Shown here: positions 1 through 64,000 of the stretch, piece after piece
How positions within the stretch are numbered: the stretch's first letter is position 1
Layout of the letters: the number at the start of each line of letters is the position of its first letter
DNA from: Eledone cirrhosa
Lineage: Eukaryota
Length of the DNA stretch: 64,000 bases
Direction of reading: 5' to 3'
NCBI GenBank assembly: GCA_964016885.1
Contig: OZ024740.1
Span: forward strand, 209,808,001 to 209,872,000
Made by a program: the position numbers and the translations under genes
The notes under the pieces: model-generated
Seen by the model: the letters and a program-made list of their open reading frames with translations, nothing else
Databases searched by the model: none
What the model was told of the DNA's origin: nothing

Positions 1-81
1 ATTACCCATCTTATATGTTTTGTCAGCTGGGTTGAAAAATAGTTTCTCTAAGGGGTTGTCGTTATTTCTATCGTCATAGTT

Positions 82-405
82 GTGTGTGTTGCTATTATTG
101 TTATCATGGTGGTTGTTGTTGTTTCTATCCTTAGCATTAATATTATTATTGTTATGATTGCTAGATGTATTGTTGTTTACTTCACCGTTATTGTTGTTGT
201 TGTTACTGCTATTTCTACCATTGTGGTTGTTACTATTATTATGTTTCTTGTTTTTGTTGATGTTGCTACATGTACTATTTCCATTATTACCACTGTGGTT
301 ATTGTTGTTGTTGTTGTTCGTATTGTTACCGTTATTACTACTGTGGTCACTGTTGCTGTGTCTGTGGTTAACGTTTCTATTATTATTATTATTGTGGTTG
401 TTGTT
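82..405. repeat. Cryptic (TTG/TTA)n low-complexity tract
   Basis: Degenerate trinucleotide repeat giving poly-Val/Leu pseudo-ORFs. Confidence 0.85.
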
Positions 406-958
406 ATATATATATTATATTATAAGATTAATAGTATTTTTCATTTTCAGGATATAACCTCGGACATGTTCTGCATCAATGTGGATTTTTCTGCGAACGA
501 TCGTCTCATTGTACCTTGTCGAAGTACTTGTGACACAGTCGCTACTTGAATGGAGAATATACGGCGGTAAAATGAGAGTAGTTGATATATATAAAAGGGA
601 TCTACAGATTTGTCATGAGACTTGGAGAGGAGTAAGTAACAACACAGCAAAACCGGGGGTGAGGGGAGTGGTTCCCGTTTGTAGAAGGAGCAATGTAAAG
701 TGGAACGGCTGATGTAGCGAGTGTCGTAGGCTGTTCTCCGGGACCTTCTTGTTTTGGGGGTGCAGCTGAAATATACCGCCTAACCAAAGGTGGAGGGTCT
801 GCCCCTCCCTTCGCCTAACATTTTTAAAATCATTATTTTACTCAAATCCCGTCGAGGTTAACTTTGCCTTTCATCCTAACGGGGGTCGATAAAATAAAGT
901 ACCAGTAATACACTGGAATAATTGCTGGTCTTGTGCCTATTGTAGAAACAATTATTTT

Positions 959-962
<4 letters not shown>

Positions 963-1010
<48 letters not shown>
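963..1010. repeat. (CT)n microsatellite
   Basis: Direct observation. Confidence 0.95.
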
Positions 1011-1014
<4 letters not shown>

Positions 1015-1619
1015 ATTACAAAATATTAATTTCTAATTTAGACAGAAGGAGAGCAAATTTGAGGGAAGAGCAAAGTTAACCCTCAGTACTTTACTGATAC
1101 TTTATTTTAGTGACTCCAGAAAATTGAGCTTGACGGGATTTAATTCAGTGTAAAAAGCTAGAATAAACGTCACAATGACATTTTATCCGACTCTCTATCA
1201 ATTCTGCCAACCCATCATCCTTATTCATTAACTTATTACTAACACAACATAAGGCACAATGACTGGAAAAATTAATTAATTTTTTTTTATTCGTGAAAGG
1301 AAGCTGGAAGGTTGACGGTCATGTATTTTTACAAATAATTCGCAGTATTAGTTTATGCAAGATGATTTCAAGATTGTAATGCGTCCGTCACACTGACTAT
1401 GCATTGTATCTTGAAAACAAAGCGTGTATTTTCAGATTATATGAAATATCCAAAGGGACGTAATTGTTGTTATTTTGTTAATAGTCTCCCTTAGATCGGG
1501 CAGCAACTTGCTTATATAAATCAATCGAGGCGAGATTGTCAAGCATATTGAATTACCTTGCAAATCTCCAGCTGATGTACAACAAAGACCCCCCCCCCCC
1601 ACATACATACATACATACA

Positions 1620-1650
<31 letters not shown>

Positions 1651-1669
1651 GCATACATACATACATACG

Positions 1670-2048
1670 ACAATGTTTAATAAAAAACCAAATAATGAAA
1701 TATTACGTGTTATTAACGAAATAGGGGATGAATATTTACGACGGATAAAAACCCCAACATTTTGGCAAATCAACGCCTGTTTATATGCCTTAGCAACGAC
1801 AGTGAAGCATTATCTTGTTGATAGCAGAGATATTAACAAGAACAACACCACCAAAAATACCATCATATATAACTAAAATAGAAAAAAAGATTGCTGACCT
1901 ACGAAAAACCATAGGATATGTGACAATGTTCCTTACACAAAAAAAATCTCACTCCTCACAAACAAAGAGTGAAAAATAAAATAGAGACGATGTATGGTAA
2001 CAGTAGAACCAGAACTCTTCAATATAAGCTGATCACGCTCAAACAAGG
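1670..2048 (+). mobile_element. Degenerate N-terminal fragment of an R4/Dong-like non-LTR retrotransposon
   Basis: Broken translation FWQINACLYALATTV...KKIADLRKTIG...KIETMYG...LQYKLITLKQ resembles the pre-RT region of R4-clade ORFs; bounded by (TACA)n and (TA)n. Confidence 0.4.
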
Positions 2049-2063
2049 TATATATATATATAT

Positions 2064-3249
2064 CACAGACCTTGCCTTCGAGTCAATCTTCCAATCGAAG
2101 ATGGTTGGCCTTGAGCCTCTGCTGAAGAATATCGAAGTTTTCGAACCCCATCAAGGTATCTTCATACTCATGAACTACCTCTCTATTCCTAAGCTTCTGT
2201 ATCTGCTCAGGGTCAGCCCCTCTCACAGATTTCCGTCCTGCCTCCAACGCTTCGACGACCTAATCTTCGAGAGACTCGAGTGCCTGGTCAATATTAGAGT
2301 CTCTCCAGAGTCCCGCGATCAGGCTGCGTTGCCCAGGCAATTTGGGGGTCTTGTCTTCGTAAGTGTTCGTCCCTCTCTCTCCCCTGCTTCCTTTCCTCCA
2401 CCCACGCTACATCCTCTCCAACATGGACTAGTTCCAACAGGGAGTTGGGTGAAGCTCTCCAGCAATGGAGTGAGTTGGGCTTGTCTCTTCCTGAGAAGGT
2501 GGAGGACGGTCGAAGTCAGAGAACTTGGGACAGCATAAGTTTGACTCCCTCTTCGTCCAGTCAGATCAGTTTGCAAGATGCCGCTTACTATCTGCCAGCG
2601 CCAAATACTCAGGCGACTGGGTTGATGCCCTACCGTGGCCAACGTTGGTGGCCTACTCAGCCTGGATGCTGCGGTTAGGACGAGAACCACAGCTTCTGCA
2701 GCCGAGGGGAGTAAGACCCTCAAATACTCTGATCTGTCGGCCAGCTACATTTTTGGCTTTCGATACGTTTGGGGGAGTCGAGCCGCTGACTGCGAGGTTC
2801 CTCTTTTCACTGGCGAATTGCGCGAGGGCGCTTGGCTGTTCCAGCACATCAGCCTCGTCATCACTCGAGGCAACGCTGCGAGCGTTCTGGCTTGCCTCAA
2901 AAATCATTAGAGAGGTTGCCCAGTACTCCTCGCGACGTTGCTGTCTTTTGCTCTGGTGTTGGTTCGGTTGTTCACCCCTTCCTTTACATTTTCTTTAATA
3001 TTGTAACATTAAAAGAATGTATCTTTCTGAATGAATCGCGAGCAATTTATAATGTTATCTAAGCATTTATAATGTTATCTAAGCATTTATAATGTTATCT
3101 AAGCATTTGTAATGTTGTTTATGTATATATTTAAAACATATTTGTTATGTTATTCTACTGTAAATTTATCTATATGCTCTGTTTATATTTTCATTCTGAA
3201 AGAATTGCAAACGATTTCTAATGTTATTTCTAATGTTATTTAATGCAAC
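2064..3249 (+). mobile_element. 5'-truncated, internally deleted CRE-like (RLE-type) non-LTR retrotransposon
   Basis: GC-richer block with frameshifted PKLLYLLRVSP, RDQAALPRQFGGL, RLLSASAKYSGDWVDALP, WLFQHISLVITRGNAASVLACL motifs; AT-rich 3' UTR with 20-bp tandem repeats (3041-3120); (TA)n on both sides. Confidence 0.65.
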
Positions 3250-3271
3250 TATATATATATATATATATATA

Positions 3272-3526
3272 ATGTAGGAGGTGAGTTTTATTGTAGTACA
3301 ATAAAACAATGCAGATATCGGATAAGTAGCACTCTACAGTTTGTAGGACTGGAGTATAAATAATAATATATAAGATCAAAAGATGGTTAAAAGAGTTCTA
3401 TGTATTTTATTATGCGCATTTCAAAAACAAATATCATCATGCAATAACATTTGCGTTTTCGTCAGATAAAATAGGGAGACATGATATGAAGGTTAAAACA
3501 CACTTGTGAATAGTGCAGTTTTAAAT

Positions 3527-3530
<4 letters not shown>
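3272..3530 (-). mobile_element. Putative Penelope-like pseudo-LTR unit carrying the hammerhead, flanked by (TA)n
   Basis: About 260-bp unique segment bounded by (TA)n tracts on both sides, containing the hammerhead and downstream AATAAA on the minus strand. Confidence 0.5.
3403..3473 (-). ncRNA. Minimal type I hammerhead ribozyme (Penelope-like element type)
   Basis: Minus strand TATTTTAT-CTGACGA-[16-bp stem II, GCAT loop]-GAAA-TGCGCA-TA-ATAAAATA: intact CUGANGA/GAAA/NUH core, perfect 8-bp stem I, short palindromic stem III. Confidence 0.78.
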
Positions 3531-3601
<71 letters not shown>

Positions 3602-3648
3602 ATTGATAATGATAATGAAATTATTGTGTAGTGTTCAGGTGCACTACA

Positions 3649-3705
<57 letters not shown>

Positions 3706-4154
3706 ATATAAATATACGTTATTCCGGGTTGAATCGGAGGTAACCACAGTAAGTAAGGTACTCAATACATAGCAGAGTATATATATATAAATATATATAC
3801 ACACACACACACACACACACTAGACACCTTTGGTCATATGTCAGCTGGATAAGGGCAGGCCATGGGTTAAACAGTAATTTGACCTGCTCTAAATTCCCTA
3901 GTTATCATTTGAAGGCCCTCCAGAAGAACCTGAAAAACTTACAACTACTACTCGTCTCACTAAATCTATTTTGGAGCGTCTAAAGTAGGGACACTCAAAT
4001 GTTTTTAAGACCATCGAATCCTTGACGCCTATTCGACACAAGCATATACAAAAATAAATAAATCAGTAAACGGAATATAAAATAAATAGACAATAAAGAC
4101 TCATTATATATATTCAACAAGTTGCATTTTATTGTATTATTTTATATATATTCA

Positions 4155-4310
4155 GGATCACCTGGCGACGAACGTTCCAAAAAGACCTGATGGCAGCCAA
4201 CATCACTTAGCACGGACGCAAAAAAACCAAACACTGCTAATCGTGACCGTTGGCGAGTACTTACTGCTCGATGTGCTGAGCGGCGCGTAAGAACCTAAGA
4301 CTAAGATTCA
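4155..4310 (+). mobile_element. RTE-like LINE 3' end
   Basis: TWRRTFQKDL...RDRWRVLTARCAERR followed by a CTAAGA tandem tail. Confidence 0.55.
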
Positions 4311-4797
4311 TGTTTTATACAAAATGACAGATTTTCGTCTAACGTTCCCTCGACCACTTTCGGGACCCTTAAACTACAGTCGTTTGACATGCTCGAAATA
4401 ATAAGCTGGGATGGTCACATTTGGAATACCTTTAATTATAGGTCTGCTCAATCAGAGTTTGAGGTTAAACAACTCTTTTAGTTAAATAATAAAGGCGATC
4501 TTTATTTTTAAAACATGTATTTTTAAAAACATCTTGTTAAATGTTAAATAACTGCATAAGGTGAGTAAGGAAAAAATTCCTCCACAAAACATTTATAGAA
4601 TAACTAGAGGAATTTCTTTAAAAAATAGATCCGTTTAGTAGATTAAAACTTATTAATTAATATATACTTATATACCTCTCTCACTCCTATTAATATTGTT
4701 TTCGTGGCGTCAATGATTATACACAACAATCACCTACACGGTTATAATTGGTTAAATACATGTAATTCATTGCAAATTACGGTAGCTTTAAATAGCT

Positions 4798-4870
4798 GGC
4801 CGCGTGGCCTAATGGATAAGGCGTCTGACTTCGAATCAGAAGATTGCGAGTTCGAGTCTCGTCGTGGTCG
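4798..4870 (+). tRNA. tRNA-Arg (anticodon TCG)
   Basis: 73-nt cloverleaf: acceptor GGCCGCG/CGTGGTC, D arm GCCT/AGGC, anticodon arm TCTGA-CTTCGAA-TCAGA, T arm GCGAG-TTCGAGT-CTCGT; followed by a TTTTT Pol III terminator (4875-4879). Confidence 0.97.
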
Positions 4871-5559
4871 TATCTTTTTAATTTCAAATACTATTATAGA
4901 GGGTTAAATAAATTTAAGTTGTATTTACGCTGTCCATTATAATATTTCTGAATTAAGATATCAGTCGTTAATGCCGTATATTAACGTTTTATTCAGCCAT
5001 ATTTTCCTCATTCTCTAAAGGATTAATAATATTTGGTGTTACCATCAATGGTATTTTATTGTATTTTATTGTATTAATTTCAAGAATTAATTAAATGTAA
5101 AGCAAAATGTTTCTATTTAGAATTAAACGAACAATAATACATCTGTTTTTAATTCCCAGTTAAAGTAAATTTCACTTACGTCGTTCAATCACATTTTCCT
5201 ATATTTTCGAAGTAAGATATTTAAAATTTATCTCCAAATTGTGTACAAATGATCTAAAAATCTCAAATTCTAGTTTGAGGTTTGATACTATAACGCATAT
5301 TTCTTAATTGCCGTTGAAATCTTGAAATTATAGAGGTAATTAAAACTACGTTAAGGTTAATGAAACTTATATAAAACGATAAAAAAAATCCCATACAATT
5401 TGATGCAAATCTAATGGTGAATATTAAAAGATATCTTTCACTAAACAAACATTCAGATAAGCAATGATTTTAGAAGGCGCGGAGATTTAAGTACGAAACT
5501 ACTGATTCTGAACAAGTGCTGTCTTTTCTCTCTGTATTCATGTTTTCTTTAAAGCCAAT

Positions 5560-5605
5560 ATGACGGACGTCAAAGATCCGGCGATGCCTGCCGTCACAGA
5601 AATCG
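5560..5605 (+). CDS. NELFB: NELF-B exon 1 (MTDVKDPAMPAVTEI)
   Basis: ATG at 5560, strong donor G|GTAAGT, phase 1 joins exon 2 (G+TG = Val). Confidence 0.75.
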
Positions 5606-5982
5606 GTAAGTATACAGAAACTATTCCATAAATCAAAAGTAGTAATGTATTTCTTCCTCGACGTTTCTGTTTAAAATGTTTTCCACATATTATTCACAAA
5701 TTAATCTAATATTTTATTAACCATGCTGTCAGTAACAGCACCTAAGCTGGCACTAATAACACGCTTAAAAAGTTTATATTGTGAAAATATTTTAAGTTCA
5801 ATCCACTGGTTTAATTTAATTTTATATTCTATTTTGAAAAGTATAATTCTCTTAGATAATCACTTAGTTTGTTTCCAAAAATAAAATCAATATCTATAAT
5901 TATTTAATTCTATCACTGTTTACGTAAATATCTAATTAGGCATCTGTTTTTCAATATGAGTTTAACGATAATTTGATGACTA

Positions 5983-6045
<63 letters not shown>

Positions 6046-9000
6046 TAATGTGTGTGTCTGTGGTGGTAGGAAACCTCGACATTAAGTCTCGAAATAAGAG
6101 AATGAAAATATTAGATCCAGCAGATTCATTATGTTTATTCACGTTAGGGTTTAAGTTTGGCTTGCGGTAATTAACGAAATCAATGTGTATGTATATATAT
6201 ATAATGGAGGCACATGGCTTAGTGGTTAGAGCATTGGCCTTGCAATCGAAAGGTTGTGAGTTCAATTCTCAGACTGGGTGATGTGATTTTTCCTTGAGCA
6301 AGACACTTTATTTCACATTACTCTAGTTTATTCAGCTGTAGAAATGAGATCATTTCACTGCAGTGGTCGTGGAGGTGCTACGGCAAAAAAGCACTCACTG
6401 TAAATGAGGTTGGTGTTAGGAAGGGCATCCAGCTCAGCCAGCATCAGTTCCTGTCCCACCCTTGCAAGCAGGGAAAAAGCGGACTTAAAATGAAATGATA
6501 TGAAGTGTGTGTGTGTAACTACACGGCAGTTGTGAAAAGTCAATTGGCGAAACTTGTATTACTGCCATTATTAAAATAAATACAATAAATCATCCCTCTA
6601 CAATAAGTATAAAGGTCTGTCTTTAGATAATGTTAGTAATGTGCAAAATATGTCTTACAACAACCACATTACGATATAACTCTACACGACTTCAAATTGG
6701 GCGGTGGATTGGCAGTATCGGTAGAGGGTCGGACGTCATGTTTTGACGCATAGAATTACGGCCCTTTCTATTCTGAGGTCAACTTTGCCTTTCATCCTTA
6801 CGGGGTCGATAAAATAAAGTACCAGTAATGTACTGGGTAATTGCTGGCCTTGTGCCAAAAGTAGAAACAATTATTATATTTCACAAATTATATTTGATCA
6901 GCACTAAAACACCAACAACTATTGAAGAGTGGAATACAATATTTACATGGGATCACTTACCAACTTTGCAGTAATGCAAACAAAATTCAAAACTAACCCA
7001 TTAAAAGTTCCTCAACCTAAAATTTATTTTATTTCCAATAGTTTCTTACTTTGTTGATATTTCTTGTGATCTTCACTAATAATAACTGTTATTCTTAGGT
7101 GTTACATAATTTAGGCTGTCACTTATGCCTAATTAAAGAAATACAGTAATATTTGAAAGGATATCTAATTTTAATAATTTGTATTTCTAATTTGAAATCC
7201 TTTTGCATTAAAATCTAGTTTCTAGTTGCCATTTGTTAAGCATTACATTATTATAATGTCACTTCTGTTTTCCATTTTCTCTATATTAATATTTTCAGTG
7301 AAAGGAAGTGGTCTTGAAGACCTGGGTATGGCCGGAGGAGAATTCTTGCGTGAAGCACTGACCAACTGTTCTGACCCACTACTTGCTATTGAAGAATTCC
7401 AGTCTGAAAATGGTATCCTCTTGCCTTCACTGAAGCCAGCACTTCCTTTCCTAGACCTGCATGGAATGCGTCGTCTGGACTTTCATACTTCTGTTGTTGA
7501 AGAGCTGAGAGAAAAACTACTGCAGAAAATCTCCAACTTGGCCAATAGCTCTGATGAGGAACGGTTTAAAAAGCTTGAGGCCTTGCTACAAAAATGCTAC
7601 CCTGCTATCAAAGTAAAAACCTTGCGTCCTGTAGTAATGTGTATCTTGAAACATTTACCAGAGATTAAAGAAGATTATTTGGTTCAGATTGCTGCCAATA
7701 GACAATACTATGAGGAAGCTGCAACTGAAGTTAAGAGGCAGATATGGCAAGACAACCAGTCAATGTTTGGAGATGAAGTGTCTCCTCTTTTTTCTCAGTA
7801 CATAAAAGAAAAAGAAGATACATTACTTGGACATGAGAACAGCACATCAGTTTTCTACATGCCATCTCCTCGTATGCGACGACAGGGGGAAGTAGTACAA
7901 AAACTCGTTCATATGATAGGACGCAGTTTGCAGCTGTATGATATGGTGCTGCAGTTTTTACGGACACTTTTTTTACAGACAAGGAATACACATTACTGCA
8001 CTTTGAGAGCTGAACTTCTAATGGCATTGCATGATCTTGAGATAAATGAAATCTGCTCTGTTGACCCATCACATAAATTTACCTGGTGTGTTGATGCATG
8101 TGTTCGAGAACGGTTTGTTGACACAAAGCGTGCAAGAGAGCTACAAGGATTTCTTCATAGTATTAAACAAAGCCAAGAACAACTACTTGGGTTAGTATTT
8201 TTTTATGTTCTAATTATTTTTTAACCTTATTTTTGATGTAATAAGGAATAAAGGACAACAGGTAGAACATATAAGTTCTAGATTTTACATTTGATATAAA
8301 GTGGGATCTGTGATTAGTAATACAGGCTCTATTTATACTAATAGTCATTCAAATCTTATATCTTTATCAATATCTTCTAATTCAGATCAACCTTTTTATA
8401 CTGTCTCTTTGTAAGAAAGCATATTTACTTTTTTCTTTCTTAAATATTGAAAGTCAAAAATTTGAATTTGATTTTTAGAAAATATATTTTTTTTCTAAAA
8501 GTATTTCTGAGTAATTCATAGATTTTTCAAAGGAATCTTTAATTGCTGTGCAATTTGACAGCTGAATTTATTTTAGCTTAATAAATCAAAATTAAAATCT
8601 AAAGCTTTGGTATGAGAGTGAACTAATCCAAGAAAAACCTCTGCTTGGTTTCAGTGTCCATGTTATTGAAATTTGTTACAGTTACTATGTTTATCACAGA
8701 AAAATCGCAACCAGATGGATTGCTCTGTTACATCAAGCCAAAATCAGTTCTGTATGAGCAAGACACGGTCACCTGACCTGACATTGCCCCAACAGGACAA
8801 CTCGTCTAACCTATGCTAGCGTGGAAAAATGGATGTAAAACGGGGATGATGATGATGATGATGATCAAGAAAAATACAAAGAATAAAACAAAAACAAACT
8901 AGGTTTTGTTTTGCCATTTTAGAAAAAAACAAACTATTAGCACAAGTTTTGGTTTGTGTAATGTTTTCATGGTATCTATAGATCAAGTATGAATAAGTTA

Positions 9001-12000
9001 TTTGTTTAGAACTTTGCAATCATCATCATCATTTCCCTGGTAGCAAAGGTTGTACGAGTGATCATAGACCAGTTAGTACTCAAGCAGAACTACTGACCTC
9101 AGACAGGTAGGAGGCCTGCATCTCACTTTCTTACATTCCCGCACTTTATCGAGTGTTTAGACAGGCTAGGGTCTACTATTTACTTACATATGTTCCCACA
9201 CCTTACCGAGTGTTTAGACAGTCCAAAGGTGCACTATTTACTTACATATGTTCCCACACCCTACCAAGTGTTTAGACAGTCCAGAAGTCCACTATTCACT
9301 CACATATGTTCCTGCGCCCTACCATGTGTTTAGAAAGGCCAGGGATCTACTATTCACTTACATATGTTCCCATGTCCTACCGAATACATATTTTTAATAT
9401 TCAATAACCACAGTCAAGAGAATGTCAAAACAGATCAGATGGTATTTAAGATCCAGCAACTTCAACGGTTTCGGCACTGATTTGAATATGGTGGTCATTA
9501 GTTTACTTGGCCAGCTGTGGCACCATCAGTATCCTATATTGTTTGCATCCATCACAACTTTTTTACAGTTGTTGATGCTGCTATAGAGGTAGAGATATTA
9601 TCTTTTTTACTTGTATTTTACCTTTAAATATGCCGCCTAAGCAACCAGCAAGTAATGCTGCACACAGTGGTAATATGTGGCATTATCTCAGTTCCAGAAG
9701 GAGTCGATACTGATAAAACTAGAGAGTGGTACATCAATGAGAACTATGTGTGCAGAATATGGTATCAGTAATACAGTACAGTATATTTGTTACCCTAAGC
9801 TTCCACTGGTTTGGAAAATCCGTGATTCCAGCACCCGTCTGGTTCCAGGCTTGCTGGATTAGTGAGATCCAGCCTGTAGTAATGTATAAAACTTTAGAAA
9901 ATGTAGTAAGATTCAAGGTAAATTTATCTATAATACCATTTATTTATTTATTTATGTCTTTGTTCATTAAAAAACAAGCAATGTGTTGGGTTAATATCTG
10001 GTTGTCATTCACCAAGCAACACCTGTTTCTCTAACCTCTAAGTTCAATTAGTTTCTGATCTTTGATACAAGTTCACTATAACTTTTTGTTTCTTCATGGT
10101 TCAGTCTTACGTCCTCTAATTTTAATAAGTTGTAGTAACTTATAAAGCAAATTGGCAGAGTCATTAAAACATTAGAATGCTTTGTGGTATTCGTTTTGAC
10201 TCTCTGCTCTCTGAGTTCAAATCCTGTTGAGGTCATCTTTGCCTTTCATCCATTTGAGGTTGATAAAAAAGTACCAGTCTAGTACTGAGGTCGATTCTTC
10301 CTCTATATCTCTCTCATTTCCATTCTCTTACTCTCTCTTTCTTACTCTGGAAGAAATCTGTTGTATTCAGATCTGGAGAGGATTGGGCTCAAACAAGTTT
10401 TTAAATGCCTCAGAAGTTACAGGACCATGAATGCTCGCTGTACCTTATAAATACTATAATGTATTGGATGTATTATGAAACTTCCCTATTGCTGGTTATC
10501 ATTTTAAGTCTGTATATCTGATTATGTATAAAATTTACTTATGTTAATTAAGTATCGATAAAATGTTGTTAGCTGAAATTTTGTTTTGATTTCAATAACT
10601 AAATTTCTGTTTATAAACAAATATCTCTTAAAGTATTCTATTTGTATTTTGTTTTTAACTTCCAAGATTTTTATTAACTCCCTTCAGTCTAATCTAATCT
10701 TATAGTTTGATATATTTTTTGCATACACCTGCCACATCTCATACTGTTTCCATCGACTTTTTTTTTTCTAAAAGCTTCTTTATTCTTCGTAGAATTTTCT
10801 GTTAGAAATTCTCTGCAATCAATAATAATTCTTCTGGTATGTAAGCTGCTACTTGACACACATCATCATTATTTAATGTCCATTTTCTTTGCTAACAAGA
10901 GTTGAACAAGTTTTCGCAGGCTGAGTCACTACTCAAACAGGGGCTACTGACCTCTCAGATAGGCTGGAGGCCTGCTTCTCACTTACATACAATCTGGCCC
11001 TCTACTAAGTGCATTTTATTGTGACATCAGATATTGTCATGTCTTCGACACAGTTGAAGAGTCCTCACAACCTTTTATTTGGCAGGTCTCCTATGGCTGG
11101 ATGCCCTTTCTATCACCAGCAACTTTATAGAGTATACTGGCTGTGTTTTTCATGTAGATCACCAACACTTTTTTTTACTTGTTAGATCTGTAGAAAAGAG
11201 CAGTGCCCATGGTCATTGCAGGCCCCCCAAGACCAATGCGATTGGTGTTAATATTCTGCTTAAACTGTTACAAGACATCACCTATTGTAAAGTGATGTAA
11301 CTCAAAGCTGCAAATGGTATTTTGGAGATCGAAAGATTGCTATGTCTCTCTGTTTTATTATTACACCTGAGCAAGGGTGTTGGGTTGGCAGAATTGTTAG
11401 AGTATCGGCAAAATGTTTTGCAGCATTTAGTTACGGCTCTTTACATTTTATGGCCAGCTTTGCCTTTCATCCTTCAGGCTCGATAAAAAAAGAACCAGTC
11501 AAGTATTGGGGTCGATTTAATCAACTTTCCCTTTTGTGCCTAAATTAAAAATCATTGTTACAACTTAGCAGTGGATTGGCAGAATTCTGTTGACATCATC
11601 TTTGTCTTTCATCTTTCTAAGGTTGATAAAATAAAGTACCAGTAAAATCGATATAACCAACTTTCTTCTTCTCCCAAATTAATGGCCTTGTGCCAATTTT
11701 AGTAAGAATGATTGCAAGTTAGAGGATGGATTGACTTCACTTCACATAGAACTCACTGATTATATTCTTAACAGTGCCAACTTCCTATTTAGAAAGAAAT
11801 ATCTTAGCTCTTGAGTGAATCTTGACTCTATAAGTTCCAAATATGCTACACTACGTTGTTGGATTGGCAGAATCGTTAGAGCGTCGGACAAAATGGTTTG
11901 CACCATTTAGTGAGCTCTTTACATTCTGAGTTCAAATTCACTTTGCTCACTCTATTGTTCAGATTAAAGAAGATATCTTCCCTGGTTAAACTCTACTGAA

Positions 12001-15000
12001 AGACTTCCCTCCCTGTCCGGTTTTTATGTTTAGTTATCCTTTAACTCTTTTTCTGTTTCTATCTTTCACCGCATTGACCATTGCATGGTATAATGTATAT
12101 GTATAGTCTAACCTTTGCCTGTTAAGAAAACAGACGTTAAATGATGTGTGTGTTTGTGTGAATAACACATCAATTTTTTTCAACGACTGTGCAATACAGC
12201 ATCATTATCCTTTGTCATTTAATTTATCAATTTCTCAGGTTTAATCTTCATCTAGACTTCCTTAGTCTACCTCTATGTTTTTACATCAATTTACGGGATG
12301 ATCCATTTGATCTTACGTCTGAATCAATGTAGTTGTCTCCCTTGCATACAGAGTACTACTTTGGGTGCTTTTTTTTCTGATTACTTAATTTATTTGTGTT
12401 CTGTCTTTCCTTTAAGTTCACATTACATGTATATTGATCTATACAGAGCTCATCATCATTTAATGTCTGTTATCCTCTCTAATTGTTGTGGTTCCTTTTC
12501 GTGTTTTATTGTCATATCACTTCACTCTTCAGATATATATTTTCTATGCTTTTGTTACAATGTAGGTAGGTTTTCTTAACTTCTTCCAACTGTTTTGAAC
12601 ACAAGTCACTATAACACCAGCTCTAACAGTAACATGAATTATTTCATCTCAGTAACAGTGATCTATCTAAATTTCATGGCTATTCCAATTCATCTATTGC
12701 ACCTAAATGTCAGATTTTACTACACATTTTTATATACTCGTTTTGATTATACAATGAAAAACAATTACATGCACGGTGTTATTGGACCTTTGCAGTTTCT
12801 GCTACTACCTGGGATATTATTTTCCTCTAAGTTCATCTTCAGGTTTCTATTCAATCTCTCACCATTGCAGTTCTTTAGTAGATTTTGTGATGAAAGCAAA
12901 CATAAATTTCCAATGACTTTGAACTAACCAAGAACTAAGATAGAGAGATTTGAGAATAGGTACCTTGTGGTCACTCGTCAATTTGTATCTTAGATTCCTT
13001 AATAAGTTATTATCAGATTTGAAACCCTACATTTAGTATTCTCATGTGTGTATTTATACGATAGTATATATTTGATAAAAATGCTAAATGGCTAGCTATC
13101 CCTGCTTAGGCTTCAGAGAAAAAATAAGATTATGTTAGTGTTGGACTGACAAAGTTGCAGACATGATCTGCACTCACAGTATGACACTGCTACAGGCCTC
13201 ACACCCACCCCACCTTGGCTTACCAACTTCATCTCCACACAGCACCTTCCCTGTAAAACCAATGGACAAAGTTCACAGATTTAAGCTATTATTTTAGTTA
13301 GATTTTAAATAAGTTTATTTCTTTCAATAATATTTTCTTAATCCCTTTGCTACCAACCTGCCCCAAAACACCTGTTTTATCACCATCATCATAATCATCA
13401 TTTTAACATCCACTTTCCCTGCTACCAAGGGTTGGACGAGTCCACATAGATCGAGTCAGTACTGAAGTGTAGCAACTGATCTCTCAGGCAGGCTAGGGAT
13501 CTGTGTTTCGCTTATGTATGGTCTCACATTCCACCAAGTGTACAAGAGACGTTGTTATGTCTTTGACACAACTGAGAGTCCTATTTTAATTAAAATCTTT
13601 CAATATAATTTGATATAAGAACTTTTTGTTATGTTGCAATTATCTTCTTAATGAAGTAATTAATTTTAATAAATCCCTCCAATTTCTTCTTTAATTAATT
13701 CAAATACTGTGGATTTTATAAATATGGTGATGAAAGGGTTAATACTTCCATACAAATATTTTGTTATATTAGTTGTCATTAATTATTTTCTTGTTTTTTC
13801 TTCATTTAGAGACCTTGCGATGATTTTATGTGATCCTTTTACTCTACACACAATATCTCTTTCTACAGTGAAGGCTCTGCAACATTGTATAAACTTTGAA
13901 TTACTTCCACGTGTAAGTATGTTTATTTTTTGCTAGATATCATCATCATCATTTTATGTCCACTTCTCCATGCTTGCATGGTTTGGATGGGTCCTTTCCA
14001 GCACAGCTTCTGTCCACTTGAGGCATTCTTTTGTCATCTCCTCTATGAGGATCAGCATTTTGAGATCAGCTCTAACCACCTCTGCAGCTTCCTTCCTCTA
14101 GCATCTTCCAAAACTTCTTTACCCAGCAAACATCATCTATATGCATCACATGTCCATACCAGCACTGTCTTCTCTCATGCACACTGCATCTGATTCTTAT
14201 AGCAAATTTTTCTCTCAGTTCATTCACATTCGTCAGTATCTGTAAAACATCATCATCATCATTTTACGTCCATTTTCCATGTTGGCATGGGTTGGATGGG
14301 TTTCACAGTCTGAGTCGGGTCTTATTCAGAGTTATTGTATTCTTAAATGTGTTGTAGGACCATGTCTCACTTAAATATTCCATTTTTGGTATGGATGCTC
14401 TTCCTAATGCCATCCACTTTCCAAAGTTAGGGGACATAAAAGAACACAACATAGAAATATATACACAACAGGCTTCTGTGCTGTTCCTGTACTACTCAAG
14501 TTCTTCTTCTTGCATATGATTTGGTCTTGGGTTGTTGCCATTTGCCTGGTCTGTGATCAGTTTCCATGGCCCACTATGAAGAGATCGACTCATACCATTA
14601 CAACCCTTCCAATCCATGCTAGCCTAAAAAGTGGACATAAAATGATGATAATGTATATATATGTATCTAGATTTCATAAACTCTATTTTTTTACTCTTTC
14701 TAGGATAACAATGATCTTATTTTACTTGTAAGATTGATGGCTCTTGGATTTTCAGCCTGGGATATGATTGACAGTCAAGTATTCAAGGAACCTAAGTTGG
14801 TATGGGATTCATTTTGTTTCATTTCAGATGTTTGTGTCTAATTAATATTTGAGGGCAGTGGATTGACAGAATCATTAGTGTGTTGAACAAAATGCTTTGC
14901 AGTATTTGTTCTTGAATTCAAATCCTGCTGGGGTCAACTTTGCTTTTCATCCTTCAAGGGTCAATAAAATAAAGTACCAGTAAAGCACTGGGGTCAATAT

Positions 15001-18000
15001 AATCGACTTTCCCCATAACCTTGGCCGATGGCAACTTCTTTTTCTGGTTTATAAGGGTCTTCACCCTATTTTATAAGGTATTTTATACCATCTCCATACA
15101 TGAGCACATCGTTCTTTATATTAACTTTATCTTCTTAGTGCTTTAAGACTCCGAGAAATCAACTTTTACACAATGTTAATTATTGTTTTTTTTTTTTTGT
15201 TTTTGTACAGGGTCCTGAAATTTTCAGTAAGTTCCTTCCTTATGTGGTGAATATGCAGGTTGATGACCAGCTGCGAGCGCTTAATGCACGTCTATCAGAT
15301 GCTCCACCAGTACAAGTTGCAGCCCCTCCTGACCTCTTCCTTACTGTCTTAAAACTAACTAATGTTGGAAGTATGATTGTAATGTATTACACTCTTCAAG
15401 TGACTCGACAAAAAGATAAAGCTGCTGCCATGTCTATACTCCCAACTTTAGTCCATTGTGAAAGTGACCGGGCTTTTGATGAAACATTCCTGCACACTTT
15501 GGTTTCATATTTCATCGCTATGGCTGAAGAATTTAGCCAGGAAGACTTCTGTATCACAATTTTTGATGAATTTTTAATTGTAAGTAAACAATCTTAGTAT
15601 CAAATATATTTTAACTTATATTTTGTCATCATCATCATCATCATCATACATTTTCAATACTGACATAGGCTAGACTGGTCATCTTGGTCTGATCAAATCA
15701 ACTGGAACACTTTAACAAAGGCCCAATGTACATTTTAAGATGGTAGAGTGTAATTTGAGGGATATTTGGCTGTTATATCTAGTAAATCATGCAACTTTAA
15801 GCTTATGTCTTCTTGTAATTCATTCTCGTGTGTATCAGTATTTTAAAATATTATATTTGGAATGCAAATGTTGGAGATGATTGTAGTGAAAATATAATGG
15901 TTAGAATAAGAAAGGAATGGAATAAATTTAGGTAGCTGTTGCTGTTATTGACAACAAGGAATTTCTACATTTCTGTGAAAAGCAATGTAAATAAAGCATA
16001 CTTAAGAAGTATAGTGCTGCATAGCATGGAGATATAATATTGAGTATAGCATATCTTTGGTAAGTGGAGAGAAGTATGGTGAATATAATCTGTTGGATAT
16101 GAAAGTCAGGGCAGAAGTAAGCTGAGAGAGTGGTTCGGTATTAACCCTTTCATTACCATATTTCTATGAAAAACACTGCTTATCTTCAAAATATTTAGGA
16201 ATTTGGGGGGATTTAGTAATATAATAAAAATTTGTGGATAAATATAGATATTTTACAATAAGTAGTTTTGTATCATAGACCCAGGGGCAGTTTGAGGTGG
16301 TTTGGTATCAAAAGAGTTAAAGACATCTAGTGAACTGTGCAGGTATAGAATATAAATGAACAAGATGGAGGCACATGGCTTAGTGGTTAGAGCATTGGCC
16401 TTGCAATCGAAAGGTTGTGAGTTCAATTCTCAGACCGGGTGATGTGTTGTTTCCTTGAGCAAGACACTTTATTTCACATTGCTCCAGTTTACTCAGCTGT
16501 AGAAATGAGATGATAGGGACTGCGGTCCCTATCATTCCACTGCAAAGTGGTCGTGGAGGTGCCATGGTAAAAAAGCACCCAGTCCACACTGTAAAGTGGA
16601 CGTGTAGGCGCCACAGAAATAAAGCACCCAGCACTCACTGTAAATGAGGTTGGTGTCAGGAAGGGTATCCAGCTGTAGAAATCAAGCCAGAATCAGTTCC
16701 CATCCCACCCTTGCAAGCAGGGAAAAGCGGACATAAAATGAAATGAAAAATGATGAAAAGAAGTACTGAGGAGAAAAATATTGTGTACTGTTGTTGGAGG
16801 ATAATCACAGAAGAAGAAGACAATGGTGAGGTCAGATCTCAGGTTGCTGATTTGCACAAAACGGATGATGAAAATTTTTGTAATTTGTGGCATACCGTAC
16901 TGTAGACATGTCCAAATCATGCCAACAGATGTTTAAACATTAATGAGACATCATATTTATGGTTAAGTCCTTGGAGATTTTCTAACTGTAACTAATTTAT
17001 TGCTGTGACCTATGTACTCTGTATTGTATCCAATATTGGTTCTTTTGTGTTGCACACTCTGACACCAAATTGCCCTGGTTCTATGATTAGAAACTGTTTG
17101 TTTTATAGTGTTTATAATAATATAAAATCTCCAACATAATTTTAGAACCTTTGTTAAGTTATGTTCTAATCACCAGCTTAAAAATAAGAAAGTTATGTTG
17201 GAAATTGTAGGTAGTGTTTTTCATTAGAATATATTAATGAAAGTGTTAATTCCTCTTATTTAATAATTGGTTTATGTTCAATAAATATACAGTAATTGAC
17301 ATGGCTGTGTGGTTAAGAAAATTACTATGTAATCATGTAGTCTCTGGTTCTATACCACCAGATGGCACCTTGAGTAAGTGTTTTCTACTATAATCTCATG
17401 ATTGTCTTCTGAGCAAATTTACTGGCCAGAAACTGTAAAAGCCTGTGGTATATGTGTGTGTCATCATCATCATCATCATCACCGTTTAGCGTCCATTTTT
17501 CCATGCTTGCATGGGTTGTGTGTGTGTGTATTTCTATCCCCATGCAGCTTTGTGTTAACATTGTTTAAACAGGTGGTGACATCCGCTTATGTCCTACAAT
17601 TTAGTAGTTCAACAAAGATTAGCAGTGTGTGTATATATATATACCATACTTAAAAATAAAGTATGGTTTGGTTTGGAAGGGTACAAATGTTTTGTCCAAC
17701 CCAGCATATAGAATCATTATCAAAGTTTACCATCTCTTTTCCATGCTTGCATGGGTTAGATGCATTTTCATGTACTGAAGGTGTCTGCAATTTCCTCATA
17801 CACTCTGTTTTTTTTTTTTTTGCTGGATGTCCTTCCTAATGCCAACCACTTGGCAGTGTGTACTGGGATCATTTTACTGTGACTCCAGCACAACCGTCTG
17901 CAGCACCTGCGCTGCCACCTTACATGGTGGAAATGTGGGTGTAAAAAACAATAGTAATTATGACAATTATGTTCATCAATTTTTTTTTCCAAGAATTTTA

Positions 18001-19417
18001 TTTATTGGTGTTATTAATTAATTATCCCAGTGTAAAGTACCAGTAATACACTGGGATAATTGCTGGCCTTGTGCCAAAAGTAGAAGCAATTAATTAATTA
18101 AATGTATTATCAAATTGAAAAAATTGTTTTAATGAAGTTTCAGCTGTAATTTTATAGTTTCTCTTTTTCCCCTCTATCAGCCCGGTATCAAGATCAAATC
18201 CAATATAATACATCACATATTACGCCTGTTATGGTACATTTATGCCAGATTGCCTCCAGCACGCTTGAAGTCACTTATGGCCGTAGTAACTGCTAACTTT
18301 GAGGTAATGTATATCTCTTGGTGTGTGTGTGAGAACTGCTATCGATGGTTAAGTCATTACAACAGCTGTGTGAGAGCTGCTATTGATGGTTAAGTCATTA
18401 CAACTGCTATTGATGGCTAAATCATTACAATAGCTGTCTGATAGTTGAGCTATTATTGATTGTTTATAGCCTCACTGTTTCAATGGACCAGTTCACCTAC
18501 ATCATTTTACATCCACCTGTATATGCTTGCACAAGTTGGACAGGTCCTTTCCAGCACAGCCTCCTTCCACTCACAGTATTCCTTTGTCATCTTTTTTTTT
18601 TAGATAAGCTCCAACCACCAGTGCTTAGGTTTTCCTTGGTCTTCCTCTACTGCAGCTTCTTTCCACTAGCATCACATCTCCAAACCAGCACAGTTTTCTC
18701 TCTTGCACACTACATCTGATTCCTGTTACACCTAGCTTTTAACAGCTATCAGTTTAGAGTATAGCTTATTGTTTTAAGCAACAGAGATTTGGGACTCTTT
18801 AATTAACAAGTGTTTTTATCTGTTTGCAGTAAGTTAAAATCTGTTATTCTGGCATCCTTCTGTCCTAAAAAGAAGATTTCACTGAATACCAGCACATTGT
18901 AATATCTTCTGGTTAGGCTGATGAATAGAAAGTAACAATGTATTTTGCAGAATCTATCATAGATTTCGTAAATTCTTAAGTCATATATATAAAGATGTTT
19001 GATCACTGAATCCTACAGATGTCTCAAATCTTCCAACTCCTCAAAAACTCTATATCATCATAATTTACTATCTGTTTTCCTTGCTAACATGAGCTGAACA
19101 GGTCTTTATAGACAAAGAGCTGCTGACCTCTCAGAACTACACCTGATGTGCCCCTTCCATACACATGCACACGTGTGTATCATGACTCGTGCACTGTTCA
19201 TTTTACTGATGTTTGTGCATTGCCCTATGTACTGTACATGCACTTTTTTGATGGGTTGTGGTGCACCTGGGCACTGTGCACATTATTTCATTATTGTTAT
19301 TGTTATTATATCATGACTCATACACTGTTTATTTTCCTGACATTTGTACATTATTCTATGTACTATACATGCACCTTTGATGAGTTGTAGTGCACCTGAG
19401 CACTGTACACAATAATT

Positions 19418-19448
<31 letters not shown>

Positions 19449-21580
19449 GGGCTGGGCATCTGCATTTCGCTTCTACCTGGTGCACATGTCTTGCTTACAT
19501 ATGTTCCCAGGCTCTACTGAAGGCATTTTATCATGGTACCAGCACTAAGGAGGTTAACATGTCTTTCATACAGCCGAAGAGATTTCTCAACCCTATATTT
19601 TTTATTCATACATTGGTCTCTTCAAAGTATTATGTCCAGCCCTATTCATCTTGCCCCTTACACCGGAATATGCAAATGGATGTTACTTCTCCATGGCTCA
19701 GTTTTCATTGCAGAATGAGAGACACATTTGGAAGAATCTATTTAAGACCAAAAATACTATGTACATTGCAAAATAGCAAGGAACTAGTATAAAGCAGGAC
19801 CTCCCTTAAAAGTTTCATGTAGAAATTTGTAGGTAGGATTTACAGAAAATATGGAATTGAATTCTGGTAAATTCCCTAAACCAGTTACGAACTGAAAACA
19901 TTGGACTTCATAAATGACTTACAAGAACTAGATTAAGTACTAATAGCTAAATAGTGGAATAGGAATTAATGAGAGTATAACTGATTTAGATAATACAAGA
20001 TTAGGTGTTAAATGATATCAAAAGGGTTGCTTTCTCTATAGAAAAAGCAGACTGCATGTTTTGTGTGTGTAAGGTATGTGATGAATGCTTGTGAAATATG
20101 AACAGAAAAAGTCATCATCATTATTTTTACATCCATTTTTTCCATGCTGGCATGGGTTGGATGGAATATGTTGTGTCAGGAAGCCCTTTCTGATGCGTAC
20201 AACATCCCTAGTGCAGGTGTCATGATAAAATACACCTTGTACAGTGTAAAGTGATTAGTAATTGTCAAAACTGGAATGTATGTAAGAGAAATGTGGTCCC
20301 AGGCATGTTTGAAAGGACAGTCTTAGATTTAGAAGCTCTTGCATCTTGAGACGCAGCCAAAGTGCTCCAATTATCAGTCAGTTGCATCTATCAATACACC
20401 ATTTGAAAGGACAGTAGTTCTGATTAAATGACTTGGTCTGTTACAACCTGTCCAGTCTTGCACTAGTTATAAATATATATATATTTAATGTTGAAACCAG
20501 CTTAGTCTTTCTTAATACCACCTGTGCTAAGTAATGTAATATGGACTACTTCCACACCCCTCTACACTAAAAGCCATGTTAAATATCAATTTCCATGCAG
20601 TTCGAATGTCGAGCAAAATGCTTTGTTCTGGCTCATCTAAGTTCCAATCCCATTGTAGTCAACTTATTCTTCTATCCATCTGGGGTTGATAAAATAAAGT
20701 ACCAGTCAAGTACTGGGGTCAATGGAATCGGCTTATCTCTCCCCCTAAATTTGCTAACCATGTGCATCATTTAATGTCCATTTACCTCCTCTTCTTGGTA
20801 ACCAAGCTGGCCAGTACTGATCTTGGTTTTAGGAAGCATAAACCATTATTGTTATTAGGGAAACAAATTGGTAGGATTGTTAGAGCATTGAATAAAATGC
20901 TTTGTGGTGTTTAGTTACATTCTGAATTCAAATCCCGCCATGGTTAGCTTTGCTTTTCAACCTTATGGGGTCAATAAAATAAAGCACCAGTAACGCACTG
21001 GGGTCAATTTAATCGATTTTCCTCTCCCCTAAAATTGTTGGTCTTGTGCCTAAATCAGAAACCATTATTATTAAGGCATCAGACAAAATGCATTATGGTG
21101 TTTAATTACATTCTGAGTTCAAAATCCTGCTGAGGTTAGCTTTGTTGAAATTGATAAAAAAAATTTTTTTTTTAAATATCAACTTTTCTCACTCCACAAA
21201 ATGAATGGCCTTGTGCCCCCAAATTAGAAACCAAGAGTTCGAAACCCTCCAGGGTCAACTTTACTGTTCATCCTTTTGAGTAAATAAAATAGGAAGGAAA
21301 TATATTAGCTTATATATCGCTATTGTGATATTTATTCTGGCACTTTACATTCTGGGTTCAAATCCTGTCTGGGTTGATATAATTGACTTTACTCTCCTCA
21401 CAAATTGTTGACCTTGTGTCTAAGTTAGAAATCATTATTTTTAACTTTTTTCATTTTCAGAATTGTGAAGAATCTGAACCTCTATACAAGCTGCTTGAAG
21501 AGAGAATTGCAGCTTATCAGCCGAGCCCTTCGGAACCAGAGCCCCTAGAGGCTCCACTCATTCCAGCACCAGCACAGTGA
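5560..21580 (+). CDS. NELFB: Negative elongation factor B (NELF-B/COBRA1), 7 coding exons: join(5560..5605,7299..8190,13810..13912,14704..14799,15211..15579,18181..18303,21461..21580), 582 aa
   Basis: Translation GLEDLGMAGGEFLREALTNCSDPLLAIEEFQSENGILLPSLKPALPFLDLHG...GDLAMILCDPF...AWDMIDSQVFKEPKL matches the NELF-B family. All introns are GT-AG with consistent phases (1,2,0,0,0,0); total 1749 nt ending TGA. Confidence 0.95.
6206..6497 (+). mobile_element. tRNA-derived SINE family B (CORE-like centre, RTE-like tail)
   Basis: A box TGGCTTAGTGG, B box GAGTTCAATTC, CCTTGAGCAAGACACTT core; near-identical to copies at 16367 and 59600. Confidence 0.8.
6699..6877 (+). mobile_element. tRNA-derived SINE family A (core CTTTGCCTTTCATCCTTACGGGGTCGATAAAATAAAGTACCAG, (ATT)n tail)
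   Basis: Head GGCGGTGGATTGGCAG; the core recurs dozens of times across the window. Confidence 0.75.
7299..8190 (+). CDS. NELFB: NELF-B exon 2
   Basis: ttttcag acceptor, GG|GTTAGT donor; lies in ORF 7226..8224 with the NELF-B N-terminal sequence. Confidence 0.95.
9136..9385. repeat. About 58-bp tandem repeat, about 4 copies
   Basis: GTGTTTAGACAG...CTATTTACTTACATATGTTCC repeated. Confidence 0.85.
9440..9878 (+). mobile_element. Tigger/pogo-type deletion derivative with CENP-B-like HTH remnant
   Basis: MPPKQPAS...ALSQFQKESILIKLESGTSMRTMCAEYGIS (psq/CENP-B-type HTH), then a terminus ending ...CAGCCTG|TA. Confidence 0.55.
13810..13912 (+). CDS. NELFB: NELF-B exon 3
   Basis: tttag acceptor, CGT|GTAAGT donor; DLAMILCDPFTLHTISLSTVKALQHCINFELLPR. 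Confidence 0.92.
14704..14799 (+). CDS. NELFB: NELF-B exon 4
   Basis: ttctag acceptor; DNNDLILLVRLMALGFSAWDMIDSQVFKEPKL; donor GTATGG. Confidence 0.92.
15211..15579 (+). CDS. NELFB: NELF-B exon 5
   Basis: poly-T/acag acceptor; GPEIFSKFLPYVVNMQVDD...FDEFLI; donor GTAAGT. Confidence 0.92.
16145..16316. mobile_element. piggyBac-type MITE family 1
   Basis: TTAA|CCCTTTC...AAAGAG|TTAA. Confidence 0.6.
16367..16746 (+). mobile_element. tRNA-derived SINE family B, full-length
   Basis: Same head, core and tail as the 6206 and 59271-59600 copies. Confidence 0.8.
18181..18303 (+). CDS. NELFB: NELF-B exon 6
   Basis: ctatcag acceptor; PGIKIKSNIIHHILRLLWYIYARLPPARLKSLMAVVTANFE; GAG|GTAATG donor. Confidence 0.88.
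20600..21440 (+). mobile_element. Cluster of SINE family A copies/fragments
   Basis: Repeated GAGTTCAAATCC / GATAAAATAAAGTACCAG / CCTTGTGCC motifs head-to-tail. Confidence 0.7.
21461..21580 (+). CDS. NELFB: NELF-B exon 7 (terminal)
   Basis: ttttcag acceptor; NCEESEPLYKLLEERIAAYQPSPSEPEPLEAPLIPAPAQ*. Confidence 0.85.
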   Translation, partial: NCEESEPLYKLLEERIAAYQPSPSEPEPLEAPLIPAPAQ

Positions 21581-23924
21581 AGAAAGCTGGAAAGAAGTTG
21601 CAACTCATTTTTTTTTTTTTTTAACCATATTATTTTTATCTCCTGATACCTATTCAGTCATCTACATTATATTTTTTTATTTGTTCATGTGGAAAAAGAA
21701 AAAAACGAAACATGGAAGGATAAGAAAAACAATCTTATCAAATAACATTCCCTTGCCATAAGAATATAAATGGCTTTTGTTAAATTGAATATCATCAGTG
21801 GAAGAAAACTACTTACTTGCCCACTTACTCAGAATTCTGTTTTGCTAAAAGACCAGCAATTGTATATAGATATATATAAAAAGGACTTAAGAAAATTGAA
21901 AAGATTTCTTTTTTTTTTTTCATTGTTTTGATTTTGTTTTAATTTTCTCCATTATCTCATCTCTGATGCAAAACCTTTCATCAACTTTAACTGAATGTGT
22001 ATGGCTTAGTGAGTAGAGTGTTGGTTTTGCAATCATATGGTCATGGCTTTGGTCTCTGGACATTTATTTCAGCTGAAAATGATGGCAAGCAGCAGCATCT
22101 TGCAATAGACCTCCGTTGGTTTCAATGATAAGTGTTCTAGTATTTTTATCAACAGACCAGCCTACTCAAAACATTGATGTATAAGTGGTTGATCATTCTA
22201 CAGACATATGTGGTTGATCATTCTACAGACATATGTACCCTTAACATAATTCTCTTATTTCTGGAGTGAGACCTGACATTACATCTATATTATGTTATTT
22301 CTTTTATTAAATACATTCATGAACAATAACCTCATTGGATATATGAGACCAAATAAGAGTTCAACAGTCAAATCAATGGTTCACAGCATTCTACGATCTG
22401 ATCTATCTTATATAAGGTCCTTGAACTACATTTAGTTTCCCATTATCACTATTCTGTAGTGCAGGTCTTACGTTCTTCAAATGCTTTAGTTTCCTTTACA
22501 ATCCTTTTGAAAATCCAGAGATGTATTTCTCTCTACTACAAATTTTCTGTTGATTATAAGAGAAAGAATGGGGACATAATACTTATAATAGACTAAAGTG
22601 CAAACAGGAAAATAAGTCAGATGGATTCTATACATAACATAATTTAACTATCACTTCATATCATCACCATTTTATATCTATTTTCCTTGTTTGCTAGACA
22701 GCTTGTCACATTCTGAGACTAGTTAGGTCATATGACTATGTTTCATGCTTGCATTCTGGCATGGTTTTTTATAACTGGATGACTTTTCTAATGCCAGCAA
22801 CTTTACAGTATGTACCAGGTATATTTTATTGTGGTACCATCACTACTGACAGAATGGACTGGTGCTTTTTTATCAGAGCTCCTGCACTACCATTTCACAG
22901 CGCGGGCTGGGTGCATTTTATTGGGGCACCAGCACTAATTTGATTCTCAATAGAAGCTATGATAAATGTGAGAGCAACATCTTGGCTTCATATTAGTAGC
23001 TAATTTAAAATGTGCTAAATATTTAACACCCAATATAGTATAAGTTCTATCTTGTAATTGCAATGACTAATACCAAACTGCCCTGGATTTTTTATACAAA
23101 AATGTTTATCCTTATATTAAAATCTTCCATCATGATTTTATATTAGAAATATTTAAGTAATATTCTAAATATCAGCTTACTAATGTAAAACTTAAGACTA
23201 TATCTGTACCAAGGAATTAACCCAATGTTCTTTAGTCAACTGAGATCTTTGATGAAAGGCATTACAGCTATGACCATCTCTCCATGTTTCAATGTAGTAT
23301 ATTTAAGACTATATTATCTAATATTTCCTTCCTTTGTTAAGATGTAATTTCGCTGCTCTTTCTAGCAAGTCAAGTGATGATGTCAAACAATATTGTTATA
23401 GCTTCAGTTACTTTTAAGGCAATGATGTACAAAATAATTTGAAAACTATAATAGACTGTTAGATAGAAATTATAGACCTATGATATTCCTTTTTGTTTGT
23501 AGCTCACTTAAGAGTTGAAATACTGGTGCTGTGAAGAAATGCTAATTTATATCAATATTATTTCTATTTCCGTTAAGAACACACCCATAACTGGTTTTCC
23601 AGGTTTGTGTTTAAGCAATTTAACTGATAGCTTCAATATATCTCTAGAGAGCTTTTATCAAGAATTGGAGAGCAGTTTTTGGCATGACTCCAACTGGATG
23701 AAAGCAGAAGGCTAAATCACTTATTTTCCTGTAAATTATAAATATACACACTATCATTACTTAGAACATTGGTATCTTTATATTTACAGTATTGCAAATG
23801 AAAATTTAACACTGAATGGTTAGTGTCAGATAATAACAAAATAGACAATGTTTATCACCTGGTATGTAATTTTAAATGAATTTAATTGCTTCTTTCCAAT
23901 TTCATTAAATATATATATATATAT

Positions 23925-23955
<31 letters not shown>

Positions 23956-24107
23956 TATAGTAAACTGTGCAAAAGTTAGAAAATAGTTATTGCATAAATA
24001 AATATATATATAAAAAAAAATCTGCCTCTTCATTTAAAAGAGGTCTTAAACAATCCAGTGATTGTTTGTGTGAAATGCTATCTGTGGCTGAGCTGCTTAA
24101 ATAATAG

Positions 24108-24611
24108 TTAAACAGCAGTGCCATCATTACCAGGTTCTTCACGCTGATTGGACATGGCAGTAAGAATTTTGTCAAATATTCCATAGCGCTCCAATGGATT
24201 TGTAACTGACCCCTTCTTCCCCCATAGAAGTCGTACTTGGAATTCAGTCTTTAGAACTTCCTGTAGTTCTGGTGCTTCTCGAAGCTCACAAGTTTGTGAT
24301 TGGCTTGATATTTTATAAAGAGCTATCTGTGAAGAGATTAGCCGGGCTGTGTCAAGGTGTACAAAAAAGCTCTCCAAGTCAAAATTAGAATTGCTTTGTT
24401 CCCAGGGCATCATATCCATCATGGTTTCTGGGGTTTTCTCCATCAAATTTACAACAGGTAAGATGTTTGGAATGCTGATATTCTGCAGGGGTAGTGAAAA
24501 CGACCCTTCCATTAGGGTCTGATGAACACCTCGTAACTTCTTGTCATAAATCATTGCACTGCCTGTGTGATCCTGTCGCAGAATCAACCAAGTATCACGG
24601 AGACGTCTTAT
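24108..24611 (-). CDS. BCAR3: BCAR3-like terminal coding exon
   Basis: ctacag acceptor, phase 0; IRRLRDTW...EEPGNDGTAV*, TAA at 24108-24110. Confidence 0.92.
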   Translation of the reverse strand: MRRLRDTWLILRQDHTGSAMIYDKKLRGVHQTLMEGSFSLPLQNISIPNILPVVNLMEKTPETMMDMMPWEQSNSNFDLESFFVHLDTARLISSQIALYKISSQSQTCELREAPELQEVLKTEFQVRLLWGKKGSVTNPLERYGIFDKILTAMSNQREEPGNDGTAV

Positions 24612-27600
24612 CTGTAGAGAACAAAACAATATCAGTTAAAACTGTAACATCAAAGCAATAGAGTTCATATACTAAATTCATTAGTACAGGTAATAATGCA
24701 AAATGATAAAAAACTAGAGTAATATTTTGTTGCTGAGACTAACAACAATCAGAATATTTGGATATTGAACTATTTTTACACATTAATAACTATAAAACCA
24801 AGTTAATGCTGCAACAACACATTACCTAGGAGGTATTTACTGATTGTATTTCATATATATATATATCATTTGGGTTTACATAAGTTGTGTCTTAACATTA
24901 CAACCTTCCTAGTGCTGGTGTTCTAGATCAAAGGTTCTCAATGGGGGGCATATGCACCCCTGGGGGGCGTTTGGGAGCAAGGTCGCATTAGGGGGGGGGG
25001 GAGCTTTGGAGCACTGGAAGGCTCTTTACTTTGGTAAGTTTTATAAGCCATATTTGTATGTCTTTGAGACAGCCAGTGTGAATGCATTTGAATGAGCATG
25101 CAGACAGCATAACTATGGTCTGACCGCAGCTGTGAGCAGGTGTGCAGGCATGTCCGGTAATTGAGATCCTAAAAATGGAAAAACCCACAGTCAACTGGGT
25201 CAAGGACACTGAGCGCAGCCAGTTAGAATCTTATCTTTCCTTCACCGATAACAATGTATTTCATGTGTGAAATTATTGACTCAACCGAAACGAGTTAACA
25301 CTATGTAGATCTATTTTATTCCCTATTGTATATATAATATTACAAAAAAAATAAAGAAAAGAAAAGAAAAAACACAAGTGGGTAGCACACACATCTAGGA
25401 CCACATGCAACACATAATCAGGTAATACAAAAATCTAGGACCACATACAACACATAATCAGGTAATACATACATCTAGGACCACATACAACACACAAGCA
25501 GGTAATATATACATCTAGGACCACATACAACACACATTGTATCGTGCTACGGACGATGCAAGAGCAATGGTCGGCCAACATAAGGGTTTCGTCACTCTTC
25601 TGAAGAGAGAAAATCTATCTGTATTTGTTGTTCATTGTGTCATTCATCGACAACACTTGGCTGCAAAGAAACTCAATAAGTCCTTGCAGGTGGCCATTGA
25701 TGTCATCAATTTTATCAAATAGCATTCCCTCAATGAACAAATTTTCCGGCAACTGTGCCAAGATAATGATGAAAATTCATCAAGTTGCTCCTTCATACTG
25801 AAGTGAGGTGGCTTTCAAAGGGCAAGTGCTTTACTCACTTCTTTGAACTCTTCGACTCTATCATTGAGTTTCTGCGAGGACGCAACACAGAACTGTACAA
25901 GAAAATCCCTACCTCACCGACATCTTCGACAAATGCAATAGCGTCATTTTGGCTTTGCAGGGGAAGAAGATCACCTTGCTTAAAGCAAGGAATGCTGTGA
26001 AAACATTCCTGGCCAAATTGAATGTCATCGAAAGGAATCTTTGTTGACGGGAATTCTATAATTTTTCTAGTGTCGCCAATGTTCAAAACATTGTAAGCGA
26101 TGACCAACTCCAAATTTATACCACTCACCTCCGTGCGCTACAAGACAACATGAGAGAATGATTTGTCAACCTTTTGCCGATGGACATCCCAATGTGGATA
26201 GCAGATCCCTTCATAGCTAACGTCGACAATTTGGACGTTAAATTTCAGGAAGAATTCATTGAACTTCAAGCAAATGACATGATCAAAATTAGATTTCCCA
26301 AAATAGGTGAACCCCTTTTTGGGGATGCAAGAGGAAATTCAGCGTCAATTTCCACACCTACATACAGAGGCTAAGAGATTTGTTCTGCCTTTTCCAAGCT
26401 CGTACTTAGTCGAGAGGAGGTTTGGTGCTGTTTCCAGACTGCACAGTAAGTCTCGCAACTGCTACAATGTAATTACACGTGGAGATCTCTGGCTACATTT
26501 TAGGAAAATTCAGCCTCACGTCAAAGAGTTAGCCAGACTCCATGAAGCTCAAGGGTCCCATTGAAATGAGGTCAAAGTTAAAGTAAGTTGATTTATCCGA
26601 AAACTTGGATATGCTATTGTTACAAAGCAAACTAACAATTTTTTTATTTGTAGTTGCAGTCTGACTGGACTGGAAACCATTTCACTTTCTCATTTGTTGT
26701 ATATATTTTACCATTTACTAATAAATATACCCTCCCACATGGTCATGAAAACCCTCTTCCGTGGTCTCTAAGCTCACAAAGCAGAGGGGACATCAAGTTA
26801 GATATCAACATTTATTCTGTCCGTTTCATTAAAGGGAACATTGGAAAGCTTTGAAATGATATAATTGCCACTTTCTTCCAGATAAGAGCACTCTTGGGAT
26901 AGACAGAGTTGCTCTTGTATAAATGTTCAAAATAGCTGGTAACGCCTGGTGGGAATATAACAAATTCAACTGGTCCTTATTCATAAAAAAGAACATTTAT
27001 GTTCCTATTTTTGAAATTTATATATTTCCTTTCAAGGAATGTATTTATACTCTCAGCTGCCTGCAATGGTATCTTTGGAATATTATTAATTTTTCAGTAA
27101 TCTACTGATATCAAAATCAGTAGTATATTGAAAAATGGAAAAATAGGGTCGGGGGGCGTTTCGGGATTTCGATTTTTGGCCTAAATGGGTTGAGAACCTG
27201 TGTTCTAGATGATCAATGCACCCAGTACATTCTGTAAAGTAGTTGATGCTAGAAAACCTGCCAAACAAATGGCCAGAAGAACTCTTTAGCTGTGTTGAAG
27301 AGGAGTAAAATTTTCAGCTGTGTCATGACAACCTCCCAAGTGCTGGTGCCATGATACAATATACATGGTAGAGCACAGGAACATATGTAAGTGAGATGTA
27401 GGCCCAGGCCCATCTGAGGTGACATGTCCAGCCCTTGCTAGCAGGTACAATGGATGTTAAATGATAATAATTGTTTCTACTTTTGGCACAAGGCCAGCAA
27501 TTACCCAGTACATTACTGGTACTTTATTTTAGCGACCCTGTAAAGATGAAAGGCAAAGTTAACCTTGGTGGGATTTGAACTCAGATCGTAAAGGGACATA

Positions 27601-30600
27601 ACTATGCTGGAAAGAATGGTGTCCAACTCTACTGATACTGCCAATCCACCATAATAATGATGATAATACACAATTAAAAAATATATAAGAATGTATTTTT
27701 CATTCAATTTTAGATTAGTTCTCAAAAGAAAGAATAATAATAAAAATAATAATTGGGCAATTAAAGGCAATTTCATATAGATTTATAATAAATTTACAGT
27801 GTAGCTGCTATATCTCCCTCTTCAAACTCCCTACTATCTTTAAAATAGGGAGCATATGTTTTTTTAATACTAAATTGTAGGACAGCATGCTTCACTAAAG
27901 GCAGAACAGCCATGACTAAAACATTGAAGTTGAACAACATATGAGCAAGCTGCTCATTTATGTGTATATCTGTGGCATATTGAGTGAAGAAAACACCTTT
28001 GTATCGTTACTAATCATTCATCTGGCTATCTACTCAACCCTTTAGCATTTAAACCGGCTATATACAACTAGGGTTCTCTCCCTCTGTTTAAACCAGCCGT
28101 AACTGGCCGCTCATACTGACCTTAAGATATTGTTCTCGAAATAAATAACATCAAAATCTCGTAGATTATGTAAGATAAAGCCTTTACAACAAAAATACAA
28201 TAGTATATATAGAGTAATGTAATAAAGGTTAAACAAAGACAGATGTCATCATCATCATCATCATCACCGTTTTACGTCCGTTCTTCCACGCTAGCATGGG
28301 TTAGACAGGTTGTCCTGTTGTGGGCAGTGTCTGGTCGGCTGACCATGCCTTGCTCATACAGGAACTGATTTGGCTTGATTTCTACAGCTGGATGCCCTTC
28401 CTAACACCAACCTCATTTACAGTGAGTGCTGGGTGCTTTTTCGTGGCGCCTACACATCCACTTTACAGTGTGGACTGGGTGTTTTCTTGCCATGGCACCT
28501 CCACAACCACCTTGCAGTGGGGTGTGTGGGGCATATTGTCTATATGCTTCAGCTTGTACCCATGGGAGGTCGGGTACTCTGTATTACTGCGTGACGCCAG
28601 AGGTCACGGTCGTGTGTCATCGCCTTTGAGAGGTGTAATTGGGTAAGGTCGGCTTTTATCACCTCATCCCAGGTCATCTTGGGTCTCCCCACTCCGCAGT
28701 TTCCATCGACTTCTAGTGCTCTGCACCTTTTTATGCAGCTGTCATCAAACTAAATTAATTGTTTATTAGTTCAATACCTTGTTGGTTTAATTACCTGGAA
28801 AATAGTGATAATAAACAGTAGGAGACTTTTAAGAAAGAATTTAATCCGAGAACAGTGGCTCCATAAGGTTATACAAATGTTTTTCACATTTACAAACTCA
28901 TTACACTATATTAAGCAAACTAATTTGATAGAGTTTCTAAGATATATTAAATAAAGTAATTAAAGATTTAGCTCTAGGTTATTTTAAATTACATAATTAT
29001 GATACAGATAAATTACATAGCTAAGTGTAAAATTAGCTGTATGGCTATGAAGTTCACTTTGTAACCATGTGGTTCCCACTGAACAGCACCCTGAAGAAGA
29101 GTTTTCTACTGTAGCCTTGAACTGAGCCGAATTGAATGCATTGGCATAAACTGTTTTATTTCCCAAGCATGGAAAAGTGGATGTAAAAACGATGATGATA
29201 TATATACAAGGGTAGAGAGGGCTTTTAAGTTCTATAGAGTGCAGGAACATATGTAAGACTGTTGATTGCTTTAAGCTGTAAACAAAGCACTCAAAAAACA
29301 CTGTAAACCTGCACTCATAACCCTCACTAAACCAAACCCTGACCTGCATTCCTGATTTTGTAAAGCAACCATGAACCACACCAGAGATGATTATTCAAAA
29401 TTTGAGAGTATTTTAAACTTACCTGTTTGAGACCAATTCCTTCCATGATGTTTACGAAGCTGAATAGATTTCCAAGAGTATTTTTAAGTTCTGTAGCAAC
29501 CTGAATCCATTTACTCAACACCTGCGCTCTCATTACAATTTTGTTCCAAATGAGAATTGTTGTGGCTACAAACAACTGCATGCTGTAACATCTACAATAG
29601 ATTATATATACCATTGATAATCATCATCATCATCATCATCATCAACGTTTAACGTCCGTGTTCCACGCTTGCATGGGTTTGGACGGGGGTAGTCCCACTT
29701 GAGGCAAGAGTGATTGTCTTGCTCGCATATGACTGTCTGGCAGGTTTTCTACAGTTGGATGCCCTTCCTAACACCAACCACATTTACAGTGTGGGTCTGG
29801 GAGGTTTTTACCGTGTTGCCTACACGGCCACATTACAGCGTGGACTGTGTGTTTTTTTGTCGTGACACCTACACGATCTCATTTGTTTCGGCCTGGATGG
29901 CGCGGCACCAACATAGATTAAATATATAGACAAGGGGTGGGGTGGAAAGAAAAGGTTTGAGATGATTCAAAAAAACATTAAACTAATGTAGTAAGAACAC
30001 ACAGAACTATTTAACTGTTGATAAGCCTTTCTCATAAGACAAGATTATGTCACTTAAGTCTGTAGATATTGCTTGAATAAGACAGAAAACATTTAACCCT
30101 TTAGCAATTACACTACTCTATATATACTATTGTATTTTCATGGTAAAGCCTTTATCTCACATAATATCAAATCTATGAGATTTTGATATTATTTATTTTG
30201 AGAACAATACCTTAACATAAGTATGAGCAGCTGGTTTGAACAGAAGGGAGTGAGAGAATTCTGGCCGGATACGGCCGGTTTAAATTCTAAATGGTTAAGA
30301 GAAACAAACTTTTCCCACTGCCAAGTTCAAAAGCACCACTAGGTCCTTAGGTGCTTCTAGTGGAGGACATGCTGTTGCAAACATTCAGGCCCAAACTCCA
30401 GTCTGAGGATAACTAAACAAGACTAAATTATCAATCTTTCACACACACTGCTTCTTTTCTTCTTTTCTTTCAACAATCTCAGAGACACTGTCCTTCCTCC
30501 CCTGACTATGCCATTTAAAAAACAAACCTTTAATCATGAAGAAATAGAGAAATCTGAGAGAGGGGAGAGATATTTTGATGTTTTACATTTTAGCCATTAA

Positions 30601-33600
30601 GTTAAATGTCAACAAAAAAAAAAATTCACAATCTGGTTTGTAGATATAGAAAATCAATAAATTAAAAACCATCGCCCCGACCTAGGCATAGAGCCTGTCA
30701 CCCTCTCCCATCTCCTCCTTCTGTGGCCTAATAGTTCTTGCTCTTTCCTTCCTTTTCTTCTCATTTATGGCATTTATAGTCCTTTCCTTTTCTTTCCTAT
30801 ACAGCCAGATCTGCCTTTCTTAACCCGTACCCACTTTTTTTTCATTATTTATATAATTAGGAAAATAATAATTTTAAAAAATATTGATAAATTCAAGAAT
30901 GAACAGTTGTAATGGCAACATTACTTCCTAAATCTATCAGTAGCAGCTACAACAGTTTTCCACACACATATATATATATATATATATATACCAGCTCTAT
31001 TATATCTATGTGTTGTTATTGTTTAAACCCATGTCAAACCAGATTAAGCTGACATATATGATTAAAGATGCTGAAATAGTAACCATCATGGCCATTGTTC
31101 AGACAAAGTGTACCTAGAACTACAAGAGTGGGCTGAAAAGTTCATAGGCTAACTATGAAGGAGTGAGACTAGAGCTGTGAAATCTTGCATGCATTAATTT
31201 CAACTCTTCTTATTAATAACTGCATTGTTTCTTTGCAGAGACTATGTTGAAAAATAAACAACATCTGAGACGAACTCATATGATGGTGGAGAAGGAGGAG
31301 AAAAATAAAAATAAGTTATGTAAATGTTCTCATCCCTCATGCAATACATCAAACAATGTTTAATATGAAAAGAATGTGGCTGTGACATATGGTATGTGAT
31401 ACAATTATAGATAGATTTTATTACTTCCCATACATTTGGTCATTAGACTTCAAATTACAGTACTTATTTAGCTATATATGAACACACACACACACACATT
31501 CTTTCTTTTGGCCTTCAACTCCAGATAGAGTTGTAAGGGTGTTGGCATAACATATATCATATCTTGGGCAATTGTCTTTTTTTCTTTTTAAACCAGGCAG
31601 AGCCCATCCCTATCCAGAGTCTCAACACAACCAATTTGAGAGAGTCACGACAAAAAGCACCCAGTACACACTGTAAATGTGGTTGGCGTTAGGAAGGGCA
31701 TCAAGTCATAGAAATCAAAGCCAAATCAGTTCTGTATGAGCAAGACACAGTCATCGGACTTGGCTTGTATCACAATGGGATAGCTAGACAAACCCATGCT
31801 AACATGGAAAATGGACGTTAAACGGTGATGATGATAAATTCAAGAATGGAGATGGAGAAGAAGAAAAAAAAGAAAAAGAAGGGAGAAAAGAAAAGAAAAG
31901 AAAAGAAAAGAAAAGAAAAGAAAAGAAAAGAAAAGAAAAGAAAAAGAATATTATTAATGTCTTTTAGGTCACCACTTTGTTTCTTGTCTTCCTTAATCTC
32001 CCTATTCCACAAAGTCCATCCCATCAAAGACATCTTTATGCAACTGTCCCTTTATACATCACATGTCAGTACCAGCACAAAGTATCTCTTACACACTACA
32101 TCTGACCCCTCTTACATCCACCTTTTCTTTCAGTTCATTTGTGAGTTGCATTATACATCTGGTGGAACATGCTTTCTTCATTTCTTTCCAGTTATTACAA
32201 ATCTTCCATGTTCAAGGCTCACACCTGGCTACTATGCAGTAGTACACTTCATACACATGCCTTATGCAATCTGGCCTTCACACCGAAAGGGAAACAATTT
32301 GTTGGCAGTAGAGGTAGTAGCTCCCTGAACAGCCCTTCATTTTGGCTACTGTACTTTCAATATATTCACTTCCTATAATTAGGTCACCTGGGTAGCAAAT
32401 ATAAACTATCTTCAAGCATTTGAAGGAGTTTATTTTGCAGCTATTCTTTCTGCCAACTGCTCTTGTGCATCTCCCAGATACAAAATTTACATTTTCTAAC
32501 AGCCAACCTGTAGCCCTCTTGTGTATTCATAGTTTACACTGGGTATACTGGATAGAATTTCTACTTTTCCTGCATATCAAGCACAACCATTTCTTTGATG
32601 ATAGCATGGCCCTGTCTTCTTGCCTACTCAATAAAACTTTGTGCTGTTTACCTTAAGGCCTTTTGATTCCAGGTTTTGCTTTTATGTCTGGAATTTCTTC
32701 TCTAAATTTTATAAAAACTAAGTCATCAGCATCCATGAGTTCACATGGACAGCCAGTTTGTTATGACCAGGAGAACTATAATAAACACAAGAGGGCTGAG
32801 AGCAGAACCCCAATAGATCATTATCTGCATGCTAAATTTATCACTGAACTCATTGTTAATTGTACTTCAGAATATAGCTTCTATGATCTGCACACTCCAT
32901 CTACACATAGGGACCAGATTACAGAGTGCAGCAGGAACTCTGTTGATGGTTTTTTCCTGGATGACTTTTAGCTAAATACCAGTTCTGCAGTTGTCTCACT
33001 AAGCTGTATGAAGTATTGTTTGTGTGGGACATAAACAAACAGCACCAATGGCTTCTTAAATGGTATTTATATAAAGATACCATGTGGAAACACACACATA
33101 TACATAGAAACAGTCACACACATACACTTCCTCAGTTTCCACCCATCAAATTTTAACGGACTATTAAAAATTGCTATAAACAATTAAATTACAATTGCAA
33201 GCTTTTCATGCATTTTCAGACATGGATATATTGTGATTTGTTATCTGTAAGGGGGCTCAGTTTTGATACACTGGTACAGGGTATAAAACTGAATCCTCTC
33301 TGTAAATTTGGAGCTTTACAATTAAATGTATTGTAAAGCTCCAAACTTACAGAGAAGATTCAGTTTTATACCCTGTACCTGTACGAGTGTATCAAAACTG
33401 AGCCTCCTACAGATAATGGATCACAATATATCCATGTCTGAAAATGCATGAAAAGCTTGCGACTGTAATTTAATTGTTTATAGCCATTTTTAATAGTCCA
33501 TTAAAATTTTATTGAAATGGTATCATGTCCTAAAATCTCACAATTTATTTAGTTCTATACCCACTACAAATGTGCCAATACTCAAGTCGCTGTGGAATGT

Positions 33601-36600
33601 ACTTTTGGATTTAGCTAAGTCTGAAATCACATGAAAAGCTTACGCTCACATTGCGAAATCAACTCTTTGCTACATGCAACACAATAGGCTTTCCATAAAT
33701 ATTTTTTAAATTGCCCCCTAAAAAGTTTAAGAACCTGAAAAAAAGAATAGGCAACTGCTATCCCATGGACATTATCAATTTGTGTAACTTGAAGATGATT
33801 ATCACCTCAGTTTAAAAGATATATATATACAAGTATCCCTATAGAGCTCCGTGGAAAGGACAACACAGTTTTCTTGATCATTTTCATGTCAAAATAGATT
33901 TTTTTCAATGGACAATTATATTTCATTTGAAAGTTCTGGATGTGAACATACTAAAATTATTATTTATTTCACTATACTAAGATAGTAACTGGTATAAAAT
34001 TATGTTGGAAGATTTTAATTTGAATAAGAACCATTTAAAACTTGGCTTTGTTTCATAAAAGCAGAGCTAGTTTGGGGTGGGTTACTAATAAAAAGGTTTA
34101 AAAAATAACCCAGATAATTGAAAGATGATTCTAATTTATATCTTACCTTTCCAAGATATCTTGCCGTAACATTGAACCTTGTGGTAATGTAATCAGTTCC
34201 AATCCAGACAGAACTCCAACTCCAAGATCTTCCTGTCCAAGAATGCGAATAAACTCTACATCAATCTTTGTAAGATGCTGAGCAATTCGTCGAGGATTGT
34301 CCATTAAAATGTCGTAGACTTTGAAAAAGACAGGAACATCTAAAGGTTTGTTTTCTTCGGGAATTAATGTACCATGGTAATTATGAAGGTTATAGCTCTT
34401 ACGAAAACCTTTCTCATTTGGAATGGTGATGTTTTTTGCTTTCATGTAATTAACATCGAAAATTTGTTCAATGTATTCTTCATTGATAGAATCTTTATTT
34501 GTTGGAAATTTTGATTTACTTGGAAATTTATTTTTTAAATGAGATTTACCATTTTTGTTAATATTTGTTCCTTGAGCTGAATTAACATTTATTAGATTTT
34601 GATGATAGGTAAATTCCAACTTTTTATCAGCTTTGATCCAGCTGGGTGTTGCCACAACCTGATCAAGCTCACTATAATCCATCTCATCATCGTATAATGC
34701 AGCATTTCGGATTTCAATGGTAGGCCTTTGCTTTGATTTGATTGAGGCAACCCTACTGGGTTTAGGAGGTGGAGCTTTAGATAGGCTGCTCTCTGAAGAA
34801 GCTGGATTTAGGGAACTTTCTGGCACTGTGAGGAATGTTGGACTTATTAGTTGTGGTGACAAGATTGGTTCACTACCACATCGACTGTGATGAATTGGAG
34901 GAGATGGCATTGTAGGGGTTGCTATTGGGGATAAAGATGAGCTATAACCAATTGAGGGAACACTGTCAGAGCGACCCAAGTGGGACGGTGAAAATGGAGC
35001 GTCAGAATTATGTTGTTCTAAACAGAGTACAGGCTGGCTACCAGTCCTTTTAGGAAGGCCTCTCATCCCAGTTGGACTGTCAGGGGGAGTTGTAGTTGGG
35101 GTCACAAAAGGACTTGGTTTAGGGCTAACATTTGGTGTGCTCGAATAAAATCCGTAGTTCTTATTCAGAGGAGAACCATACTTCATATCGTAATAACTAA
35201 GAGGTAATTTCCGAGGAATAGCTCTTTTCAGAATTACATTTGATGCCTTTGTTACGGCTTTAGAATATGTTACATAATAATCAATAAGACTAGGGATGGA
35301 TGTGAACTCATCATCTTCAAGTAAATAAATTATTTTGGGGTCAGCATATCCATCAACGAAAACTTTAGAATTTATAATGAAGTGCATAGGGACTCCATGC
35401 CAACCACAAGAAAGTACAAAGTCCCCTGGCTGTGATACACTGTCTCGGACAAGGTAGTCACCATTGGTAACAACTAATTGTTCAGCAGAAAGCCGACTGA
35501 TTTGACCATGGTACCAAGAATATGATCGTAAATCAGCTGGGTCACCTTGTAACTCTAGATGTAGATCAAGCTGTAGTTTCTCATTTGTAGCGTTCTGGTT
35601 GTTGTCATAAATAGTTGGTGAGAAGAAAGACCTGAAGAAACAGACACAACATAAAGATGGAATGAATTTTCACACAAAGTTTACATGACAAGTATGGCAG
35701 AACTGGAAATAAACAAATGTAAAGAAATTGCTAAATATGCAAAGAATATTTATGTGGGAAATATTGAAATAATATGTAAACTATTTGTGGTAATTATGTT
35801 AGATTTGGGTCATGATTTTGTAACAGTTGGATATGAGAGATAGAATTACCACTCAATAATATCACACACTCAAAGACACAAACATCCATACAAATTAACA
35901 AGGAAGTCTCTGTCAGGGCTTCCCAACCAGATAAATTTCATACATGAATGATAATTTAATTCTTTATAATATTTTTTCCTTTTCCTAATGTTTCATTTTT
36001 GTTTACATATTATTAAAAAATTAGATTATATATATTTGTTGCTCAAATTTAGTATTAATTCATTTTCTTTATCCTAAAATAAATTATTACTTTTTTAAGG
36101 GGTGCGAGAACATATTAAAAAATGTTTAGGGGTTCAGGCATGCAAACAGTTGGAGAAAACTGATCTATGTGATAGCTTCATCTGTAAGAAATAGCAACCA
36201 AATCTCCCTCAAATCACACCCTATGGTCTTAAAAAATAAAGAACACATTGGATAATGTAGTCCTGGGTGCCCAGGAAAAAGATGAGTTAAGCCTGTCCAT
36301 AACCCAAAGGTTCATCAAGTTGGAACTTATCCCAATTAATATTGGATTGGAGTTAAGTGATTAAGTGTACAAGGCTTCTTCACTAGGATGGGATGCTAGT
36401 CCATTGTATGGTTAACTTCCAGCTGCTGCTAGTTATTCATTTTCCTTGGCTGAGTGGACTGAGGAATGTAAAATGAAGTGGAGATGTGTAAATTTGTCTT
36501 TGTGCAAGTGTATATTTGTATGTATGAAAACACTCATATATGTATGCCACAATATATATAGTGTGTAAAGTGGTCATGTAGGTGACACGACAAAAAGGTT

Positions 36601-39600
36601 CCCAGTCGACATTGTAAATGTGGTTGTGTTAGGAAGGGCATCCAGACGTAGAAAACCTGCTAGAGACAGTTCTGTATGAGCGAGACATGGTCTCCTGACC
36701 AATCTTGCCTCAAGTGGGACAAAACCGTTTAACCTATGCTAGCATAGAAGATGGACGTTAAATGATGATGATGATGATGATGATGATGTGTGTTGAACAA
36801 TGAAAATAAAAATAAAACAAAAGTCAAAGATAGGTTCTTAATTAGTTCATTGTTTTATGATTGTTTCAGAGAGTTGATTGATCATGGTAAATCAATATAT
36901 TGTCGAATCCTAGTCACAACATCTTTGATCCATCTCATTGTCTTCTTCAGAAACAATGTGTGAGAGAGAAAGAGAGACTGTGTGTGTGTGTGTGTGTATG
37001 TGAGTGCTTGCATGTATCTGCCAGAATGTGTTCAGTAAAAACTTACGGTGGAGGTGGTGGTATATTGGTAAACTGTCCCCAAGAATTTCTTTTATCTGTA
37101 AATATAGAAAAAAAGTAACATGTTAACAAAGGTTCTTTAGCATGATGTAGATTGGTAAAGAAATAGCACACAGTGTGGTAAAAAGGTTTTAGCAGCAGTG
37201 TTGTGGTGAGTGTAGGTAATTGTTGCTTATTCCCAAGTTAACACTGACTCAGCAAACCTAAATCCAAAGGGATTTCAGCAGAAACCATCCCATATTTTTC
37301 CATGTCTACAACTACATTATCTAATGTGTCCTTTACTTCCTTAAGATGGTAAAGTGTGATTGGAGTATTTGGTTGATTTTTCTAGCAGATCAAAAAGGCT
37401 CCTTATTAGATAATAGTGTAGGTAGTAGTTTTGTGGGTAAGTAATAGGTCTGAATAGTTTGCAGTCAGTATTCATTCCCGCTTTCTGCACTCTGAATTCA
37501 AATCCTACCGAAGTCAATGCCTTTCATCTTTTCGATGTTGATAAAAAAAAGTACCAGTTCAGTAGTGGGACTGATTTTTCTTCTACAGCTCTCTATCGCT
37601 ATTCTTCTATGGAAGAAATCAGTTGTGTTCAGATCTGGAGAGGGATGGGCTCCAAGACACACCATTGGCACTATAGGGCTCCTTTAACTGCATCAAGAGT
37701 TACGGGTTCATACATGCAATGATATAGAAGTATATTTTGAATATTGGTTTTAGAATAGTAATAATACTAGTTTTCACAGAGCAGTGAAATTGATGTGGTT
37801 CAAGTTTCTCTCATACAGCTGTAAGTTAATGACTGCATGAAAAACATGAACAGAGAGAATTCCCATTGGGAAATCTGCTAAGTATAGGGTTTAGGGTCAA
37901 GGAAGGACATAATATGGGTGTGAAGAAGCAGAGAAACAAATGAATTTTGAAGGCCTGAGTGGAAAGGAAGATTGAACAAAGTGCCTAGTATGTACGAGGT
38001 GTGTGTGTGTGTGGGGGGGGGGGGGGTTTGACAAAGTGAGGCCTAGTAGAGTTGTTTAAAGCAAGGGAGGTGAATGAGACAGGTATATTTCTAGAGGTAG
38101 CCCAGATGAAACAAGATCAAAAGAAGAAAATCCAGATAGATCAAAGCATAAACTTAAAATTTGAGATAATCTCTTATATTAAGTTTTCATAGTAAATGGA
38201 CCTCCATCGGTTTCGATTATGAGTCTTTCAGTTGTTCAGTCAATGGATTTCTTGTCTACTTGTTAAATTGACATGTAAGTAGCTGAATATTCCACAGACA
38301 TAATTCTCAAGCAGATTCAGCAAGACATAGTGATAGACTTCCAAACAGTTTTTGTCTACCCAATTTCACCCACAAGACTTGGGTCAACCTGAAGCTATAG
38401 TAAAAGGTATTTGCCCAAGATGTCAGGTAGTGGAATCAAACCAAACATCTTATGATTGCAAACCATACTTCTTAATCATTCAGACATTTTTGTAGATTTA
38501 CATATTATTCAGGAAAACAATAATGCAAGAAAATAAAACAGTAGAAAGCCGTCTTCAAAATGTAAAATTAAATTAAAACAAACCTGAAAATTTGTTGGTG
38601 AAATAGAAGGAAAAGGTTTTTTAAATGCTAGCTTTGAATTGATGCTTGAAAACAGGTGATAAACATAAAACTGCAGATATGAAAAGGTTTCTGGGAGAAT
38701 CTTTTTTTTAAATTAAATTTTATTCATTTTATTATAAAGAAAAAAATAAACTTGCCAAATATTTAGATATATTTTGAGAATGGAACAAACCACTGCCATT
38801 TTACATAAATAGCTGAGTAAACATTTGAGGAAGTTTGAGGAAGGAGAAATACGTTTCAATGTCACAAAATATCATGAGCTAAGGAGTATCTATTATTGAC
38901 CTGTTTGCTATTCTATCATGACACCTTCCGCTATTTAAATCCTGGCACTGGCAGCTACCTGCCTAGAAATAAATCAGGAAACAGATTTAAAAGAATGTTG
39001 GAGTAAGCATGTTTCACCTGTTGAATTCTTATATTTATCTCGCAGGTAGCACAAACTTGAGACAAGCTTTGCCCGGTGAGCACAGTTCTTAACACCAAGG
39101 TCACGCAGGTCAGCTTCATTTAATGGCAGCAAATCCTGGAAATAGTGAAAGAAAGATTGTAATTTAGACACACACATTAATGTATACATATATATCATCA
39201 TCATCATCATTTTACGACTACTTTCTATGTATGCAATGGTTAGTATGTCAGGTCGCTCTCAAGTGCTACTGGTAACATGCTGTCCTGCCTAAGTGAGGTG
39301 GGGGGGGGAGACCTCATACTCTCAGTTACTTAATGCCAATGAAAACCAGAATAAGCACCAGTCTGATGAGCCTCTGGGCTTGGGACATACTGTAATTTTG
39401 ACCCTTTTTGATACCAAACTGACTGATACACAACTCATTATAAAATGTTTATATTTATATTAAATTTTTCCATCATCATTTTATTGAAGACATTTTAGAG
39501 TAATGTTCTAAATATTAGCTCATCTAACTTTACACTCCTAGTACATGCTGTAAAGTCATAGGCTCAAGGAAGAGTCTCTAGCCATTGAAAGTCTGAGCAA

Positions 39601-40486
39601 GATGTGGTCATCTACTAGTCCAGCCTCAACATGAGACAACCTATAACCCATGCAAGCATGGGAAAAAGATGATGTGATGATGATGATGAAAGAGTGAGCT
39701 ATTTTATTAAATAACTACAAATAGTTGATTATTTTTTAAAGTAATTGAAACACATAGGCATTAGAAATATGGTAACAAACGGGTTAACAAAACAACTGGG
39801 AATGAATAATATTAAAATTTCAGCTAAATTATATAATTATATATCACACGTTGTCAGAATATGCAGGAAATATTTTTGTAAATGACAATTGATACTTAAG
39901 GCAGTGTAGAACAGTAGTAAATATTTGGTGAATTAAGTGTCCATAATTTTGTCTTTACTTAAGAAAAGCATGAATGTCACAGCTTCTAGTTTTATCTAAA
40001 GCCTTATTTAACTAAAATCACATTATATTAACTGCTCTCTTGAAAGAAAAATCCATCGTTTTTTAGTTGAATATAAAACAAACTAATTATTCAAAATACA
40101 TTGGACAACACAAGAAAGAATTTTGAATATCATAGAATTGGTTAAAAGTACATAAAAGCTGAACTGAATCCATCTTATATACAGTTACATCTATCTAGGT
40201 TACAGGAAAAATTTAGGATCTTAACTAAAAATACCAACCTCGAAAGGGGGTAATTAAGAAGCGAAACAGTTATCTTAATCTGTCATATAGAGATGAAAAA
40301 AGTCTCTTTTATAGGAACTTCTTACATGAAGCATTAAAACGTAGAAACGATCCATAACAAATCAAAATATTGGGCAATTTGACCAGCAACAGAAAATAGT
40401 TTGGGTGCATGAACATAGTAAACATAATAACATAATAGAAAACATTCACCAACCCTAAACAAAAATGACTGCTTGTATTGACAATG

Positions 40487-40517
<31 letters not shown>

Positions 40518-43500
40518 TTATGGTTGCTTGTAAATAAACTGACCTAAAAACCTGGATGTTTAGATACAATGTAGCAGTAGCCCAACCCCAAAATATCTTC
40601 ACACATTCCTTTCTGTCATAAAGACATGACATAAAAACAAAGCCATGGACAAATGTTTATTATAATAACATCCAGTTGATAACCAATGTGAATATTTGTT
40701 ACATTTGGAGACAATTTTTAGGAAGAATGTTTACAGCTGATCACGAATCTAATCTTGATTAGATATTTTGGGGCCTAAATAACAATGCTACTTACTGTGA
40801 TCACTGATACCTTTTCTATAAGAATAACCAACTGATAACATTAAACCTTTAGCATTCACATTACTCTATATTTACTATTGTATTTTCCTAATAAATGCTT
40901 TATCTCACATAATTTCAAATCTATGAGATTTCGATATTATTCATTTTGAGAACAATACCTTAACATCAGTATGTGTGGCTGGTTACAACTGGTTTGTACA
41001 GAAGAGGTGAGAGAATTCTGGCCAGATATGGCCAGTTTAAATGCTAATGGGTTAACTCTTAACATCCTGTAACGGTTTAGCAGAAAATATCTAAAAACGG
41101 GTTTGATAATTGAAATCTTTATGGTATATTTCTTTACTAGTGGATAGTTTACTAGTGGACACTTTGCAGTAAACTAGTTTACTAGTGGACACTTTGCAGT
41201 AAACTAGTTTACTAGTGGACACTTTGCAGTAAACTAGTTTACTAGTGGACACTTTGCAGTAAACTAATTTACTAGTGGACACTTTGCAGTAAACTAGTTT
41301 ACTAGTGGACACTTTGCAGTAAACTAGTTTACTAGTGGACACTTTGCAGTAAACTAATTTACTAGTGGACACTTTGCAGTAAATTAGTTTACTAGTGGAC
41401 ACTTTGCAGTAAACTAGTTTACTAGTGGACACTTTGCAGTAAACTAGTTTACTAGTGGACACTTTGCAGTAAATTAGTTTACTAGTGGACACTTTGCAGT
41501 AAACTAGTTTACTAGTGGACACTTTGCAGTAAACTAGTTTACTAGTGGAAAGTTTGCAGTAAACTAGTTTACTAGTGGACACTTTGCAGTAAACTAGTTT
41601 ACTAGTGGAAAGTTTGCAGTAAACTAAAGACTTTAATATGATAAAGTCATACTGCTGTTTTGTACTTTTCATAAATGCTTTAATAATTGTTTCTACGTTT
41701 GGCACAAGGCCAGCAATTACCCAGTGCATTACTGGTACTTTATTTTATCGACCCTGTAAGGATGAAAGGCAAAGTTAACCTTGGCAGAATTTGAACTCAG
41801 AATGGCAAGGACCGTAGCTCTCTACGTCAAAGCATGGCGTCCGCCCCTCTACCAATACTGCCAATCCACAATAATGGTTTCTGGTTTAGGCATAAGCCAA
41901 CAATTTTTGGGGAAGGGGAAAGTTGGTACTATATTTTATCAACCCTGTAAGGATGAAAGGCAAAGCTAACCTTGGCGGAATTTGAACTCAGAACGTAAAG
42001 GGCCATAACTCTATGCTGCTAAACGTGTTGTCCAACACTCTCCTGATTCTGCCAATCCATCTTCATGTGATACAGAAGGTGATGAGTCAAGCAAATATAG
42101 TTTTGAATCGACTAAATTTGAAAGCTTTGACTAGCTGATAACATTAGTGATTATAATAAGCAGCTTCCACTGTATTCAGAGTTACATCCAAGTAGTTATT
42201 GTTCTAAAATCTCCCATCCACATCCATCTTTGAAATGTACATTTATATAATAAATTCTTTATCTATATATCTAAAACAGAGAATGTCTGTCTGACTCCCT
42301 AAAACTTGAGAACCACCCAACCGATTGTTTTCAAACTTTACACATGTAATACTTATGGTCGTGTGGGTGTTTTGCGCAAAAAATATTTCAAATTTTCAAT
42401 GCCCTAGGGACCACATTAGGTGATTTAGCGATCTCTCTTTATAATTCTTAGTCTTTCTTTTTAGTTAGATACATAGATATAACGTTATAATATGTCTGGC
42501 TGTCTGCATTACGACATTATGATGTCGCTATGTGTGTGTGTAAATATGTATATATAGTGTGTGTGTATATATATATATATATATAGTGTGTAACGTTTTT
42601 CAAAATATTTACTTCTGCGTTCACAGATTGATATTTTTAGTTTCAGAAGATCCCGTTAAGGGTGAAAGCAGCGATTCTTTGCTTAAACTTTAGTCTGTTA
42701 TTTTAATATATATATATATATATATATATAATTATATATTCGTGTACAGATATTTTTGAATACACAATAACAAAATATAAACAAAAGTATTTATTTCACG
42801 AGGCTTGATAAGGATAAATATATGTCAAATATATAAGAACCCTAGAGCAAATCCCGAGCAGCGCCGGGCCATTCTGCTAGTTGATCACTAAAATTGGTAT
42901 AGTAGTAACAATGGTTTCTGATTTAAGCACAAGGCCAGTAATTTGAAGAGAAGGGAGAAAGTCAATTAAATCAACCAATGTGTTATTGGTACTTTATTTT
43001 ATCGACACCTCTAAAGATGAAAGGCAAAACTATCCTTGGTGGGATTTGAACTCAGAATGTAAAGGACTGTAACTCTATGCCGCAAAGTATGTTGTCCGAT
43101 GCTCTACTGATACTGCCATTTCATTTCCCTTTTAATGATAATAATAATAATAATAATAATAATGTTTCTTATTTAAGCACAAGGCCAGTAATTTAAAGGG
43201 AAGGGTAAAGTTGATTAAATCGACCCCATAAGGATGAAAGGCAAAGTTAACCTTGGCAGGATTTTAATTCAGAACGTAAGAGACTGTAACTATATACCAC
43301 AAAGCATGTTGTCTGACGCTCTACCAATCCACTGCCCTGGGTATAGTAGTGATAATTGTTTCTACTTGTGGCACAAGGCCAGCAATTATCTCAGTACATT
43401 ACTGGTACTTTATTTTATCGAGCCCATATGGATGAAAGGTAAAGTTAACCTGGGCGGGATTTGAACTCAGACCATAAAGGGCCATGACAATGCTGCAAAG

Positions 43501-45918
43501 TACGGCGTCTGACCCTCTACCGATACTGCCAATCTACCACCCTTCATAATGGTTTCTGATGATAATGGTTTCTGATTTAAGCACAAGCCCAGCAATTTGA
43601 AGGGAAGGGAAAAGTTGATTAAATCAACTCCATAAGTTAACTTTGGCAGGATTTTAATTCAGACCGTAAAGGACTGTAACTACATGCCACAAAGCATGTT
43701 GTCTGATGCTCTACCAATTCACTGCCCTGGGTATAGTAGTAATAACAGCAGTTATCATGCTCAATAAATATCATTAATTAAATCTAATAAATAACAAGAA
43801 TTGTATGCTGATAGATAAAATATCACAGTATATTTCCATATATGGTATAATATAATGGATCCTGCCTCAGCCTCAATTTTCCAAGTTAATCTCTTGTTAC
43901 TTGTAATTATTTTACTCATTATTTATCACAGATCCTAAATACTAGTCCAGCCCAATGTTTTATTCATGTCATATCATGCCACCTCAACTGACTAAAACAT
44001 TATTCTAAGTATGACTTGTGCAATACCAACTCTTTGCTCCCACCTCTTCTGAATTTAACCACTTACCATATTTCTAATAAAATATGCTGTATTTGAATCA
44101 ATTAATGAAGAATTTGGCGAAGTTTACTATTTCTTTATTAAGATGGTATTTGTAACAGGATAAAAAGGTTCTCATATTTAAATAGGAACCTTTTAAAATA
44201 GATGGCTTTGTTTAAAACCAAAATGCAACTCTATTCTGAAAAGATACTGATTCTAGACAAAACTCTGGTATAAATGGGCCGACTGAAAAGTTATTAATAA
44301 CTGCATTGTCTCTTTCTAGAGACTATGTTGAAAAATAAACCTCATTTGGTCATTCCATGAGAGTATCTTAGTTAGCCTATGAACTTTTCAGCCAACCATC
44401 ATACTTAACTCTGGAGCTCTTCTCTCATACCTTGAATTTTGCTGCTGTTTATTATCAAAATATGGGTGATTAATGTAGCAGAAATGGTAGATCATTAGAC
44501 CAAATGTCTTCAATTAATCATGTACTTCTATATTTTGCGTTCAAATCCCACTTGAGTATATAAAATAAATATTTGTAAGATAGATACCACAGTTCATTCA
44601 ATTAACTATACGGCTGTGATTGAAGAAGAAATTATCAAAATATGAAACAACATCAAAGAAAAAGCCATCTGTCTGGCAATGAGACTTTCTATCATAAACT
44701 CTGCTCTAACTCCAGATAACACAGTTCAAGACATGCCTATTTTTAACCCTTTTGTTACCATATTTTCTAATGAAAGACACTGCATATGATTTTCAAATAA
44801 TTTGGAAAATAATCAAAATTGTTAAGGAGTAGGTGGGGAATTAAGAAATATAACTAACATTGATATCATTGAACTGGTGTTTTGAGCATAGCCTAAAGAT
44901 TCTTACATAAAATTATGATGGAAAGTTTATAGATAAATATAAACAATTTAAAATAAACAGTTTTTTTTATCATAAAACCAGGGGTCGTTTCAAGCAGTTT
45001 GATGTCAAAAGGGTTAAGGTGGCAGAACAAGAAAGAACACTAAAGAAATTTCCCATCAAAATTGTTGTCCCCTGGGTTGAGTGAGATTCACAGAGATTAA
45101 AATATTTTAGTATTTATGAAATCCCTTGTCAAAAGCCAGTCATTAACTTTGCCTTTCATCCTTACGGGGTCGATAAAATAAAGTACCAGTAATGCACTGG
45201 GTAATTGCTGGCCTTGTGCCTAAAGTAGAAACAATTATTAAGTTAGTATTACAAACAGTGTTTTATCATCATCATCATCATCAACGTTTTTCTGCTTTTC
45301 CACACTTGCATGGGTTGGACAGATCCTTTTCAGCACAACATTTCTCCACATTCCTTTATCGTCCCTGTGACTTTCAGCTCTCAGCCCCTCTGCCCAAGTA
45401 TTCCTCTACTGCAGCTTCCCGCCACTGGGATTTCATCAAAAACAATCGTTATTAAGTTGGTGTTACAAACATATCTTAAAGTCCTTCACATTATATTATA
45501 ATTGTTTCTACTTTAGGCACAAGGCCAGCAATTACCCAGTGCATTACTGGTACTTTATTTTATCGACCCCATAAGGATGAAAGGCAAAGTCAACCTCGGC
45601 GGGATTTTATTTTATAATGGAAGGTTTATAGATAAATATAAACACTTTAAAATAAACAGTTTTGTATCATCGACAATGATGACCACCTCCACCACCACCA
45701 TCGGTGCCGGATATCTCCAATGTGTTCGATTTCCTATATATTGCAATAAGCACTGACCAATCCTTTATCCTGCACAGTAATTTCCTCCCCCAACAATGAC
45801 TTTCTATCAAACATTACTTTGTAACAATTCTTAATATCATTCACAGCAAGCCTCCCTTAGGATGCTAAAAATCTTTTCACTTAATTAAATAACAAATATG
45901 TATGTGTGTGTGTGTGCA

Positions 45919-45955
<37 letters not shown>

Positions 45956-48900
45956 GGTATGGTCTCTCTCTATATATAATATATAGGAATATATCAATGA
46001 AGAGTGAATTCTTATAGTTTTTGTAGAAAGTAATGTTTTCTATTCAGCCTTTCTATCTTTTTGATGAATGGTCTGAATATATGGACACACTGGAAGAGGA
46101 AGACCAAAGTTAACGTAACTGGTCTGTTGGAGATGCAGGACATGGCAGCGATAATGAGGGACAGGGACCGCTGGAGAGAACTCGTCAATGGATCTCGGGA
46201 ATTTTACCCCCCCCTAGATATATATATATATATAAAATGAATATCATTTTTTACAAAAACAATGTAAAAAATTATAAAGATAGGTACAAATGTATTTGGT
46301 GTCTATTTTAATATATATAAAGTTATACATTTATTTACAAGAGAGAATCAAGAATTGGCTTGATTCTCACTTGTAGGATTATTTCTATGGTGCTCTTCAG
46401 ACACATTTGGATTTCAGAACTTACAAGTAAACAATGAAATCTCTTCATTGTCATTTAACCCTTTTGATACCAGACAACCCAAGACTACTCCTGGTTTTAT
46501 GATATAATGCTGTTATTTAAAAGTATTTATATTCAATCTAAAAACCTTACATCATAATATTATGTATTAAACATTTGTTAATTTATGCTCCAAACATCAA
46601 TTTGATAATGAAAAAATTATATTATTAAGTCTCTCCAAATTCTTTATAATTTTCAAAATGATTTAAAATTCACACGCAGTATCTTTCAAGAGAAATAAGG
46701 TAATGAAAGGGTTAACTTGCTAAAGAATAGCAGCAATATCTTGCTTAGAATACACACCACCAACTTGGAAAGATAATGTAGTCCTATAAATACAATGGCT
46801 GAGAGTACTGAAAGGAAGACCTTTCATCACAGGTCAGCTTGGTCAAGTCTGATTGGGGTAAGGGAAACAGCAAAAACCTTTTAAATAAAAAATAAGGGCC
46901 ACTATAAACTACAGGTTTAAGGTAAAGTTAACATTGTTGATTATAAAAAAACAAAACCAGAAAAAACTATACATCATCATCATCATCATCATTTTTACAG
47001 ACTTTTTATGCTGACATGGGTTGGGTGGGAGTGTTAGAAGCAATGTTTTAAAGCTGGATGTTTTCCTGACACCAATCCTTTCAGTCACCTCTTACAACAT
47101 GCAGGGATACTGTGTACTTATCCTAAACCATTTACACACACCTCTATATATTCAAAATTACAAAATGGTAATTTCAATAACAAATAAAATTTAAATAACA
47201 CAAAAATAGTAATAATTAGTGAGATTATGTCTGAATATATTAAATGTAAAGCTGATACATTGTTGTTGTGGTTGTTGTTGTTGTTGTAGTGGTTGCTGCT
47301 GTTGTTGTTGTGGCTATTGTTACGGCTGTTGTTGCTGTAGTGGTTGTTGTGGTCGTTGTAGTTGTTGTAGTGGTTGTTGTTGCTGTGGCTTTTGTTGTTG
47401 TGGGCGTTGCTGTTGTGGCTATTGTTATGGTCGTTGTTGTAGCTGTTGTTGTTGTTGTTGATACTGTGGCTATTGTTGCTGTGGATTCTGTGGTTGTGGT
47501 AGTTGTTGTTGTTGTTTAGTTTCATGTCAGACCTTATTGATCATGCTTATAATGAAAAACATTCCAATTGTGACCATCCTGTCTTTATGGATAAACACTT
47601 AAATCTTGATAATAATGAGGAAACAGATGTATGGCTAATACAGTTTATATAGGTGACATTAGTATGAAACTGGTTAAACCAAAATTCCTTATATTATGTA
47701 GTATCAATGCAATCATTAAACTGAAAGATTTAAGATTGTTCAACTGAAAATTTAAAGTGTACTGTTGAAGAATTATAATTAAACCTAAAGAAAGACATCA
47801 TTTCAGAGAGATTAATTTTATCATCTAAAGCAAATGAAATGAAATTTACAGTTCACAAGTATGCAGGTTTAGCTGGCCTCTTATGAGGCAGCATCTTGCT
47901 CAAGAACAAAATGTGCCACCTGGTCCAAGAATTGAACCCACATTATGATATTGAGTTTTACACTCTAACCACTAAGCCACATGTTTTCACTGGATCTTAA
48001 GAAAGAACAAGAATCAGCTGGGGTTTTTTTTTAAATTAAAAATGACTCAGAAGCAGGGTTTATAAAACTTTATAAAATGGAATTAATTGTACTTAGACAA
48101 AAAATTCTTTATTGTCTAGGAACTTTGCCTTCAGCATCCATCACTAATCATATTAACCTTGTTGGAAGGGTGTGGTTAGTGCTGGATTAAAACTTGGAGA
48201 AGCCCTAAACTATATAAAGATTGAGCCTCCCTCATTAAAACAAATACACAAAAAGATCTCACAAAAAACTGAAAACATATGCCTTTTAATTATTTTGAGC
48301 CCTAAGTATGTGTTTATGCTTAATGGTTAATCTGGGGTGTGTGCAGTTTGAGAAAGTATTTGTTCTTAGATCAGTAGTACTGAGAAGTTATAATACACAA
48401 ATATTGTATGCTACTGGCAAGGACTCCCAAGGAAAGTTTAGTAAACAAGTAATTGAATCAAGCCAGACTAAAGACTGCAGAAATTGTGGATCATTGTATC
48501 CTAGCATTTGTCCAACATACAGTGAAAAATGTTTTAATTGTGGTAAACTGGATCATTTCAGCAAATTCTGCTGGTTAAAAAAAAAAGCACCATATTCTAT
48601 TAAGTCTGTCCTTAACATTAGGGGGATGAATGAGTCCTGAACAGTCTGAGAAAGAGGAAGTAGCTTTGAATATTAATTGCACATCATCATTGTTTTTACA
48701 TCAACATTTCCGTGCTAGTATGGGTTCGATAAAACTTTTTGAGGTAATATTTTACACCCAGATGCACATCCTGACACTAACCCTTTTAGTCACATCTTAT
48801 GACATGCAGAAATATGGTGTGCCTATTCTAAAACAGATACACACAATAATTTATATCAAATTAATTGTTAACTGAATGGAGACCCAGTTGAAATGTAATT

Positions 48901-51900
48901 GAATATTAGTGCAACCTTAGAGGGTTTAAAAAAGTCTACCAACAGAGATATAATGATCAAACAATCTTTGCTAGTGGATATTTTTATGGTCTCTGTTTAT
49001 GGGAGCAGTGCATGTCTGGTGCGATGTGTCTAAGTTCTGTGAATATGACACCTGTGTGCAGGAGGCTAAGAAAGACTGAAGGGTGGCATCATCTGTATAG
49101 GAGTGTAGTTATAAATACAAGTAAATAGGTAAAAAATATGCACACAAGGAACAATATAGGAGACATAATCAAACCTTGTGGTACATCAGAAATAGCTCTA
49201 TTAGCACACACTACAACAGAATGATCTAGAATGAGACTTTCAATCCGAGAGATAAGAGACAAATTAAGACCATAGCATAGGTACACAACTTAGCTAGAAA
49301 GTTATGTCAGAAAGGGTTAAATATTTACAAATGTTTGGGGGAGTAAGAATACTGCTTTAAACATATTTACACACATCCTTAGGTCAACTTTGCCTTTCAT
49401 CCTTTCAGGGTCAGTAAATAACATACCAGTCCTTAGTGGATTGTTGGAATTGTTAGAGTATAAGATGGGATGTCTTGCAGTATCTATACTAGTTCTGTGT
49501 GTTTTGAGTTCAATCCTGCCTCATGTCACTAGAAAATATGGTGACAGTAGGACTGAAACCCCATCATCTAAACACCCCAAAATCTTCTATGAGGTGCACT
49601 TACATAGGAGGGCAGGCTAGCTAAATGTAGCTATACATACCGATGCATACATACACCTCCATATATATACACACACACACACACAAATAGAGACATTAAA
49701 CAGCTATCGACATTAATAAACAAACAGAGGGTGGAGGATTGGCAGAATTGGTAAAGTGTCAAATAAAATGCCATTGCAGTATTTGTTCTGGCTCTTAACA
49801 TTCTGAGTTCAAATCCTGCCATAGTCAACTTTGTCTTTTATCCTTTCGAGTCTGATAAAATAGGGACCAGTCAAATACTTGGATTAATTTAAACAACTTT
49901 ACCCTTACCCTTAATTAGCTGGCCTTGTGCCTAAATTAGAAATCAACATCAATAGACAGACATAAACATTCAGACAGTTAGTTTGATAGAGATACAGAGA
50001 AGCAGAAGTAGATAGTGAGACATGAATAGAAAAGATAGAGACTAATAACCATACAAACTGACAGACTGCTATTTCATGGTTAAAAAGTTTGAATTATATA
50101 TAACTTATTACATAAAACAACCAGAACAGCAACAACAATAACAAAAAGAACTGACATAACAGGTTGTTAAGAAAATATTAATAACAATAATTAAAAAAAT
50201 TAAGGTTTATATTCTCATATAATATTTTAGTAATTTTTACCTTACTTTGATAAGAATAAGCTCAAACTCACTGCTGCTCCTTCAGTAGTGATAGCTGTTT
50301 TCCTCCTTGTTGTTGTTATTGTTTATTGTTTTTGTACATTTACTCCCACATGTCTCTACTCCAGTGTTACAGACACAACAGCTTGAATAGAACAATCCTT
50401 TACTCAAGGAGCCGACACCGACACAGTTTCATTGAAGAAAAAACTATGTCCACTGAACATCTCTTTGTTTAAGTTAGGTTGGGTCACAATTAGTAATGTA
50501 TATTTATAGCTAATGTGATATTTTGGCATGTGTGACATTACTTTTAGGTCAAGTATTTGTTAAATAGATGCAAGCCTTTATTTTCATATGCAACTCTGCT
50601 CTGGATATATGTATCATTTAACAACAAAAATAGAAGCTAATGAGATAATTGTTTCTACTTTAGGCACAAGGCCAGCAATTACCCAGTGCATTACTGGTAC
50701 TTTATTTTATCGACCCCGTAAGGATGAAAGCAAAGTCAACCTCGGCGGGACTTGAGATAATAGTAGCAAATTGTTTTCATAAAAACAACAACAGAGATAA
50801 TAATTCTTTCTGGCATTGGAACAAGGCCAGCAATTTGAAGGGAAGTAGAAAGTTGAATATATCAACCCCAGGGCTTAATTGATACTTTATTTTACTGACC
50901 TAAATCTGACCTCAGCGGGATTTGAACTCAAAATATAGAAAGTTGTAACTAAATACAGCAAAGCTTTTTGTCAATGTCCTACCAACAATAATAATGGTTT
51001 CTATTTTAGGCACAAGGCCAGCGATTTGAAGGGAAGGGAAAAGTCAATTAAATTGACCCTAGTGTATTACTGGTACTTTATTTTATTGAACCTGTAAGGA
51101 TGAAAGGCAAAGCTAACGTCGGCGGGATTTGAACTCAGAATACAAAGGGACGTAACTATATACTATAAAGCATATTGCCCGACGTTCTACTAATTCTGCC
51201 AATCCACTTCCCTAATAATAATAATAATGATTTCTGATTTAGACACAAGGCCAATAATTTGGGGAGAGGGGAAAGTCAACTAAATCAACTCCAGTGTATT
51301 AATAGTGCTTTATTTTATCGACCCCCATAAGGATGAAAGGCAAAGCTAACCTAGCAAGATTTGAACTCAGAAAGTAAAGGGGTTGTAACTATAAGCCACA
51401 AAGTATATTAATAATAATAATAATGGTTTCTACTTTAGGCACAAGGCCAGCAATTTTGGGGGAGGGAAAGTCGATTAAATCAACCCCAGTGCATTACTGG
51501 TACTTTATTTTATAGAATTAGAACACAACAGGCCTAACCTGGTGGTTTTTGACAAGGGAAAAAGATCTTGTTTGATTATAGATGGAGCTTGCTTCTTTGA
51601 CACACAAGAATACAAGAAAAGGAGAGGGAGAAAATTAACTGGTACCGGGATTTAAAGTAGGAAGTGAAAAAGATTTGGGACTGTCATGAGATTAAGGTCA
51701 TCGCCATCGTCATAGAAGCATTAGGTACTATCTTGAAGAGCTTTCAAGGCTGGTTATGGAACATTAGCCCCCCCCCCCCTTGTTGGGGGGGGGGGACACT
51801 CCAGAAGGCATGTCAACTTGAAACAGCAAGGACCCTCCAATATGGTCTTGAATATCTGAGGCTGCACGTTGCAAATATTAGGGCAAATATTTTGGTTAAA

Positions 51901-54900
51901 TAACAACAATAACTGACATCTCAAAGTAATAATAATAATAATTGTTTCTACTTTTGGCACAAGGCCAGCAATTACCCAGTGCATTACTGGTACTTTATTT
52001 TATCGACCCTGTAAGGATGAAAGGCAAAGTTAACCTTGGCAGGATTTGAACTCAGATCATACAGGGAGGTAACTCTATGCTTCAAAGCATGGCGTCCGAC
52101 CCTCTACCGATACTGCCAATCCACCGCCTTAGTAATAATAATAATAATAATAATAATGGTTTCTGATTTAGGCACAAGGCCAGCAATTTTGGGGGAGGGG
52201 AAAGTTGATTAAATCGACCCCAGTGTGTGACTGCTACTTTATTTTATCAACCATGCAACGATGAAAGACAAAGCTAACCTCGGCAGGATTTGAACTTAGA
52301 ATGTAAAGGGATGTAACTATATGCCACAAAGTGTGTTGTTTGTTGCTCTACCGATACTGCTAGTAATAACAATAATAGTCATATATGTTTTAGAAAAGTA
52401 GTAACTATTAGCAAAATATAACGATGTTTTGGGCAAAATTCAACACCAATTTACTGCATAACTTTGATCTTTGCATTAGATGAAATGAGATTGTTTTAGA
52501 TAAAAATAAGCAAATTTCAGCAGAGTAACAGGCTGTATTTATCTCAAACTTAAATACTACAAAAGAAAAAACAGATTAATGTACTAGTTTGGGCGTTAAA
52601 AATTCAACAATACCATTGCACCATTAGAAGAAAGATTGGTATCCATAAAAACATTCTGAATAACAAATGAAGGAGCCTCTATGAGGTCATTTAACTTGCT
52701 TGAGAGAGCAGCTAATTCTCTCTCAAATCTTGTTACATAGCTCAAACATACACTAGTTTATAGCTGGCCTCCGATGATGAACCTCAGAGGAAGCTTCTTT
52801 TGTGTTTTAATAGTAGGGTATTTAGTCCTATCAGATCACCATTTTGCTGGTGGCAAGAGATGGGATTTGAACTCAGATCACACAGAACCAGGACAGATAT
52901 TGCAAGGCATCCTGTCCTAAGTGCCAATAGATTCATCAATCCATTACCCTGGACTGGGAAAAAGGGAAAGGGAGACCCCTTCAGTCATGAATGACTATGG
53001 GATTTGCACCTAGACAGTTCCCTTTTGAGGCACAAGTCCAGGCAAGGTGTTTTTGTGGAGGATATGCATATTAGTCTCCCCTCTCCACATAACTGATGTT
53101 GTCCAAAGGAAAGGTAAATGGCCAATACAGCTTGGCACCAAAGATGTTGAAATTCATTTCTACAGCTGAGTGAAATAAAGTGATCTAGGAATCAAACTCA
53201 CAACCTTGCGATTGTAAGCCCAATGCTCTAATCTCTAAGCTATGTGCCTTCACTATGACTCTATTTTTACCCCTGAAAGGGTGAAGGGCAAAACTGACCT
53301 TAGCAAGATTTAACTTAGAGAGCTAGAACAAATACTGCATGTTATTTAATCTGATGCTCTAGCAATTATCCACCAGAATTTTAGTAATGAAAAGATAAAG
53401 AAAAAAGCAAAGAAAAAAAAAGAAGGACAAACTAGATAATATAGTCTGAGATAAAACTATATTTGGGTGGCGAATTGGCAGTTATTAGAATATCAGATAG
53501 CATGATTTGCCATATTCTGGCTCTCTAGCAGAGTTGTTAGAGCATTGAATTTATTTGAGCTATCTGCATTCAGAGTTCAAATCCTGCTGAGGTCAACTTT
53601 GTCTTTCATCCTTTCAAGGTCAATAAAAAAAAAGTACCAGTCAAGTATTGGGGCAGATTTTTCCTAATTTCTTTTCTACAGTATCAGTCGTCTCTCTCCT
53701 TCTCTGAAAGAAATTGTCTGTGCTCAGACCTGGAGAGGGGACAGGGTCTACCAAGTTAAAAAATGCCCAACTCACATTGTATGTCACTATGGAACCTCGA
53801 CAACTCCATTAGGAATTACAAGTCTATACGTACATACAAAGTATATCCAAAAAGACAGTGTGGTCAAAAGTGGAAGGTGTTTGTTCAAATATCTGATTGA
53901 TCAGAGCTGACCTGAAGTTTATCAAATTTAACAACTTTGTATCAAGAATTGATCAGTCAATACCCAATAAATATATAAAGATTTTGAAAAAAAAGAAAAG
54001 AGTTTAGATAGAGATATCAGCTTACTAATTTCATCGATGGAATGTTATCAGTAATTATTTATTTCAAATTCCTCCGCAAACTTTAAACTATATCAGATGA
54101 TTGGACTTATGTTGGCATAAGCAAATGTTGACATCACATTGCCAAAACATTTCATGTATATACGTATCTATGTATATGAAAATACATACAAACATGCATA
54201 TAGATATATAAAACGTATTTGAAGGTATTTATCACAAAGTTAATTGTAGTGGGTGAGTAGGAAAATGCTAACTGCTGAGTTAATATGGTTATAAATTATC
54301 CAATTATTTTCTATGAGACAACGACTGCTATAGACCAACAAATAATTGATAAAGAGAAGGCTAACAGTTATTGCATTGAGCCCTACCCAAATTTTAATCA
54401 ATTAAAACTATTTCCTAAATGAAGAGACAAATCATTAGCTATAATAATAATAATTCTAGTTAAGAAAATCAAGGGAGACAACTTTGAAATTAAAATTGAA
54501 TAAAAATTGAATGAAGGCATTTAGTAAGGGAGTGAGTTTGATCTTTGGGAAGTACAGTGGCAACTCTGGACAAGTTTCAGTCTTGTTAGACCTCCCCAGT
54601 GAAATATAAAAAGCCAGAACAAATACTAGTAAACATTTGTCTGCTGCTCTAATGATTCTAATTTAGTAGTTTAAAATAATTGTTTCTACTTTAGGCACAA
54701 GGCCAGCAAATTACCCAGTGCATTACTGGTACTTTATTTTATCGACCCCGTAAGGATGTAAGGCAAAGTCAACCTCGGCGGGATTTGAACTCAGATCGTA
54801 AAGGGACGTAACTATGCTGGAAAGCATGGCGTCCGACCTTCTACCGATACTGCCAATCCAGACATGAGAACATTTCTCAAAGATACTTTTCTGCATGAAG

Positions 54901-57860
54901 ACATATGTAATGAGTCCCAAAATATATATTGAAAATTTTCAGACATTACTACATTAACTATGATAGCCCATATGGAACTATGTTTTTCATGCAGAAGACA
55001 TCCCTGGAAAATTTTCCACGTGGTTATATATAGACATGCATTGACATTTAGAAACTGTAAGGTGGTTGGTATTATAAAGAGCACCCATTGTAGAGACCAT
55101 GTAAAAAAAAGTGTTGTGAGGACTCTTCAGTTATGTCAGGGGCACAACAACCTTTCTAGTGTTGGTGACATGATAAAATACATTTGGTGTATTTTGTAGT
55201 GTTGGAATGTATGTAAGTGAAATGTAGCCCCCAGCCAGTGTGAGAAGTCAGTAGGGAAAACGGATGTTAAATGATAATGATTAGAGTAAAATTAAAGTAA
55301 CTAAATAGAGGCATGGAGAAATTAGCGTAATATATCAACTAACAAGTCCACATATTTCATATTCCATGAAAATACAAAAAAAAAAAGACCTGATAGGCAA
55401 ATGAAAAGTTACATCTGTTCTAAGTTTTACTGAAACACTTAACATGCATACATCCATCATCATCATCATCATCTTTCCATGGTAGTATAAATATGTCTGT
55501 TAAAAGGAATGGACTAAATCTGTAAAAATCTGCTATTAGATTTAGCTATTGTTTTTAACACTTAGTTAGGAGGTGGGGCAGTGCTCAAGACCATTTCCAA
55601 ACCTCCAAGACCAGTAGAAGGTATCCTCAAATTAGAGACATGACTTTAGCATTTACATTACTCTATATTTACTATTGTATTTTTGCAGTAAAGGCTTTAC
55701 CTCACATAATTATTTCACATAATATCAAATCTGAGATTTTGATATTATTTATTTTGAGAACAATACCTTAATGTCAGTTTGAGTAACCAGATACAGTCAG
55801 TTTAAACAGAAAGAGATAGAAAATTCTGGCCGGAAATATCTGGTTTAAATGTGAAAGGGTTAAGCTTGCAACAAATTAGATTCAGCAAATGACACCTAAA
55901 GACTATGTAGAGAAATTAAACTGGGTGATCGATTATGTCTACGCCAGCAAGTAGGTGATGGCAGGATTTGAAGGTAAAGCACCAGAACATATACCACAAC
56001 ACACTCTATCTGAAGCTGTAATGACTCTGCTGCTTCACTTATCTAGACTCGTACTTTATCATTCATCAACACCAGAAGGATAGAAGGATAAAAGGCAGAG
56101 GCAGGACTTGAACAAAATGTAAGGAGCTGAAATAAATATTGCAATCCACTTCATCTGGTACTCTAATACAGTTCACCATATATATATATATATATCCATC
56201 CCAATTCTCTGCCTAAATACCATTTCTCTACCAATATATCAATTCACTGCCTATATCTTGGCCTATACATCAAAACCATGTCTATATTTCAATTGTTTGT
56301 CAATATTACTGACTACATGCAAAAAAAGCACCCAGTCCACACTGTAAAGTGATTGTGTTGGTGTCACAACAAAAAGTGCCTAGCCCACATTGTAAAGTGG
56401 TTGTTTTGATCCCATGATAAAAAGCACCCAGTCCACACTGTAAATGTAGTTGATGGTAGGAAGGGCATCCAGCTTTAGAAACCAAGCCAGAAACAATTTT
56501 GTATGAGTAAAACATAATCATCTGATCTGACTTGTCTGACAATGAAATAACTCCTCTCACACAAACTAGCATGGAAAAATGGACATATGATGATGGTGAT
56601 GGTGGTGGTGTCAATATCACTGCCTATATGTCAATTCATCACCTATATGTCCCTAATTTACTGTCTATGTCAATTTGTTGCCTATATGTCAATTTGTTGA
56701 CTATTTATCAATTCACTGTGTGTATATCAATATCTTTGCCTACATGCCAATTCACAGACTATATGTCAATTCACCTCTTATATGCCAATATCAATGGCTA
56801 TATTACAATTCTTTTATCAATATCACTGTCTATATGCCAATATCAATGGCTATATTACAATTCTTTTATCAATATCACTGTCTATATGCCAATATCAATG
56901 GCTATATTACAATTCTTTTATCAATTCACCTCTTATATGCCAATATCAATGGCTATATTACAATTCTTTTATCAATATCACTGTCTATATGCCAATATCA
57001 ATGGCTATATTACAATTCTTTTATCAATATCACTGTCTATATGCCAATATCAATGGCTATATTACAATTCTTTTATCAATATCACTGTCTATATGCCAAT
57101 ATCAATGGCTATATTACAATTCTTTTATCAATATCACTGTCTATATGCCAATATCAATGGCTATATTACAATTCTTTTATCAATATCACTGTCTATATGC
57201 CAATATCAATGGCTATATTACAATTCTTTTATCAATATCACTGTCTATATGCCAATATCAATGGCTATATTACAATTCTTTTATCAATATCACTGTCTAT
57301 ATGCCAATATCAATGGCTATATTACAATTCTTTTATCAATATCACTCTCTATATGCCAATATCAATGGCTATATTACAATTCTTTTATCAATATCACTCT
57401 CTATATGCCAATATCAATGGCTATATTACAATTCTTTTATCAATATCACTGTCTATATGCCAATATCAATGGCTATATTACAATTCTTTTATCAATATCA
57501 CTGTCTATATGCCAATATCAATGGCTATATTACAATTCTTTTATCAATATCACTGTCTATATGCTAATATCAATGGCTATATTACAATTCTTTTATCAAT
57601 ATCACTCTCTATATGCCAATATCAATGGCTATATTACAATTCTTTTATCAATATCACTCTCTATATGCCAATTATCTACCTACAGTCATTTAGTTATTAC
57701 ACTTTAAAAAAATTTGACAATGAAAAACCTTACCTCAACACCAGAATAATCGTTGAAGACAGGTAAATACTCCTGAAGGCTAAGTATTTCCAACCAAGAT
57801 TGTATATCCAAGTGTTTACCAACCATTACTTTATTTTTATGGCGCCGTTGTAGCACCAAT
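24108..57860 (-). CDS. BCAR3: BCAR3/SH2D3 (NSP family)-like adaptor: SAM - SH2 - Pro/Ser-rich - RasGEF(CDC25)-like; exons 57734..57860, 39018..39135, 37047..37094(?), 34147..35631, 29423..29591, 24108..24611
   Basis: SH2 (DLRSYSWYHGQISRLSAEQLVVTNGDYLVRDS) and NSP-type GEF-like domain (GVLSGLELITLPQGSMLRQDILER; WIQVATELKNTLGNLFSF; IRRLRDTWLILRQDHTGSA; FQVRLLWGKKGS) are recognisable. Splice sites are GT-AG. The phase between the SAM exons and the SH2 exon is unresolved (see findings). Confidence 0.85.
25391..25536. repeat. 40-bp tandem repeat, about 3.6 copies
   Basis: ATCTAGGACCACATACAACACA in units starting at 25391, 25431, 25471 and 25511. Confidence 0.9.
25537..26564 (+). pseudogene. hAT transposase remnant (ZBED/SCAND3-like), frameshifted, N-terminus missing
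   Basis: Motifs HCVIHRQHLAAK (CxxH), LLHTEVRWLSKG (RW), LPFPSSYLVER (catalytic E), RGDL...AQGSH. Confidence 0.88.
28560..28748 (-). mobile_element. RTE-like LINE 3' end
   Basis: Minus translation DSCIKRCRALEVDGNCGVGRPKMTWDEVIKADL...HDRDLWRHAV. Confidence 0.7.
29423..29591 (-). CDS. BCAR3: BCAR3-like exon (GEF-like domain)
   Basis: attgtag acceptor (phase 2, AG+A = Arg); CYSMQLFVATTIL...GIGLKQ; CAG|GTAAGT donor. Confidence 0.92.
30097..30294. mobile_element. piggyBac-type MITE family 2
   Basis: TTAA|CCCTTTAGCA...TAAATGG|TTAA; related copies at about 28035, 40841, 55646 and 63664. Confidence 0.68.
31886..31948. repeat. (AAAAG)n microsatellite
   Basis: Direct observation. Confidence 0.95.
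31960..32980 (-). mobile_element. Decayed RTE-like LINE reverse transcriptase fragment
   Basis: Minus-strand GSALSPLVFIIVL and DADDLVF RT motifs with many stops. Confidence 0.6.
33148..33509. repeat. About 360-bp near-perfect palindrome (fold-back)
   Basis: Arms of about 175 bp around TACAAT-taaatgt-ATTGTA with scattered mismatches and one small indel. Confidence 0.95.
34147..35631 (-). CDS. BCAR3: BCAR3-like large exon (SH2, Pro/Ser-rich linker, start of GEF-like domain)
   Basis: tttcttcag acceptor, AG|GTAAGA donor; open frame extends ORF 34143..35387 upstream to 35630. Confidence 0.92.
37047..37094 (-). CDS. Candidate 48-nt microexon of the BCAR3-like gene (NSWGQFTNIPPPP)
   Basis: Strong acceptor ttttttctatatttacag and donor CC|GTAAGT. 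Its 3' end joins the SH2 exon in phase 2 (PPPPP-SFFSP), but the 5' end is one base out of frame. Confidence 0.55.
39018..39135 (-). CDS. BCAR3: BCAR3-like exon, SAM domain C-half (DLLPLNEADLRDLGVKNCAHRAKLVSSL)
   Basis: tttccag acceptor, G|GTGAAA donor; LxxxDLxxLGVxxxxHRxKL SAM signature. Confidence 0.8.
41133..41626. repeat. 30-bp minisatellite, about 16 copies (TAGTTTACTAGTGGACACTTTGCAGTAAAC)
   Basis: Exact 30-bp periodicity visible line by line. Confidence 0.97.
41682..43745 (-). mobile_element. Nested SINE family A clusters (interrupted by a Helitron)
   Basis: Multiple tandem reverse-complement copies separated by (AAT)n. Confidence 0.75.
42262..42880 (+). mobile_element. Non-autonomous Helitron
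   Basis: 5' A|TCTATATATCTAAAA; 3' GC hairpin CCCGAGCAGCGCCGGG followed by CTAG|T; no TSD; internal microsatellites. Confidence 0.82.
44270..44402. mobile_element. mariner-type MITE (related left end at 31121-31260)
   Basis: CTGAAAAGTT...AACTTTTCAG inverted ends, TA flanks, shared internal sequence with the 31121 copy. Confidence 0.5.
44747..45013. mobile_element. piggyBac-type MITE family 1
   Basis: TTAA|CCCTTTTTG...CAAAAGGG|TTAA. Confidence 0.7.
46080..46200 (+). mobile_element. RTE-like LINE 3' fragment
   Basis: GRGRPK...MRDRDRWRELV. Confidence 0.5.
46459..46711. mobile_element. piggyBac-type MITE family 1 (opposite orientation)
   Basis: TTAA|CCCTTTTG...GAAAGGG|TTAA. Confidence 0.7.
47260..47516. 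repeat. Cryptic (TTG)n tract
   Basis: Degenerate trinucleotide repeat. Confidence 0.9.
48420..48600 (+). mobile_element. LTR-retrotransposon gag zinc-knuckle remnant
   Basis: CRNCG...CP...CFNCGKLDHFSKFC (CX2CX4HX4C). Confidence 0.55.
49000..49290 (-). mobile_element. CR1/L2-like RT fragment
   Basis: ISDVPQGLIMSPILFLV (RT motif B-like). Confidence 0.5.
50645..52365 (-). mobile_element. Nested SINE family A cluster (about 7 copies; full copy 51940-52128)
   Basis: Tandem reverse-complement copies with (AAT)n spacers. Confidence 0.75.
51514..51940 (+). mobile_element. R4/Dong-like non-LTR element 3' end (restriction-like endonuclease)
   Basis: EHNRPNLVVFDK...LIID...EKINWYRDLK*EVKKIW...IVIEALGTI...LQKACQLETAR; (TAA)n tail. 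Confidence 0.7.
54677..54860 (-). mobile_element. SINE family A copy
   Basis: Near-consensus reverse-complement copy. Confidence 0.75.
56779..57673. repeat. 52-bp minisatellite, about 17 copies (TATATGCCAATATCAATGGCTATATTACAATTCTTTTATCAATATCACTGTC)
   Basis: 52-bp periodicity (e.g. 56831, 56883). Confidence 0.97.
57734..57860 (-). CDS. BCAR3: BCAR3-like exon, SAM domain N-half (candidate start ATG at 57826: MVGKHLDIQSWLEILSLQEYLPVFNDYSGVE)
   Basis: tttgcag acceptor, GAG|GTAAGG donor; WLxxLxLxxY SAM motif; phase 0 joins the next SAM exon. Confidence 0.75.
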
Positions 57861-59124
57861 CTGCAAAAAGGAAAAGAAAAAAAGATGTTGAAATTTATTT
57901 CTATTTTATGAAACATTTAAAAAGTGAAACTTACTTTGTATGACATCATCATCATCATCATCTTCGTTTAACGTCCATCTTCCATGCTAGCATGGGTTAG
58001 ACGGTATCAGGTTAAGTCACTTGCCAAGCTAAAGATTTTTTTTTTACAGTTTAGCCAGAGCAGGAAGGGCAATGCTTATGACCTTTTCCAATGACTTTGA
58101 GACTGGTGGGAAATGTAGGAAGAAAGTATCCCCAAATTGAAGTCTATTATTACAGGATGGTAAGAATTAAAATGATATTTTAAAAATTAGTTGACAGTGA
58201 GTCCCTTTTTGGAAGTCTCACCAACCACAATTTATTGAGCTGCTCACTCTGCTAGAAATAATAGCTAAATTATACTCAAATTACACCATACCATAGTGAA
58301 AAGTGAAGGACTTATAAAATAATATAGTCCTATGTCTGAAAACAACAAAGGAATGATTTTGATCATGGAACTAGTTGATCAAGGCTAAACAATAACAAAC
58401 ACAGAGGCCAGAAGAAGGGTTCTGCTTGAATTGTCAGGTATGGTTGTGTGGTTATGAAGTTTGCTTCACAACCAAGTAGTTCCAGTTTTGATACTACTGT
58501 ATGGAACCTTGGGTAAAGTATCTTCTATCATAACCTCAAATTTACTAATACCTTGTGAGTTGAAATTTGTAAATGGAAACTGAGTGGAAGCATATTTGAT
58601 ATATATATATATATATATATGTATATTAATATATATATCATCATTTTTTGTCCATTTTTCCATGCTGGCATGGGTTGGATGGGTTATTTTGAAACCATGC
58701 TTTGCAGCTGGATGCTCTTCTTGACACCAACCCTTTTAGTTCCATCTTATGACATGTAGAGACATGGTGTGCCTATTCTAAAAACTGAGTTACACACAGC
58801 ATATAAAGGGTAATGGGTAAAGACTCCTTTATTTGATCATGGGATTTGCACTGAGAAAGCTCCCCTCCAAGGCACAAGTCCAGGCAAGGAACAGCAGTCA
58901 CCCATACATACCAGTCTCCCCTTTCCATGCCACAGATATTGTCCAAGGGAAAGGCAATGGCCAGTATGGCTTGGCACCAGAGATGTTGCAACTCATTTCT
59001 ACAGCTGAGTGAAATGGAGCAACGTGAAATAAAGTGTTTTGCTCAAGGACACAGTGCATCACCTGGGAATCGAACTCACAACTTTGCGATTGCGAGCTCT
59101 AACCACTAGGTCATGCATCTTCAG

Positions 59125-59155
<31 letters not shown>

Positions 59156-59270
59156 CATCATCGTTTAATGTCTATCTTCCATGCTAGCATGGGTTAAACA
59201 GGTTTGTACCATTTAGAGGAAAGTTGGGTCAGATATCTATATATATATATATATATATCATCATCATCAT

Positions 59271-59751
<481 letters not shown>

Positions 59752-60185
59752 ATTATATAATGTATATGTGTATGTGAGTGAACATGTGTCTGTATGTGTG
59801 TGTGTTTCAACATATGCAACATCAGTGAGAATCTGAAAAACAGGTGCCACTCCCCCTATGCAGTGAAACCTGTAACAAACAACACTATTGCTCAGAAACT
59901 GCAACATAAAATAAATAAATATTTTGTCGCGCCTTCACTAGCAAAGAGGAACACATATATTAACTAACAATGATGGTGGTGGAATATATAATACGCCTCT
60001 TCTTGCAGTACACAAAGTTCTTTTATTTTATTAATTTCACTGCTGCAACACCTGGCTAATGCTTATCAAAGTTTGTAAAATTTACATTTATCTGTGCACC
60101 ATACAGGCCTCATATCAATTTACTTACAATAATCCAACAGGTAGAGGTGGCTATCTTTATTTATTTTATACATACATACACACAC

Positions 60186-60227
<42 letters not shown>

Positions 60228-61127
60228 TATATATATATATTTACTTTCTTATATTACAGATGTGAATAGAAGCTTTATTGGATATTTTATTCTAAACAAA
60301 CTTTCTGTGGTACACTACAATTCAGAGATTCTTAAAAAGATAGACATAACAGGTCAAATAAACACTACTATGCCTACCTTTGATCACTGTACTTTATCAT
60401 TGTTGTTGTCATTGTTCTTATTTAGTTATGACTAAAGGTGTTCCTGCTATGATTATCCCATTTTATTTTCTATTCAGATAAACTGGGTACATCCTGGCTT
60501 ATAGAATAGGTACACTGTATTCATGCATGTTTTATGATGTGGTTACAAGGGTTGGTATCAGGAAGGGCATCTGGCCATAAAACAAACTGTTTCAAAAGTC
60601 CTGTGCGACCCAAACCAACATGGAAAATCATCATCATCATGGTTTTTTGGCATGTGTTTTTTAAAGTTGGATGCCCCTCCTATCACCAACCACTTTGCAA
60701 CATGGACTGGGTACATTTTTATCATGTCACCAACACTAGAGATGTTATCTATGAGGTCTTAAAGAGCCATCTCTTTTCTGTATCAGTTTTTACTCAGAGG
60801 TGACTGCTCTCCAAGACAAGTTGCCTTTCCTGTGACTTGCAGAATTCACATACCTCCCCCCACCTCTGACATAAAAACGATGATAATAAGGATAATAAAG
60901 ATGATAATATAGCATATCTAAAAGTACAGCATCAGTTTCGTGTTTTGGGAGATGTTAGGGTGTGATTTGAGGGAGATTAGGCTGCTATTTCTAATAGGTC
61001 AAGCAAATACATACAGGCTCCCGTCATTATCTTGTGAGTGTGATTAAGTACAGTTGAGCAGATATTTAATGATCTGAAAAAAGCCAGAGAGGAACACAAC
61101 AATTCCTGTTTAGGTATAAACCTCTTA

Positions 61128-61336
61128 CAGTATATACTTGAATATAAGCTGAGGAATATGTGGCCAAAAAATCAATAGTAGAAGGGGGTCGGCTTATATT
61201 TGGGGTCAATATTTTGACAATTTTCACTAACTTCAAATACTATGTAAATAAGGTTTGGATTTTTGCCTATTTCTCAGACATAAAATAGTGGGGTCGGCTT
61301 ATATAATTGTATTGGCATATATTTGAGTATATACAG
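61128..61336. mobile_element. pogo/Tc1-type MITE
   Basis: TA|CAGTATATACTTGAATATA...TATATTTGAGTATATACAG; internal repeated GGGGGTCGGCTTATAT. Confidence 0.6.
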
Positions 61337-63663
61337 TGGGTAAAAGCTTATGTCATCGGCACTGAGGAAAGTTTTTAGGACTTTAGTACAACCCATACTT
61401 GAGAAAATCATTGACATATAATCATCAAATTAGATTCTTATTTTAATCACTTGTTGAATTCCACCTACCAATAGATATTTCAATAAATGCACTATAAAAG
61501 TAAAGCAATATCCCACAAAGTAAGTATAATATAATTAAAAAACAAAATCCATCTCACACACATCTGTATGGTAGTTCAAATATATGTCATCATCATATAC
61601 GTATGTATGTATGTATGTGTGTATGCATGAATGTATCTCTGTGTGTGTATCTGGTTTAGAATAGGTACACCATATTTCTGTTTGTCGTGACTAAAAAGGT
61701 TAGTGTCAAGAAGGGCATCAGATTGTAAAACATTGCCTCAAAAAGTCCCATCAAACTGATGCCAGCATGCAAAAAATGTGTGTTTGTGTGTATATATATG
61801 TATGGACCCGTAACTCCTGATGGAGTTGTAGGAAATGCCATAGTGACATATATGTCTTGGGCATCTTAAACCTGGCAGAGCCCATCTCATCTCCAAGTTT
61901 AAATACAACTATTTCTGCCAGAGAAAGAGGGGAAGTGAAAAAGAGATATATTGGAACAACCTGTCGCAGTATTGGACTGGTACTATTTTTATTCTTCAAA
62001 AGAATGAAAAGCAAAGTTGACCTCAACAGGATTTTAACTCAGAGTGAAGAGTGCCAGACTGAATACATCAAATAATTCTATTATCTGATGTTCTAATGAC
62101 TTTGCTGAATTTCCACCTTCATCATCACATCACACATGCATGGTCCTGTAACTCCTGAGAGAGTCATAGGGATGCCATATTGACATACAGCGTTTCTAGG
62201 GCATTTTGAAACCTGGCAGAGCCCATCTCCTCCCCAGGTCTGAACACAGCAGATTTCTTCCAGGGAAGGATAGAAAGAGTGAGAGAAAGGAAGAGAGAAT
62301 GGAAGCGAGAAAGAGATATAGTGGAAAAATCAACCCCACTACATGACTGGCATTTTTTTTATCGACCTCAAATGGATGAAAGGTAAAGTTCACCTCAGTG
62401 GAATTTGAACTCAGAAGCAGAGTGTTGAAATGAATACTGCAAAGCATTCTATCCAACATTCTAACAACTCTGTTAGTTTGCCACATTATCAGCACACATT
62501 CACACACAGACACACATACACACACACACACACACACATGCATATTCCTATGATTCTCAGCTGTAAATAAAACATAAAAAAACCTTACACTTAACATAAG
62601 GCTGGTATGTATCATGTGTAAAAATAGGTTATATATTTATGTTTTCTTTTGACTGAACTGCAGTCATGCTGGGGCACCACCTTTAATGGTTCTAATTAAT
62701 TAATACTAACCCTAGCATTTTGTTTGGTGTTTATTTCATCAACGTTAAAAAAGGGGGGGGGGGAGGTAGGTAGAGTTGTACTGGGTGAGATTTGGACTCA
62801 GAATGTAAAGGGGCATAACTAAATACCACCCCCATGCCAACACACACAGACATGCACACATGCACCCACATGCATACACTCTCTTACTCAAACGTAACCT
62901 AACAACACTTACACACAAATATATATATGGGGGCAAGTGAGATTTGTTCTGGCTTGTTGAATTCCTATTTTAAATCTCGTCATGATCAACTTAAACTTAA
63001 GGATTGGTCAAATATAGTAGCAGTCAAGAGGGACAGATTAGCAGAATTGTTAGAGCATCAGTGATATTTATATTGACTCTTTGCATTCTGAGTACTTGGA
63101 TGGTAGACTTAATTCCCCTTCCCCGGTTCTTGGGTACCTTCAGCAGAGTTCACCCTACTGCAAGTATTTGGGCCAGGTGTTGGTTTTTTTACTTTTCTTA
63201 GAGATTCTGAAAAATAGAGGGTCATGGATGCTATCCAGCCCTGCCTGATTAAATGGTAAAAACAACAACAGCAACAACACTTATCTAAATCAAAAGAAAT
63301 TTTGATATTAACCCAGCCAAAATTGGTTCTGCTTCTATGAAACAACGCCATCCATTTTAAAGAGTTCTTATTTAAATCAAAGTCTTCCAACATAATTTTA
63401 TATAAGAACCATATATTAAGTTACTACCTTAGTAAGGAAATAATTAATAAGTTTAGCAAACCCCTCAAAATTCATTATTAATTAATTGAAATACTGTCAC
63501 GAAAAGTTCAAAAAGATTCAAATTTTTTTTCTTATTTGATCAGAAGTTAAAAAAAAATCTATCTATTAATTTCATTGAGAAACAGTAGGTATATAAATAA
63601 TAAATCATTTGTTTGTGGCTCAGAAAAATTATCTTATAGTTGTAGTAAACATTCTGTATTTAA

Positions 63664-63861
63664 CCCTTTAGCATTTAAACCGGCCATACCCAGCCAGAAT
63701 TCTCTTGCCTTTTTCTGTTCAAATCAGCCACAACCGGCTACTCATGCTGACGTTAAGGTATTGTTCTCATAGATTCGATATTATGTGAGATAATTATGTG
63801 AGGTAAAGCTTTAACCATGAACATACAATAGTAAATATAGAGTAATGTAAATGTTAAAGGG
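63664..63861. mobile_element. piggyBac-type MITE family 2
   Basis: TTAA|CCCTTTAGCATTTA...TAAATGTTAAAGGG|TTAA. Confidence 0.75.
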
Positions 63862-64000
63862 TTAAACTGAACAGGTAAAAAGACTTATTCAACAGTACAT
63901 TGTTAAGAATGGTGACGAAACCAGTTGTACTTTGAAATACAGACAGCTATTACTGTAGTGTTTTACCCTCTATGTCCTTGAGACTACTTCAGACAGGTGT

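What the first reader, a model, noticed from the sequence alone, without database searches (positions are those of the whole stretch)
3403..3473. Structurally intact self-cleaving hammerhead ribozyme on the minus strand
Seen: TATTTTAT|CTGACGA|AAACGCAAATGTTATT-GCAT-GATGATATTTGTTTTT|GAAA|TGCGCA|TA^ATAAAATA. All catalytic core bases are present, stem I is a perfect 8 bp, and stem II is about 16 bp with G-U pairs and one mismatch. Stem III is a short palindrome (TGCGCA). Predicted cleavage is after AUA (between 3411 and 3410). Known: minimal type I hammerheads with palindromic stem III occur in Penelope-like elements and retrozymes, where they are thought to cleave as dimers. Inference: this marks a small (about 260 bp) TA-targeting, ribozyme-bearing retroelement family. 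The long stem II and AUA triplet are atypical.
Basis: partly seen in the sequence, partly recalled or inferred. Interest (0 to 1): 0.75.

Follow-up and report, generated by a model that had tools for sequence, protein, structure and literature searches.

The report
Ribozyme stub of Penelope jumping gene
This hammerhead-ribozyme motif is real, but it is one of more than 22,000 copies carried by a jumping gene of a known group (Hydra-type Penelope elements); it is predicted to cut only in pairs, and the short copy here was likely copied from the capped, uncut front end of the element's RNA.

Summary
The motif is present as described (3403-3473, minus strand; none in 150 simulated windows). It is not a separate 260-bp retrozyme. 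Window 3272-3534 is a solo pseudo-LTR of a young Penelope-like retrotransposon: longer copies run into a reverse transcriptase plus GIY-YIG ORF with Hydra-clade motifs, and the motif occurs 22,457 times (control 4). Hydra elements and their hammerheads are published; no paper on this family was found. Its 16-bp stem II and AUA triplet differ from all 25 published Hydra hammerheads. Folding predicts the active form only as a double hammerhead; cleavage is untested. Copy ends are more informative: 35 of 90 arms start at one site 124 nt upstream of the cut site. Joins to (TA)n number 559 there against 4 at the cut site, and an extra base there is an untemplated G in 88 of 100 (a looser test gave only 30 of 100). 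Short copies are therefore likely run-off cDNAs from capped, uncut RNA, primed at two sites about 83 nt apart. This scan noted the same cap and two-arm pattern several times on other DNA. Verdict: new member of a known kind.

The parts
3272..3534 (-). Solo pseudo-LTR stub of a Hydra-clade Penelope-like element; 5' boundary 3530-3534 is blurred by the (AT)n repeat
   Evidence: differs from the majority of its 29 nearest copies at 2 of 259 positions (3399, 3306)
3403..3473 (-). Type I hammerhead motif: stem I 8 bp, core CUGACGA and GAA, stem II 16 bp closed by A-U, palindromic stem III; predicted cut 3411^3410
3412..3419 (-). 8-nt palindrome (stem III); predicted to pair between two hammerheads (duplex -10.5 kcal/mol)
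3399..3483 (-). Possible 4-bp extension of stem I (3483-3480 with 3402-3399) beyond a 6-nt pyrimidine bulge; the window copy has lost its last pair at 3399
   Evidence: (87.5% of cells paired)
3531..3534 (-). Inferred capped transcription start (A at about 3534), the shared 5' end of short copies; this copy is joined straight to (AT)n without the extra G
3355..3372 (-). TA-rich tract where the 'short' 3' ends of the family fall (inferred internal priming site 1)
   Evidence: 46 of 90 arms
3272..3354 (-). 83-nt 'tail' between the two fixed 3' ends; the long end at 3272 is inferred priming site 2, and in tandem copies the sequence runs on into the ORF leader
   Evidence: 38 of 90 arms end here, 3 run on
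3250..3271 (.). (TA)11 target repeat at the element's 3' end
3531..3603 (.). (AT)36 target repeat at the element's 5' end

Best explanation
The motif is the hammerhead in the pseudo-LTR of an abundant Hydra-clade Penelope-like retrotransposon, and the window holds only a 260-bp stub of it, likely made when the element's reverse transcriptase primed inside the RNA leader and ran to the capped 5' end through an uncut ribozyme. Shown: full units of 3.6-3.8 kb with an RT plus C-terminal endonuclease ORF, partial tandems with a hammerhead on each side of the ORF, (TA)n targets, two fixed 3' ends about 83 nt apart, one fixed 5' end. Inferred steps: (1) RNA polymerase II starts in the upstream pseudo-LTR, giving a capped RNA with the hammerhead at +62 to +132 and the ORF start at +342. 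(2) The endonuclease cuts (TA)n and the RT primes at either internal site, usually one site per end of the break, so two-armed insertions carry one long and one short end. (3) Priming in the 5' pseudo-LTR gives short cDNAs that stop at the cap, sometimes leaving an extra G; priming in the 3' pseudo-LTR gives long, randomly truncated copies. (4) The ribozyme would cut only as a double hammerhead (5' and 3' pseudo-LTR of one transcript, or two RNAs), slowly or with the element's protein, and most templates that were inserted had not been cut. The solo window copy has no partner in the window and is likely inert.
For: Element identity: (ORFs up to 771 aa in L038 and 805 aa in L043; RLRW, DKT, YRDDG, CxCX5C linker, CxxC and CxH), matching the Hydra definition and collinear by eye with published Hydra proteins. 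Abundance: 22,457 matches against 4; 40 of 40 scored best copies 98-100% identical. Tandems: two hammerheads 3,581-3,770 nt apart in 6 of 20 RT-selected loci. Ends: of 90 arms, 35 start within a few bases of one site, 46 end at the short and 38 at the long 3' end; 24 of 28 inverted pairs have one of each (pairs counted by eye). (TA)n joins: 559 at the start site, 4 loci at the cut site (by eye), 1 match at a control ATAT site with the extra-base pattern. Extra base at the start site: 88 G, 8 A, 4 C among the first 100 of 115, while the templated base is C in 53 of 53 read-through matches. Dimer fold: -33.3 kcal/mol with the core open against -22.6 for two free monomers; the core-open monomer loses stems I and III. 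Stem II changes between subfamilies keep pairing (96.8% of cells). Precedent: an anole Penelope element primes at two internal sites that define the tail, its hammerhead needs the protein, and uncut RNA is the main substrate (PMC11167929).
Against: No RNA data and no cleavage assay. The G signal is weaker outside (TA)n joins: 10 of 27 in the unbiased sample and 30 of the first 100 of 848 in a filtered search, where A was commoner (36). In (TA)n joins the G could also come from a 5-nt duplication of the element's first bases. Inverted joins show a small bump at the cut site (11 of 85, against 5 and 6 at two matched ATA sites, but 16 at another position, by eye), so some templates may have been cut. 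Pair counts do not beat the shuffle control (125 of 500 as high; one pair with a two-sided change), and the core was fixed by the search pattern. Pfam and PDB sequence searches recognised nothing in the ORF, and no tree with published Hydra proteins was built. A cut-and-religated RNA would leave the same sequence.
Confidence: 0.75

Rival explanations
1. The 260-bp unit is an independent non-autonomous element (retrozyme or SINE-like) with its own promoter, moved in trans by the Penelope protein.
For: A discrete class with fixed ends exists (35 of 90 arms). Short labels are slightly clustered on the tree (19 changes against 23.4 shuffled, 13 of 500 as low). A 2026 preprint derives retrozymes from pseudo-LTRs (10.64898/2026.07.22.740005). 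An internal promoter is not excluded.
Against: Short and long copies are mixed in the subfamilies sampled, starred branches force at least 12 label changes, and 4 sets of identical rows hold both kinds; the two arms of one insertion inflate the clustering. No head-to-tail array of short units among 90 arms.
Confidence: 0.12
2. The two hammerheads cut out a unit-length RNA that circularises, and rolling reverse transcription of the circle makes the copies.
For: Proposed for Penelope hammerheads (PMC4209133). More-than-unit copies exist, with 5' pseudo-LTRs reaching up to 1.8 kb upstream of the start site. Religation restores the motif without a scar.
Against: A circle has no 5' end 124 nt upstream of the cut site and no cap, so it cannot give the commonest short class. 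It could still account for part of the long tandem copies.
Confidence: 0.15
3. The motif no longer cuts; it is kept as a structure (protein docking site or promoter element), and the shared 5' end is a microhomology or RT-pause hotspot rather than a cap.
For: Stem II is closed by A-U, not G-C, in the window's subfamily, and a slipped register that traps core bases is 2.6 kcal/mol lower. The start site lies in a 6-nt palindrome and an ATAT that match the target. Few copies begin at the cut site.
Against: The most distant subfamily keeps the core and has G-C at that pair. Other ATAT or ATA sites give 1-17 joins against 559. An untemplated G in 88 of 100 is not expected from microhomology to (TA)n.
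Confidence: 0.15

Closest known systems
Hydra clade of C-terminal-endonuclease Penelope-like elements (Craig et al. 2021, PMC8557442; passages, section 11 and supplement parts 2 and 7 of 59 seen), e.g. Hydra-1_Obim, Hydra-1_Ajap
   Same: Single RT-EN ORF, DKT, RW motif, CxCX5C linker, CxxC and CxH, (TA)n targets, hammerhead near the 3' end, partial tandems and inverted 5' copies
   Different: Unit 3.6-3.8 kb with a 1.2-kb 3' region (published consensus lengths 1.1-3.0 kb); RWI instead of RWK; stem II 16 bp against 3-7; U15.2-A16.2 and AUA triplet, whereas all 25 listed families have C15.2-G16.2 (A17 itself occurs in 11 of 25); tail about 83 nt against 30-40; hammerhead sequence unlike that of Hydra-1_Obim
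Minimal hammerheads of metazoan Penelope-like elements (Cervera and de la Pena 2014, PMC4209133; parts 1-2 of 4 read)
   Same: Type I, palindromic helix III region, enlarged helix II, dimer-dependent and weak in vitro, mostly found as single motifs in truncated copies
   Different: Helix II is twice as long, lacks the usual unpaired base after A9 and (in the window's subfamily) the G10.1-C11.1 pair
Poseidon element of the green anole, PAc (Frangieh et al. 2024, PMC11167929; parts 1-2 of 4 read)
   Same: Two internal RT start sites define the tail, AT-rich targets, both strands primed, uncut RNA as main template
   Different: Other clade; there the hammerhead overlaps the ORF start and priming needs no homology, here it lies over 200 nt upstream of the ORF and both priming sites resemble the (TA)n target; a cap-derived G is not mentioned in the parts read
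Metazoan non-LTR retrozymes (PMC7229834, passages; preprint 10.64898/2026.07.22.740005, part 1 of 5)
   Same: Short non-coding unit with a type I hammerhead, dispersed in high copy number
   Different: Retrozymes are head-to-tail arrays without an ORF; these units are solo or head-to-head and are continuous with a coding element

Membership tests
Type I hammerhead ribozyme | Core CUGANGA, GAAA, UH with three helices, open at stem I | tested here: met
   stem III forms only between two copies
Type I hammerhead ribozyme | G10.1-C11.1 pair closing stem II (usual, not obligatory) | tested here: not met
   A-U in the window; A-U 24, G-U 10, G-C 3, other 1 among 38 rows; PMC3088659 passages note that even U-U occurs
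Type I hammerhead ribozyme | Match to an Rfam hammerhead model | tested here: not met
   no hammerhead among 20 matches at E<=5 in 1-10,000
Type I hammerhead ribozyme | Covariation supporting the helices | tested here: inconclusive
   96% of cells paired, changes mostly one-sided wobble, one two-sided pair, not above shuffles
Type I hammerhead ribozyme | Tertiary contact between stems I and II | not tested
   a 6-nt bulge in extended stem I and a mismatch near the base of stem II are candidates only
Type I hammerhead ribozyme | Self-cleavage | not testable with these tools
   needs an assay or raw RNA reads
EN+ Penelope-like element | Single ORF with RT and C-terminal GIY-YIG endonuclease | tested here: met
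   by motifs and by-eye collinearity with published proteins; Pfam and PDB silent
EN+ Penelope-like element | Partial tandem forming pseudo-LTRs with a hammerhead in each | tested here: met
   6 of 20 RT-selected loci
EN+ Penelope-like element | Inverted 5'-truncated copy and a tail at one end only | tested here: met
   24 of 28 inverted pairs have one long and one short end
Hydra clade | DKT instead of DKG; RWK motif | tested here: met
   SDKT and RLRWI (K replaced by I) in L038, L039, L043
Hydra clade | CxCX5C linker, CxxC and CxH around E and N, no CCHH | tested here: met
   (L031) read by eye against the definition
Hydra clade | Insertion into (TA)n | tested here: met
Hydra clade | Generally shorter than 3 kb | tested here: not met
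   unit 3,581-3,770 nt; the paper gives this as a tendency, not a rule
Hydra clade | RT groups with Hydra elements in a tree | not tested
   published proteins were seen only as cut text in a supplement and were not entered into a tool
Non-LTR retrozyme | Head-to-tail arrays of 150-450-nt units | tested here: not met
   0 of 90 arms continue into another short unit
Non-LTR retrozyme | No coding capacity; own lineage | tested here: not met
   continuous with the ORF; short and long copies intermixed
Non-LTR retrozyme | Expressed as circular RNA | not testable with these tools
   needs RNA

The most novel reading that the evidence does not exclude
Thousands of genomic copies record the element's capped start site and show that Hydra-clade Penelope elements insert by priming both ends of a (TA)n break at two internal leader sites of a capped, uncut mRNA; the long-stem hammerhead is a pair-gated switch that cuts only when two pseudo-LTRs meet, removing the cap and six of eight upstream AUGs, and so sorts RNAs between insertion and another fate instead of making the insertion template.
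Probability: 0.4. Interest if true: 0.55.

Novelty: new member of a known kind. Interest (0 to 1): 0.3.

Why it matters
The motif alone is ordinary for its clade. What the family adds is in vivo, genome-scale support for an open point about Penelope elements: what their hammerheads do and how the inverted, one-tailed insertions arise. The ends of copies say that most templates were capped and uncut, which agrees with the one in vitro study and argues against circles as the source of short copies. They also give a precise start site, two priming sites and a cut site to test. A 16-bp stem II with an AUA triplet escapes Rfam and the usual descriptors, so such motifs are probably undercounted.

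Tried and rejected
Rfam scan: no hammerhead match. Loose core pattern: chance level, and too short for this stem II. Pfam and PDB sequence searches on the ORF: nothing above threshold. Protein search of the genome for distant families: wrong coordinates, not repeated, so families with another stem III were not sampled. Sequencing runs: no RNA holder listed; contigs of three coded runs cover the element but say nothing on expression or ends. First tree had wrongly assigned short and long labels and was replaced (79 rows: 78 of the 90 arms plus the window; 12 arms with intermediate or unplaced 5' ends left out). Alignment A1 used 37 of 48 distinct sample sequences plus the window; those with indels, truncated flanks or near-duplicates were left out. 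cannot test the cap G, because its junction reads G on one strand and C on the other; it is used only as a count (260 joins). (82 matches at the cut site) is dominated by point mutants and a 3-nt deletion in intact copies, so it is not a clean control. A spike of 5' ends at the cut site was sought and not found. An RNA-editing origin of the G-U pairs was considered: 7 of 12 common stem changes are A/G and 4 are C/U (by eye), too even to claim. Luense et al. on dimeric Penelope hammerheads was not held; only its title was seen. Paper searches for a cap-derived G in Penelope elements or for this family and for natural AUA triplets found nothing; the library lacks most subscription journals, and Repbase and Dfam could not be checked.

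Full report
1. Observation. A strict descriptor finds this one site in the window and none in 150 simulated windows. Rfam has no match, and a loose pattern is at chance level.

2. What it belongs to. The piece 3272-3530 has 1,026 first-look candidates in the 3.0-Gb genome; the 40 scored are 98-100% identical. A pattern for core plus stem III has 22,457 matches against 4 for the reversed control. Many copies run on upstream through an AT-rich region of about 1.2 kb into an ORF. Twenty loci chosen by their RT part gave ORFs of up to 771 aa (L038) and 805 aa (L043, ending in unrelated sequence) with RLRW, DKT, YRDDG, a CxCX5C linker, an endonuclease region with IYEC and YFGST, and CxxC and CxH motifs. 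These are the marks of the Hydra clade (PMC8557442 section 11), and the protein is collinear by eye with the published Hydra proteins. Pfam and PDB searches were silent, so the domain names rest on this comparison. In 6 of the 20 loci a second hammerhead lies 3,581-3,770 nt upstream, in front of the ORF: the partial tandem that makes pseudo-LTRs. In those loci 18 of 24 motifs found through their flanks have an intact core and stem III. The window copy is a solo pseudo-LTR between two (TA)n tracts and differs from the majority of its 29 nearest copies at two positions, both outside 3403-3473.

3. The ribozyme. In 38 aligned rows from about four subfamilies, 96% of cells pair; stem II changes are mostly A-U/G-U or U-G/C-G, and the pair closing stem II runs A-U, G-U, G-C. 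This does not beat the shuffle control (125 of 500), and the core was fixed by the search pattern, so the support is moderate. With the core held open, the monomer loses stems I and III (-9.8 kcal/mol); two copies fold as a double hammerhead at -33.3, against -22.6 for two free monomers; a slipped register that traps core bases is 2.6 kcal/mol lower in the window's subfamily and 0.6 lower in another. Penelope hammerheads are known to be dimer-dependent and weak (PMC4209133 parts 1-2; review PMC6765202 passages). Against the 25 Hydra families in the published table, stem II (16 against 3-7 bp) and the U15.2-A16.2 pair (all 25 have C-G) are unusual; A at position 17 is common (11 of 25) (counted by eye).

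4. The ends of copies. Ninety arms were taken from the first 100 listed pattern matches on contig C1; the last 10 were not analysed. 3' ends: 46 at a TA-rich tract (window about 3355-3372), 38 at 3272, 3 run on into the ORF, 3 elsewhere. Of 28 inverted pairs, 24 have one end of each kind. That is the one-sided tail of Penelope elements, which in the anole element lies between two internal RT start sites (PMC11167929 parts 1-2); here it is about 83 nt. 5' ends: 35 of 90 fall within a few bases of window 3534, 124 nt upstream of the cut site; 48 lie further upstream, 6 downstream, 1 unplaced. Genome-wide, 559 copies, the window's among them, are joined to (TA)n at this site and 260 are joined head to head in one exact form. 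At the cut site 4 loci are joined to (TA)n, against 12, 2 and 17 at three neighbouring AT or ATA positions (100 of 105 matches listed, loci counted by eye). Among 85 inverted joins, 11 start at the cut site, 5 and 6 at matched ATA sites and 16 at another position (by eye). Most inserted templates therefore carried an uncut, or religated, hammerhead.

5. A cap signature. Where one extra base separates (TA)n from the shared start, it is G in 88, A in 8 and C in 4 of the first 100 of 115 matches; the templated base is C in 53 of 53 read-through matches (overlapping loci not removed). The same pattern at another ATAT site has one match. An untemplated G at the 5' end of retrocopies is the known trace of copying an m7G cap (recalled from the LINE-1 literature; two searches gave no passage to cite). 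Against this: G is 10 of 27 in the unbiased sample and 30 of 100 in a search that excludes the commonest junctions, with A at 36 (GG made up 26); a 5-nt duplication could also give the G in (TA)n joins. I put the cap reading at about 0.7.

6. Mechanism. Likely: a capped transcript starts in the upstream pseudo-LTR and carries the hammerhead in a 341-nt leader with 8 upstream AUGs. The protein cuts (TA)n and primes both ends of the break at the two internal sites. Priming in the 5' pseudo-LTR gives stubs such as this one; priming in the 3' pseudo-LTR gives long copies. The hammerhead would cut only when paired with a second one, and cutting is not needed for insertion, as found in vitro for the anole element. 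Short copies are not their own lineage: 19 label changes on the tree against 23.4 shuffled, at least 12 forced by well-supported branches, and 4 identical sets shared with long copies. A retrozyme reading fails on tandem layout and on coding continuity (PMC7229834 passages; preprint part 1 of 5). Circles may still explain some more-than-unit copies.

7. Novelty. Hydra elements, their hammerheads, (TA)n targeting, tails and inverted arms are published. Four searches found no paper on this family or on a cap-derived G in Penelope elements; Repbase, Dfam, the paper on dimeric Penelope hammerheads and 57 of 59 supplement parts of PMC8557442 were not read through and could hold it. This scan had already noted the capped-start and two-arm pattern, and long stem II variants, in other Hydra families of this and another genome (unchecked AI notes); a look-up by this sequence found nothing. 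I ran the cap test before seeing the notes on caps, and they are not used as support. No RNA evidence was available. Verdict: real motif, new member of a known kind, interest 0.3.

Noticed in passing
window 2060-2910 (+): Decayed 3' part of another retroelement, with frameshifts; its last reading ends in a motif that I recall as the C-terminus of CRE-clade restriction-like-endonuclease LINEs; Pfam gave nothing for one fragment.
   Followed up: partly
window 1680-2050 (+): Short broken reading frames that resemble the N-terminal part of another LINE (recalled likeness only).
   Followed up: no
window 3045-3116: 20-bp tandem repeat, 3.6 copies, 98% matches, just beyond the element's 3' (TA)n.
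   Followed up: no
window 4797-4871 (+) and 6213-6276 (+): An intact tRNA-Arg(TCG) gene and a weak tRNA-like sequence, probably a tRNA-derived SINE.
   Followed up: no
window 7226-8224 (+) and 34143-35669 (-): Long coding exons: COBRA1/NELF-B (E 1.6e-98) and an SH2-domain protein. The stub lies 3.7 kb upstream of the first, on the other strand.
   Followed up: partly
L032:3946-5004 (+): A second, different Penelope-like fragment with a CxxC zinc-finger linker and YIGET motif (Neptune-like by eye) sits back to back with a copy of this family.
   Followed up: no
L019, L027, L106, 3' flanks: The same GC-rich palindromic element of about 130 bp follows the (TA)n tract in several loci, another repeat that targets TA tracts.
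   Followed up: no
L091, L106, L113: A distant subfamily (endonuclease region about 60% identical in L106) keeps the core and stem III, closes stem II with G-C and shares both the start site and the long 3' end.
   Followed up: partly
L032:614, L068: Some copies have G at position 17, which would block cleavage; 1 of 90 in the sample.
   Followed up: partly
window 41091-41744 and 56526-57766: Long tandem repeats (30-bp and about 98-bp periods judged from their translations) that stay open in several frames.
   Followed up: no
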